Source: Eledone cirrhosa (taxonomy: Eukaryota). Taken from it: a DNA stretch of 64,000 nucleotides. Shown here one piece after another: positions 1 to 64,000 of this stretch (within the stretch, counting starts at the first letter, position 1; every line of letters begins with the position of its first letter). A program made the translations under genes and the position numbers. The notes beneath the pieces were generated by a model that had not been told where the DNA came from, made no database searches, and saw nothing but the letters and a program-made list of their open reading frames with translations. The DNA lies in NCBI GenBank assembly GCA_964016885.1, contig OZ024745.1, positions 9,300,001 through 9,364,000 of the forward strand. The letters are read 5' to 3'.

Positions 1-405
1 TGGGATGTGGTTTATTAGGAGGCTACAGTAATGGGATGTGGTTTATTAGGAGGCTACAGCAATTGGATGTGGTTTATTAGGAGGCTACAGCAATGGGATG
101 TGGTTTATTAGGAGGCTACAGTAATGGGATGTGGTTTATTAAGAGGCTACAGTAATGGGATGTGGTTTTTTTCGGAGGCTACAGTAATGGGATGTGGTTT
201 ATTAGGAGGCTACAGTAATGGGATGTGGTTTATTAGGAGGCTACAGCAATTGGATGTGGTTTATTAGGAGGCTACAGCAATGGGATGTGGTTTATTAGGA
301 GGCTACAGCAATGGGATGTGGTTTATTAGGAGGCTACAGCAATGGGATGTGGTTTATTAGGAGGCTACAGTAATGGGATGTGGTTTATTAGGAGGCTACA
401 GCAAT
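1..405. repeat. 31-bp minisatellite, ~13 copies (TGGGATGTGGTTTATTAGGAGGCTACAGYAA), runs off window start
   Basis: Unit recurs at 1, 32, 63, ... with few substitutions. Confidence 0.95.
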
Positions 406-599
406 GAAAATGAGAAATTAAAAATAACAGCAAAGATGTTGGAATTTATTTTGAAGTTGTTTACTAGTCATTAATTGGAATCACCAAGATCCCAGACCTC
501 ATTCACTTTCGGAGTTGCGTGGAGTTTGTCAAATCAGATCAAGGAAACAATGTTTTCATTGGTCCTTACTTTCTGATAATATCTACCAGTTGCAACTCC

Positions 600-729
600 T
601 GGTAGAAAGAGCAAAGTGAAATAAAGTGTCTTGCTCAAGGACATAACACATTGCCTGGTCCAGGAATCGAACTTGCAACTTCACAATTGCAAATCCAATT
701 CTCTAACCACTAAGCCACATGCCTTCACC
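600..729 (-). mobile_element. tRNA-derived SINE, 5' part
   Basis: Minus strand has A box TGGCTTAGTGG and B box GTTCGATTCC followed by GTCCTTGAGCAAGACACTTTA; homologous to 12085-12204 and 47160-47255. Confidence 0.8.
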
Positions 730-1057
730 ACCTATAACATGCTACAACCCCACCACCACTAAAATGAAAAATTGTAACACACTACAGGCCCCTCACTAAA
801 ATTGAACACCTTCATATCAATAGAAGAAATTTGTTTAGGTACCCCCCCCCCCCCCCCCCCCAATCACATACTTTTCGTGAGGCCAATTCCTCCGTTATTT
901 TGAAGTGTGGTATATTCCACTGACATTTGTCAAGATTGCTGCTATACTATGACATTGTTTATGGGGGAGTGGGGGGCACTGCTTGCTTTCAAACACCAAC
1001 ATACACAAACTCTTTGTTCCCTCTTTGTCTTTCTCTCTCTTTTTATCTATCTATATG

Positions 1058-2860
1058 TAATAATAATGAAATTATTGTGTACAGTGCTCAGATGCACTGC
1101 AATCCATCAAAGGTTCATGTATAGTACATAGAATAATGTACAAATGCCAGGAAAGTGAACAATGTATGAATCATGATATACACACAGATGCGTGCGTGTG
1201 TATGGAGGGCGAATGTCAGGTGGAGTGTTGGTGAATTTCTGGAAGCATGGAAGATTTAAAGGATGCAGTGTCTCGACAGCTAACAACTGATGCAGGTAGT
1301 TTCTTCCATGCTTCAGCAATTCTCAGTGTGAAAAAATGTTTCCGAAAGTCATGGTAGCTGTGCTGTTTTCTGACTTTGTAGACATGCGCATGTGTGTTAG
1401 ACACATGGAATTTAAAAAGGTGCTCAGGGTTGTTGTTGGCAAGATGGTTAATAATTTTGTGGGTGTTTACCAAGTTAGTTGCCAGATGTAAGAGCTTCAA
1501 TGTATCCATGCCCAGGGAAGCAAGGCGTTCAGAGTATGGTAGATGCCTTATGGAGAGTATTCGCTTGGTTGCACGTCTCTGAACAGTTTCCAGGAGGTCA
1601 ATGTTCCAAGCAAAATAGGGGTTCCAGACTGGTGATGCAAATTCTAAGTGTGACTGCACCATAGCTATATACAGTTTTAAATAGATAGCTGGAGAGCGGC
1701 TGACAAAGGTCATGCTGAGTGATGCCAAGACACCCTTGGCCTTCCTGACAATTTTAGAGTTGTGCTTTGTCCAATGCAAGTCGCTGTTGACAGTAATGCC
1801 TAGGTCACATTCACAAGAGGACTTCTTGAGATTAGTGTCGTGGAGGGAGTATGTGGACGCTGGGTTTTTCCTCCCAAAATGCATGGTGATACACTTGTCC
1901 ACAGCCAGCTTGAGTTGCCAGTCCATGATCCATTGCTGCATTGTGTCCAGGTCTGATTGCAGGAAAGATCTATAGTGTTCAGGATCTGTCCTTTTTATCT
2001 CGAGGTACAGCTTGATGTCATCTGCATATTTCAGCACTGTGGAATTCTTCAAGTTGACATCTATGTCATTAATATATGCAACAAACAAAAGGGGACCAAG
2101 AACAGATCCCTGTCGTACACCAGATAACATCTCATAGGGTGAAGAATGCTGTCCTATAACTGTGACTACCTCTTTTCGACTGAGAATGAAGGACTTCAAC
2201 CAGTTAAAAAGATCATCTTTCAAACCCATTGCAGAGAGTTTAGCCATAAGTCTTTTGTGTGGCACAAAATTAAAAGCTTTAGCAAACTGAAGGTAAACAA
2301 CATCCACCCATGAGCCACCATCAGTGATCCGGGTAATGTCTTCAAGAAATTTGATGAGTTGATCACAGCAGCTGGAGTTAGGGATAAATCCAAATTGCAA
2401 AGGCTGGATAAAGCCATGAGAATTGCAGAGGTTCCAGAGTGTTTCTCTGACACAGGATTCCATCAGTTTGGTGATGCAGCTACTAAGACAGACTGAACGA
2501 TAGTTGACAGGTGACGTGTGGTCATCCTTTTGAACAGATGAATGATACTGGCAGCTTCCCACTGCTCTGGAGTAGCACTGTTGTTAAGACAGAATTGAAA
2601 GAAGAGTGAAGGCTGGTGCAGAAGGAAATACCCACCACGTTTGAGAAGCAGGTACATAACACCATCAAGAACAGGAGAGGCATAGTTGCACTTATTCTTA
2701 AGGTGACATTGCAGCATTGCAGGTGTAAATTCCATAGTAGAATTTGATGTCAGAGGTGGTGGAGATGGAATGTTTTGGTTTTCAACAGTAAAAATGCCTG
2801 CATCGCATTCAACAATGAGTTCTGCAGATTCTTTAGAGTCGTCAGTAATTTGGCTTATAT
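1058..2860 (-). mobile_element. 5'-truncated CR1-clade LINE, frameshifted RT ORF2 (ORFs 2463-2879 and 1216-2562)
   Basis: RT motifs QFGF, LxFAKAF, GVRQGSVLGPLLF, YADD, DLG; CR1-type C-terminus LETVQRRATK...FRKHFFTLRIAEAWKKLP..VV; one frameshift near 2520. Confidence 0.88.
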
Positions 2861-3897
2861 ATATATCTCTTTCTCTCATCAGCCCAAGTTAACGTAAATA
2901 ACCAGCAGTGGGACTGAACCCCAAACCAGACACCTTTACCTGTTATTTTAAGTTAATGTAAATAACTGCTTATGAAGCATATAGGAGATATTTTATTTTT
3001 AGATTATGTTGCCAGATATATTTCCTTGATAATGTTGCAACATATTTTTTCTTCTGGATTATGTTTCAAGGTTTTGGGGTTTTTTCTCCGATTAATGTTA
3101 CAAGATTGCTTCTTCTTTATATTGATTATGTTATAAATGTAAAATTTATCTGAAATCAATTTGTTTCTTCATGCAGAAGCTAGCCATTAAAATATGTTGA
3201 AATGATTAATATTTGTATAAAATGCTATTTGCTGTACATATATCTTAAACAAAATAATGATAATAATAATGGCTATTTTAATCATATCTTTAAGTAAAAT
3301 TCCATATAGACCAAAAAGTTTGTAATCTGATATTCCTTGGAATTTTGGCTAATTAATCTCATTTTTGTTTTATCATTGTTGATTTAAAAAAAAAAATATT
3401 TTTATGGAAAAACAATAAAATTCTTTTTTTTTAAATTTATTTCAAGACTATATATTGTAGGTTAAGTTAAAAAACTCCCTCATTGATGAATCTTCTGGAT
3501 ACAATTGCTGTGTCCCACTTTTTGTATAGAATGTTAAAATGAATGTTATTTTTTTGGAGGAGGTGTTATACATAAACACAGACATACATCTGGTATTGTG
3601 TATATATTGAATAATTAGAAATAGTTATTTTTCTTTAGAAGTCTAAAGTTAAAAGCAATTTTGGCTGGCATTTGTTGGTAAAATGTTATTAACTACTACA
3701 TTTTCTTACTGTCATTTATCTTTACATTACCATTGGCTTATGTTATCTGATAAATCTATTCATTATTAAAGGTCAAATTTTGTTGACCAGCATTTTCTAA
3801 GGTGATTATATTGATCATACACTTGAATATACTGAAAAACTAGAAAGCTCTGAAATATTTGCCAATCTAATTATTACTTCTCTCCTGTGTAACATGC

Positions 3898-4342
3898 ATT
3901 ACTCCCTTTTGATACCAAACTGCCAGAACCCACCCTCCTATTTTAATGATAGTAAACTGTTTATTTTAAAGTATTTATGTTTATCTAAAAACCTTCCATC
4001 ATAATTTTATGTAAGAACCTTTTGTTAAGTTATTTTGCAAACACGAGATAATGATTTCTAATTTAGGCACAAGGTCAGATATTTGTGGGCTGGAGTAAGT
4101 CAATTAAATCAACTCCAATACTTTACTGGGGCTTTATTTTACTCAGCCCAAAAGGACAAAAAGGGCCAAACAGAACAAATATTGTTAAGCATTTGTCTGA
4201 CACTAATAACTTGACCAATCCACTACCTTAAACAGATAAATAATGAAAATTAGTTATGTTAGAAAATCTCTCTAAATTCTTGATTATTTTAAAAATTATT
4301 TGAAAGTCATAGGCAGTGTATTTCATAAGAAATATGGTTAAC
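3898..4342. mobile_element. Degraded piggyBac-like MITE with an old SINE inside (~4050-4230)
   Basis: Homologous along its length to 17237-17862, which has TTAACCC...GGTTAA ends. Confidence 0.55.
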
Positions 4343-5185
4343 CTCTAATATGTTTAACTAGATGATAGTTTTATTCTAAACAGTATCACCTGTTGAATGT
4401 TGTCATGACAAAGAATCAACAGTATTAATAATATAATAAATGTGTTTTTTTTGGAATTTGTTTTAGAATATGACAGGATACACATTTAAACTAGAAGTGA
4501 CTGTAGATAAGATGAAGTGTACATTATAACATCTCAAATCTATTATGATTCTTGGCAATGTTAAGTTGAGGAATTGTCTTAGTTATTAGTTTCCTAATAA
4601 AACAGGCTTAGTCTTGTCTTACTTACTAGCATAGAATTAAACATTTTTTTTTCATCTCTGCTATGTAAATGTATTCAGTCAACAACAGACTGTTTTATTG
4701 ATAAGAATTAGGACAATACTGAAAGCTTTCCTCCAAGTCATCCTCAAAGTAACATTATATTTGGTTGGTATTAATGTGATAAATTTGAGGTATATTTATC
4801 TAAATATTTGTCAGATGCTATAAGCATCTATAAGAAATGGTCTGTGGTTGTGAAATTATCTATGACACACACACACCTATTTGTAGTGATACTGTCAGAG
4901 GTATATCTTAGATACAGGAAGTAAAATAATGAATAAAAAAGCTTTCTGTGAACTAAACATGTTAGTTGTAATATTTTCCAAACCAGTGTATTGACTGAAG
5001 GGTGCTAAGTTTATTAATTTACTACATATGAGACTTACTGTTTCTTGTTTGATGCTTCAATGAAACACAAAGCAGTTGTATACTATGAGTATGACATCTG
5101 GTTTTTAATTGCTTGCTTCAAACAATAGAAGTGCAGCTCTTGGATTGCCCAGTAAATGTTATTTTCCTATTTGAAATAATTATTA

Positions 5186-7520
5186 CAAGAGATGGAATGA
5201 GACATATAGGAAGGTGTGGAGAAGAAAGGTCTGGAAGCTAAAAGACCTTTCACTAAAATTCAAATTTAGGAAAGCCCTTCAAGATGTATATGACGAAAAA
5301 GAAGACGATTTAGAGACGTATGACATAGATAATAACTGGAAGTTCTTACGTGACAACTTGCTGAAGGCTACTGATGAAACCTGTGGCTGGAGCAGAGCTC
5401 CAACCAGACAGAGAGTGACCTGGTGGTGGAACAGCACAGTAGATAAGGCTATTAGAGACAAAAGACTAGCATGGAAGGCTTGGAAAAAGGGTGGGAGTAG
5501 GGAAGAATATACAGCCACTAAGAGAGAAGCTAGACGTCAGGTGTACTTAGCACGCAGGGAGGCAGAGAGTAGGAGGTTTGCCAATGTTCTGCGACGGGAA
5601 GATCAGAGGCGTGCGGTGTTCCACATTGCAAGGCAGTGTGTCAATGCAAATCAGGATGTTGTTGGTGATAAATGTGTCCAGGATGATGCCGGTGTACTTA
5701 GTGTCACGAATGACCAGAAAAAGGAGGCCTGGAAATGTCATTATGAGAGACTGATGAATGTGGAGAACGAATGGGAGAGAGAGAAATTACCCTTGGTAGA
5801 TCCGACAGAGGGACCAGCTATTGAGATTGATGAATATAGGGTCCAAGAGGCGATTAGGGAAATGAAAAATGGTAAGGCGGCCGGACCATCGGGAATAGTT
5901 GCTGAGATGCTGAAGGCATCAGGGGACGTAGGCACTAAACTGGTTGCACGCATCATCAATCAGGCTATATATGGTGGTGTCATACCCAAAGACTGGTGCA
6001 GCAGTATTCTCATAAATTGCTACAAAGGTAAAGGGGATGCTTTGGAGAGGAGCAATTATAGGGGTATAAAACTGATAGATCAGGTTATGAAAGTGGCAGA
6101 AAGGATTTTAGCACAACTAATTAGGGAAAGGGTCAAACTAGATGAGATGCAGTTTGGTTTTGTGCCTGGGAAGAGTACAACAGATGCCCTCTTCTTGGTG
6201 AGACAAATGCAAGAGAGGTTCTTAGAGAAGAATAAGCCACTATACTTAGCCTTTGTTGACCTAGAGAAGGCCTTTGATAGGGTACCCCGATCTGTCATCT
6301 GGTGGTCCCTAAGGAAGCTGGGTGTTGAGGAATGGCTTGTGAGGACAGTGCAAACTTTGTACAGAGGTACTCTCAGTAAAGTCAGAGTAGGAATGGAGTT
6401 TAGTGAGGAATTCCAGATAGAAGTAGGAGTACATCAGGGTTCCGTCCTCAGCCCGCTCTTGTTCATTATAGTCCTCCAAGCCATAACAGAGGAGTTTAAG
6501 ACTGGCTGTCCATGGGAACTTCTCTATGCTGACGATCTGGCTCTTATGGCAGAATCAGTAGAGGAGCTAGAGAATAAATTCCGGCTATGGAAACAGCAGT
6601 TGGAAGCAAGAGGACTGAGAGTAAATCTAGCTAAGACAAAAGTGTTGATGAGTAGAAAAGAGGACAAAACCCTGATTCCGCCAGGGAAATGGCCATGTTC
6701 GATATGCAGAAAAGGAACTGGCATAAATTCTATAAAATGCACACAATGCAGGTCCTGGGTACACAAGAGATGTAGTGGGATAGCAGGCAAACTAACAGGT
6801 AGGGAGAAATATGTATGCAGTAGATGTACAGGGAAATTAGACAGTAGAAGTTGCACTGATAGACACATTTTTCAAATGCGAGAGGGCGATATAGAAGTGG
6901 TGGATAGCTTCCGGTACCTAGGAGATCAGATTAGCATGGGAGGAGGGTGTTCCGAGGCCATAGTATCTAGAATAAGGACGGGTTGGAAGAAGTTTAGGGA
7001 GCTGCTTCCTCTGTTGACGAAGAAGGGTTTCTCCCTGCGTACGAAAGGCCGGTTGTATGATGCCTGTGTGAGGAGCGCGATGCTGCATGGTAGTGAGACA
7101 TGGGCAGCAACCGCAGAAGATATGCGACGGCTGGAGAGAAATGAGGCAAGCATGCTCCGTTGGATGTGCAGTGTAAATGTGCGTGAACGACCCAGCATAA
7201 ATGTGTTGAGAGAGAAACTGTGTCTGAGAGGGATAGAATGTAGTGTACGGGAGAGGAGACTGAGGTGGTATGGACATGTGATGCGCATGGAGGATGACCG
7301 ATGGGTGAAGAAGTGCCAGGAAATGCCAGTTGAAGGAAGACGTGGTAGAGGTAGACCACGAAAAACATGGGCGGAGGTGGTGAGAACAGACCTCAGATCA
7401 TTGAAGCTCACGGTGGAGATGACGAGGGACCGTGACGAGTGGAGAGATGCTGTGCTGAATAAGACCCGTCCCACCCTTGCAAGCAGGGAAAAGCGGACGT
7501 AAAATGATGATGATGATGAT
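5186..7520 (+). mobile_element. RTE-clade LINE (PHD-RT family, subfamily A), 5'-truncated, (GAT)n tail
   Basis: Long open RT frame without APE domain; stop at 7502 directly followed by (GAT)n. Confidence 0.92.
5214..7502 (+). CDS. LINE reverse transcriptase (truncated, 762 aa open frame) with internal PHD finger at 6696-6827
   Basis: NYRGI, QFGF, FVDLEKAFD, GVHQGSVLSPLLF, YADD, FRYLG, RLRWYGHV, RGRGRP; CSIC-x10-CTQC-x4-H-x2-C-x14-CSRC. Confidence 0.9.
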   Translation: MWRRKVWKLKDLSLKFKFRKALQDVYDEKEDDLETYDIDNNWKFLRDNLLKATDETCGWSRAPTRQRVTWWWNSTVDKAIRDKRLAWKAWKKGGSREEYTATKREARRQVYLARREAESRRFANVLRREDQRRAVFHIARQCVNANQDVVGDKCVQDDAGVLSVTNDQKKEAWKCHYERLMNVENEWEREKLPLVDPTEGPAIEIDEYRVQEAIREMKNGKAAGPSGIVAEMLKASGDVGTKLVARIINQAIYGGVIPKDWCSSILINCYKGKGDALERSNYRGIKLIDQVMKVAERILAQLIRERVKLDEMQFGFVPGKSTTDALFLVRQMQERFLEKNKPLYLAFVDLEKAFDRVPRSVIWWSLRKLGVEEWLVRTVQTLYRGTLSKVRVGMEFSEEFQIEVGVHQGSVLSPLLFIIVLQAITEEFKTGCPWELLYADDLALMAESVEELENKFRLWKQQLEARGLRVNLAKTKVLMSRKEDKTLIPPGKWPCSICRKGTGINSIKCTQCRSWVHKRCSGIAGKLTGREKYVCSRCTGKLDSRSCTDRHIFQMREGDIEVVDSFRYLGDQISMGGGCSEAIVSRIRTGWKKFRELLPLLTKKGFSLRTKGRLYDACVRSAMLHGSETWAATAEDMRRLERNEASMLRWMCSVNVRERPSINVLREKLCLRGIECSVRERRLRWYGHVMRMEDDRWVKKCQEMPVEGRRGRGRPRKTWAEVVRTDLRSLKLTVEMTRDRDEWRDAVLNKTRPTLASREKRT

Positions 7521-7636
7521 TAATTGAATTATCAATGTAAGGGGAAAAAATAAAAACAAAATCAGAGGGGAAAAAAGAAAAGCTTTTTATAGTACTATAT
7601 AATTATATACACTTCTTGACAAACTTACTTTATATT

Positions 7637-10600
7637 CTAGGGCGGGTAAAATTCCCGAGATCCATGGACGAGTTCTCCCCAGCGGTCTCTGTCCCTCATT
7701 ATCGCTGCCATGTCCTGTGTCTCCAACAGACCAGTGTCTGTCCTTAGGGCATCAACATACATTAACCTTGGTCTTCCTCTTCCAGTGTGTCCATGTAGGG
7801 GCTCCCACAGGAGCACTGAGCACTGAGTGCTGTGTCAACTCTGGATATCGGTGAGCATGTCCAGCTACCCTCACTCTCCTCTGTGTCACTTTTGAGCTGA
7901 CTTTTGGGAGGCTCCTATAGAGCTCTGAGTTTTTCATCCTTAGTGTATACTGATTAATGTTCAGAGCCATCCTCAGCATCTCGTGTAGCACCCATCCACC
8001 ACCTGAGTGAGTTTCTTGGTCAGTGTCCAAGTTTCAGATCCGTACTGCTGTACGGATCTGAAACTTGGACAGATTCCACTACAGCAATGAAGAGGCAGAT
8101 TTTCAGGTCTTTACGAAGGTCCGACTTCAACACCGATCTCAAGCTGTGGCACACCGCCCAGGCCTTGCTCTTCCACTCAACCACATCATCTTCCGCATTC
8201 CCAATCTTTGCTCCCAAATACAGGAAGTCCTCAACTAATTCTAGCAGCTTCCCGCCTACATTAGTGATCCCCTCTGGCTTCTCAACATTCTCTACCAGAT
8301 ATTTTGTTTTAGTCTCATTCATTCTCAGCCCCACACTCATCGACACAGTCTCAACCTCCTGCATCAAATCCTCTGCCTCCTTCACTGTATTCGTCACCAA
8401 AACTATGTCGTTGGCAAATTCAGCATCCAATATCTTTTTAGCCTTAAGTCTCCTGCTCTGAGCCGGTGCTACAGAAAAGCCAGAGTCCTGGAGTTTCTCC
8501 AGTGCAAGGCGCATACAATAGTCCACTACGATGGTAAAAAGGTAGGGAGCCAATATATCTCCCTGGAGCACTCCAGCCAGTATCTCAAAGAACTCAAAGT
8601 CATCCCATCAGGTGTAATGACTTGGGTGTTGGTGTAGAGCAATGATATCAGGTCCACTATATTCTTGGGGATTCCATAAACCTGTAAGATCTTCATCAGG
8701 CAGTGACGGTCCACAGAATCAAAGGACTTCTTAAAGTCAATGAAAACCATGATCGCAGGAAGGCACTTTGCTCTAGCTCCCTCTAATATCCTCCTCAGCA
8801 TCAGGATGTGACTGGTGGTTGATCTTCCCTCTCTGAAGCCATTCTGGTTGTCCCTGAGCTTCTTCTCCATCTCAGGCTGGATCCTGTTAAGAATCATTTG
8901 TAAAGAGGGTCTTTGCCACAAATGACATCAGTGAGATCCCCCTGTAGTTGTTGGTGTTAGAGAGATATCCCTTCTTTGGCACTGGCACGATGTTACTGAT
9001 CCTCCACTGATTCGGGGCAACTCTTTTCTCCAGTGCTTGGTTACAGAACTCCAGGATGATATCATCAAAATCACACCTCTTCATCTCCTCTGATGCCACT
9101 CCATCTTCTCCATGAGCCTTGCCCTCCTTGATCTTCTTCTTGGCTCTCTGAAGCTCCTCTCTGGTGAAGGGCTCTGTCTCAATATCCTGTTCTTGAAACA
9201 GCTGCCTGATCTCCCCAGTGCTCTGGGCTGTGGAGGGCGGCTCTCCTAGTAGGGTCCTAAAATGGTCTAGCCATTTCCTCTTCCTTTCCTCGGGCCCTGT
9301 TCCCTGGATCTGACTCAAACACCTTCTCTTCCTCCCTGTGATCGCGTTGATGATCATCCAGCTCTCCTTACATCCAGACCTGTCAATCGCTCTCTCCACA
9401 CTTCTGATCTTCTCTATCAGTGCAGCCTCTCTGGCCTCGGTGTAAGCAGTACAGAGTTCTTCCCTCATCACCTCCACAGTCTCCATCCTCTCCTCCGTAG
9501 GATCAGCATAGAATTGGTCCTTGGCAGCTTACAGGTGTTCGCTGGCTGCACACACTTTTGGGTCTGCAGAGCTGACGTGCTTCCTTTTGTTCTTTCTCCT
9601 CGGCACCATGGTCTCACTTGCTTCCGCCACTGCATTGGTGAAGTGCCGTACCTCCTCGTCACACTCTCCTCAGTCCATCCAATCTCTCTCTCCTCTGTCT
9701 CTCCACACAGAGCACTGAACCTGTTGCTCACTTCTACTGTGAACCTCTCCTGTAACTTATCATCTTCTTTGAAAGCTCCCCAGTCATAGATTGCTCTCCG
9801 GGGATGAACCTTGCTCTTTCTTAAGCTCACCCGGACCTCACTCATAACAAGCCGGTGGTCACTACCCAGTGTACTGAAATAGTTGTATGGTTCTGTGTTC
9901 AGAATACTATTCCGACACTTTTTCTTCAGAATGAAATCAATCTGGGACTTGGACAGGTGCATATCTGAGATGTAGGTCCACATCTTCCCCGGATTCTTCC
10001 TAAACCTTAGGTTGGTTGCTATCAAGTTTGCCTCCAGCAGGGTGTCTCTCAGTAGTCTTCCATTTCGGTTGGTGTTGTTATGGAAGTACCAGCAAGGATC
10101 TTCACTGCCCTCCTTACTCAGATGCATTGAAGTCCCCCAAAACAAGAAGGATGTTGTGTGCTTGTGTGGTGTTGACAGCTCTACACACCTCCTCATGGAA
10201 CTCTTCCGCACTCACATCACTGTCTCCTTCGGTTGGACTATAGGCTGAGATGACTGTCAGTCTCGGGTTTCCATTGAAGGTCACCCTCAACACTCGCGGG
10301 GAGACATGCATTATTTTCCTCACCAATAGACTGGTTTTTGTGCTGAAAACAAAACCCACTCCTCCTACTGCAGCATTGTTCATGTTCCTCACTACTGATG
10401 TGGTGATGAGCTGGCTCATCTTCCCAATCATCACACTCCTCACGGGCTTATCGTGTAGGATCCTGTGTTCTTGGATCGCAAGTATCTGTATACCACTCTC
10501 CTCGAACAGATGTCCCAACTCCTCTCTCTTCTCCAGCGTTCGAATAGTCCTCATATTCAAAGTGCCCATTTTGATGGCTCTTCTGCAGGACAAAACTGCA

Positions 10601-10960
10601 TTCTTTATATTTGTCTCAGAGACAGCTGATCCATCAACCACTGGCCCTCCCTGTGGCTCTAAGCCAGCAGAGTCATAACAACCAGATTGCTCCTTGACAG
10701 TGTAATTAGGGGCTCTAACCCTAGTGCTGTTAGATAGACTCTCCATATTTCTTTTCAATGGGTGACAATACCTTACCGGCGCCACTTGAATAAGTTAGTT
10801 ATTTAACCCATAAATGGCGCCCTAACAGGTACTACTACTCCGGGCCAGAGCAGACCTTGGAGTTATGACAACTAAGGGGTAACTCCACATTCCCCACAGC
10901 ACCTGAACTCCCGAACTGGAGCCTTGCCACTGGATGTAGTTTAATGTCATACCCAGGACA
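7637..10960 (-). mobile_element. Near full-length decayed RTE-clade LINE (APE + RT, multiple frameshifts) with 5' UTR at 10790-10960
   Basis: Consecutive minus ORFs 10114-10785 (GTLNMRT, QEHR, SAYSP, GDFNA), 9468-10211 (SDH), 8887-9486 (NYRGISL), 8526-8921 (DFKKSFD), 8020-8571 (QGD, FAND in place of F/YADD, FLYLG); candidate TSD TTACTTTATAT at 7625-7635 and 10962-10972. Confidence 0.88.
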
Positions 10961-10965
10961 TTTAC

Positions 10966-11157
10966 TTTATATAATACTATATAATTATATACACTGCTTG
11001 ACAATCTTACTTTATATAGTACTATATAATTATATACACTTCCTGACAATCTTACTTTATATAGTACTATATAATTATATACACTTCCTGACAATCTTAC
11101 TTTATATAGTACTATATAATTATATACACTTCCTCACAATCTTACTTTATATAGTAC
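10966..11157. repeat. 45-bp minisatellite (~4.3 copies; one further copy at 7584-7635 beyond the LINE)
   Basis: Unit TTTATATAGTACTATATAATTATATACACTTCCTGACAATCTTAC at 10966, 11011, 11056, 11101, 11146. Confidence 0.93.
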
Positions 11158-11665
11158 GGTTAGATTTATTTTTGACATTAACCTGTTTTTTATTTTATTT
11201 TATTTTATTTTATTTTTTTCTTAATGTTTATAAAACATTTGAAGTGTTTGTAGTTTCAGCAAGCTAGCAACATGTTTTTGTCAAAGATTGCCAGGATGTG
11301 GTGGTGCCCCAGCATGGACTTAGCCTGTCCACTGGAACATGTAAAAGAGTATTACTGTCAGTAACAGCAAAAGAAATTAATTTCATATAGTTTTATTGAT
11401 TTCATTTTTCTTAGAGAATTGAATTATATAATTTTTAAAACTCTTTCTGAAAAGTTAAAAAAACAACTAAATTTTGTTGTAAATGCAATCACAGAAACCC
11501 ATGTCTACATGTGAGTTACTTGGTTGTATTATATTTGAAAAAATTGATTTGGTTCAAGTAATTTGTTGAATACATTGTTTATTTAAATGATTAACATTTG
11601 AGTTGTTCAGTATTACCTTGTACATGTGTGGCATCCTTGAGACAACTGAAAGAAGTATCTAATCT

Positions 11666-11844
11666 ATAATAGGGGTGTATATGAAGAGTCTTGCTAGGTT
11701 TTAAGCTGTGATCATGTCACAACTATCTCATTGGTCATGTGAGAATGTCAGACATGATCACAGCTTAAAATATTCATATTGAGATTATTGTATGTTTATT
11801 ATATATAAATATATTATATATGCCTTCATATACACCTCTATTAT
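11666..11844. mobile_element. Foldback/MITE-like nested inverted repeat
   Basis: Outer IR 11666-11686/11824-11844 (one mismatch) and perfect inner 20-bp IR 11699-11718/11751-11770. Confidence 0.6.
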
Positions 11845-11879
11845 GAACCACTCTATGTTAGTGCTACTGCTAATAAAGT

Positions 11880-12204
11880 GGGGAGATGACTCCCTCCAGT
11901 CACACATCCATGGGATTTGCACCTAGAAAGTTTTCCTTCTGGGGCACAAATCTGAGCAAGGTATTCTTCTGGAAAACTAGCAGCGCCCATGCATACCATT
12001 CTTCATCCCATAGATGTTGTCCAGAGAAAGCTAAAAACAATAAAACTAGTCACCAGTGACGTTGCAACTCATTTCTACAGCTAACTGGAGCAATGTGAAA
12101 TAAAGTGTCTTGTTTACGACCACAAGGCATCACCTGGTCTGGGAATCAAACTTACATCCTCATCATTGTAAATCTGATGCTCTAACCATTAAGCCAGATG
12201 CCTT
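11880..12204 (-). mobile_element. tRNA-derived SINE, degraded near-complete copy
   Basis: A/B-box head at 12140-12204 homologous to 600-729; body CTCATTTCTACAGCT...GGAGCAATGTGAAATAAAGTGTCTTG shared with 47160-47255. Confidence 0.75.
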
Positions 12205-12677
12205 CTTTAATAATATATCTAGTCTATATATGTTATTTACTGATGGGACTGGATCCTACAACCATGTCATTTCTTGTGTAAATATTGTGGAAGAATTAAC
12301 ACATTGTTTTGATTTATTACAGGATTCCTTGTGTATTACATAACTGCCGTATAAGGTTAGTTGGGAAATGTTACCCATGCTATGGAAATATGTTTCAACT
12401 GTTGTGTTGCTTGCTATTGGTAATCTTAGCTAATTCTCTTGAACTCTGCTGTAATGCTAATGCTTAGATCAGTGAAAGATTTAAAAAACATTATTTTTAG
12501 TGTGCATGTCTTCTATTACTTTATTATACTATTTAGAATTAATATATTTTCTCTTTACTAAAACTGTCATCCTACAATTTTTTTAATAGCTTTCTGGCTG
12601 TGTCTTTCTACTTTTTTTATATTTGATTTGTTTTTCCAATTTCAACTAAGTCTAATTCTTTTCATTTTATTGAAATA

Positions 12678-12712
<35 letters not shown>

Positions 12713-13204
12713 TGTAAGTGTGAGAGAGAGAGATTGATTAATTATCACTTTTAGCTGTTTTTGCTTGCCACTTTTTGTATTGCCAAAACAATTGAATTCT
12801 TTTCTTTTACACACACTCTCACACATGTATATATAGGTACGTTCATTAGTGTTCTCCACAAGGAAGATTGTAGCGTTTCAAATGTAGATAACAAACTTTT
12901 CCTTTTACGTATAGACGTGTGTATGTAAAAGGAAAAGTGTGTATATACGTATAAAAATATAAAGACCCCATAACTCCTTGTGGAGTGGTAGAGGCACCGT
13001 CATACGGTGTGTTTAGGGCACACTTAAACCTGGTGGAGCCCAATCCTCTCCAGGTCTGAACACACCCAATTTATTCTATAGAAGAATAATCAACCCCAGT
13101 ACTGGACTGATATTTTTTTTATCGACCTCGAAAAGATGGACAAAGTTGACCATGGTGGGATTTGAACTCAGAGTGCGCAATGAGGTGGGATGAATACCGT
13201 AAAG

Positions 13205-13391
13205 CAGGCATGTCAAACATGCAGGCCGTGAGCAACCCTTTACGAGCACACCTGCTGCCCCCACAAAGGTCTTTACACAAAGCCCATGCATGTTTTATCT
13301 TCGTAATATAAAATATAAAACAGTTAGTTGTTGTTTGTGGCCTCCAGACAACACGTGTGACCCCTGGGGGACCCTCAGTTTGACATACCTG
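13205..13391. mobile_element. hAT (Charlie-like) MITE nested in a SINE
   Basis: TIRs CAGGCATGTCAAAC / GTTTGACATACCTG; 8-bp TSD CCGTAAAG / TTGTAAAG; SINE sequence resumes on both sides (~13090-13430). Confidence 0.8.
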
Positions 13392-13438
13392 TTGTAAAGC
13401 ATTGTATCTGACGTCTTAAAGACAATTTGCCACCTATG

Positions 13439-13479
<41 letters not shown>

Positions 13480-13527
13480 ATAAAATAACAGGAGGCCGGA
13501 CTGGTGTAATTCCTTAAAATGTTTATT

Positions 13528-13585
13528 ATACTATGATCATTTCAGTGACCGGGTTCAGTATGAATCCGGTGACCTCATCAGGTAT
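13528..13585 (-). ncRNA. Type I hammerhead ribozyme motif, Penelope-type
   Basis: Minus strand reads ATAC-CTGATGA-GGTCACCGG...CCGGTCACT-GAAA-TGATCA-TA-GTAT then AATAAA. Confidence 0.72.
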
Positions 13586-13708
13586 TCAAAATATAACAAA
13601 GGAATATAATAGACAAAATCCATGGGGCTGAAAATCAGACATGAGGGCGGCCGAAAATTTAGCAGCTTTTAGCCCAGTCGGCCACCCTCGAGTCATATAT
13701 ATATATAT

Positions 13709-14034
13709 CCCCCCCACAGGAACAAGCCGAAGCTGAAGCATATAGACAATATGCCCCCACACCCTCCCACTGCAAAGTGGTCGTGGAGGTGCCACGGCAA
13801 AAAAGCACCCAGCCCACACTGTAAAGTGGACGTGTAGGCGCCATAGAAAAAAAGCACCCACCACTCACTGTAAATGAGGTTGGTGTTAGGAAGGGCATCC
13901 AGCTGTAGAAATCAAGCCAGAATCAGTTCCTGTATGAGCAAGACAAGGTCAGCCGACTGGACACTGCCCACATCAGGACAACCCGTCTAACCCATGTTAG
14001 CGTGGAAGAACGGACGTAAAACGGTGGTGATGAT
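13709..14034 (+). mobile_element. 3' UTR fragment of PHD-RT RTE subfamily B, flanked by (TA)n on both sides
   Basis: Matches 21650-21957 and the reverse complement of 41064-41370; ends GGACGTAAAACGGTGGTGATGAT. Confidence 0.85.
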
Positions 14035-14059
14035 ATATATATATAGTGACTATTCCAAA

Positions 14060-14340
14060 TGGTCTTTACTATGAAGATGTTAAGTCATAAGTCAGTTCTC
14101 AGACAGAGCAGTGCATTGTGTCCTTGAGAAAGACACTTTATTTCACGTTGCTTCAGTTCACTCAGATGGCAATAATGAGTTGCACTGGTAATTCAAGAAG
14201 CCAGCTTTGTTACACATTGTGTCACTATCAATCTCCCTTAGAACTATGTTAAGGGTGCATGTTTCTGTGGAATGCTTAGCCACTTACATTTCAATTTAAT
14301 GAGTAAAAATGTTATTGTTTGACAACTAGAGCACTCACCA
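14060..14340 (+). mobile_element. Degraded tRNA-derived SINE
   Basis: GTGTCCTTGAGAAAGACACTTTATTTCACGTTGC motif shared (reverse complement) with 600-729. Confidence 0.65.
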
Positions 14341-16099
14341 GAAATGACAGAGGCCCAACAATAACAGTTGTTTTATGGTTGGTTTGGAAAAACACCAAAT
14401 GAAAGTTTGCTTTTTTATACTGGCCTTTCAGAACTATCTTGAGAGAGGGAGGGTGGGGGGAAGAGAAAGAGGAGAGAGAACATACATACATACATACATG
14501 CTCCTTAGATATGATGGATGTTAGAGCAAAGTAGTTTTAACAATATATACATTTTTTTACTATGTATATTACATTCTTCCAGAGTTTTGAGTAGATACAT
14601 TTAGAGAGTAAGAGATGGCTTAACGTCCTGTACCACATGAATCCACATTAGCAAGACACTCTTGAAAAGTAGTTTAAACTGCAGTGCATTAAAAGTTAGA
14701 CTTTACTTTAATGTACTACAAATTTCCACAAAGCACCTGGTTCACCCTGTAAGGTGCTGGTGCCATGATAAAAATTACCACACTTTTTAATGCAGTTGAC
14801 GTTAGGGATTCCAGCCATAGAAACCAAGCCACAATCTCTTCTGTATGAGAAAGGCACAATCACCTGATCTGGTTTGTCTTACAATGAGACAACTCATCTA
14901 TCCCATGCTAGCATGGAAAATAGATGTTAAACAGTGATATGTTCACTAACAAAGACACTACAAACATTTGGATTGACAAACCTGTTTTTAGATATTTTCT
15001 GCTAAATCATTATGGGTTGTTAAGAGATAAATTAATTTTTGGGTGTACCTTAAAATTTAGAATTGCGATCTGAATCTAGGATTGCCTTTGGGAAGTGAGT
15101 GAAGATTTTGAACTTGAATTAACAATTCAATTGATCATACGACAGGAATAGCAAGAGAGATCAAAGATTTACTAGAATGCATTGAGAATAGATTTGAGTG
15201 CAGTGCAAGTAGAAGTGTTGCTAAAAACTAATTCAGTAGGATATGCTTACCAAAGAGATGTAATTAGGGAGAATGGAAGTTTTGTTTGGTTGTATCACTA
15301 TTATCATCATCAATTTTATGCTGACTTCTGCCGCCCTCATGCTGGCATGGGTTAGATGGGGCTTTTTTGTGCAATGTTTTACAGCTGGATGTCTTTCCTG
15401 ACACCAACCCGTTTAATCACTTTTTATGACATATAGGGATACAGTATACCTACTTTAAACCAGATACACATGTTTATTAAAAATAAACCTTCATAATAGA
15501 TTCTTTGAGGTGCTTTCAGATAGAAAGAATTAATATTTGGGTAACAGTTTAGATTTTCTAAATCGTAATTCTTGCTTTCAATTCCACATTTTTTTGGTAA
15601 ACATTATTTTTGTTTCTTTTTGTAATGTCTCTTGGGAGAAGATTATGTTTGTGGCTATTGTAACATGATGAATCTGCTGACACTAAAACAAACTTGCCTG
15701 AAGATGTCAGAGATGATCTTATTTCACTAAATTATGGCAGAAGTGCTATTTACCTGGGAATATTCAAATTTTACATTGTGTGTAAATGGTTAATGTTTGA
15801 GGAATGCAGAGAGCGTATATGAGCCGAGGTCATGGTTCATCCGAGAAGTCAGATGTTAAATGGTGATGATAATAACAGTAAAAACAGATGACAGAAGAAC
15901 ATGAATATTTGGGGGCACGGGTATAGAAAATAAAACAAACTAAATTATCTTGCATATTTTGAACTTAAATTGTATTTTTGTTTATTAAATACACTTTTTG
16001 CTTTCATGATTTTTGGGAATAGGTTTATTACTGTTTTTATTTGAATATACTTTTTCCTTAAAAGACCACCACAAATCTCTTGAACTTCTAGTGATAGTC

Positions 16100-16700
16100 A
16101 TTAGCATGGATCAGTTCTGTTACAACATAGGGAGAGATGAATCACTGGTCCAGTTTTATGGTTATACAAATATAAAATATTTGGCAGGACAGTTCAGGTT
16201 GTACTTCAGGTTGTACTCTCAGAAGGGAGATAGGTGTAAAATTCAAACTAACTATCTTCATTTCGGTGTTTATTCCTGTCTTTACTTATGGTCATGAATC
16301 TTGGGTAATGACTAAAAGAACATGATCATGAATACAAGCAACTGAAATAGGGTTCTTCTGAAAGGGCTTTGGAGTAATGTTACTTGATAGGGTATGTAGC
16401 CCAGAGATCAGGAAGTCACTCAGGTAGAGCCACTACTTTTCTGCATTGAGAAATCACAACTCAAGTACTACGGACATGTTGTTAGATTGTTTAAGAAAAG
16501 AATTGCTGCACAGATTTTACAGGCAAAGCCAACAGGCAGAAAGCCCAGAAGTAGACCACAAGCAAGATGGTTGGATTATAGCCATAAGCTCAGTTGGTCT
16601 CACTTGGGGATCCATCTGGATCATTTGATGATGGTTGCTTCTGACAGGACTCTCAGGAAGGCATGTTTGATGACTCTTCCCCCCATGATCATCTCAGGAA
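16100..16700 (+). pseudogene. Decayed 3' fragment of a Rex3/Expander-type RTE LINE
   Basis: Translates with stops to FIPVFTYGHESWVMT...LLDRV...IEKSQLKYYGHV...AKPTGRKPRSRPQARWLDY. Confidence 0.75.
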
Positions 16701-17236
16701 TAAATAATTGAAAAAGAAGAAACATGTATCCTCTATTTTAAAAATAGCAGCAGCATGTGACTGCTATATTGAGTAGGTTGCATGATTATGTAGAATCTTT
16801 TTTCCTTACATATTCTTAGAAAACCTTTTTTTTTTACTTTCTCCTGTAATATTTGTACTGTTAAGTTTCTGCTGGTTTGTCTCATTGCAACTGATTTAAG
16901 TGGGAATGGAGAAGGAAGATAAATAAACAACAGCTTTCAAAGACCTTGGTGGTTTGGAATAAGAAAATAGAGGAAGGTAATAGATATGCTGTGAGTGAAT
17001 ATAATATATTTACTGACACATAGGGGATTGTTAGAGACTGTTGTAGAAATAGTTTTGAAGCTACATTTGAACTGACTTTGTGGGTTTTAGACAGGTTTAT
17101 TTGCACCCATAAATGTAATAGACAGTGATTTATAAATATTTTCAGAAAAAACTTTTATTAAAACCTTATTTGAGCCAAAATAAATTTAACCTGTAATTTG
17201 TTTTCTATAGAACTTTTCTATATTTTATAGATTTTA

Positions 17237-17862
17237 TTAACCCTTTAAAATATTAATCCTTTTAATACGAAACCCCCTGAAATCATCCCAGGTTCTTTAA
17301 TAAAAAGAACTTTATTTTAAAGTGTTTATCTTTCTCTAAAAACTTCCCATCATTACAAATACCATTATAATAATTGTTTCTACTTTTGGCACAAGGCCAG
17401 CAATTACCCAGTGCATTACTGGTACTTTATTTTATTGACCCCCGTAAGGATGAAAGGCAAAATTAACCTCGGCGGGATTTGAACTCAGAATGGAAAGGGC
17501 CGTAACTCTATGCGTCAAAGCATGGCGTCCGACCCTCTACCGATACTGCCAATCCACCGCCCTAATGGTTTGTAATTTAGGTACAAGGTCAACAATTCAT
17601 GGAGAAGGCAAAGTTGATTAATTCAGCCCCAGTACTTAACTGGTATTTTGTTGACCCTCAAAAGAATGAAAGGCAAAGTTGACCCTGGTGGTATTTAAAT
17701 TTAGAACATAAAGCATTTTCCCCAACACTAATGATTTTGCTAATCCAACAACATAATAATGAGTTATGATACTAAATTTTCCCCAATTCTTCATTATTTT
17801 CAAAATTAATTGGAAATCATAGACAGTGCCTTTTATTAGAAATATGGTAATGAAAAGGTTAA
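17237..17862. mobile_element. piggyBac-like MITE containing two SINEs
   Basis: TTAACCCTTT at left end and AAAAGGTTAA at right end; homologous to 3898-4342. Confidence 0.6.
17370..17562 (-). mobile_element. Young tRNA-derived SINE (second family), followed by an older copy at 17563-17750
   Basis: Near-identical to 28180-28370 and to the reverse complement of 27434-27627; A box TGGCAGTATCGG and B box GTTCAAATC on minus strand. Confidence 0.85.
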
Positions 17863-20179
17863 AGACATAGACAGTGTCTTTTATTGGAAATATGGCAACA
17901 AAAGGATTAATATTTCAAAGTTATTCTACAGAGTTAGTTTTGACATACGTTTATTTACTGAATTTGTCTGTATTGAGTCCATCCATTATTTAAATCTTAC
18001 TTAGCTGTTAGTGTAGCCCAACAACCACTGGTTATGTTATTAATTGTACATATTAAAAAAATATGTTAGAAAGGACTTATTTATTAGCTATTTTACATTT
18101 GCTGAGAAAGTATTTGTGTGTAATTAAAACCAATGAAGACATTTTTATTTACTAAATATATATTTTTACATTATTCCTTTATACTTTTCATGTAATGTGA
18201 TCACAGTATATGTCAGAGACAATTTCAATTAAGACCAGAGAAAATGTATTTTTGCTCCCATTTTTTCTCTGTTTACGGAAATATCTCTATACAATTACCT
18301 TCAACCTCATTTTACACATATGTAAATAAGAGATTAAAAATGTAATTAAAATATATAAATATAAATACCAGAAAATATTTTAACCTCCAGTCTGCTTTTA
18401 TTACCAGAAAACTAGTTTCCTCTATAAATTGTCAAGCCCATGCAAGCATGGAAAAAATAGATGATGTTGATGATGATTAATTTTGCTAAGTGCTATAGTA
18501 GCTCTAGCTAGTAGCATGCTTATACTTGTTAATGGGATGAATATTTCACTAAGACTGGCAAAGTGAACTAATAACAAAACCTGTGAATGTATTTCTTGTG
18601 ATTTTATCATTGTCTGAAATCATCCCTCCATTTTTAATCTTCTTCTTTTCAGTTTATTCAATCAGCTTGCATAAGTGAATAATTCTAGCTAGGGATGTAT
18701 GATTCACTGGTCACATAGACTACTGACACAGTAAATAGCCAATCAGAAACAAGTTATCAGCTGTCAGCTTGTATCATAGCAAATTATTGATATGTTAAAA
18801 TCTGAAGAATCGAAGTAAATAAACTCTAGTTTCATTTTTCTTATGTGGTAACTTATAACTGTATTTTTATTATTGAATTTCTAGTATGTTTATTCTAAAT
18901 GATGAGAAAAAAAAATACTGAAAAAGAGGAAAGAAATTATTGATCCTTTTTGCTCTGTTTGAAATTAGAATCTGTAATTTGAATATGTATCTCTTTGTCT
19001 TCTGTTGTTGCCTGTTGTGAACATCTAATGGCAGACTTTATATATCATCATGCCATATTATCTTGATAAACTTTGACATTTCATATTAATTTGTGGAATA
19101 TATTGTAACTTATTAATGAGTTATTTCAGATATAATTTATTTCAACTAACCTTCGCTAGGGCGAAATAAAATTCTGATTTTATTTTTAATATTCAACAAG
19201 GCCAGTCGTAACTCACTTGCTATGCAAATGAGGCTACTCAGCCTATATATATATTGTACAGAAAACTCTACAGGGTTATATTAAAGAGATGACTGTGTTC
19301 AAATTTGATTTTCATATTATTGACTTCATCTTTCCTAATTGGTATTTTGTTTAATTTGGAACAATAATGTTATGTTGTGATAATGACATTATTATTGTCA
19401 CAAGGCAGTAGGAGATCATGGAAATGATGTACACCACTTCATACTGAAGATGTGAGCAAGAAGGTCTTATTATTTCAAACTAAACATATAAAGACTAATT
19501 TGGGAATATGGAAAATCCTTAAAGAATTTAAGCTTAGTCACATTCATTTTTGTATCTGATATAAATTGTCTGAAGTTGATTTATTTTCATTTATCACTGG
19601 TCAGAATGTTAGTTTGTGGCTGAGGAAGAAAATGAGACTATCAACTGTGTATTATAATTCCTTTTCTATTTGTTATTAGGCTCTAGAAATTCTAAATGGA
19701 CAAATTAACACTTACTAACCTGTAATAATTTAGCAGAAAATATTTTAAATGGGTTTGTTATTTCAAATGTTTATAGTATCTTTACTAGTTGACAGTGATG
19801 TGAAAATTTGCAGTATGAGAGTAAAGACTTTAATTTTTAAACATGAGGCAGTGAAAATGCTGGTTTTGTACATATGTCCTACTAATGTAGTACAGGATGT
19901 TAAGAATTAGGGCTTTGAATTAACTGAATGATTGATTGGTATGACACCAGAGATAGTTGGGAAGATTTGAAGGGTCGTGTTAGACTTTTAGTTTGAAATA
20001 ACTTAGATAAAATGTTTTTATGGATCTTTGTAGATTTTCTTCCTATATGATGGTGCTAGTTATTTGCAAACTTCTTTTGCCTCATTTACATGTTAGACAA
20101 TAAGATTGGGTTACAAAATGCAGAATCGAATGCCCTGTATTTTCATATTAATTTTATTTTACTTCTTTCTAACACCATT

Positions 20180-20551
20180 CATCATCATCACTTTTGTTTT
20201 TCCATGTTTACATGGGTTGGATGATTCCTTTCCTCTCTCTCTACTTGAAGCAATCCTTCATCTTCTCTGTGAGCTTCTGTGTTTTTAATCAGTTCTAACC
20301 ACCTTTGCCCAAGTTTTTCTTGTTTTTTCTCTACTATTACATCTTTTCACTGGAATCACCTGTCACTTCTTAACCTAGTGTTCATCATCCATATGCCTCA
20401 CATGTATAAACCAGTATGGGTTTCTTTCATGCATCTAATTACTCTTATACCCACCTTTTCTCTCAGGTCAGCCATGCTTTGTTGTTCATGTACATTACAT
20501 ATCAAATGGAGCATGCTTGTTTTATTTCTCTCAGTTTCCATATATCCTCTG
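20180..20551 (-). mobile_element. Old RTE-family 3' fragment, interrupted by a younger copy
   Basis: (CAT)n and stem-loop terminus at ~20180-20225; encodes AEDIWKL-ERNKTSML...LREKVGIR; continues at 21958. Confidence 0.7.
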
Positions 20552-21957
20552 CACAAGCCATGTATAAGGGAGCAGTCAGCAAAGTTAGGATTAGCAATGA
20601 GTATAGCGAGGAATTTAGCGTACAGGTTGGTGTCCACCAGGGCTCTGTTCTTAGCCCTCTCCTGTTCATCATAGTCCTGCAAGCAATAACAGAGGAGTTT
20701 AAGACCGGATGCCCATGGGAACTCCTGTATGCAGATGACCTCGCACTTATAGCCGAATCTATGATAGAACTAGAGAAGAAATTGCAAACTTGGAAGCAGG
20801 GACTAGAAAGAAAGGGTCTCAAAGTCAGCATAACAAAGACTAAGGTCCTTGTAAGTAGACGAGAAAACAGAACCCAGATCCCCTCAGGGAAATGGCCTTG
20901 CTCAGTATGTAGGAAAGGTGTAGGTAGGAACTCCATTCTCTGCCCCAAATGCAAACAATGGGTACACAAGAGATGTAGCGGGATCTCGGGAAGCTTAATT
21001 AAGAATATAGCAGCTGTGCTGGGACAGCAAACAGCCACAGGAAACAAGTACCACCAATCTCTGGGAGGGCTCTGTAGAGACAGTAGACAGCTTCTGCTAC
21101 CTAGGTGACCGAATTAGCAGTGGAGGTAGGTGTTCAGAAAGTACAATAACTAGGGTAAGAACGGGATGGAAGAAGTTCAGGGAACTACTGCCACTGCTAG
21201 CTGCAAAAGGCTTCTCCCTCAAAATGAAGGGCAGACTGTATGATGCAATGTTACATGGTAGTGAGACCTGGGCGCTGAAGGTGGAAGACTTAGGTAGATT
21301 AGAAAGAAACGAAGCCTGCATGCTCCGATGGATGTGTAATAGTAATATACGCGAACGACAAAGCATAAATGAATTGAGAGAGAGACTGAGCATCAGAGGA
21401 ATCAAATGCTGTGTGCAGGAGAGGCGGTTGCGTTGGTATGGATATGTGATGCATATGAAGGATGACAGCTGCATAAAAAGGTGCAGAGCACTAGAAGTCA
21501 TTGGAAGCCGCAGAGTGGGGAGATCCAAGAAGACCTGTGATGAGGTGTTAGGGGCCGACCGTACCCAGTTGCGCCTCTCAAAGGCGATGACACACGACCG
21601 TGACCTCTGGCGTCAAGCAGTAATACAGAGTACCCGACCTCCCATGGGTAGAAGCTGAAGCATATAGACAATATGCCTCCACACCCTCCCACTGTAAAGT
21701 GGTCGTGGAGGTGCCACGGCAAAAAAGCACCCAGCCCACACTGTAAAGTGGACGTGTAGGCGCCACGGAAAAAAGCACCCAGCACTCACTGTAAATGAGG
21801 TTGGTGTTAGGAAGGGCATCCAGCTGTAGAAATCAAGCCAAAATCAGTTCCTGTATGAGCAAGGCATGGCTGGCCGACCAGACACTGCCCACAACAGGAC
21901 AACCTGTCTAACCCATGCTAGCATGGAAGAACGGATGTAAAACGATGATGATGATGA
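20552..21957 (+). mobile_element. PHD-RT RTE subfamily B, 5'-truncated, frameshifted, (GAT)n tail
   Basis: ORFs 20416-21108 (GVHQGS, YADD, PHD part) and 21224-21658; ~300-bp 3' UTR. Confidence 0.92.
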
Positions 21958-22400
21958 CTTACTGCCCACGTCTCACTGTCATGTAACATCACACTTCTCA
22001 CATATGAATCATACAATCTACCATTTACTGCCCACGTCTCACTGTCATGTAACATCACACTTCTCACATGAATCATACAATCTACCAATTACTGCCCACG
22101 TCTCACTGTCATGTAACATCACACGTCTCACTGTCATGTAACATCACACTTCTCACATATGAATCATACAATCTACCATTTACTGCCCACGTCTCACTGT
22201 CATGTAACATCACACTTCTCACAGTTGCATCATACAATCTACCAATTACTGCCCACGTCTCACTGTCATGTAACATCACACGTCTCACTGTCATGTAACA
22301 TCACACTTCTCACATATGCATCATACAATCTACCATTTACTGCCCACGTCTCACTGTCATGTAACATCACACTTCTCACATATGCATCATATACCCTTTG
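21958..22400. repeat. ~66-bp minisatellite derived from RTE coding sequence
   Basis: Minus-strand unit encodes GRLYDA(Y)VRSVMLHDSETWAV; some units carry an extra ~24-bp sub-duplication. Confidence 0.88.
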
Positions 22401-23764
22401 CTGCCTATGTAAGGTATTCTAGCTTTGTGTAGTTGGCAACTTTAAATATATAATATTTCTAGCATTAGAAAGGTATGAAGTTGAAGAAACTATACTGAAA
22501 TTTGAACGTATGTGAGATGTGACCCCAGCCAGACATGGCCAGTAGCTCCAATTAAGTACTAGTTTACACTGTAATCACCTGTTCAACCCAAGCTCACTTT
22601 GAAAAAATGAATGTAAAATGATGATTTCTACTTGATTTGATTTTCTTTCCAATACAGAAAGTAACTTGTTAGTAGATTTAATTAGTATATTTTTAAAATC
22701 TTAACAATCATACAATTTTTAAAATTTTAACAATCATACAATTGTCGGGTATTTTCATTTTTAATTAGTGCTTTACTTGAAGAAAGCCTCAGAAGTGAGC
22801 CAAATATTATCTTTTCTTTGTTGAGCATATATGTATTATCATCATTAGTTTGTTTTTTCATGCTTGCATGGGTTGGATGAGTCTTCTCCAGCATGTAATC
22901 ATAATGTACATTACATATTCAGCAGAGTGTGCTTGCCTCATTTCTTTTCTGCCTTTGCCCACCTTATGCTGCCATGCAATATTGTACTTTGTCCACAAAC
23001 CTCTGCCTTTCACCCATAGATAGAATCACTTTGTTGTCATCCTGTTCAGCATGGAAAAACAGACATAACACACTGATGATAGTACAAATGAAAGACTAGA
23101 TATGTTACACATTTTGTTATTTCTATGACTCAGAACACAAAGTTCAAAACTATGAGGTAAATTTTTGAAATAATGTCATAATTAAAATTGTAATCTGTCC
23201 TTGAAAATGGGAGGTGAGAATTTAATAGAATAATAACAGCTGGTACATGGAACCTCAACATTTAACAGTTTAACTTATTTCAAAACAAAGTGTTTGCATG
23301 ATGAGATTTTTTGTTTTTCCATTCAATCTATTTCAAATCTCTCTCAATATATTCAGTAAAAATGATGGTCCAACAAATTTCAATAGGGTTGTTAAGTTGT
23401 TAATTCAGTCTCTGTCCCCACCACCACCAAAAAGACAAAAAAAAAAAAAAAAAAAAAAAAAAAAGCAATTACAATGAATTAAATAGTGTTTTGATCAATT
23501 TTAACAATCAAAATCAATGTTATCATTAACTTTGTTGTGCTACTCCAACTGAAAAATAGATATATGAGATGTTTACACAAGTCTTTCTCTTGTATTGTGT
23601 GAATAGACCTACTCTAAGCATGTGCTGTAGGCTGGTTAACTTGAGGAGGAGAGGGATGCACTCAAAGTGTCAGGCATTTCAGGATTGGTGGAGTACCTGG
23701 GTGGTTCACTCCCCCTATCTATTGGGGAATTTATTTTGTTATATTTTATATATATATATATTTT

Positions 23765-24983
23765 AGGAAAGAAAATAAGGCGCCGGTCCCTTCCGGGAAA
23801 TGGCCATGCTCAGTGTGTAGGAAAGGCGTAGGTAGAAACTCCATTTTATGTCCCAAATGCAAAGTATGGGTGCATAAAAGATGTAGTGGGATCACAGGTA
23901 AGCTAACTAAGAACATAGATTTTACATGTGGCCGGTGCTCTGGTGCAATAAGTAGCAGCAAGTGCCCACAAAATACTAGCTCTTTCAATTGCGCAGAGGG
24001 TTCTATAGAAATAGTGGACAGCTTCCGTTACCTGGGTGACAAAATCAGCAGCGGAGGAGGGTGCTCTGAAAGTACAGTAGCTAGAGTCAGAACTGGATGG
24101 AAAAAGTTCAGAGAGCTTATACCACTATTAGCCGCTAAAGGGTTCTCCCTAAAAATGAAAGGCTGGCTGTATGATGCCTGCATACGAACAGCAATGTTGC
24201 ATGGCAGTGAGACCTGGGCATTGTGTGCAGAGGATATACGCAGACTAGAGAGGAACGAAGCTTGCATGCTCCGCTGGATGTGTAATAGTAATATACGTGA
24301 ACGGCAAAGCATAAACGAACTAAGGGAAAAATTAGAAGTAAGAGGGATCAGATATTGTTTACTCGAGAGAAGGCTACGTTGGTATGGTCACGTGATGCGC
24401 ATGAAAGACGACAGCTGTATAAAAAAGTGCAGGGCAATAAAGATAGACGGTAGCCACGGAGTAGGCAGACCCAGAAAAACCTGGGACGACCTGATAAATT
24501 CCGACCTCACACACTTACACCTCTCCAAGACAATGTCACTGGACCGAGATCTTTGGCGGTACTCAGTAATAGAGAAGACCCGCCTTACCTAAATACAAAG
24601 TAAAACCTACTACAGTTAGTAGGCATCTCTAACAAAATACACCCCCGTCCCACCACCCCCACCTTATCCACACCGCCCCTTTCAATGTAAAGTTATGTTG
24701 GTGCCACAACATCCAGGCCGAAACAAATGAGATCGTGTAAGTGTCACGACAAAAAAAACACACAGTCCACGCTGTAATGTGGCCGTGTAGGTAACACGGT
24801 AAAAATCTCCCAGTCCACACTGTAAATGTGGTTGGTGTTAGGAAGGGCATCCAGCTGTAGAAAACCCGCCAGACAGTCCTATGCGAGCAAGACAACCACT
24901 CTTGCCTCAAGTGGGAAAACTCCTGTCCAAACCCATGCAAGCATGGAACATGGACATTAAACGATGATGATGATGATGATGAT
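23765..24983 (+). mobile_element. PHD-RT RTE subfamily C, 5'-truncated at a (TA)n tract, (GAT)n tail
   Basis: ORF 23813-24592 nearly identical to the C-terminus of the 55425-58400 ORF; same 3' UTR. Confidence 0.93.
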
Positions 24984-25038
24984 TTTATTTTTATATTTTT
25001 TTGTTGTTAAATAGGTTTTGTTGTGTATTTTCACTCAC

Positions 25039-25280
25039 AGTAGAGGGTCAGACGCCATGCTTTGACGCAAAGAGTTACGTCCCTTTACGACCTAAGTTCA
25101 AATTCTGCCGAGGTTAACTTTGCCTTTCATCCTTACGGGGTCGATAAAATAAAGTACCAGTAATGTACTGGGTAATTGCTAGCCTTGTGCCAAAAGTAGA
25201 AACAATTATTACAAACTCCACTGTCCCTGTCTTTGTATTGTCCCCTACATGTTGGCCCTTGTGGCCAATAAATGAAATTA
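25039..25280 (+). mobile_element. tRNA-derived SINE (5'-truncated, second family) plus additional SINE tail
   Basis: Matches 27455-27627. Confidence 0.8.
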
Positions 25281-25460
25281 TTATCATCATTATTCTTTGA
25301 AACTTCCTTTGAATTCTACACCTTTCCCAAATCATACCGAGTGTCAACCAGACTCCAGAGGTCAAATTTGATAATACACATATTTTATGATAATTTGTCA
25401 TACAAATGATGCTATAAGGGCACAAACACTAGTAAATGAGTAAATGTCTTTACAAGGTAT

Positions 25461-26560
25461 TTAAATCGATAATGACCTTCTCAGAACTTGGATTGTACCA
25501 GTCAGCAATATATTCTGTATCTCTTGCAGAGATGACTTCCCAGGTATCTGGACCAAATATTTTTCAGTTCCCTTTTTTATCATTTCAAGTGCACCGACCA
25601 TCACTGGTATTGTACAGGCCATAAGATGCCACATCTCAATTTCAATTGATAGATCTTTATACTTACTGAGCTTCCTGAACTCTTTTGAGATGTTACATTC
25701 TGATGGAATACTCATGTCAATTTTGATATGTTTTCTCTTTATGGTCCTTCACATATATATCAGGTCTGTTGGCCTTGATTGTTCTGTCAGTATTAACAGG
25801 GAAATCCCATAGGATTGTCATGGTCTCACCTCCTGTTACTACATCTGGGTGATGGTTGTACCATTTTCCCTTCGTTTTTAGACCATATAACCTGCACATT
25901 ACCCAGCGTAAGTATTTTCCACTCTGTTATGCCTTGTATATTCCTGTGTAGTTAATACCTTGCAGCCTGAAACCAGGTGGTCAATGGTCGTGACATGGTC
26001 ATTGTAGAATTGACACCTTTAGTCAGTTCCATTTCTGATCACATTGGCTTGAAAGTTGCACGTTAAAAGACTCTGGTCTTGTGCAGTCAAAATGAAGCCC
26101 TCATTCTCTGCCTTTAGTCCAGAATTCTATAGCCTCTGATGGGTAAGAGTTTACTACAGAGAACATACTGTTCATACATTGGTTTTTACTCCCATTTAGT
26201 GCACAGTTTCTGTTGGTATTTTGCCAACATTTTGATATTCTTTGCAGCTTTAATTGCAGAATCGCTATCATTTTCAAACTGTATTCGCAGATCTTCTGCA
26301 AACTTCCTACTTTCCTTTGTGACTAAATGTAACTTCTTCTTCCTTTCGTGATCTGCAACCATTTTCATCATCCAGTCATCTGTGGTTTTAAGGTACTGAT
26401 TGAGTCCAATGGTTGATATCTTGTATGTAAGCTCTAACTGGATTATTCCTCTACCTCCACTTTGTCTAGGGAGATAGAAGTGATTCATGTCTGCTTCTGG
26501 GTGATGTATTCTATTACAAGTCAAATGTTTACTGATTTTGGTGTCCATTCTCTTAATCAT
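25461..26560 (-). mobile_element. Decayed 3' part of an R4/Dong-clade LINE (restriction-like endonuclease)
   Basis: LPRQSGGRG, AQDQSL, HLVSGC...RHN, ILWDFPVNTDRTIKANRPDI, K..KYKDL..EI..W, IPVMVGALE across broken frames. Confidence 0.85.
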
Positions 26561-27433
26561 AATATAAAGGGAGGAGTGCGGGACTGCATCCTGAATATAT
26601 ATTTTTTATCCCGTTTGTAAAATAAGTAGGATTACTTTGAATGAATAATGAATGAATATTACATAGTTTATCTACTAAATTTCGTAACTCTTGATTAAAT
26701 ATAAATAATTTTATTGTTTATTTCAAGATTCACTTCTTTTAAAATTTTCAAATGTCAATACTTCTGGTTATGAAATAATGGACACTATATTATATCGCTT
26801 ATATAAACGCTCATATATTTACATCGTTATATGGTGTTTATATTTCCGTCGCTAATTTTCTCCTTTTTTGTTTTCATAAAATTTTGCCGTAATGCAGTTT
26901 ATATATAATATCGTCTTTTTTAAATGTCTCATGGATTATGTTACTTACAGAAGACAGTGTAACACAGTCTCTTTTCAATTTCTGTGCATATTGTCAATTA
27001 TGATTTCATTTGACGTATCATATCTACGTGCATATATATTTGCATATAATATCAATATGCACACTACACATGCTAGCAGAAAATTACCTGAAGGGTGGTT
27101 TTTCTGCTTGTTTTGTTAATGTTCCAATTTATAATATTGAAATTGTTGGTGTCAACTGGTATCGCAAGCACATTTATGGCAGATAATTTATTTCTCAAGT
27201 TAAGCTCTATTTTCAAGACAGTACATACTCTCTGGTAGCATTCCGTATTGGTAAAGTGTTCGTCAACATGCTTTTCAGCATAGTTATGGCCCTTTGTGTT
27301 TTGAGTTCCAAATAAAGCACCAGTGCTAGGATCAATTTAATTGATTTTCCCCTCCCCACAAAAATTACTGGCTTTGTGCCTAAATCAGAAAGCATTATTA
27401 ACGTAGAAACAATTATTATTATTACTATTACAA

Positions 27434-27627
27434 GGGCGGTGGATTGGCAGTATTGGTAGAGTGTCGGATGCCATGCTTTGACGCATAGAGTTACGGCCCT
27501 TGCCATTCTGAGTTCAAAACCCGCCGAGGTTAACTTTGCCTTTCATCCTTACGGGGTCGATAAAATAAAGTACCAGTAATACACTGGGTAATTGCTGGCC
27601 TTGTGCCTAACGTAGAAACAATTATTA
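27434..27627 (+). mobile_element. Young tRNA-derived SINE (second family)
   Basis: A box TGGCAGTATTGG (27445), B box GTTCAAAAC (~27512), (ATT)n tail. Confidence 0.87.
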
Positions 27628-28179
27628 CTATTATTTTATTTTATTTTATTTTTTTGGCATTCATATTTTTTTAAAACTATTGGTTACTTCGTAGTGGCTT
27701 CAGATATTGGAAAATTCGTTTAAACTCAAAATCCAATTAAAAAAATTTTTTTAAATGCTTCATGTTAAATTGTAGCTTAAGAAAATAGTGAAGTTTGATT
27801 TGTTGGTGTATTGTATGTAGTTTTTGTTACATAATGCTAACTTTTTGCTTTTGTTATTATGTTAAATGTATAAATATAGTAACAGACATCTGAAAGTTCT
27901 GAGGGTAAAATATTTCTGTGAAATTTCTAATAACAGATGGTACATTTTTCTACCTTTTTAGAAAATAATATTCATTTGAATTTTTGGCACAATGAGTCTG
28001 TAACCTTGTTTTGATTCCCAGATTAAACAACTTCACGTCACAATTTCTAATTTCTCCATCACCTATAAATAAATAAATCTGTGTCTACGTACAAAACTTT
28101 ATTTAATAATTCAAACTAAAACTATTTCACTCCATAACAATTGAGTTATAATTTTAAATTTGAAGCCAAAACATAATAA

Positions 28180-28370
28180 TAATTGTTTCTTCTTTTGGCA
28201 CAAGGCCAGCAATTACCCAGTGCATTACTGCTACTTTATTTTATCGATCCCCGTAAGGATGAAAGGCAAAGTTAACCTCGACGGGATTTGAACTCAGAAT
28301 GGCAAGGGCCGTAACTCTATGCGTCAAAGCATGGCACTCGACCCTCTACCGATACTGCCACTTCACCGCC
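28180..28370 (-). mobile_element. Young tRNA-derived SINE (second family)
   Basis: Reverse complement of 27434-27627 with few differences. Confidence 0.87.
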
Positions 28371-28451
28371 TTTCATAATAATAATACCGCCAAAATATAA
28401 TGATAATAATAACAATAAGGAGCAAGAACGAAGTATAACATCATTGTTTAT

Positions 28452-28546
28452 CCGCAAGTGACACATGTTTCATGATTGATCAGCTCAAGGTATGATCGGT
28501 AGTGATCAGGCTCAACTCTGGAATCGATAGCTCATCAGACTTGTGG
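28452..28546 (-). ncRNA. Type I hammerhead ribozyme motif (decayed stem II) within an inverted-repeat unit
   Basis: Minus strand reads CCACAAGT-CTGATGA-(60 nt)-GAAACATGTGTC-ACTTGCGG-ATAAAC; stem I 7/8 bp, GUC cleavage triplet. Confidence 0.65.
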
Positions 28547-28841
28547 ATTAGCTGATCCACTGCGAAACACGCATCCCATATGAATAAACATTAGTGTTAT
28601 ATTGATACTTGATACCTGTTCCTTATTATTATTATTAACATGCTACTTCTTAAAGATAGTGATAATGATAAAGTACCAAACATAGAATCCCTCATTGGTA
28701 TCCAAACCCTAGCATTGAGTGCTCAAACTGGTTAATCATCTGTCAATAGCTATTACACGCCAATACACTTAATATATATTTATATGGACAGGACATGGTC
28801 ACCTGATCTGACTTTCTCAAAATGGATGTTAAACGATGATG

Positions 28842-28883
<42 letters not shown>

Positions 28884-30371
28884 CTAAATGTTATCAAATT
28901 AGTATTTAATTATTTTCTGAAATAAATATTTGATTCCAATGTCCACACAAGTGATACTAATATATGACTACATTTATTATGGTGTTAGTTAGTAATAAAG
29001 TTAATTAGGTTGTAGCTTTGAAAATTAGATTTATGCTGTTCTGATTGTAAATAGGTACAAAAAATAAACAAATATTTTAATTCTATGTCAACCAAATAAG
29101 AAAGGATTTGTAAAACATTGTAGAAATCGTGATGTAAAAACAAAATATTATATAGCAAATAACTGTAGATATTTCTTGGTAAGGAAGACATTATTCTTAA
29201 AAATGCTGATGTGTTCTATACCCAGCAGTGAGATTGCTAAATTATCTTTATTATGGCTTATAAATAATTCAATTTAATTTTCATCTCGTAGAAAATCAAT
29301 TTTCAGTCACTGCTTCATTTTGTTAACTATCACCCCCAACTAATAATTTAATTTTAACCAAATTTAACTTCAATATATTTTACTTGAGGCCGTTTCCCAG
29401 TCTAAACATCTGCAAATGTTTTTTTGTCATATATGTTACACATGTTTTATTGCTGTTAAATAAGATATTATTGCTATTAATGAAACCTACTATTTTCTAA
29501 TGTTTGTGAAAGCAAATTCATTGCTAGGAGTATTTTTCTATTACTTATTCTGTTGAGCTATTTTCGTAAATCAAAATAAATTTAGTCTTCTATTACTATT
29601 ACTCTCAAATGATAGGTTGATTAGAAGATTGTAGTAATACTTTTTCACCTCACCTTGTTCTGTAAAATGTATTCAGATACAGTGTTTCTCATTTTGGCAA
29701 GCTTATTTAACTTCCTGTAGAAATCTCCTACTGTGATAGGGATGGATGTCATCTGTAGAATAACTTAAAGCAATGGTTTGTAAAATGTGTGAAAACTATT
29801 ATGCATAGTACATATATACAAATATAGTTTGACTCTATGATTGTGCTTCTTCTATCTTTTCTTCCCTCTCTTTCTCTCCCTCAACAAGACATTTATATAA
29901 GCTTGAAAATGTTTTAAATTGTTCTCTATAGAACTGTAAAGTGGTTGGTGTTAGGAAGGGCATCCAGCTGTAAAAGTCCCAACCAAATTATAGTTCTGTC
30001 TGAGCAAGGTAGGGTGTGGTGAGCTGGCCAGACTTGTCTCATGACATGGTCGACCTGTCTAACCCAAGCAAGCATGGAAGAAATGGTCATTAAACAATGA
30101 TGTTGATCTCTGATTTACTACTGAAGGGTTTACTTTCCCCAGTGTCATCACTTAAACTATTATATTTAAATAATTAAAATAAAATAAAAATTATGTGATG
30201 ATGCAAAAAAGTTTTCTTCCTCATACACTTTACTCTGATTTAAAAGTATTTAATCTATTTTGTATTTGATGACTGAAATTTAAGCACGTTTCTGTTGTAA
30301 CAAATTTCTTCATGTACTTGTATGATACCTTCAGTTTTGACCATTTCTAAATTACCTGACAATCTCTTAAA

Positions 30372-30594
30372 ATGGTACGCCATCTTAGTCACAACTAGTA
30401 GACTAAAACTAGTGCATGGTACTCCATCTTGGTCACAACTAGTAGACTAAAACTAGTGCATAGTACTCCATCTTGGTCACAACTAGTAGACTAAAACTAG
30501 TGCATGGTATTCCATCTTGGTCACAACTAGTAGATTAAAACTAGTGCATGCTGCTCCATCTTAGTCACAACTAGCAGACTAAATCTAGTACATG
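30372..30594. repeat. 44-bp minisatellite, 5 copies
   Basis: CCATCTTGGTCACAACTAGTAGACTAAAACTAGTGCATGGTACT at 30380, 30424, 30468, 30512, 30556. Confidence 0.93.
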
Positions 30595-32689
30595 TATACA
30601 AGAATAGTTCCCATATGGTTTTAGTAGGATACTAGACTTTCTGTCTGCCATTGCTAGTTTGCTAAATGTTAATCTCGGTAGTACTTCTTCATGAATGTAT
30701 TATATCAGAAACAATGTTTATGTTTTGAGCTTACAGTCATATGATGCTATCATCATTGGTTTAATGTCTACTTTCCCTACTAGCATGGGTTGGACAGGTT
30801 TGCATAGACCAAGTCAGTACTGAAGTGGGGCTACTGAACTCCCAGACAGGCCAGGGATCTGTATCTCACATACGGTTTCACATTTTACCGAGTGCACAGG
30901 AGAGGTTGTTGTGTCTTTGACATGACTGAAGGATTTACCAAAACCTTTGTCTGGCAAGCTTTCTATGGCTGGATGCCATTCCTATCACCAACCATTTTAC
31001 TGTGTGTACTCTCTCTGTGCTTGTGTCTCTAGCTGCCTGTAAGGTTAGCTTCTCTATTGATTTATAAAATAAAACTGCAAATTTTATTTCAAGGTTTCAT
31101 CAAATTTAATGCAAATTATTTTATACAAATGTGCATATGTTTAAGAATACATAAATTATATTTTTCGTGTTGAATGGACTGTTTGAACTACAAAAACAGT
31201 ACAAAGAAACATACAAACAAGATAATTTTAGTCTTATTGAGATTATCAGTAGTGATAATCTTTCATCAGCACAACCAGAGGATATAAAATGATGTAATTA
31301 TTAATATATAATAGAAGCAGAAGAAATAAGTTGACATTTGGAACTGATGAAATTTCAACATTGAGAACATTTGGTGGTTATTGTGAATTAATTCATTAGA
31401 ATTGCTGAACTATTTCAGTATCAACTGCCCTGAGGTTACTTTTAGTTCTATTCTACAGACATTTTAAAATAATCAAATTTTGATTAACACCTTTCGTATT
31501 TTTATATAAAACCATTTGTTATATCTCAAACACCAATTTAGTAATTAAAAATAACTCTCAAAATGAATCAAAACACATGACGAGAATATTTTAGCACAGA
31601 TATATCCAAGATTAATACGGTTGTTTTTCCCTGTTACTAATTAGCATCCAAATTTAAATTATATATATTTTTCATGTTTCACATCTTAAAGAATAGAGAT
31701 ATATTTTGTAATAGTTGGAAAAAATTCTAATTTTCTCAATAAAATCTTTAAGTCTCATAGGTTGTAGATGCTTGAGATTAAATTTCATATTATATTGATC
31801 AGTATTGCTTCTGCTAAAAGATATAGCTGCACATGTATAAACTTGAGAATCAGTTTCATATTGTCCAGACATGCATTATTTTTGTAAAGGATAGATGTAG
31901 CTGCACATGCTTTAACTTGGGGAAGCTAGATGTTAGATCCGTGAAGGCACAATGGATACTAGTTAATCTGTATCATTGTGAAACCGGGGTAGAATAGGTA
32001 CACTATATCCCTGCATTTCATGAGAAGTGACTAAAATGTTAGGAAGGGCATCTGACTTAAATACTGCCCACAAAAGTTCCATCCAATTCATGCCAGCATG
32101 GAAAAGCTGAAATAAAAAAAGATGTACAGTGGTTGGTATACTATATCAAAAGCACTGGGCAGCTGAAGCTTAACAGGAAGGGGATTTCAATTTTGGAAAG
32201 AAAATAGGAGAAAGCTCTGTTACTGTATTTGAAGTTTGAAAGTCCAATTTGGGAGAACATTAAACTGCTTTAGATTTGTTACAAAACTGGTCATTTAAAA
32301 TTATTTATACTTATATTAAATTCTTCAATCATAATTTTATTTAATTTTTTTTGTTAAATAACGTTTTAAATATCAGCTTATTAATGAAAGGATTATGTTG
32401 TTAAATTCATCCAAGTATTGGACTATTTTCAAAACTAATTGACTGACACACAGACAGACAGACAGAGACAGACACATTTCTGTTTATTTGCCACGAGGGC
32501 ACAAAAGAAAGGGACATATACATGGGGGGGGGGGGGGGTTACATATAAATCGAGTAAGAAATATGTAATAAATAAAATTGGGAGGGATCGTTTTGGGGGT
32601 CACACACACCCCCGAAAAAAAAATGTGCGACCCTTCTCCACAGGAGCACAAAGAGAGGGTGCTCCCTTTCCTTCATCCTTTTCCACCTA

Positions 32690-35600
32690 CAGGCTGAGGT
32701 AGAGAGAAGGCCCATTCACACGAGCCATTCTAGCAACTTTCACCCACCTTTCATAAAACTGGCTGGTGTGGAGCACCTATCTCTCCATCCTGATCCTTCT
32801 TCTGAAATGGTATCGGAAGAAAAGGACGAGTTGTTGGCCGGAAAGAAAGGTGTCCGAACTCAGCCCTTTTAGACGCATCCACCACACCTCTTTTACCATG
32901 GCTATTACACAGAGGAAGACCGCCTCTCCTTCATTTTTGAAGGGGGGAGGCGGCTTGATCGTTACAATGGACTCGGTGGTCAACATAATTGGTCCCACCC
33001 GTGACAGCAGTTGTTTGACATAGCCCCACAGATCGGTAACGCCCGGGAAGTGTACCAAAGCGTGCGGGACATCTTTTTCGAGGGGTCCCTACCCGGGCGC
33101 TCGTGTCTGTAGAGCTTATCCCGAATGGGCAGAGCCCCTCGGTAGCACTGCCAGTCCAAGGACTTCTGGAAGTTGTCCATAGGTCCCGGGCCGAAAGTCC
33201 TACCGAATAGGCTGGCCAGTTCGTCCTCCTCCATGCCTAGGGTTTCTCCGAGGGCGTCGTCGCACCTGCTAACCACCAGCCCTCTATAGAATGATGAGGT
33301 GGAGTCTCCACCGATAGCCGGGTCTGCCTGCCAAAGAGCTGTGAGCGCCTGGGCACACTCGGTGTGCCAGTTGCCCAGTTTTCTCGGTCTTTGCTTCACC
33401 CAGGACTGCACTCGGTGAGCGAGACGAGCCTCGGGAAGGCTCGCCTCACAAACGGGGCCCACACCGGTTGACCGGTGAGGAATACCTGGAGGTGCCGTAG
33501 CCTCAATGCGTGTTTACACATTTTTAGCCACGGCATCCCCAGCCCTCCTTTCAAAGGGTGTTGACAACAGATGGATCTCCTCACCAGGGGAGACCCCTTC
33601 CAAAGGAAGTGAAAGAGAGCGCGCTCCATTTTGGCGAGGATCTCACCCGGGCAAGGCACGACAGTCAAGCGGTAATAGATGACGGACGCTATGTAAGCGT
33701 TCGCCACCTTCGCTCGACCTTTCAGGGATAGTTTGCACTCGGCCCACTTCTGGGTCAGTGCAAACACCCTATTCGTCACCTCACCCCAGTTTTTCTCCAC
33801 TTGGAGGTCCGGTCCGAACCAGACCCCAAGCAACTTCACTGGGCCCTCCGTCCACCGTCTGACGATACCGTCGGACGGCATCGGTTTGCCCCTCCACTCG
33901 CTGAGTTGCAAAGCGACTGACTTGTCCCAGTTCAGCTTAGCCCCTGTCAACCTTTCGTACTCCTCCAGTAAGGTGCCGATTGCCTCGATTTCCGCGCTGG
34001 TCGACACCATTACTGTTACGTCATCGGCGTAGGCTGACGCCGCTTTGCGCAATCCCGGTTCCAAAGGGATGCTCTGCAACAACTCCAACTTCCGCAGTAG
34101 TGGCTCGAGAGCCAATACATACAGAAGAGAGGAGAGAGGGCAGCCCTGTCGGATGGAGCGGGTGATTTCAAACGGCTCCGAGAGGTAGCCGTTCACCTTG
34201 ACTCTAGAGCAGATGTGGCTGCTGTGCATGGCAGTGATCCAGCCCCTGAAAATGGGTCCGAAACCATCCGCGGCTAGCACCGCATCCAGGTAACCATGGT
34301 CCACCCTATCGAAAGCTTTAGACTGATCTAAATTTATCAGGGCCCCACCAAAGCCGGGTTCGTTCCCAACCCTCTCTATGATGTATCGCATGAGATGGTG
34401 GTTGTTGTGAATGGACCTGGACGGGATAGCGCATGTCTGCGCATCTCCCACCAGGCCCTCCACGAAAAGTGCCAACCTCTTCGCTAACACCTTGGCCAAA
34501 ATCTTTAACTCTGCATTTAGCAGAGTTATGGGCCTAAAATTACTAATGTCATCACCCTTGTTCTCGTCCTTCCTCACTAGCGAGACTACGCCCTTGGTCA
34601 CAGAACAGGGAATTCTCCCGTTCTGTTGCCAGTTGCAGTAGACCGCCTCAAGGAGATCAGGGAACAAGTCCGGCATGTTAATATATAGTTCGTAGGGCAG
34701 ACCATCGAGCCCTGGAGATTTGCGTTTGCCGCATAGGCTCAGCACGTCCCCTATTTCAGCAGCTGAGATCGTCTGAAAGACGCGGCAGGCCGTCGAGGTA
34801 TGGACCGAAATCCACATCTCCAACCGGCCCCCGCCCCTCCCTTTGAAAGGCCTCGCACATTTGCTTAGGTTCAAGGATCACCCGTCCATCCTGATCTCGC
34901 AAAGACCGGATAGTGGATCTAATCCCACTTTTGGCTTATGTCACGTGGGCCCAGCTAACAGCTTTGGTCCCCTCGTTTCCCAGAGCACGTATTTTGCTTC
35001 GGACAACGCAGCCTTCATGTTTCGCATCGAAGAACTGGTTCAAGGCCGTTCTCGACGCTTGCACTCTGGCCACGTTGCCGCTTCTCATTGCCTCTTCAAC
35101 ATTAACTACCAACTCCCTTTCCTTCCTATTTCTATCTGAGGCTAACTCATTACTAACTCCTATTGAAACTACTCTAATCTCTCTTTTTAGAGAGCACCAC
35201 CACCTGCTGTTGACGATGGGGCCCGTCAACCGCTCCTTAACTAAGGTTCTAATCCGGTCCCTGTAAGCTCTACTTGCCGGTAAGGACAAGTTGAGCTTCC
35301 AGTAACCGGGTCTCTGCCTATGCGTTCTATCAAGGTGGGCTACGCAGGTCACTAACTTGTGGTCTGAATAGCCCACCATGAGCATTTCTGGACAACTTAA
35401 AAAGTCCCTATCCTTAATTCTAACTAAGAACCTATCTAGGTACGATCTAGATTGACCGCTGTGATTTGTCCAAGTCCAGGTTGGCACAGTCGGAAAATCT
35501 AGTCTATATCTATCGGCCAGGTCAAATCGGCCGATTAACCCCTTGAGGTTGTTACACACCCCCTCTATTGGGACATGCCCCTACATAGTCCCAACGTGCA

Positions 35601-36040
35601 TCTGGGATACCATTCCAGTCCCCCACTAAAAGCAAAGAGCGGGACGTCCCTAGAAAAGTTTCCAGACGATGGAAGAAATCCGATCGCATTGCCCCAAAAG
35701 GGGCGTAAACGGCGACAAGCCTAAAAGCTTCGCCTTCACCACTGCAAAGGTCCAGAACCACGAGTCGACCCTCCGGGTCCAAGTGTACCGTCTGTGTAGC
35801 GAGACCCAGATGTTTTTGCAGCAGAACGACAACCCCACCCCCACCTCCGGGCTGACAGAGAGATGCGTGCATCTCAAAGTCATCAAAGGTGGGGGCTAGT
35901 TGTCGCATGCTGCTGATCCGGGCCTCGCAAATAACCATCACATTTATACATCGTGACCTGAGGTCATTTAGAAGTTTAGCTTGCTTCTAAGGTGAGCCCA
36001 GGCCACACGTATTTAGACATCCTACTCTTAACACAGCCAT
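32690..36040 (-). pseudogene. Tx1-type ORF2 (APE + RT), frameshifted
   Basis: MAVLRVGCLNTCGL at 36040, VYAP, GDWN, SYLDRF, SDH, GYWKLN, KSPGLDG, RPITLLN, LDQSKAFDRVDH, RQGCPLS, YADD, GGLG. Confidence 0.88.
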
Positions 36041-36396
36041 GTTGGTGGTAAAGAAAGAGGCACTTACCTCTCTGCGCCCCGGGGTCCGGGCTGTTCAGTT
36101 TTCATGGGGGGGGTGGAGGGGTTGTTGGGTGGGGTGGTGGTTTGTGGTGGTGTGGGGGTATTAGTGTGTGGAGGGGTTGGGGTGTTTGAGGAGGGGAGTG
36201 GAAAACCTTTCAGGAGGACATGGTTGATGGCCTGGTGCAGGGTGGCCCCACATCCTCAGGGTAAATGTTTTTCAATGTTTTGAAAATGTCAAGTGGGACC
36301 TTCACCATTTTCAGGTTAGGGATACCCGTTGCCATTGTAAAATTCGGCCCTTCGGTTTGTACCGAAGGGTTGTTATTTATTTTGTCTGTTAAGTTT

Positions 36397-37236
36397 TTAT
36401 TGTTTGTGTTTATGTATGTGTAGAGTTTTTGTGTTGTTGTTTGTTTTTGTTTGTTGTTCTTCAGTGAGCTTGCGTTTTGTTGTCTGTGTTGTGTTGTCAG
36501 GTGGGGTTATTTTTGTTTGTGTGGTGTGTGTACGTTTTTTCCTTTTGACTTTTTGGAAGGGAGCCCCCCTCGTCTTCCGAGGATGAGCTCCTCTTCCGTA
36601 TTGGAGGGGAGGGGTATATTGCCAGGTTGTGTTTGCACTGCGTGTGTTATTGTATTTGTGTTCTGTGGGGAGGGGCTGGGTGGGACCGTGTTTTGGGTTG
36701 TTTTCTTGAGCTGTTGTTGTTGATGTTGTTGTGGTGGTGGTGCTGGAGGTGGTGTTGTTGGTTTTTGTTGTCATGGTGGTGGTGATGGTGGTGTATTTTG
36801 TTGTTTTTGTGGTGGTGGTGCTGGTTGTTTTTGTTGTTGTTAGTAGAGGGCAAGCAGTTCTCAGGTGACCTCTGCCAGCGCAGTGGTAACATGAGGGCCT
36901 CCTGCCTTCCACCGTAATATTAATAAAGGTTTGGCCATCCAGTAGTACTCGGTCGGGTATTCCGGCGATTCTCTCAGGTGTCATCTGTATGAGAACCTCC
37001 AGACTTTTCCCCCCGAACAGTCCACTGGTGGACTCACCTGCTGATATTAGGATGTCCTTTTCTAGGTCCGTGAATCCTGTCAGGACGGACCAGATGTCTA
37101 CTTCTGGCGCTGAGCTCCACATTCTTAGTCTTTGTGTTCTTCTTCCTTTATATGTGGGGAAGAAGGTGTATTGTGGTGACACTATAGGTGCCACCGAGCA
37201 TTTTTGAGACAGCATTTCGTCCTTCATTCGGACCAT
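36397..37236 (-). CDS. Tx1-type ORF1 fragment with CCHC zinc knuckle (36850-36891) and Thr-rich tail
   Basis: VEGRRPSCYHCAGRGHLRTACP; lies upstream of ORF2 on the same strand. Confidence 0.75.
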   Translation of the reverse strand: MVRMKDEMLSQKCSVAPIVSPQYTFFPTYKGRRTQRLRMWSSAPEVDIWSVLTGFTDLEKDILISAGESTSGLFGGKSLEVLIQMTPERIAGIPDRVLLDGQTFINITVEGRRPSCYHCAGRGHLRTACPLLTTTKTTSTTTTKTTKYTTITTTMTTKTNNTTSSTTTTTTSTTTAQENNPKHGPTQPLPTEHKYNNTRSANTTWQYTPPLQYGRGAHPRKTRGAPFQKVKRKKRTHTTQTKITPPDNTTQTTKRKLTEEQQTKTNNNTKTLHIHKHKQ

Positions 37237-37446
37237 AATGCTGGCATACAGCTTTCCTCATTCAATAAAGAGTATGTCTTTTTTTATGTCTTTCAGAACC
37301 AGCTCAATTTGACTTTCTGTCAATTGAGCTGGCTTACTTGTTGCGTTGGATATAGTCCTGAAGGTTATGGTATTCCTATATACCTGTTGACGAACTTCTT
37401 CTGGGGAGTTGATCGTAAAAGAACCATCCTTATTTTTGTATATATT

Positions 37447-40400
37447 GTTGACACTAATATCGTGATGGAGAATGTGTTGACACTAATATCCCGATGGTGA
37501 ATGTGATGTGTTGACACTAATATCCCGACGGAGAATGTGATGTGTTGACACTAATGTCCTGATGGAGAATGTGTTGACACTAATATCCCGATGGAGAATG
37601 TGTTGACACTATAATCCCGACGGAGAATTTGATGCGTTGACACTAATAACCCAACGGAGAATGTGATGTGTTGACACTAATAACCCAACGGAGAATGTGA
37701 TGCGTTGGCACCAATATCCCGACGGAGAATGTGTTGACATTAATATCGTGACGGAGAATGTGTTGACACTAATATCCCGATGGAGAATGTGATGCGTTGA
37801 CACTAATACCCCGATGGAGAATGCGTTGGCACTAATATCCCGACGGGGAATGTGATCTGTTGACACTAATATGCTGACAGAGAATGTGATGTGTTGACAC
37901 TAATACCCCGGCGGAGAATGTGATGCATTGGCACTAATATCCCGACAGAGAATGTGTTGATACTAATATCCCGATGGTGAATGTGATGTGTTGACACTAA
38001 TATGCTGACAGAGAATGTGATGTGTTGACACCAATATCCCGACGGAGAATGTGATGTGTTGACACTAATATCCCGACGGAGAATGTGTTGACACTAATAT
38101 CCCTATGGTGAATGTGATGTGTTGACACTAATATGCTGACAGAGAATGTGATGTGTTGACACTAATATCCTGACGGAGAATGTGTTGACACTAATATCCC
38201 GACGGAGAATGTGTTGACACTAATATCCCTATGGAGAATGTGTTGATACTAATATCCCGATGGTGAATGTGATGTGTTGACACCAATATCCCGACGGAGA
38301 ATGTGTTGACACTAATATCCGACGGAGAATGTGATGTGTTGACACTAATATCCCGACGGAGAATGTGATGCGTTGACACTAATACCCCAACGGAGAATGT
38401 GATGCGTTGGCACTAATATCCCGTCGGAGAATGTGTTGACACTAATATCCCGACAGAGAGTGAGTTGACACTAATATCCCGATGAAGAATGTGTTGACAC
38501 TAATATCCCGATGGTGAATGTGATGTGTTGACACTAATATCCCGACGGAGAATGTGATGTGTTGACACTAATATCCCGACCAAGAATGTGATGTGTGGAC
38601 ATTAATATCCCGACGGAGAATGTGATGCGTTGACACTAATATCCTGACGGAGAATGTGATGCGTGGACATTAATATCCTGATGGAGAATGTGATGCGTTG
38701 ACACTAATACCCCAATGGAGAATGTGATGCGTTGACACTAATATCCCGACGGAGAATGTGTTTACACTAATATCCCGATGGTGAATGTGATGCGTTGACA
38801 CTAATATCCCGACGGAGAATGTGATGCGTTGACACTAATATCCCGACGGACAATGTGATGCGTTGACACTAATATCCCGATGGTGAATGTGATGCGTTGG
38901 CACTAATATCCCACGGAGAATGTGTTGACACTAATATCCCTATGGTGAATGTGATGTGTTGACACTAATATCCTGACAGAGAATGTGATGTGTTGACACT
39001 AATATTCCGATGGAGAATGTGATGTGTTGACACTAATATGCCGACGGAGAATGTGTTGACACTAATATCCTGATGGTGAATGTGATGTGTTGACACTAAT
39101 ATCCTGACAGAGAATGTGATGTGTTGACACTAATATTCCGACGGAGAATGTGATGTGTTGACACTAATATGCCGACGGAGAATGTGTTGACACTAATATG
39201 CCGACGGAGAATGTGTTGACACTAATATGCCGACGGAGAATGTGTTGACACTAATATGCCGACGGAGAATGTGTTGACACTAATATCCTGATGGTGAATG
39301 TGATGTGTTGACACTAATATCCCGATGTTGATTGTTTTGACACTGATATCCCCATTGGAGAATGTATTGACACTGATATCCCAACAGAGAATGTGTTGAC
39401 ACTAATACCCCGATGGTGAATGTGTTGAGACAAATACCTCGATAAGAATGTGTTGACACTAATATCCCGATGGTGAATGTGTTGGCACTAATATCCCTAC
39501 GGTGAATGTGTTGACACTAATACCGCCGATGGTGAATGTGTTGACACTAATATCCCGACGGTGAATGCGTTGACACTAATATCCCCCGATGGTGAATATG
39601 ATGACACTAATATCCCTCGATGGTGAATGTGTTGACACTAATATCCCAATGGTGAATGTGATGTGTTGACACTAATATCCCGACGGAGAATGTGATGTGT
39701 TGACACTAATGTCCCGACGGAGAATGTGATGTGTTGACACTACTATCCCAGCGGAGAATGTGATGTGTTGACACTAATATCCCAATGGTGAATGTGATGT
39801 GTTGACACTACTATCCCAGCGGAGAATGTGATGTGTTGACACTAATATCCCGATGGAGAATGTGATGTGTTGACACTAATATCCAGACGGAGAATGTGTT
39901 GACACTAATATCCCCAACGGAGAATGTGTTGACACTAATATCCCGATGGTGATTGTGTTGACACTAATATCCCGATGGTGATTGTGTTGACACTAATATC
40001 CCGATGGTGATTGTGTTGACACTAATATCCCGATGGTGGTTGTGTTAACATTAATATCCCGACGGTGAATGTGATGACACTGATATCCCCGATGGAGAAT
40101 GTATTGACACTGATATCCCGACAGAGAATGTGTTAACACTAATATCCCCGATGGTGAATGTGTTGACACTAATACCCCGATGGTAAATGTGTTGACACTA
40201 ATACCCCGATAAAGAATGTGTTGACACTAATATCTCGATGGTGGATGTGCTGGCACTAATATCCAGACGGTGAATCTGTTGACACTAATATCCCCTTATG
40301 GTGAATGTGTTGACACTAATATCCCGCCGGTGAATGTGATGCGTTGACACTAATATCCTGACTGAGAATGTGATGTGTTGACACTAATATCCCAACGGAG

Positions 40401-41063
40401 AATGTGATGTGTTGACACTAATATCCTGACTGAGAATGTGATGTGTTGACACTAATATCCCAACGGAGAATGTGATGTGTTGACACTAATATCCCAACGT
40501 AGAATGTGATGTGTTAACACTAATATCCTGATGGAGTATGTGATGTGTTGACCCTAATATCCCGATGGTGAATGTGATGTGTTGACACTAATATGCAGAC
40601 GGAGAATGTGTTGACACTAATATCCTGATGGTGTATGTGTTGACACTAATACCCTGATGGTGATTGTGTTGACACTAATATCCCCTATAGTGAATGTGTT
40701 GACACTAATATACCGACAGAGAATCTGTTGACACTAATATCCCCTATAGTGAATGTGTTGACACTAATACCCCGATGGTGAATGTGTTGACACTAACATC
40801 CCGATGGTAAATGTGTTGGCACTAATATCCCGATGGTGAATGTGTTGACACTAACATCCCGATGGTAAATGTGTTGGCACTAATATCCCGATGGTAAATG
40901 TGTTGACACTAATACTGCTGATTGTGAATGTGTTGACACTAATATCCCGACGGTGAATGTGTTGACACTAATATCCCGACGGTGAATGTGTTGACACTAA
41001 TACCCCCCCCCCCCCCCCCCCGATGGAGAATGTGTTGACACTAATATCTCCGATGGTGAATGT
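37447..41063. repeat. Satellite, 29-bp unit GAATGTGTTGACACTAATATCCCGAYGGW with 34-bp variant (+GATGT)
   Basis: Continuous tandem array with blocks alternating between 29/30-bp and 34-bp units. Confidence 0.97.
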
Positions 41064-43130
41064 CATCATCATTATCTCCGTTTTACGTCCGTTCTTCCAT
41101 ACTAGCATGGGTTAGACGGGTTGTCCTGTTGTGGGCAGTGTCTGGTCGTCTGACCATGCCTTGCTCATACAGGAACTGATTTTGGCTTGATTTCTACAGT
41201 CTGGATGCCCTTCCCAACACCAACCTCATTTACAGTAAGTGCTGGGTGCTTTTTCCGTGGCGCCTACACGTCCACTTTACAGTGTGGGCTGGGTGCTTTT
41301 TTGCCGTGGCACCTCCACGACCACCTTGCAGTGGGAGTGTGTGGGGGCATATTGTCTATATGCTTTAGCTTGTACTCATGGGAGGTCGAGTACTCTGTAT
41401 TACTGCGTGACGCCAGAGGTCACGGTCCTGTGTCATCAACTTTGAGAGGTGTAATTGGGTAAGGTCGGCTTTTATCACCTCATCCCAGGTCTTCTTGGGT
41501 CTCCCCGCTCCGCGGTTTCCCTTGACTTCTAGTGCTCTGCACCTTTTTATGCAGCTCTCATCCTTCATACACATCACATGTCCATACCAACGCAACCCGC
41601 CTCTCCTGCACACAGCATTTGATTCCTCTTATGCTCAGTCTTGCTCTCAATTCATTTATGCTTTGTCGTTCGCGTATATTACTATTACACATCCATCGGA
41701 GCATGCAGGCATCGTTTCTTGCTAATCTACGTAAGTCTTCCACCTTCAGCGCCCAGGTCTTACTACCATGTAACATTGCTGTTCGGATACACACATCATA
41801 CAGTCTGCCTTTCATTTTGAGGGAGAAGCCTTTTGCAGCTAGCAGTGGCAGTAGTTCCCTAAACTTCTTCCATCCCGTTCTTAGCCTAGTTATTGTACTT
41901 TCTGAACACCCACCTCTGCTACTAATTCGGTCACCTAGGTAACAGAAGCTGTCTACTGTTTCTACAGAGCCCTCCCAGAGATTGGTGGTATGTTTCCTGT
42001 GGCTGTTTGCTACTTGTTGTCCCAGCACAGCTGCTGTATGTGAAGCCTACATGCTTAATTAAGCTTCCTGAGATCCCGCTACATCTCTTGTTCACCCATT
42101 GTTTGCATGTGGGGCAGAGGATAGAGTTCCTACTTACATCTTTCCTACATACTGAGCAAGGCCATTTCCCTGAGGGGATCTGGGTTCTGTTTTCTCGTCT
42201 ACTTACAAGGACCTTAGTCTTTGTCATGTTGACTTTGAGACCCTTCCTTTCTAGTCCCTGCTTCCAAGTTTGCAATTTCTTTTCCAGTTCTACCATAGAT
42301 TCAGCTATAAGTTCCCATGGGCATCCAGTCTTAAACTCCTCCGTTATTGCCTGCAAGTCTATGATGAACAGGAGAGGGCTAAGAACAGAGCCCTGGTGGA
42401 CACCAACCTGTACGCTAAATTCCTCGCTATACTCATTGCTAATCCTAACTTTGCTCACTGCTCCTCTATACATGGCTTGTACAGCTTTCACAAGCCATTC
42501 ATCTACTCTTAGTTTTCTAAGAACCCACCAGATTACACCATGTGGAACTCTGTCAAAGGCTTTCTCGAGATCGACGAATGCCAGGTAGAGTGGCTTACTT
42601 TTAGCTAGGTACTTTTCCTGTAACTGCCTGACAAGGAAGAGGGCATCAGTGGTGCCTCTTCCTGGTACAAACCCAAATTGCATCTCATCTAGTTTCACCC
42701 GGTCCCTAATCAACTGTGCTATAACTCTTTCTGTTACTTTCATGACCTGGTCCATCAGCTTTATACCTCTATAGTTTCCTCTATCTAGTGCATCACCTTT
42801 ACCTTTGTAGCAGTTGACAATGATGCTACTGCACCAATCTTTTGGTATGACACCTTCTAGTATTACCTGGTTAACAATACGTGTGGTTATAGTGTGACCT
42901 ACAGACCCAGATGCCTTCAGCATCTCGGCAGCTATACCCGATAGACCGGTTGCCTTCCCCATCTTCATATCTTTGATTGCCTTACTTACTACACTGCTGC
43001 TGACTTGTACTGCTGGCCCCTCTATAGGGTCTACTTAGGGTAGGGTCTCTTCTTCCCATGCATTCTTCTCATTTAGTAATCTATCATAATGGCTCTTCCA
43101 TGCATCTTTCTTCTCAGCACTTGTGAGGCA
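41064..43130 (-). mobile_element. PHD-RT RTE subfamily B, 5'-truncated, inserted in the satellite
   Basis: ORFs 41931-42968, 41558-42028, 41365-41613; YADD deleted (CPWELIAES); 16-bp TSD CTCCGATGGTGAATGT at 41048-41063 and 43131-43146. Confidence 0.93.
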
Positions 43131-44580
43131 CTCCGATGGTGAATGTGTTGACACTAATACCCCCGATGGTGAATGTGTTGACACTAATATCCCGACGGTG
43201 AATGTGTTGACACTAATATCCCGACGGTGAATGTGTTGACACTAATACCCCGATGGAGAATGCGTTGACACTAATATCCCGATGGAGAATGCGTTGACAC
43301 TAATATCCCGATGGAGAATGTGTTGACACTAATATCCTGATGGTGAATGTGTTGACACTAATATCCCCGATAGTGAATGAATGTGTTGACACTAATATCC
43401 CCGATGGTGAATGTGTTGACACTAATATCATGACGGTGATTGTATTGACACTAATATCCCCTGATAGAGAATGTGTTGACACTAATAGCCCGATGGAGAA
43501 TGTGTTGACACTGATATCCCGACAGAGAATGTGTTGACACTAATATCCCCGATGGCGAATGTGTTGACACTAAAATCCCGACGGTGAATGTGTTGACACT
43601 AATATCCCGATGGTGAATGTGTTGACACTAATATCCCGATGGAGAATGTGTTGACACTAATAGCCCGATGGTGAATGTGTTGACACTAATATCCCGATGG
43701 TGAATGTGTTGACACTAAAATCCCGATGGTGAATGTGTTGTCACTAATATCCCGACGGTGAATGTGTTGACACTAATATCCCGATGGTGAATGTGTTGAC
43801 ACTAATATCCCGATGGTGAATGTGTTGACACTAATACCCCGATGGAGAATGTGTTGACACTAATATCCCCGACAGAGAATGTGTTGACACTAATATCCCG
43901 ATGGTGAATGTGTTGTCACTAATATCCCGACGGTGAATGTGTTGACACTAATATCCCGATGGTGAATGTGTTGACACTAATATCCCCGACAGAGAATGTG
44001 TTGACACTAATATTCCGACGGGGAATGTGTTGACACTAATATCCCGATGGAGAATGTGTTGACACTAATATCCCGACGGAGAATGTGTTGACACTAATAG
44101 CCCGATGGTGAATGTGTTGACACTAATATCCCGATGGTGAATGTGTTGACACTAATATCCCGATGGTGAATGTGTTGTCACTAATATCCCGACGGTGAAT
44201 GTGTTGACACTAATATCCCGATGGTGAATGTGTTGACACTAAAATCCCGACGGTGAATGTGTTGACACTAATATCCCGATGGTGAATGTGTTGACACTAA
44301 TATCCCGATGGAGAATGTGTTGACACTAATATCCCGATGGTGAATGTGTTGACACTAATATCCCGACGGTGAATGTGTTGACACTAATATCCCGATGGAG
44401 AATGCGTTGACACTAATATCTCCGACAGAGAATGTGTTGACACTAATATCCCGACGGTGAATGTGTTGACACTAATATCCCGATGGTGAATGTGTTGACA
44501 CTAATATCCCCGACAGAGAATGTGTTGACACTAATATCCCCGACAGAATGTGTTGACACTAATATCCCGATGGTGAATGT
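43131..44580. repeat. Satellite continued, homogeneous 29-bp units
   Basis: Same unit as 37447-41063. Confidence 0.97.
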
Positions 44581-46354
44581 CTTAGAATATGTGTAAGAGT
44601 CTCTAAAGTAGCAGATCAATCAATAAAACAATATGTTAATAGAAACTATTTAGTTATTAAATGAGTTTCAGAACAGGGCTTTATTACTCTGATGCTTTTT
44701 AACAATCAAATAGCTTATTTAATATGTGAATATATATATAAACTATGTTTATAAAACTGTTTTGAAATTACTCATTTAGGCCTGCAATTGAGAAAGATAT
44801 AATGTTGAAAGTCTATTTTCCTGGAAGGAGACACACTAGGAAACCGAAGAATGTTTTTATCAAATTACTTGAAAATTTAATTTCTTGGCAACTACCTGTC
44901 TTCCAAAGTGAGGGGGGGGGGGGGGTCATATTTAGTTACATGGTTGAGATTGATTTGATTTCTTCTTTTAATACATGATATTACTCTCTTATTTTAATTT
45001 TTTGTTGATAATACTGATATTCTTATAGTTTTGTCTGACAATCTTTATATCAACTGTGATATAGTTTAAGTTTGGTATGTTATGTCTATGGACAAGTATT
45101 ATTTGTCAGTCATCATCTATCATTTTTATTATTTTAGTAGAAATGTCATACCTTGATACTGTGTGGGCTGAGTCACCCAACCCCCTCAGCTGTTGACAGG
45201 CATATGGCTCCTTTGTGAGGTCCTGTTATTGTATTTAATTATATTGGTAGACAACCTTGGAGTGGGACAGATTTGTTTAAGGCAATTGAGTGTTAGTTAC
45301 CTTTGTGTGTGTGTGTGTGTGTGTACACACATGCTCACACACATATATATAAAAGTAAATAAGACCATTCATTGCTCTAACTGGTAAACAGTCGGACAAC
45401 ACTGTAAATTTATACTGATAAGCCCCACACCTACTTCCAACATTGCAAGGGAAAGATTTATTGAAATACCCTTAGTACATGACTGTTACTTAATTTATTG
45501 ATCCTGGAGAGAGTGTAATAGACAAGTTGAGTGTAGTTGTATTTGGACTTGGTATATAAAGAGACATCTATATACTGAAACATTTAATTCAACATTATAC
45601 CCAGTATACCATGTAAGGTGCCTGGTGATAGGAAAGCATCTTACATGTAGAAACCATGCCAAAAAGGGTCAAGAAGACTCTTTAGTTTTGCCAGTGGTGC
45701 AGCATTCTCTCGAGTGACGGTAATCTACACAATAAATGTAACCAGTACACTCCGTAAAGTTGTTGGTGATAAGAAGGGTGTCCATCCATAGAAAACTGTC
45801 AAATAAAGTGTTGAGAGGACTTTTCAACTGTCATAACCATGTTAACCTCCATGGTGTTGGTGATCCTCATCATAAATGGTCACCCAGTAAACTCCTGATG
45901 ATGATGTTGATGATTCTGCTATTTCTGATACTGTTTCACATTAGATGTCTAATAGTAAAAAACAATGAAGTTTAGTTCAATGATATAGCTGTAGCACACT
46001 AAGGTGGGCCTCTTCTTCAAATTAGCAACAAACCACAACAGATTTATGTTCAACTGTGGTTACAATGATGATGAATATCTACTCAGCCTGTGGAAATTAC
46101 CTACCTCTCCCAAAGGTGTTGCAGCCAATTATAGATGACTACTTTATCAACTTACTGTATATAGTTGTGTACAAGCTGAGAAATGTGACAAAAAAATAAT
46201 AAAATAATAATCAATCAGTGGAAAATTGGGAGGAGGCACGGGAGGCTTATATTCGGGTCAATATTTTGCTGATTTTTCCTTAACTTCAACATCTATGAAA
46301 AAAAAGTCACAAAAACATCTAGTGATTATTTTACATCTCTCTCTCTCTCTCTCT

Positions 46355-46528
46355 CATCATTTAACGTCCATCTTCCACGCTAGCATGGGTTTGGGCGGGA
46401 ATTTTCCCACTTGAGGCAAGATTGGTTGTCTTGCTCATATAGGACTGTCTGGTGGGTTTTCTATTGCTGGATGCCCTTCCTAACACCAACCACGTTTACA
46501 GTGTGGACTGGGAGGTTTTTACCGTGTT
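46355..46528 (-). mobile_element. 3' terminal fragment of the RTE family between (TC)n and (TA/TG)n tracts
   Basis: Matches 49800-49990. Confidence 0.8.
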
Positions 46529-46537
46529 ATATATATA

Positions 46538-46569
<32 letters not shown>

Positions 46570-46966
46570 CACACACACATATCTATATATACACACATAT
46601 ATATCTGCTGTCCGCTGTTTGTGATCACAAACAGCGGATAGCAGAGGACACATACCGTTCCTCTCCAACAGATAACTCCCCCCCCCCCCCCCGAAAACCC
46701 CCCAGTTGATGGATGTGAATCCGAAATATAGGGACAATTAAATCTCTCCCAAGGTAACTCTATCTCGTGTTATTATTTTTATTTTTTACGCTCTTTCCTA
46801 TGTTCCTCTACACACTATACATCTCATTCTACATTCCCTTACATCTCTCTCTTCACCACCAGATTCTGTTACCAAGAGACTTACCCATCTGCATTGTTGA
46901 GGCTTCCAAAACGACCCCAAAAAATAAATCTTATTATTCCACAATGCTTCAAGCAAACTTCAATAC

Positions 46967-47252
46967 TCATCATCATCATCATCATCATACGTCCGCTTTT
47001 CCCTGCTTGCAAGGGTGGGACGAGAACTAATTCTGGCTTGATTTCTACAGCTGGATGCCCTTCTTAACACCAACCTCATTTACAGTGAGTGCTGGGTGCT
47101 TTTTTGCCATGGCACCTCCACGACCACTTTACAGTGGAATGATATGGACCTCAGTCCCTATCATCTCATTTCTACAGCTGAGTAAACTGGAGCAATGTGA
47201 AATAAAGTGTCTTGCTCAAGGAAACAACACATCACTCGGTCTGAGAATTGAA

Positions 47253-47255
<3 letters not shown>
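46967..47255 (-). mobile_element. tRNA-derived SINE with body shared with the RTE 3' UTR and an RTE subfamily A tail
   Basis: 47160-47255 matches SINE head; 47030-47140 matches subfamily B 3' UTR; 46989-47022 is the reverse complement of 7467-7500; (GAT)n tail. Confidence 0.8.
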
Positions 47256-47308
<53 letters not shown>

Positions 47309-48889
47309 ATACAAACACACACACATATGTATAATAAGGATTTATATAATTTAGTCATCACTTTAGTTAACATAGGAAAAGGAAATAATGTAAATGCGAT
47401 TGCTTTTCACATAAATTTTAAATGAGGGAAAATTGTTTAATTTTTTCCCCCGTCCTGTATGGATCTGTAGAATCCTGGAGATTTGTTTCTCATAATATTA
47501 GATATTGCCTTTTAGAAATTTAGTGTAAAACTGCCATTAATCAAGCATAAAAGAGAGCCTTCTGATAAAGTGGCCCCACTTATAGGCTCTACCTGAATTT
47601 TTCTGTTAGATCACTCAATTGCAGTGCATGTCAACAATTCTCTTGGCCTACATTCTGGATAATAATATCTATTATATTTTGCATTATATACATTAATAAT
47701 CTCATTGCTGTTAATTCTAACCTCACACACCAAAGGTTGAACGATACCATATTAGAAAGACTCATTTGTAGAAAGGAAAATTGATTAAAAACGTAAGTCA
47801 AGAAAAATGTGTCATATTCATTGATATTTTATTATTTTTTCAATGTTGTATGCTATACATAAGGAACAGATACACCCAAAAATATCTGTTAAGATTAAGT
47901 TTTAATGTATTTTTATTTGCATTTATTTTCTTATGAAAACAACGTGACTAATTAAAAATATATTTGATTTTAAAAAGTTTGTTCTTATTTTAAAATGAAT
48001 AAGTTGCTTTAAAAAAATCATTAAGTTTCAATATGTCTTTCTATGGATGCCTTTCTGCAAACATTTTTTTACACATTTGTCTTTCAATATATTTGATGTA
48101 TTCAAAGTATTTACTTTTCTATGCATGTCTTACAACCAATTTCTCATTCGACCAGTGTGACTTCTGACTAGTTTACTTTTCAGATAGTATGCTTTTTGGG
48201 GAGTGAGGGGTGGGGTGAATGTCCTAGATGTGCCAAATCCCAAATATATACCAGTGATTCATGCATATTTTCTTAAACAGAAAGAAAACACTGTAGAATT
48301 GCTACTTGAAAGGAATATTAATGTATTTCTATCAAGAAATCTGATATTTCTCTATAAAAATCCTATTTTTGTTTATCATCATTTTATTGTGAATTTTATA
48401 ACTTTGAGGTATTTTAGTTATTGGGTGTTTATAACTTTTAACTGTTCTATAAAGCCGCACAGTTTACCAGAAATATCATCACGGTGAGAGCTAATGAAAA
48501 TAAAATGCTAATTGGTCATTCAAGCTCTGACCTTTAGGTATTCAAAATGTTAAATATAAATATTTCTTATATATTTTACAATTGTTTCATATTTATTTGA
48601 AATTGATGTTTCATAAGGATGTTAATGTCTTCTAAGTTATTTGAATGTAGAAAATATTTTACTCACAGAACAATTTTTTCTATTGCTACTGTCAATAAAA
48701 ATTCCTCATCTTTAACTTGAGAGCAACCTTTTGTATAAAGTGTTATGAATCTAGCAGGCGTTTCATTAAAAATTTCACTTTATTTCAAATGTAGAATAAA
48801 AAAAAATTATTGCAAACTATATAAAATGTATTAACACAAGTATTCTTATTTCAAAATGAAAAGGCTGAAAAGTTGGAATTTACCTTTGA

Positions 48890-48934
48890 CTATGTATATA
48901 TGTGTATGTATATATATATGTATGTATATATATA

Positions 48935-48969
<35 letters not shown>

Positions 48970-49050
48970 GTGTATATATGTGTGTGTATATATGTGTGTA
49001 TATATATGTATATATGTGTGTATATATATATATGTGTATATATATATATA

Positions 49051-49117
<67 letters not shown>

Positions 49118-49698
49118 ATATATATGTGTGTATATATATATATGTGTGTGTGTGTATATATATGTGTGTATATATATATATGTGTGTGTGTGTATATATA
49201 TGTGTGTATATATATATATATGTATGTATGTGTGTGTGTATATATATGTATATATGTGTGTGTATATATATGTATATATATGTGTGTATATATATGTATA
49301 TATATGTGTGTGTATATATGTGTATATATATATATATGTGTATATATGTGTATATATGTATATATATATATATGTGTGTATATATGTATATATATATGTG
49401 TGTATATATGTATATATATATATGTGTATATATGTATATATATATGTGTGTGTATATATGTATATATATATGTGTATATATGTATGTATATATATATGTG
49501 TGTATATATGTATATATATATATGTGTGTATATATGTATGTATATATATATATGTATATATATATGTGTATGTATGTGTATATGTATGTATGTATGTATA
49601 TATATATATATGTGTGTATGTATGTATGTATATATATATATATATATGTGTGTATGTATGTATGTATATATATATATATATATGTGTGTGTATATATG

Positions 49699-49731
<33 letters not shown>

Positions 49732-49799
49732 ATATATATGTATGTATATATATATATATATATATGTGTGTGTATATATGTATGTATGTATGTATATAC
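48890..49799. repeat. Compound (TA)n/(TG)n/(TATG)n microsatellite
   Basis: Direct reading. Confidence 0.97.
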
Positions 49800-50857
49800 T
49801 CATCATCATCTTCGTTTAACGTCCATTTTCCACACTAGCATGGGTTAGACGGGAGTTGTCCCACTTGAGGCAAGGCTGGTCGGGTGACTGTCTCGCTCAT
49901 ATAGGACTATCTGGCAGGTTTTCTACGGCTGGATGCCCTTCCTAACACCAACCACATTTACAGTGTGGAACTGGGAACTTTTTACTGTGTTATCTACACA
50001 GCCACATTACAGCATGGACTGTGTGTGTTTTTTTGTCGTGACACCTACACGAACTCGATCTCATTTTCTCGTGCTGTTGGTGGGAGTGGGAGGATAGGGT
50101 AGGGGTAGTAGATTGGGGTGTATATTTGGTTAAGAGGTGCCTACTGACTGTAGGTTTCGCTTTGTACATAGGCAAGGCGGATCTTCTGTATTACTGCGTA
50201 GCGTCAAAGATCTCGGTCCAGAGACATTGTCTTAGAGAGATGTGTGTGAGGTCAGAATTTATCAGATCATCCCAGGTTTTTCTGGGTCTACCTACTCCGT
50301 AACTACCATCAATTTTGATCGCCCTGCGCTTTTTTATGCAGCTGTCGTCTTTCATGCGCATCACGTGACCATACCAAAGTAGTCTTCTCTCAAGTAAACA
50401 ACATCGGATCCCTATTATTCCTAATTTCTTACTTCGTTCATTTATGCTTTGCCGTTCACGTATATTACTATTACACATCCAACGGAGTATGCATGCTTTG
50501 TTCCTTTCCAGTCTATGCAGGTCCTCTGCACGTAATGCCCATGTCCCACTGCCATGTAGCATCGCTGTTCGTATACAGGCATCATACAATCTGCCTTTCA
50601 TTTTTAGAGAGAAACCTTTAGTGGACAACAGCGGTATAAGCTCTCTGAACTTTTTCCATCCCTTTCTGACTCTGGCTACTGTACTTTCAGAACACCCTCC
50701 ACCACTGCTGATTTCGTCACCCAGGTAACGGAAAGTGTCTACTATTTCTATAGAACCATCTGGGCAATGGAAGGAGCTAGTATCCTTTGGACACTTGCTA
50801 CTTATTGCACCTGAGCATTGGCCACATATAAAGTCTACGTTCTTAGATAGTTTACCT
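49800..50857 (-). mobile_element. PHD-RT RTE (C-related, older), 5'-truncated, nested in microsatellite
   Basis: ORF 50191-50628 (GRLYDACIRTAMLHG...WYGHV); (CAT)n at 49800. Confidence 0.9.
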
Positions 50858-50888
50858 GTATATATGTATGTGTATATATGTATGTATA

Positions 50889-50925
<37 letters not shown>

Positions 50926-51130
50926 ATATATATATATTTATATATGTGTATATATGTATATATATATATGTGTATATATGTGTATATATATGTGTATATG
51001 TGTTTATATGTATATATATATGTGTATATATGTATATATATGTATGTATGTATATATGTATATATATATGTATGTATGTATATATGTATATATATATGTA
51101 TGTATATATATATATATATAATTATATATG

Positions 51131-51163
<33 letters not shown>

Positions 51164-51420
51164 GTGTATATATGTATATATATGTATATATATATATTTA
51201 TATATGTGTATATATGTATATATATGTATGTATATATATATATATTTATATATGTGTATATATGTATATATATGTATGTATATATATATATATTTATATA
51301 TGTGTATATATGTATATATATATATATATTTATATATGTGTATATATGTATATATATGTATGTATATATATATATATTTATATATGTATGTATATATATA
51401 TATTTATATATGTGTATATA
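50858..51420. repeat. Compound TA/TATG microsatellite
   Basis: Direct reading. Confidence 0.97.
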
Positions 51421-51893
51421 TCATCATCATCATCATCATCAACGTTTAATGTCCGTGTTCCACGCTTGCATGGGTTTGGACGGGGGTTTTCCCACTTGAG
51501 GCAAGAGTGGTTGTCTTGCTCGCATAGGACTGTCTGGCGGGTTTTCTACAGTTGGATGCCCTTCCTAACACCAACCACATTTACAGTGTGGGTCTGGGAG
51601 GTTTTTACCGTGTTGCCTACACGGCCACATTACAGCGTGGACTGTGTGTTTTTTTGTCGTGACACCTACACGATCTCATTTGTTTCGGCCTCGATGGCGC
51701 GGCACCAACATAACTTTACATAGAACGGGGTGCTGTGGATGGGGTGGGGGTGGTGGTGGTGGGACGGGGGTGTATTTTGTTAGAGATGCCTACTGGCTGG
51801 AGTAGGTTTTACTATATATTTAGGTAAGGCGGGTCTTCTCTGTTACTGAGTACCGCCAAAGGTCTCGGTCCAGTGACTTTGTCTTGGAGAGGT
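51421..51893 (-). mobile_element. 3' end of PHD-RT RTE subfamily C
   Basis: Near-identical reverse complement of 58327-58812. Confidence 0.92.
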
Positions 51894-52042
51894 ATGTGTA
51901 TATGTGTATATATGTATATATATATATATGTGTATATATGTATATATATGTGTGTATATATGTATATATATATGTGTATATATGTATATATATATGTGTA
52001 TATATATGTATGTATATATATGTATATATATATATATATATG

Positions 52043-52654
52043 TTGTGTCAGGTCACCAGTTGGTGCTACTGGTAACATGTATCCCAGTACAACCTGACTC
52101 ATGGTCGGGTCGTTGGCGACTAAACTGGCAACCCCACCAAGGTTTCTTGGTGAGGAGGGTGGCTTTGGACATCCTGCAGGACTAAAAATAAAACCTGTCA
52201 AAAGGCAAAGGGGCTCTTAAGAGTCAATAGCCATCCAAAATCACGGGGAGAGATGACCCCTTAGCCTTTGTCAAGGCAGAATTCTAGGAGAAGGAAAACT
52301 TTGATATAACACCTGCAACCCTGATGGTATCCAATGATGTTGAATTGTTCTTCTTTTTGGTAAATATCATCTTGGTTAAGAGAGTGGGACTGGCTTTGTG
52401 CAGTGCCTTTGCTCACTATAAAAGCTTCACAGCACAGGCATTGCTTTATATCTGGAGATCTCTCTGCACTTGTCGTCACATGGTACCATGGGCCCAGCAC
52501 TATGTGTCAATAATTGTCACAAGTGTAGTGTTTGTACCAGAGTTTTCAAGTCGCTGGCTGGACTAAAAAGTCACATTCGTTCAGCGCATTGGTAGGGGTT
52601 CTCCTACATGGATATAAAGTAGTGGCCGTACTCGAAAACGAGTTGGCAGCCACC
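52043..52654 (+). mobile_element. Putative bipartite non-autonomous RTE (5' UTR joined to C2H2-coding 3' end)
   Basis: CTAGGAGAAGGAAAACT motif at 52284; CSVC-x12-H-x4-H then stop at 52524-52595; terminal stem-loop 52622-52653; (TA)n on both sides. Confidence 0.65.
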
Positions 52655-55065
<2,411 letters not shown>

Positions 55066-58000
55066 ACAGAGCCCCCACGCATCACCAGTATTATTACGCG
55101 GACCAATCAGAAACCAGAGGCCTATACTATCGCTTGCCTGGTTGCCTTTCGATATATGATGGATGGATGGACTGCGGAATCCTGGAGAGTGGAGGTGAGA
55201 GAGAGAAAAATCTGGACGCTCAGCGACAATGCCAAAGATAAAGACAAATTCACCTCTTGGACGAGAATGCGAGCACTCCTCATTGTTTCGACCGCGGACG
55301 GCTAACATAACCCCCATCGCCCCCCGCCCCCCACCGCCCCCAACCCCCAAACGCAATCCAAAACTTCAGAGTTGGTACCATAAATGTAGGCACCCTAAAG
55401 GGTCGCGCTAACGAGGTTGTAGAAATGCTTGAACGTAAGGAGGTCGATGTTTGTTGTATTCAAGAGACCAGGTGGAGGGGTGGGTCTGCTAGGTTCATTG
55501 AAGGTAAAAAACGATGTTATAAGCTTTTCTGGGTGGGAAACGACGATGGGCTGGGTGGAGTAGGAATCATGGTAGCAGAAAAGTGGGCAGATAAGATAAT
55601 AGACGTAAATAGAGTGAACGACAGAATAATTAAAATACGACTTGTCCTCAATAGAACTACGGTGACAGTAATATCTGCGTACGCACCCCAATCCGGACTG
55701 CCCGGCACTATAAAAGACAGATTCTATGAGACACTGATGCTAACTACCTCCCAAATATCCGACAGTGACTATATAATTATCGCAGGCGACCTAAATGGTC
55801 ACGTTGGACAACATTGTGACGGCTACGACGAAATCCATGGAGGCTATGGGTTTGGTACTAGAAATGAGGAAGGCTCCAGAATCCTGGAATTCTGTGATGC
55901 AAATAACCTAACTATCTGTAACACTAACTTCAAAAAACGTGACAATCACCTGATCACCTATAGATCCGGGGAACACACAAGCCAGGTAGATTATATCCTT
56001 ACCAGAAGACGTGACAGAGTGTCTGTTGTAAACACTAAATCCCTCCCCCATGAAGAATGCACCTCCCAACATAGACTGATAATTAGCGACCTCATAGTCA
56101 GGACGAGACGTACTCGACAACAGAAGAGGACTATCCTCAGGAGGAAAATATGGAAGCTAAAGGACCCCACAGCCAGGAATAAATTTCAAAGCATATTACT
56201 TGATGCTTTCGACAGTAAGGAAGAACATTTAGAGTCGGACAATATAGAGGGAGAGTGGGAATTTCTGAAAGCAAACCTGCTGTTGGCGACAGACGAAGTC
56301 TGTGGCTGGAGCAGGCCTGTAGGCAGGAGGAGAGTAACATGGTGGTGGAACAGTAAGGTGGAGGGGTCAATTAAGGCCAAAAAGCAGGCTTGGAAAGTAT
56401 GGCGGGATGGGGGAAGTAGAGAGGACTATCAAGTGGCCAGGAAGGAAGCTAGGAGACAAGTGTACTTAGCAAGAAGGGAAGCTGAGGAAAGAAAGTTCAA
56501 GCATGTTCTACAACGCGATGACCAAAAACGTGAGGTGTTCAGGATTGCTAGGCAATGCGTCAAGGAAAACCGTGATATTGTCGGGGAGAAGTGTGTACTA
56601 AACGACGATGGCACACTTGCCATCACCGACGCTGATAAGAAGGTAGCTTGGAGGTGTCACTATGAAAGGCTACTAAATGAGGAGAATAATTGGGAGAAAG
56701 GCAGTCTCCCCCATATCGACCCAATAGAGGGACCAGCAGTGTTAGTCGAGGGGAGTATAATAAGTAAGGCAATCAAGGATATGAAGACGGGTAAGGCGGC
56801 TGGGCCTTCGGAAATAGTTGCTGAGATGCTGAAGGCATCTGGCACGGTGGGACACACCATGGTCACCCGCATAGTTAACCAAGTCGTACAGAATGGGGTT
56901 GTTCCGAAGGACTGGCATAGCAGCATCATCGTTAACTGTTATAAGGGTAAAGGAGACGCCCTAGATAGGAGTAACTATAGAGGCATTAAATTAATCGACC
57001 AGGTCATGAAGGTCACGGAAAAAGTAATAGCGCAACTAATCAGAGAGAGAATTGACCTAGATGAAATGCAGTTCGGGTTTGTGTCAGGCAAAAGTACCAC
57101 AGACGCTCTTTTCATAGTACGACAACTACAGGAGAAGTACCTAGCTAAAGGTAAACCCCTCTACTTAGCTTTTGTCGACTTGGAGAAAGCCTTCGACAGA
57201 GTCCCCCGCTCCATTATCTGGTGGGCTCTTAGAAAACTAGGCGTTGACGAATGGCTTGTGAGGGCTATACAAGCCATGTATAAAGAAACAGTCAGCAAGG
57301 TTAGAATTAACAACGAATATAGTGAAGAGTTTAGCGTAAAAGTTGGCGTCCATCAGGGCTCTGTTCTCAGCCCACTACTATTTATTATTGCCCTTCAGGC
57401 TATAACAGAGGAGTTCAAGACAGGCTGCCCATGGGAACTCCTATACGCAGACGACCTGACACTCATAGCGGAATCAATGGCCGAGCTAGAGAAGAAATTC
57501 CAAACATGGAAGCACGGCCTAGAGTCAAAAGGACTTAAAATTAACCTGGCTAAGACCAAAGTACTAGTTTGTAGGAAAGAAAACAAGGCGGCGGTCCCTT
57601 CTGGGAAATGGTCGTGCTCGGTGTGTAGGAAAGGCGTAGGTAGAAACTCCATTTTATGTCCTAAATGCAAAGTATGGGTGCATAAAAGATGTAGTGGGAT
57701 CACAGGTAAGCTAACTAAGAACATAGATTTTACATGTGGCCGGTGCTCTGGTGCAATAAGTAGCAGCAAGTGCCCACAAACTACTAGCTCTTTCAATTGC
57801 GCAGAGGGTTCTATAGAAATAGTGGACAGCTTCCGTTACCTGGGCGATAAAATCAGCAGTGGGGGAGGGTGCTCTGAAAGTACTGTAGCTAGAGTCAGAA
57901 CTGGTTGGAAAAAGTTCAGAGAGCTTATACCACTATTAGCTGCTAAAGGGTTCTCACTAAAAATGAAAGGCAGGTTGTACGATGCCTGCATACGAACAGC

Positions 58001-58812
58001 AATGCTGCATGGCAGTGAGACCTGGGCATTGTGTGCAGAGGATATACGCAGACTAGAGAGGAACGAAGCTTGCATGCTCCGCTGGATGTGTAACAGTAAT
58101 ATACGTGAACGGCAAAGCATAAACGAACTAAGGAAAAAATTAGAGATAAGAGGGATCAGATGTTGTTTACTCGAGAGAAGGCTACGTTGGTATGGACACG
58201 TGATGCGCATGAAAGTCGATAGCTGTATAACAAAGTGCAGGGCAATAAAGATAGACGGTAGTCACGGAATAGGCAGACCTAGAAAAACCTGGGACGAGCT
58301 GATAAACTCCGACATCACACACTTACACCTCTCCAAGACAATGTCACTGGACCGAGACCTTTGGCGGTACTCAGTAACAGAGAAGACCCGCCTTACCTAA
58401 ATATATAGTAAAACCTACTCCAGCCAGTAGGCATCTCTAACAAAATTCACCCCGTCCCACCACCCCCACCCCCACCCCATCCACACCACCCCATCCACAC
58501 CACCCCGTTCTATGTAAAGTTATGTTGGTGCCGCGCCATCGAGGCCGAAACAAATGAGATCGTGTAGGTGTCACGACAAAAAAACACACAGTCCACGCTT
58601 TAATGTGGCCGTGTAGGCAACACGGTAAAAACCTCCCAGACCCACACTGTAAATGTGGTTGGTGTTAGGAAGGGCATCCAACTGTAGAAAACCTGCCAGA
58701 CAGTCCTATGCGAGCAAGACAATCACTCTTGCCTCAAGTGGGACTACCCCCGTCCAAACCCATGCAAGCGTGGAACACGGACGTTAAACGTTGATGATGA
58801 TGATGATGATGA
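55066..58812 (+). mobile_element. Apparently full-length PHD-RT RTE LINE (subfamily C)
   Basis: 5' leader, APE-RT ORF without stops, ~390-bp 3' UTR, (GAT)n tail, microsatellite on both sides. Confidence 0.95.
55425..58400 (+). CDS. LINE polyprotein: AP endonuclease + reverse transcriptase with inserted PHD finger (991 aa from first ATG; frame open from 55311)
   Basis: APE QETRW, SAYAP, GDLN, QVDYIL, SQH; RT YADD at 57444-57455; PHD at 57615-57746; GTINVGTL motif in frame upstream of the ATG. Confidence 0.93.
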   Translation: MLERKEVDVCCIQETRWRGGSARFIEGKKRCYKLFWVGNDDGLGGVGIMVAEKWADKIIDVNRVNDRIIKIRLVLNRTTVTVISAYAPQSGLPGTIKDRFYETLMLTTSQISDSDYIIIAGDLNGHVGQHCDGYDEIHGGYGFGTRNEEGSRILEFCDANNLTICNTNFKKRDNHLITYRSGEHTSQVDYILTRRRDRVSVVNTKSLPHEECTSQHRLIISDLIVRTRRTRQQKRTILRRKIWKLKDPTARNKFQSILLDAFDSKEEHLESDNIEGEWEFLKANLLLATDEVCGWSRPVGRRRVTWWWNSKVEGSIKAKKQAWKVWRDGGSREDYQVARKEARRQVYLARREAEERKFKHVLQRDDQKREVFRIARQCVKENRDIVGEKCVLNDDGTLAITDADKKVAWRCHYERLLNEENNWEKGSLPHIDPIEGPAVLVEGSIISKAIKDMKTGKAAGPSEIVAEMLKASGTVGHTMVTRIVNQVVQNGVVPKDWHSSIIVNCYKGKGDALDRSNYRGIKLIDQVMKVTEKVIAQLIRERIDLDEMQFGFVSGKSTTDALFIVRQLQEKYLAKGKPLYLAFVDLEKAFDRVPRSIIWWALRKLGVDEWLVRAIQAMYKETVSKVRINNEYSEEFSVKVGVHQGSVLSPLLFIIALQAITEEFKTGCPWELLYADDLTLIAESMAELEKKFQTWKHGLESKGLKINLAKTKVLVCRKENKAAVPSGKWSCSVCRKGVGRNSILCPKCKVWVHKRCSGITGKLTKNIDFTCGRCSGAISSSKCPQTTSSFNCAEGSIEIVDSFRYLGDKISSGGGCSESTVARVRTGWKKFRELIPLLAAKGFSLKMKGRLYDACIRTAMLHGSETWALCAEDIRRLERNEACMLRWMCNSNIRERQSINELRKKLEIRGIRCCLLERRLRWYGHVMRMKVDSCITKCRAIKIDGSHGIGRPRKTWDELINSDITHLHLSKTMSLDRDLWRYSVTEKTRLT

Positions 58813-58824
58813 TATGTATGTATG

Positions 58825-58857
<33 letters not shown>

Positions 58858-58884
58858 GTATATATATGTATGTATGTATGTATA

Positions 58885-58920
<36 letters not shown>

Positions 58921-59122
58921 TGTATATATATATATATATATGTGTATGTATGTATGTATGCATGTATGTATGTATATATATATATATATATGTGTATGTA
59001 TGTATGTATGTATGTATGTATGTATGTATATATATATATATATATATGTGTATGTATGTATGTATGTATGTATGTATGTATATATATATATATATATGTG
59101 TATGTATGTATGTATGTATGTA
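58813..59122. repeat. (TATG)n/(TA)n microsatellite
   Basis: Direct reading. Confidence 0.97.
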
Positions 59123-61508
59123 TCATCATCATCATCATCATCATCAGGTTTAGCGTCCGTGTTCCACGCTTGCATGGGTTTGGACGGGGGTTTTCCCACT
59201 TGAGGCAAGAGTGGTTGTCTTGCTCGCATAGGACTGTCTGGCGGGTTTTCTACAGTTGGATGCCCTTCCTAACACCAACCACATTTACAGTGTGGGGCTG
59301 GGAGGTTTTTACCGTGTTGCCTACACGGCCACATTACAGCGTGGACTGTCTGGCGGGTTTTCTACAGCTGGATGCCCTTCCTAACACCAACCACATTTAC
59401 AGTGTGGGGCTGGGAGGTTTTTACCGTGTTGCCTACACGGCCACATTTACAGCGTGGACTGTGTGTTTTTTGTCGTGACACCTACACGATCTCATTTGTT
59501 TCGGCCTGGATGTTGTGGGACCAACATAACTTTACATTGAAAGGGGCGGTGTGGAGGTGGTGGGACGGGGGTGTGTTTTGATAGAGGTGCCTACTGACGG
59601 TAGTAGGTTTTTACTTTGTATTTAGGTAAGGCGGGTCTTCTCTATTACTGAGTACCGCCAAAGGTCTCGGTCCAGTGACATTGTCTTGGAGAGGTGTAAG
59701 CGTGTGAGGTCGGAATTTATCAGCTCGTCCCATGTTTTTCTGGGTCTGCCTACTCCGTGGCTACCGTCTATCTTTATTGCCCTGCACTTTGTTATACAGC
59801 TGTCGTCTTTCATGCGCATCACGTGACCGTACCAACGTAGCCTTCTCTCGAGTAAACAACATCTGATCCCTCTTATTTCTAATTTTTTCCTTAGTTCGTT
59901 TATGCTTTGCCGTTCACGTATATTACTATTGCACATCCAGCGGAGCATGCAAGCTTCGTTCCTCTCTAGTCTGCGTATATCCTCTGCACACAATGCCCAG
60001 GTCTCACTGCCATGCAGCATTGCTGTTCGTATGCAGGCATCGTATAACCTGCCTTTCATTTTTAGGGAGAACCCTCTAGCGGCTAATAGTGGTATAAGCT
60101 CTCTGAACTTTTTCCATCCAGTTCTGACTCTAGCTACTGTACTTTCAGAGCACCCTCCCCCACTGCTGATTTTGTCACCCAGATAACGGAAGCTGTCCAC
60201 TATTTCTATAGAACCCTCTGCGCAGTTGAAGGAGCTAGTATTTTGTGGGCACTTGCTGCTACTTATTGCACCAGAGCACCGGCCACATGTAAAATCTATG
60301 TTCTTAGTTAGCTTACCTGTGATCCCACTACATCTTTTATGCACCCATACTTTGCATTTGGGACATGAAATGGAGTTTCTACCTACGCCTTTCCTACACA
60401 CTGAGCATGGCCATTTCCCCGATGGGACCGCCGCCTTATTTTCTTTCCTACAAACTAGAACTTTAGTCTTAGCCAGGTTAATTTTAAGGCCTTTTGATTC
60501 TAGGCCGTGCTTCCACGTTTGGAATTTCTTCTCTGGTTCGGTCATTGATTCAGCTATGAGCGTTAGATCATCTGCGTATAGGAGTTCCCATGGGCAGCCG
60601 GTCTTGAACTCCTCTGTTATAGCCTGAAGGGCAATAATAAATAGTAGGGGGCTAAGTACAGAGCCCTGATGGACACCAACTTTTACGCTAAACTCTTCAC
60701 TATATTCGTTGTTAATTCTAACCTTACTGACTGTTTCTTTATACATGGCTTGTATAGCTCTCACAAGCCATTCGTCAACACCTAGTTTTCTAAGAGACCA
60801 CCAGATAATGGAACGGGGGACTCTGTCGAAGGCTTTCTCCAAGTCGACAAAAGCTAAGTATAGGGGTTTACTTTTAGCTAGGTACTTCTCCTGTAGTTGT
60901 CGTACAATGAAAAGAGCGTCTGTGGTACTTTTGCCTGACACAAACCCGAACTGCATTTCATCTAGATCAATTCTCTCTCTGATTAGTTGCGCTATTACTT
61001 TTTCCGTGACCTTCATGACCTGGTCGATTAATTTAATGCCTCTATAGTTACTCCTATCTAGGGCATCTCCTTTTCCCTTATAGCAGTTAACGATGATGCT
61101 GCTACGCCATTCCTTCGGAACAACCCCATTCTGTACGACTTGGTTAACTATCCGGGTGACCATGGTGTGTCCCACCGAACCAGATGCCTTCAGCATCTCA
61201 GCAACTATTTCCGAAGGCCCAGCCGCCTTACCCGTCTTCATATCTTTGATTGCCTTACTTATTATACTACCTTCAACTAACACTGCTGGTCCCTCTATTG
61301 GATCGATCTGGGGGAGACTGTCTTTCTCCCATTTGTTCTCCTCAAGTATGCCATCATCGTTAAGTACACACTTCTCCCCGACAATATCACGGTTTTCCTT
61401 GACACATTGCCTGGCAATCCTGAACACCTCACGTTTTTGGTCCTCACGTTGTAGAACATGCTTGAACTTTCTTTCCTCTGCTTCCCTTCTTGCGAAGTAC
61501 ACTTGTCT
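59123..61508 (-). mobile_element. PHD-RT RTE subfamily C, 5'-truncated; ORF 59622-61502 with 60-nt in-frame deletion; ~112-bp duplication in 3' UTR
   Basis: Protein nearly identical to residues ~345-991 of the 55425 ORF; duplication 59231-59342 / 59343-59455. Confidence 0.95.
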
Positions 61509-61765
61509 ATGTATATATATATATATATATATGTGTATGTATGTATGTATGTATGTATGTATGTATATATATATATATATATGTGTATGTATGTATATAT
61601 ATATATATATATATATGTGTGTATGTATGTATGTATGTGTATATATGTATGTATGTGTATATATGTATGTATGTGTATATATGTATGTATGTGTATATAT
61701 GTATGTATGTGTATGTATGTGTATATATGTATGTATCTATGTATATATATATATATATATATATA
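61509..61765. repeat. TA/TATG microsatellite
   Basis: Direct reading. Confidence 0.96.
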
Positions 61766-62004
61766 GTTTTGCAAGGTTTTTTATATGAAATCGTGTCGAA
61801 ACAAATATTGTTATACTTGGGGAGGGTCATATTTGTGTAATATTGCCAGAATTAATAACAGAACACACTCACTGTTTGGTTGGTTTTCGCTTCTGTCTTT
61901 TATATCAGTTAATTTAATTTATTCGGTCCTCAATGTTGCCATTGACTGACCAAAAGTTAAAAATACAGATACAATATAGACACAAACACATATATATAGT
62001 CTAT

Positions 62005-63900
62005 CAAAGTTCTTTCGTTGCACATCTGCAAAGACCACAAGACAGTCGATGACCCGACAACAGGACCACCAACAAGACCCGTATGCGGAGAAAATATAGC
62101 TAGCAACTACAGGATCTCCTACTTCCTCTCAATGCTCATACGCCCCATAATCAAGATGTCCCTAGATGTATGTGACAGTTCAGAGGACCTCCTCAGCAGA
62201 ATCAGTGAGTGCAACAAAAACAGGAACCTATCCAACTGCATAATAGGCAGCATGGATGTGGTGTCACTGTACCCATCCATTAACATTGATTTTGCTGTGT
62301 AAAAATGTGTGGAGATGATCATTGAGAGTGAAGTGGAGTTCTGCGACATCGACACGGACGAACTGGGCCTCCTACTTAGACTTACCTACGACACTGACTA
62401 CCTAGACAGCCATGACCTTAGACGTTTCTGCCCCAGTAGACCCATAAGAGGTAGACCCTCCCCACCATAACCTCTGACAAAAAGACTCCCATGGGAAGGT
62501 GGATTGGGTGGACCAAAGCTATACAGACCCCCCAAAACAATGATCAGGTAAGAAAAATGGTCGCACATGCAATAGGGGCTAGTATCAAAACTACCCTAAA
62601 GTGCCACATATTCAAGTTCAAGATCTACACCCAAAATGAGGGAGCAGCCATTGGCGTCAGCATAACTGATAACGTTGCCAACCTTTTTATGGTATGGTGG
62701 GAAAGGAGACTCAAAGATCTCCTTGATGAGAGCTCCATAGACCTCATCGTGTACTCTCGTTACGTAGACGACATCAATATAGTAATAAGGACATCCCCAC
62801 AAGAGAGCACTAACAAGTTTGATTTAGAACGTAGCACATTGGAAAGCATCCAGCAAAGAGCTAATTCCATACACCAGAGTATAACTGTAACTATCGACTA
62901 CCCTTCCAAACACCCTAACAATAGACTACCTATATTAGACACGGAACTCTGGATTAACACTATAGACGAGAGAGCCCAAATTCTCCACTCACACTATGCT
63001 AAACCCATGGTCTCCAAATACCTGATACTCAAAAACTCAGCAATGTCCAGTAGTGCTAAGTTTAATATTCTGATCGCAGACTTGGTACGAGTGATGAAGA
63101 ACGTGTCCCGCATGTGCGACCCAACAGAAATGGAAAGACACATCCAAAGACACATCCAGTTCTCTGGCTACAACCAAAGAGACAGAATCAGAGTATACAA
63201 AGGAGCCATGGAGAAGTATAAGACCCTCATAGAACTGGACATGAAAGGAATTTGCCTATTATACAGGAGCAAATCATGGAATAGCTTAGACAGGACTAGA
63301 CATAAGATAGGGAAAGCCACCTCATGGTACGACAACCAGAGATACCACAGTGTCATGTTTGTGGACGCTACCCCTGGAGGGAAATTAGCTAACCAGTGTA
63401 GAAAGGCCCTGAGAAAGACCCACTTAAAGATTAAGGTGGTAGAAAGGCAGGAACCACCATAAAATCCCTGATCAGCAAAACCTACCCTTTTAAGAAAACC
63501 CACTGTACTAATAGGAAATGTATCATATGTAGAGTAAAGCCCCGGATAAACTGTAAAACTAGAAATGTAGTCTATAGCATAAGATGTACAGCGGGTACTT
63601 GCAGAAACATGACAACAACATACATAGGCGAGACAGCTTGTAGCATAGGTGAAAGGATAGACCAACACTGGAGGGAACTAAAAGGACGAAAAAACGCTTA
63701 AGTACTATACGAACATGCCAGACAACAACACAACGGTAACATAGACAACATAGAAGTTAGAATAATATCTAAACATAGAAATGACCCAGCAGATAGGCAA
63801 ATCAGAGAGGCCAGCGAAATAGAACTTAGAAGGCCAAGGATGAATGGAATAACAACAACACACAAACAAACAACACTGACCTAAGAGAAGTATAAATAAA
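62005..63900 (+). mobile_element. Penelope-like retroelement (RT + GIY-YIG endonuclease), decayed
   Basis: HKT...TRPVCG, SMDVVSLYPSI, QNEGAAIG, RYVDDI, LPILD, HYAKPM; then CTNRKCIIC...CKTRNVVYSIRC...YIGET...ERIDQH (about 63500-63670); stops and frameshifts present. Confidence 0.88.
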
Positions 63901-64000
63901 TAAATACATACACAAGCACAATAACAACAAACACATATAAACACACACTAGTAAACTAAGATAGAATACATTAACCAATACACAGTCACCCAAACAAGAA

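What the first reader, a model, noticed from the sequence alone, without database searches (positions are those of the whole stretch)
57615..57746. Canonical PHD zinc finger inserted inside the reverse transcriptase of an RTE LINE family
Seen: between the post-YADD motif (GLKINLAKTKVL) and the next RT motif (IVDSFRYLG) lies a 44-aa C-x2-C-x10-C-x2-C-x4-H-x2-C-x14-C-x2-C module. It recurs in divergent subfamily A (6696-6827) with all 8 ligands and the same spacing, although the residues between them differ, which argues for selection. The other RTE in the window (8020-8571) has only a short linker at this position. Known: PHD fingers read H3K4 methylation state, and in non-LTR elements they are best known from ORF1 of CR1/L2-like elements. 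Inference: the Trp two residues before the His (WVH) and the aromatic before Cys1 (W-x-C) match aromatic-cage positions, so the RT may be tethered to chromatin or nucleic acid during target-primed reverse transcription. I cannot exclude that this lineage is already in Repbase or Dfam.
Basis: partly seen in the sequence, partly recalled or inferred. Interest (0 to 1): 0.75.

Follow-up and report, generated by a model that had tools for sequence, protein, structure and literature searches.

The report
Chromatin-reader finger inside LINE polymerase
A very abundant jumping gene carries a conserved PHD zinc finger inside its reverse transcriptase, and its copies sit mostly in CpG-poor DNA such as housekeeping-gene bodies, so the finger likely reads a gene-body chromatin mark and would steer new insertions there.

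Summary
Observation confirmed. 57615-57746 encodes a true C4HC3 PHD finger (Pfam above cut-off; model matches Pygo/TAF3/BPTF PHDs) between RT motifs 6 and 7 of a young, very abundant RTE-type LINE, where R2's DNA-reading 6a loop lies. It is under strong purifying selection, complete and single in 203 of 240 relatives found by RT core alone (cnidarian, bivalve, fish), and tandemly doubled in 3 more. Four of Pygo's five methyl-lysine pocket positions are kept; the acidic residues that anchor the H3 N-terminus are absent and the finger is basic. Young copies lie in CpG-depleted DNA (flank o/e 0.27 vs 0.59 in controls); 14 of 20 DEAD-box gene windows but 0 of 20 GPCR windows hold the family. That argues against promoter H3K4me3 reading and for a gene-body mark plus DNA (inferred; binding untested). 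Against: a CR1/L2-type family with no PHD found shares the bias. No paper found in five searches; Repbase/Dfam not checked. The scan reported this same element before on other DNA (18 findings).

The parts
55066..58813 (+). RTE-type LINE, subfamily B, nearly full length (5' UTR truncated), between TA-rich microsatellites
   Evidence: about 99% identical to 28 of 30 other copies, 97% to two
55229..58400 (+). single ORF (1056 aa in an intact copy); this copy has a one-base frameshift near 55311
55377..56084 (+). APE-type endonuclease domain
   Evidence: Pfam PF03372 aa 23-240, PF14529 aa 119-258
56967..57569 (+). reverse transcriptase core through motif 6 (YADD at 57444)
   Evidence: Pfam PF00078 aa 553-753
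57567..57818 (+). 84-aa insertion between RT motifs 6 and 7, at the position of the R2 6a loop
   Evidence: R2Bm 655-669 aligns to aa 741-755, 6a loop is 672-677
57609..57746 (+). PHD finger (W767, C769-C812) with Pygo-type pocket W767, V776, S780, W789; 10 K/R, 1 D
57819..58400 (+). RT motif 7, thumb and C-terminal region
   Evidence: model aligns to R2 and L1 ORF2p over residues 27-629
58401..58813 (+). 3' UTR ending in seven GAT repeats (58793-58813)
   Evidence: same tail in 30 of 30 loci
5175..7520 (+). subfamily A copy, 65% aa identity, intact PHD at 6696-6827
20542..21957 (+). subfamily C copy, PHD broken in its second half
23761..24996 (+). 5'-truncated B-like copy, intact PHD at 23807-23938
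41063..43127 (-). subfamily C copy, frameshifted, PHD decayed
49800..50859 (-). 5'-truncated copy that begins inside the PHD
51415..51893 (-). short 3' fragment of the family
59121..61508 (-). B-like copy tail to tail with the main copy, intact PHD at 60276-60407
8020..10794 (-). unrelated RTE family D without PHD (used as a control)

Best explanation
This RTE-type LINE carries a conserved PHD finger inside its reverse transcriptase, at the loop where R2 contacts upstream target DNA, and the finger likely binds a methylated lysine on nucleosomes of transcribed gene bodies (H3K36me3 is my first guess) while its basic face likely holds neighbouring DNA, which would tether the enzyme and steer insertion into methylated housekeeping-gene bodies. 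Shown: fold class, position, selection, pocket residues, charge, and the skew of copies towards CpG-poor DNA and DEAD-box gene windows. Inferred: that CpG-poor means germline-methylated gene body, that the skew arises at insertion, that the PHD causes it, and which mark is read. Local site choice is separate: the GAT tail meets AT-rich, often TA-repeat DNA.
For: Position: R2Bm 655-669 aligns to aa 741-755; the 6a loop at 672-677 reads upstream DNA and its deletion blocks nicking (PMC10499050, passages; PMC11601368, passages). The RT fold is intact around the insert (pLDDT 89.4, pTM 0.87; Z 24.8, rmsd 3.5, 484 aligned to R2Tg). Pocket: Pygo's cage is W366, Y341, D352, V350, A356 (PMC2726290, passages); the Pygo2 alignment puts W789, W767, a gap, V776 and S780 there. 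Among complete fingers: Trp 98 of 100 and 103 of 103; Val 85 of 100 and 101 of 103; Y/F/W before Cys1 81 of 100 and 98 of 103; no acid among the commonest residues at Cys3+1; median net charge +5. Some relatives carry Pfam PHD_Pygo. Selection: B vs C pN 0.058 in the pocket half, 0.076 in the RT core, 0.35 in the linker, pS about 0.7; tandem doubling in 3 of 120 relatives. Landing sites: CpG o/e of non-repeat flanks 0.27 (28 of 40 B flanks usable) vs 0.59 (35 of 40 evenly spaced controls, p 0.005), 0.74 for PHD-less RTE D (13 of 20, p 0.003), 0.65 for an L1-like family (18 of 20, p 0.003). In control windows the family fills 13.6% of CpG-poor and 0.5% of CpG-rich windows (13 of 15 vs 3 of 19), other interspersed repeats 24% vs 28%, and TA runs are not commoner in CpG-poor windows. 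DEAD-box windows o/e 0.35, 14 of 20 with the family; GPCR windows 0.87, 0 of 20 (10 of 20 vs 0 of 20 at equal 5-kb size). Depletion already holds in the first 500 bases beside young copies (0.30 vs 0.63), and CpG sites inside copies decay about 3 times faster. Gene-body methylation of constitutive genes in invertebrates and its overlap with H3K36me3/H3K79me: PMC9476566 and PMC13345969 (passages). PHDs that prefer H3K36me3 exist (Ecm5, Nto1; PMC3241642, passages).
Against: A CR1/L2-type family (F) in which I found no PHD (two copies examined, ORF1 possibly incomplete) shows the same bias: 15 of 65 CpG-poor vs 0 of 68 CpG-rich windows. At 100-250 kb, D and F cluster with A+B copies 2.0-2.6-fold, similar to the PHD-bearing C at 1.8-2.0-fold. 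Young copies are less exclusive (21 of 28 CpG-poor vs 15 of 34 controls) than the family as a whole, so retention may add to the skew. Before strict repeat masking the B-vs-control difference was only p 0.03-0.05. 12 of 40 B flanks had too little non-repeat DNA to score. B hits came from contigs C1 and C2 only and were ties among the best 150. No host exon was found in the window, whose o/e is 0.22. RTEs of schistosomes and C. elegans are also often reported in introns (PMC1291365, passages). Most PHD cages read the H3 N-terminus; H3K36me3 readers among PHDs are few. No methylation or ChIP data for this genome were seen.
Confidence: 0.45

Rival explanations
1. The finger is a DNA clamp like R2's 6a loop: it grips upstream target DNA (possibly methylated or TA-rich DNA) during priming and binds no histone; the gene-body skew has another cause, such as open germline chromatin or better tolerance of copies silenced by gene-body methylation.
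For: Position at 6a; net +9, K at His+1 in 92 of 100, K/R at His+2 in 87 of 100; family F shares the skew without a PHD found; gene-body methylation silences intragenic transposons (PMC13345969).
Against: The most conserved surface is the peptide pocket (Trp, Val, Ser, aromatic), which a backbone clamp would not need; PHD-less D and the L1-like family do not sit in CpG-poor flanks.
Confidence: 0.27
2. The finger is a canonical H3K4me2/3 reader that draws the element to active promoters.
For: Cage Trp and aromatic conserved; nearest folds are Pygo, TAF3, BPTF.
Against: No counterpart of D352 or E360, and E360 is needed for binding in Pygo; basic surface; first 500 bases beside young copies have CpG o/e 0.30, below controls. 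H3K4me1/2 inside genes is not excluded.
Confidence: 0.12
3. The pocket binds a non-histone partner (a host elongation or chromatin factor) or the element's own RNA, or it stiffens the RT, and any targeting is indirect.
For: PHDs bind non-histone proteins (PMC3241642; TET3, ASXL2 and VRK1 complexes listed); basic surface; the insert is well ordered in the model.
Against: No partner identified; RTs without the insert are widespread, including near relatives, so it is not needed for the fold.
Confidence: 0.14
4. The insert is a neutral passenger.
For: PHD-less relatives exist (4 of 120).
Against: pN/pS 0.08 in the pocket half; complete and single in 203 of 240 relatives down to about 45% RT identity.
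Confidence: 0.02

Closest known systems
RTE-clade LINEs (RTE-1, SR2/SR3, octopus RTE-2_OV)
   Same: One long ORF of about 1,050 aa with APE endonuclease and RT, 3' end in short AT-rich repeats, AT-rich targets (PMC1291365, passages).
   Different: A PHD inside the RT; RTE-2_OV is described with a C2H2 finger instead (bioRxiv 10.1101/2021.01.24.427974 passages; PMC9115989 passages). The 3' UTR is about 390 bases, longer than SR3's 177.
R2 retrotransposon RT insertion 6a
   Same: Insertion between RT motifs 6 and 7, at the aligned position, with basic residues.
   Different: 6a is a 6-residue base-reading loop in a site-specific RLE element, and the paper calls it unique to R2; here it is an 84-aa two-zinc domain in an APE element with no fixed target.
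Pygopus PHD finger (H3K4me2 reader)
   Same: Best PHD match by profile and fold; four of five pocket positions kept.
   Different: No D352 or E360 counterpart, shorter loops, basic instead of acidic face, no HD1 partner known.
PHD fingers in ORF1 of CR1/L2 LINEs
   Same: A PHD in a non-LTR element (PMC4120745, abstract and passages).
   Different: Those lie in ORF1 or 5' of the endonuclease; this one is inside the catalytic domain of a single-ORF element.
Chromovirus integrase chromodomains and HIV integrase with LEDGF (recalled, no call)
   Same: A chromatin reader steers retroelement integration; LEDGF reads H3K36me3 plus DNA in gene bodies.
   Different: Those are LTR elements with integrase; here a LINE with target-primed reverse transcription, and steering is only inferred.

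Membership tests
PHD finger | C4HC3 ligand pattern with Pfam PF00628 above cut-off | tested here: met
   28.2 bits vs 24
PHD finger | PHD fold | tested here: met
   64-aa model pLDDT 74.9; best match Pygo Z 6.0, rmsd 3.2, 53 aligned, nearly all 50 rows PHD proteins; Foldseek TAF3/Pygo/BPTF probability about 1.0, E 0.01
PHD finger | binds two zinc ions | not testable with these tools
   needs purified protein
H3K4me2/3-reading PHD (Pygo, TAF3, BPTF type) | cage Trp two before His and aromatic/hydrophobic pocket | tested here: met
H3K4me2/3-reading PHD (Pygo, TAF3, BPTF type) | acidic residues that anchor H3 A1/R2 and K4me2 (Pygo E360, D352) | tested here: not met
   P784 and a gap at these places; S, G, T, N, V commonest at Cys3+1; requirement
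H3K4me2/3-reading PHD (Pygo, TAF3, BPTF type) | measured binding to methylated H3K4 | not testable with these tools
   no assay; methylated lysine cannot be modelled here
RTE clade | single long ORF with APE endonuclease and RT | tested here: met
   1056-aa ORF with PF03372, PF14529, PF00078
RTE clade | 3' end of short AT-rich tandem repeats after a short UTR | tested here: met
   5-9 GAT repeats in 30 of 30 loci; UTR about 390 bases
RTE clade | RT phylogeny groups with named RTE references | tested here: inconclusive
   no named RTE reference was on hand; trees hold only unnamed relatives and two families of this genome
R2 6a-type target-DNA contact | insertion between RT motifs 6 and 7 | tested here: met
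R2 6a-type target-DNA contact | contacts upstream target DNA in three dimensions | not testable with these tools
   model coordinates are not returned; only overall fold match
curated RTE consensus with annotated PHD (Repbase/Dfam) | insertion already annotated | not testable with these tools
   these libraries are not held; automatic Pfam annotation of public proteins does show RVT_1 plus PHD

The most novel reading that the evidence does not exclude
An ancient animal LINE lineage built its own LEDGF-like reader into the reverse transcriptase: a Pygo-type PHD retooled to read H3K36me3 (or another gene-body mark) plus DNA, which aims tens of thousands of insertions at methylated housekeeping-gene bodies and so inflates their introns.
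Probability: 0.25. Interest if true: 0.85.

Novelty: new variant of a known kind. Interest (0 to 1): 0.62.

Why it matters
LINEs with an APE endonuclease are thought to choose sites mainly through the endonuclease and a short sequence preference. A chromatin reader built into the RT, at the loop that R2 uses to read DNA, would give a direct handle on how a LINE chooses its chromatin and could explain why housekeeping genes of some invertebrates are filled with retrotransposons. It is testable with one small domain and point changes, and it marks the 6a position as a site that tolerates a whole targeting domain, which bears on retrotransposon-based gene insertion tools.

Tried and rejected
Complex prediction of the PHD (71 aa, two zinc) with the unmodified H3 tail of this genome: no answer, score 0.00, alignment not used; counted neither way. 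Search for RNA runs: no RNA holder listed. Gain versus loss of the PHD: the tree nests PHD-less fish-type elements among PHD-bearing ones, but holding the PHD rows together is not rejected (p-AU 0.119, one long outgroup, 15 rows), so the insertion is not dated; the careful tree did not finish and the quick tree was used. dN/dS within subfamilies was set aside because copies had been picked for likeness to the PHD query; dS between subfamilies is near or at saturation, so pN and pS are quoted. TA-repeat availability as the cause of the skew: rejected, TA runs are commoner in CpG-rich windows. Local transposon-driven methylation as sole cause (PMC8857917, passages): weakened, since DEAD windows with little or no copy are also CpG-poor (0.20-0.38) and other repeats are as dense in CpG-rich windows. 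Strand bias in DEAD windows: none by segments (17 sense, 19 antisense; 6.8 vs 15.0 kb). C1/RING identity: below cut-offs. Target-site duplications could not be fixed because ends lie in microsatellites. Host exons in the window: none recognised among open frames of 55 aa or more in 20 non-repeat stretches. Prior art: five searches gave no paper on a PHD inside an RTE RT; the PHD mentions in PMC3849965, PMC9115989, PMC9004415 and PMC3747384 were grants, theses or reference lines. Subscription journals, Repbase Reports, Dfam and all supplements (for example those of PMC9115989) were not seen and could hold an annotation.

Full report
Observation. The 132 bases at 57615-57746 encode the 44-aa C4HC3 module as described, inside an 84-aa stretch between RT motifs 6 and 7 of an open frame with APE endonuclease and RT. 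Pfam PHD passes its cut-off in this copy and in the divergent copy at 6696-6827, and the RTE at 8020-8607 has no PHD.

The element. The window lies in a 3.0-Gb genome; the insert region drew 60,376 candidates, and all 150 scored were 100% identical over 106 aa. Thirty loci are 97-99% identical to the window copy and end in 5-9 GAT repeats; 22 of 30 continue with AT or AC, and 16 of 30 run into purine-pyrimidine repeats. All 12 visible 5' junctions follow TA-rich runs. Three subfamilies (A, B, C) carry the finger and form one branch. The anatomy fits the RTE clade as described in PMC1291365 (passages); no named RTE reference was on hand for a tree.

Spread and selection. Two searches by RT core alone, which do not use the finger, listed 120 proteins each. 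A complete single PHD sits at the same place in 100 and 103 of them; 3 have two in tandem; 4 have a short linker; the other 30 are spacing variants, truncated, frameshifted or not parsed. Named hosts are Hydractinia, Mercenaria and a catfish; the named PHD-less ones are from Hemibagrus. A search with the insert region gave 150 further representatives with the same residues conserved. Between subfamilies B and C, pN is 0.058 in the first half of the finger, 0.076 in the RT core and 0.35 in the downstream linker, with pS about 0.7. Whether the finger was gained once and lost in PHD-less fish-type elements is undecided.

Structure. The 629-aa RT model is confident (pLDDT 89.4, pTM 0.87) and matches R2 and L1 ORF2p over its length, so the insert does not break the fold. 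The finger alone matches Pygo, TAF3 and BPTF PHDs. R2Bm 655-669 aligns to aa 741-755, and R2's 6a loop, which reads upstream target DNA and is needed for nicking, is 672-677 (PMC10499050, passages; PMC11601368, passages). The insert therefore starts at the 6a position. That it faces upstream DNA is inferred.

Pocket. Pygo's K4me2 cage is W366, Y341 and D352 with V350 and A356 at the base, and E360 is needed for binding (PMC2726290, passages). The Pygo2 alignment places W789, W767, V776 and S780 at four of these, with a gap at D352 and Pro at E360. These four are the best-kept non-ligand positions across relatives, acids are absent from the commonest residues after Cys3, and the median net charge is +5; this copy is +9. 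Typical H3-tail readers hold R2 in an acidic groove (PMC10124903, passages). So a methyl-lysine-type pocket is kept while the anchors for the H3 N-terminus are not.

Where copies lie. Earlier notes of this scan suggested CpG-poor regions; I tested this afresh. I took 10 kb beside 40 of the 150 young B copies, 40 evenly spaced control windows, and 20 flanks each of a PHD-less RTE (D) and an L1-like family (E). After masking repeats, median CpG o/e was 0.27 (28 usable), 0.59 (35), 0.74 (13) and 0.65 (18); with lighter masking B vs control was p 0.03-0.05. In controls the family fills 13.6% of CpG-poor and 0.5% of CpG-rich windows, while other repeats are even and TA runs lean the other way. Twenty DEAD-box gene windows (from 52 matches) are all CpG-poor and 14 hold the family; twenty GPCR windows (from 150 matches; 5 kb) are all CpG-rich and none does. 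Depletion holds in the first 500 bases beside young copies, and CpG sites in copies decay three times faster than other C and G. In invertebrates with mosaic methylation such DNA is the body of constitutive genes, marked by H3K36me3 and H3K79me (PMC9476566, PMC13345969, passages). I did not determine the host species; earlier notes call it an octopus.

Results against. A CR1/L2-type family F, with no PHD found in two copies, shows the same bias (15 of 65 vs 0 of 68 windows). At 100-250 kb, A clusters with B about 3-fold, but D and F cluster with A+B 2.0-2.6-fold too, and only E does not. Young copies are less exclusive than the whole family, which leaves room for retention. Transposons may themselves draw methylation in cnidarians (PMC8857917, passages), and other RTEs are often reported in introns. 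No host exon was recognised in the window.

Mechanism. I commit to a chromatin tether: the pocket likely binds a gene-body methyl-lysine, first guess H3K36me3 (a few yeast PHDs prefer it, PMC3241642, passages), the basic face likely binds adjacent DNA, and the endonuclease and GAT tail would then pick an AT-rich site nearby (0.45). A pure DNA clamp (0.27), an H3K4me2/3 reader (0.12) and a non-histone or RNA partner (0.14) are the rivals; neutrality is refuted.

Novelty. PHDs in LINEs are known from ORF1 of CR1/L2 (PMC4120745, abstract and passages). Five literature searches found no account of a PHD inside an RTE RT, but public proteins already carry the automatic RVT_1 plus PHD annotation, and Repbase, Dfam, subscription journals and supplements were not seen. 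The scan has reported this element before: 18 findings in at least 3 genomes. Verdict: real, a new variant of a known kind, interest 0.62.

Noticed in passing
P0371, P0372, P0379: A sublineage has two PHD fingers in tandem inside the RT at the same site.
   Followed up: partly
window 55066-61508: The main copy and the 59121-61508 copy lie tail to tail, 93% identical, about 300 bases of microsatellite apart, forming a long inverted repeat; the second has a duplication inside its 3' UTR.
   Followed up: no
window 1216-2583 (-); L209, L210: CR1/L2-type family F (label from motifs, recalled) occurs in 15 of 65 CpG-poor and 0 of 68 CpG-rich windows, with no PHD found; how it reaches gene bodies is unexplained.
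   Followed up: partly
window 32980-37257 (-): L1/Tx1-like family E (label recalled): many genomic copies have 1163-aa open frames and stand in head-to-tail arrays about 5.6 kb apart, which suggests insertion into itself or a fixed target; it leans to CpG-rich DNA.
   Followed up: partly
L010-L030, 5' junctions: All 12 visible 5' truncation points follow TA-rich runs, even where the 3' flank has only a short one; the element may add or extend TA repeats on insertion.
   Followed up: no
window 25464-26533 (-): Broken fragment that looks like the C-terminal endonuclease region of an R2/R4-type element (motifs recalled).
   Followed up: no
window 62455-63462 (-): Penelope-like RT fragment (label recalled).
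   Followed up: no
P0002, P0178: Database labels look wrong: a catfish element protein is named slc22a21, and one relative is filed under a bacterial MAG, likely host contamination.
   Followed up: no
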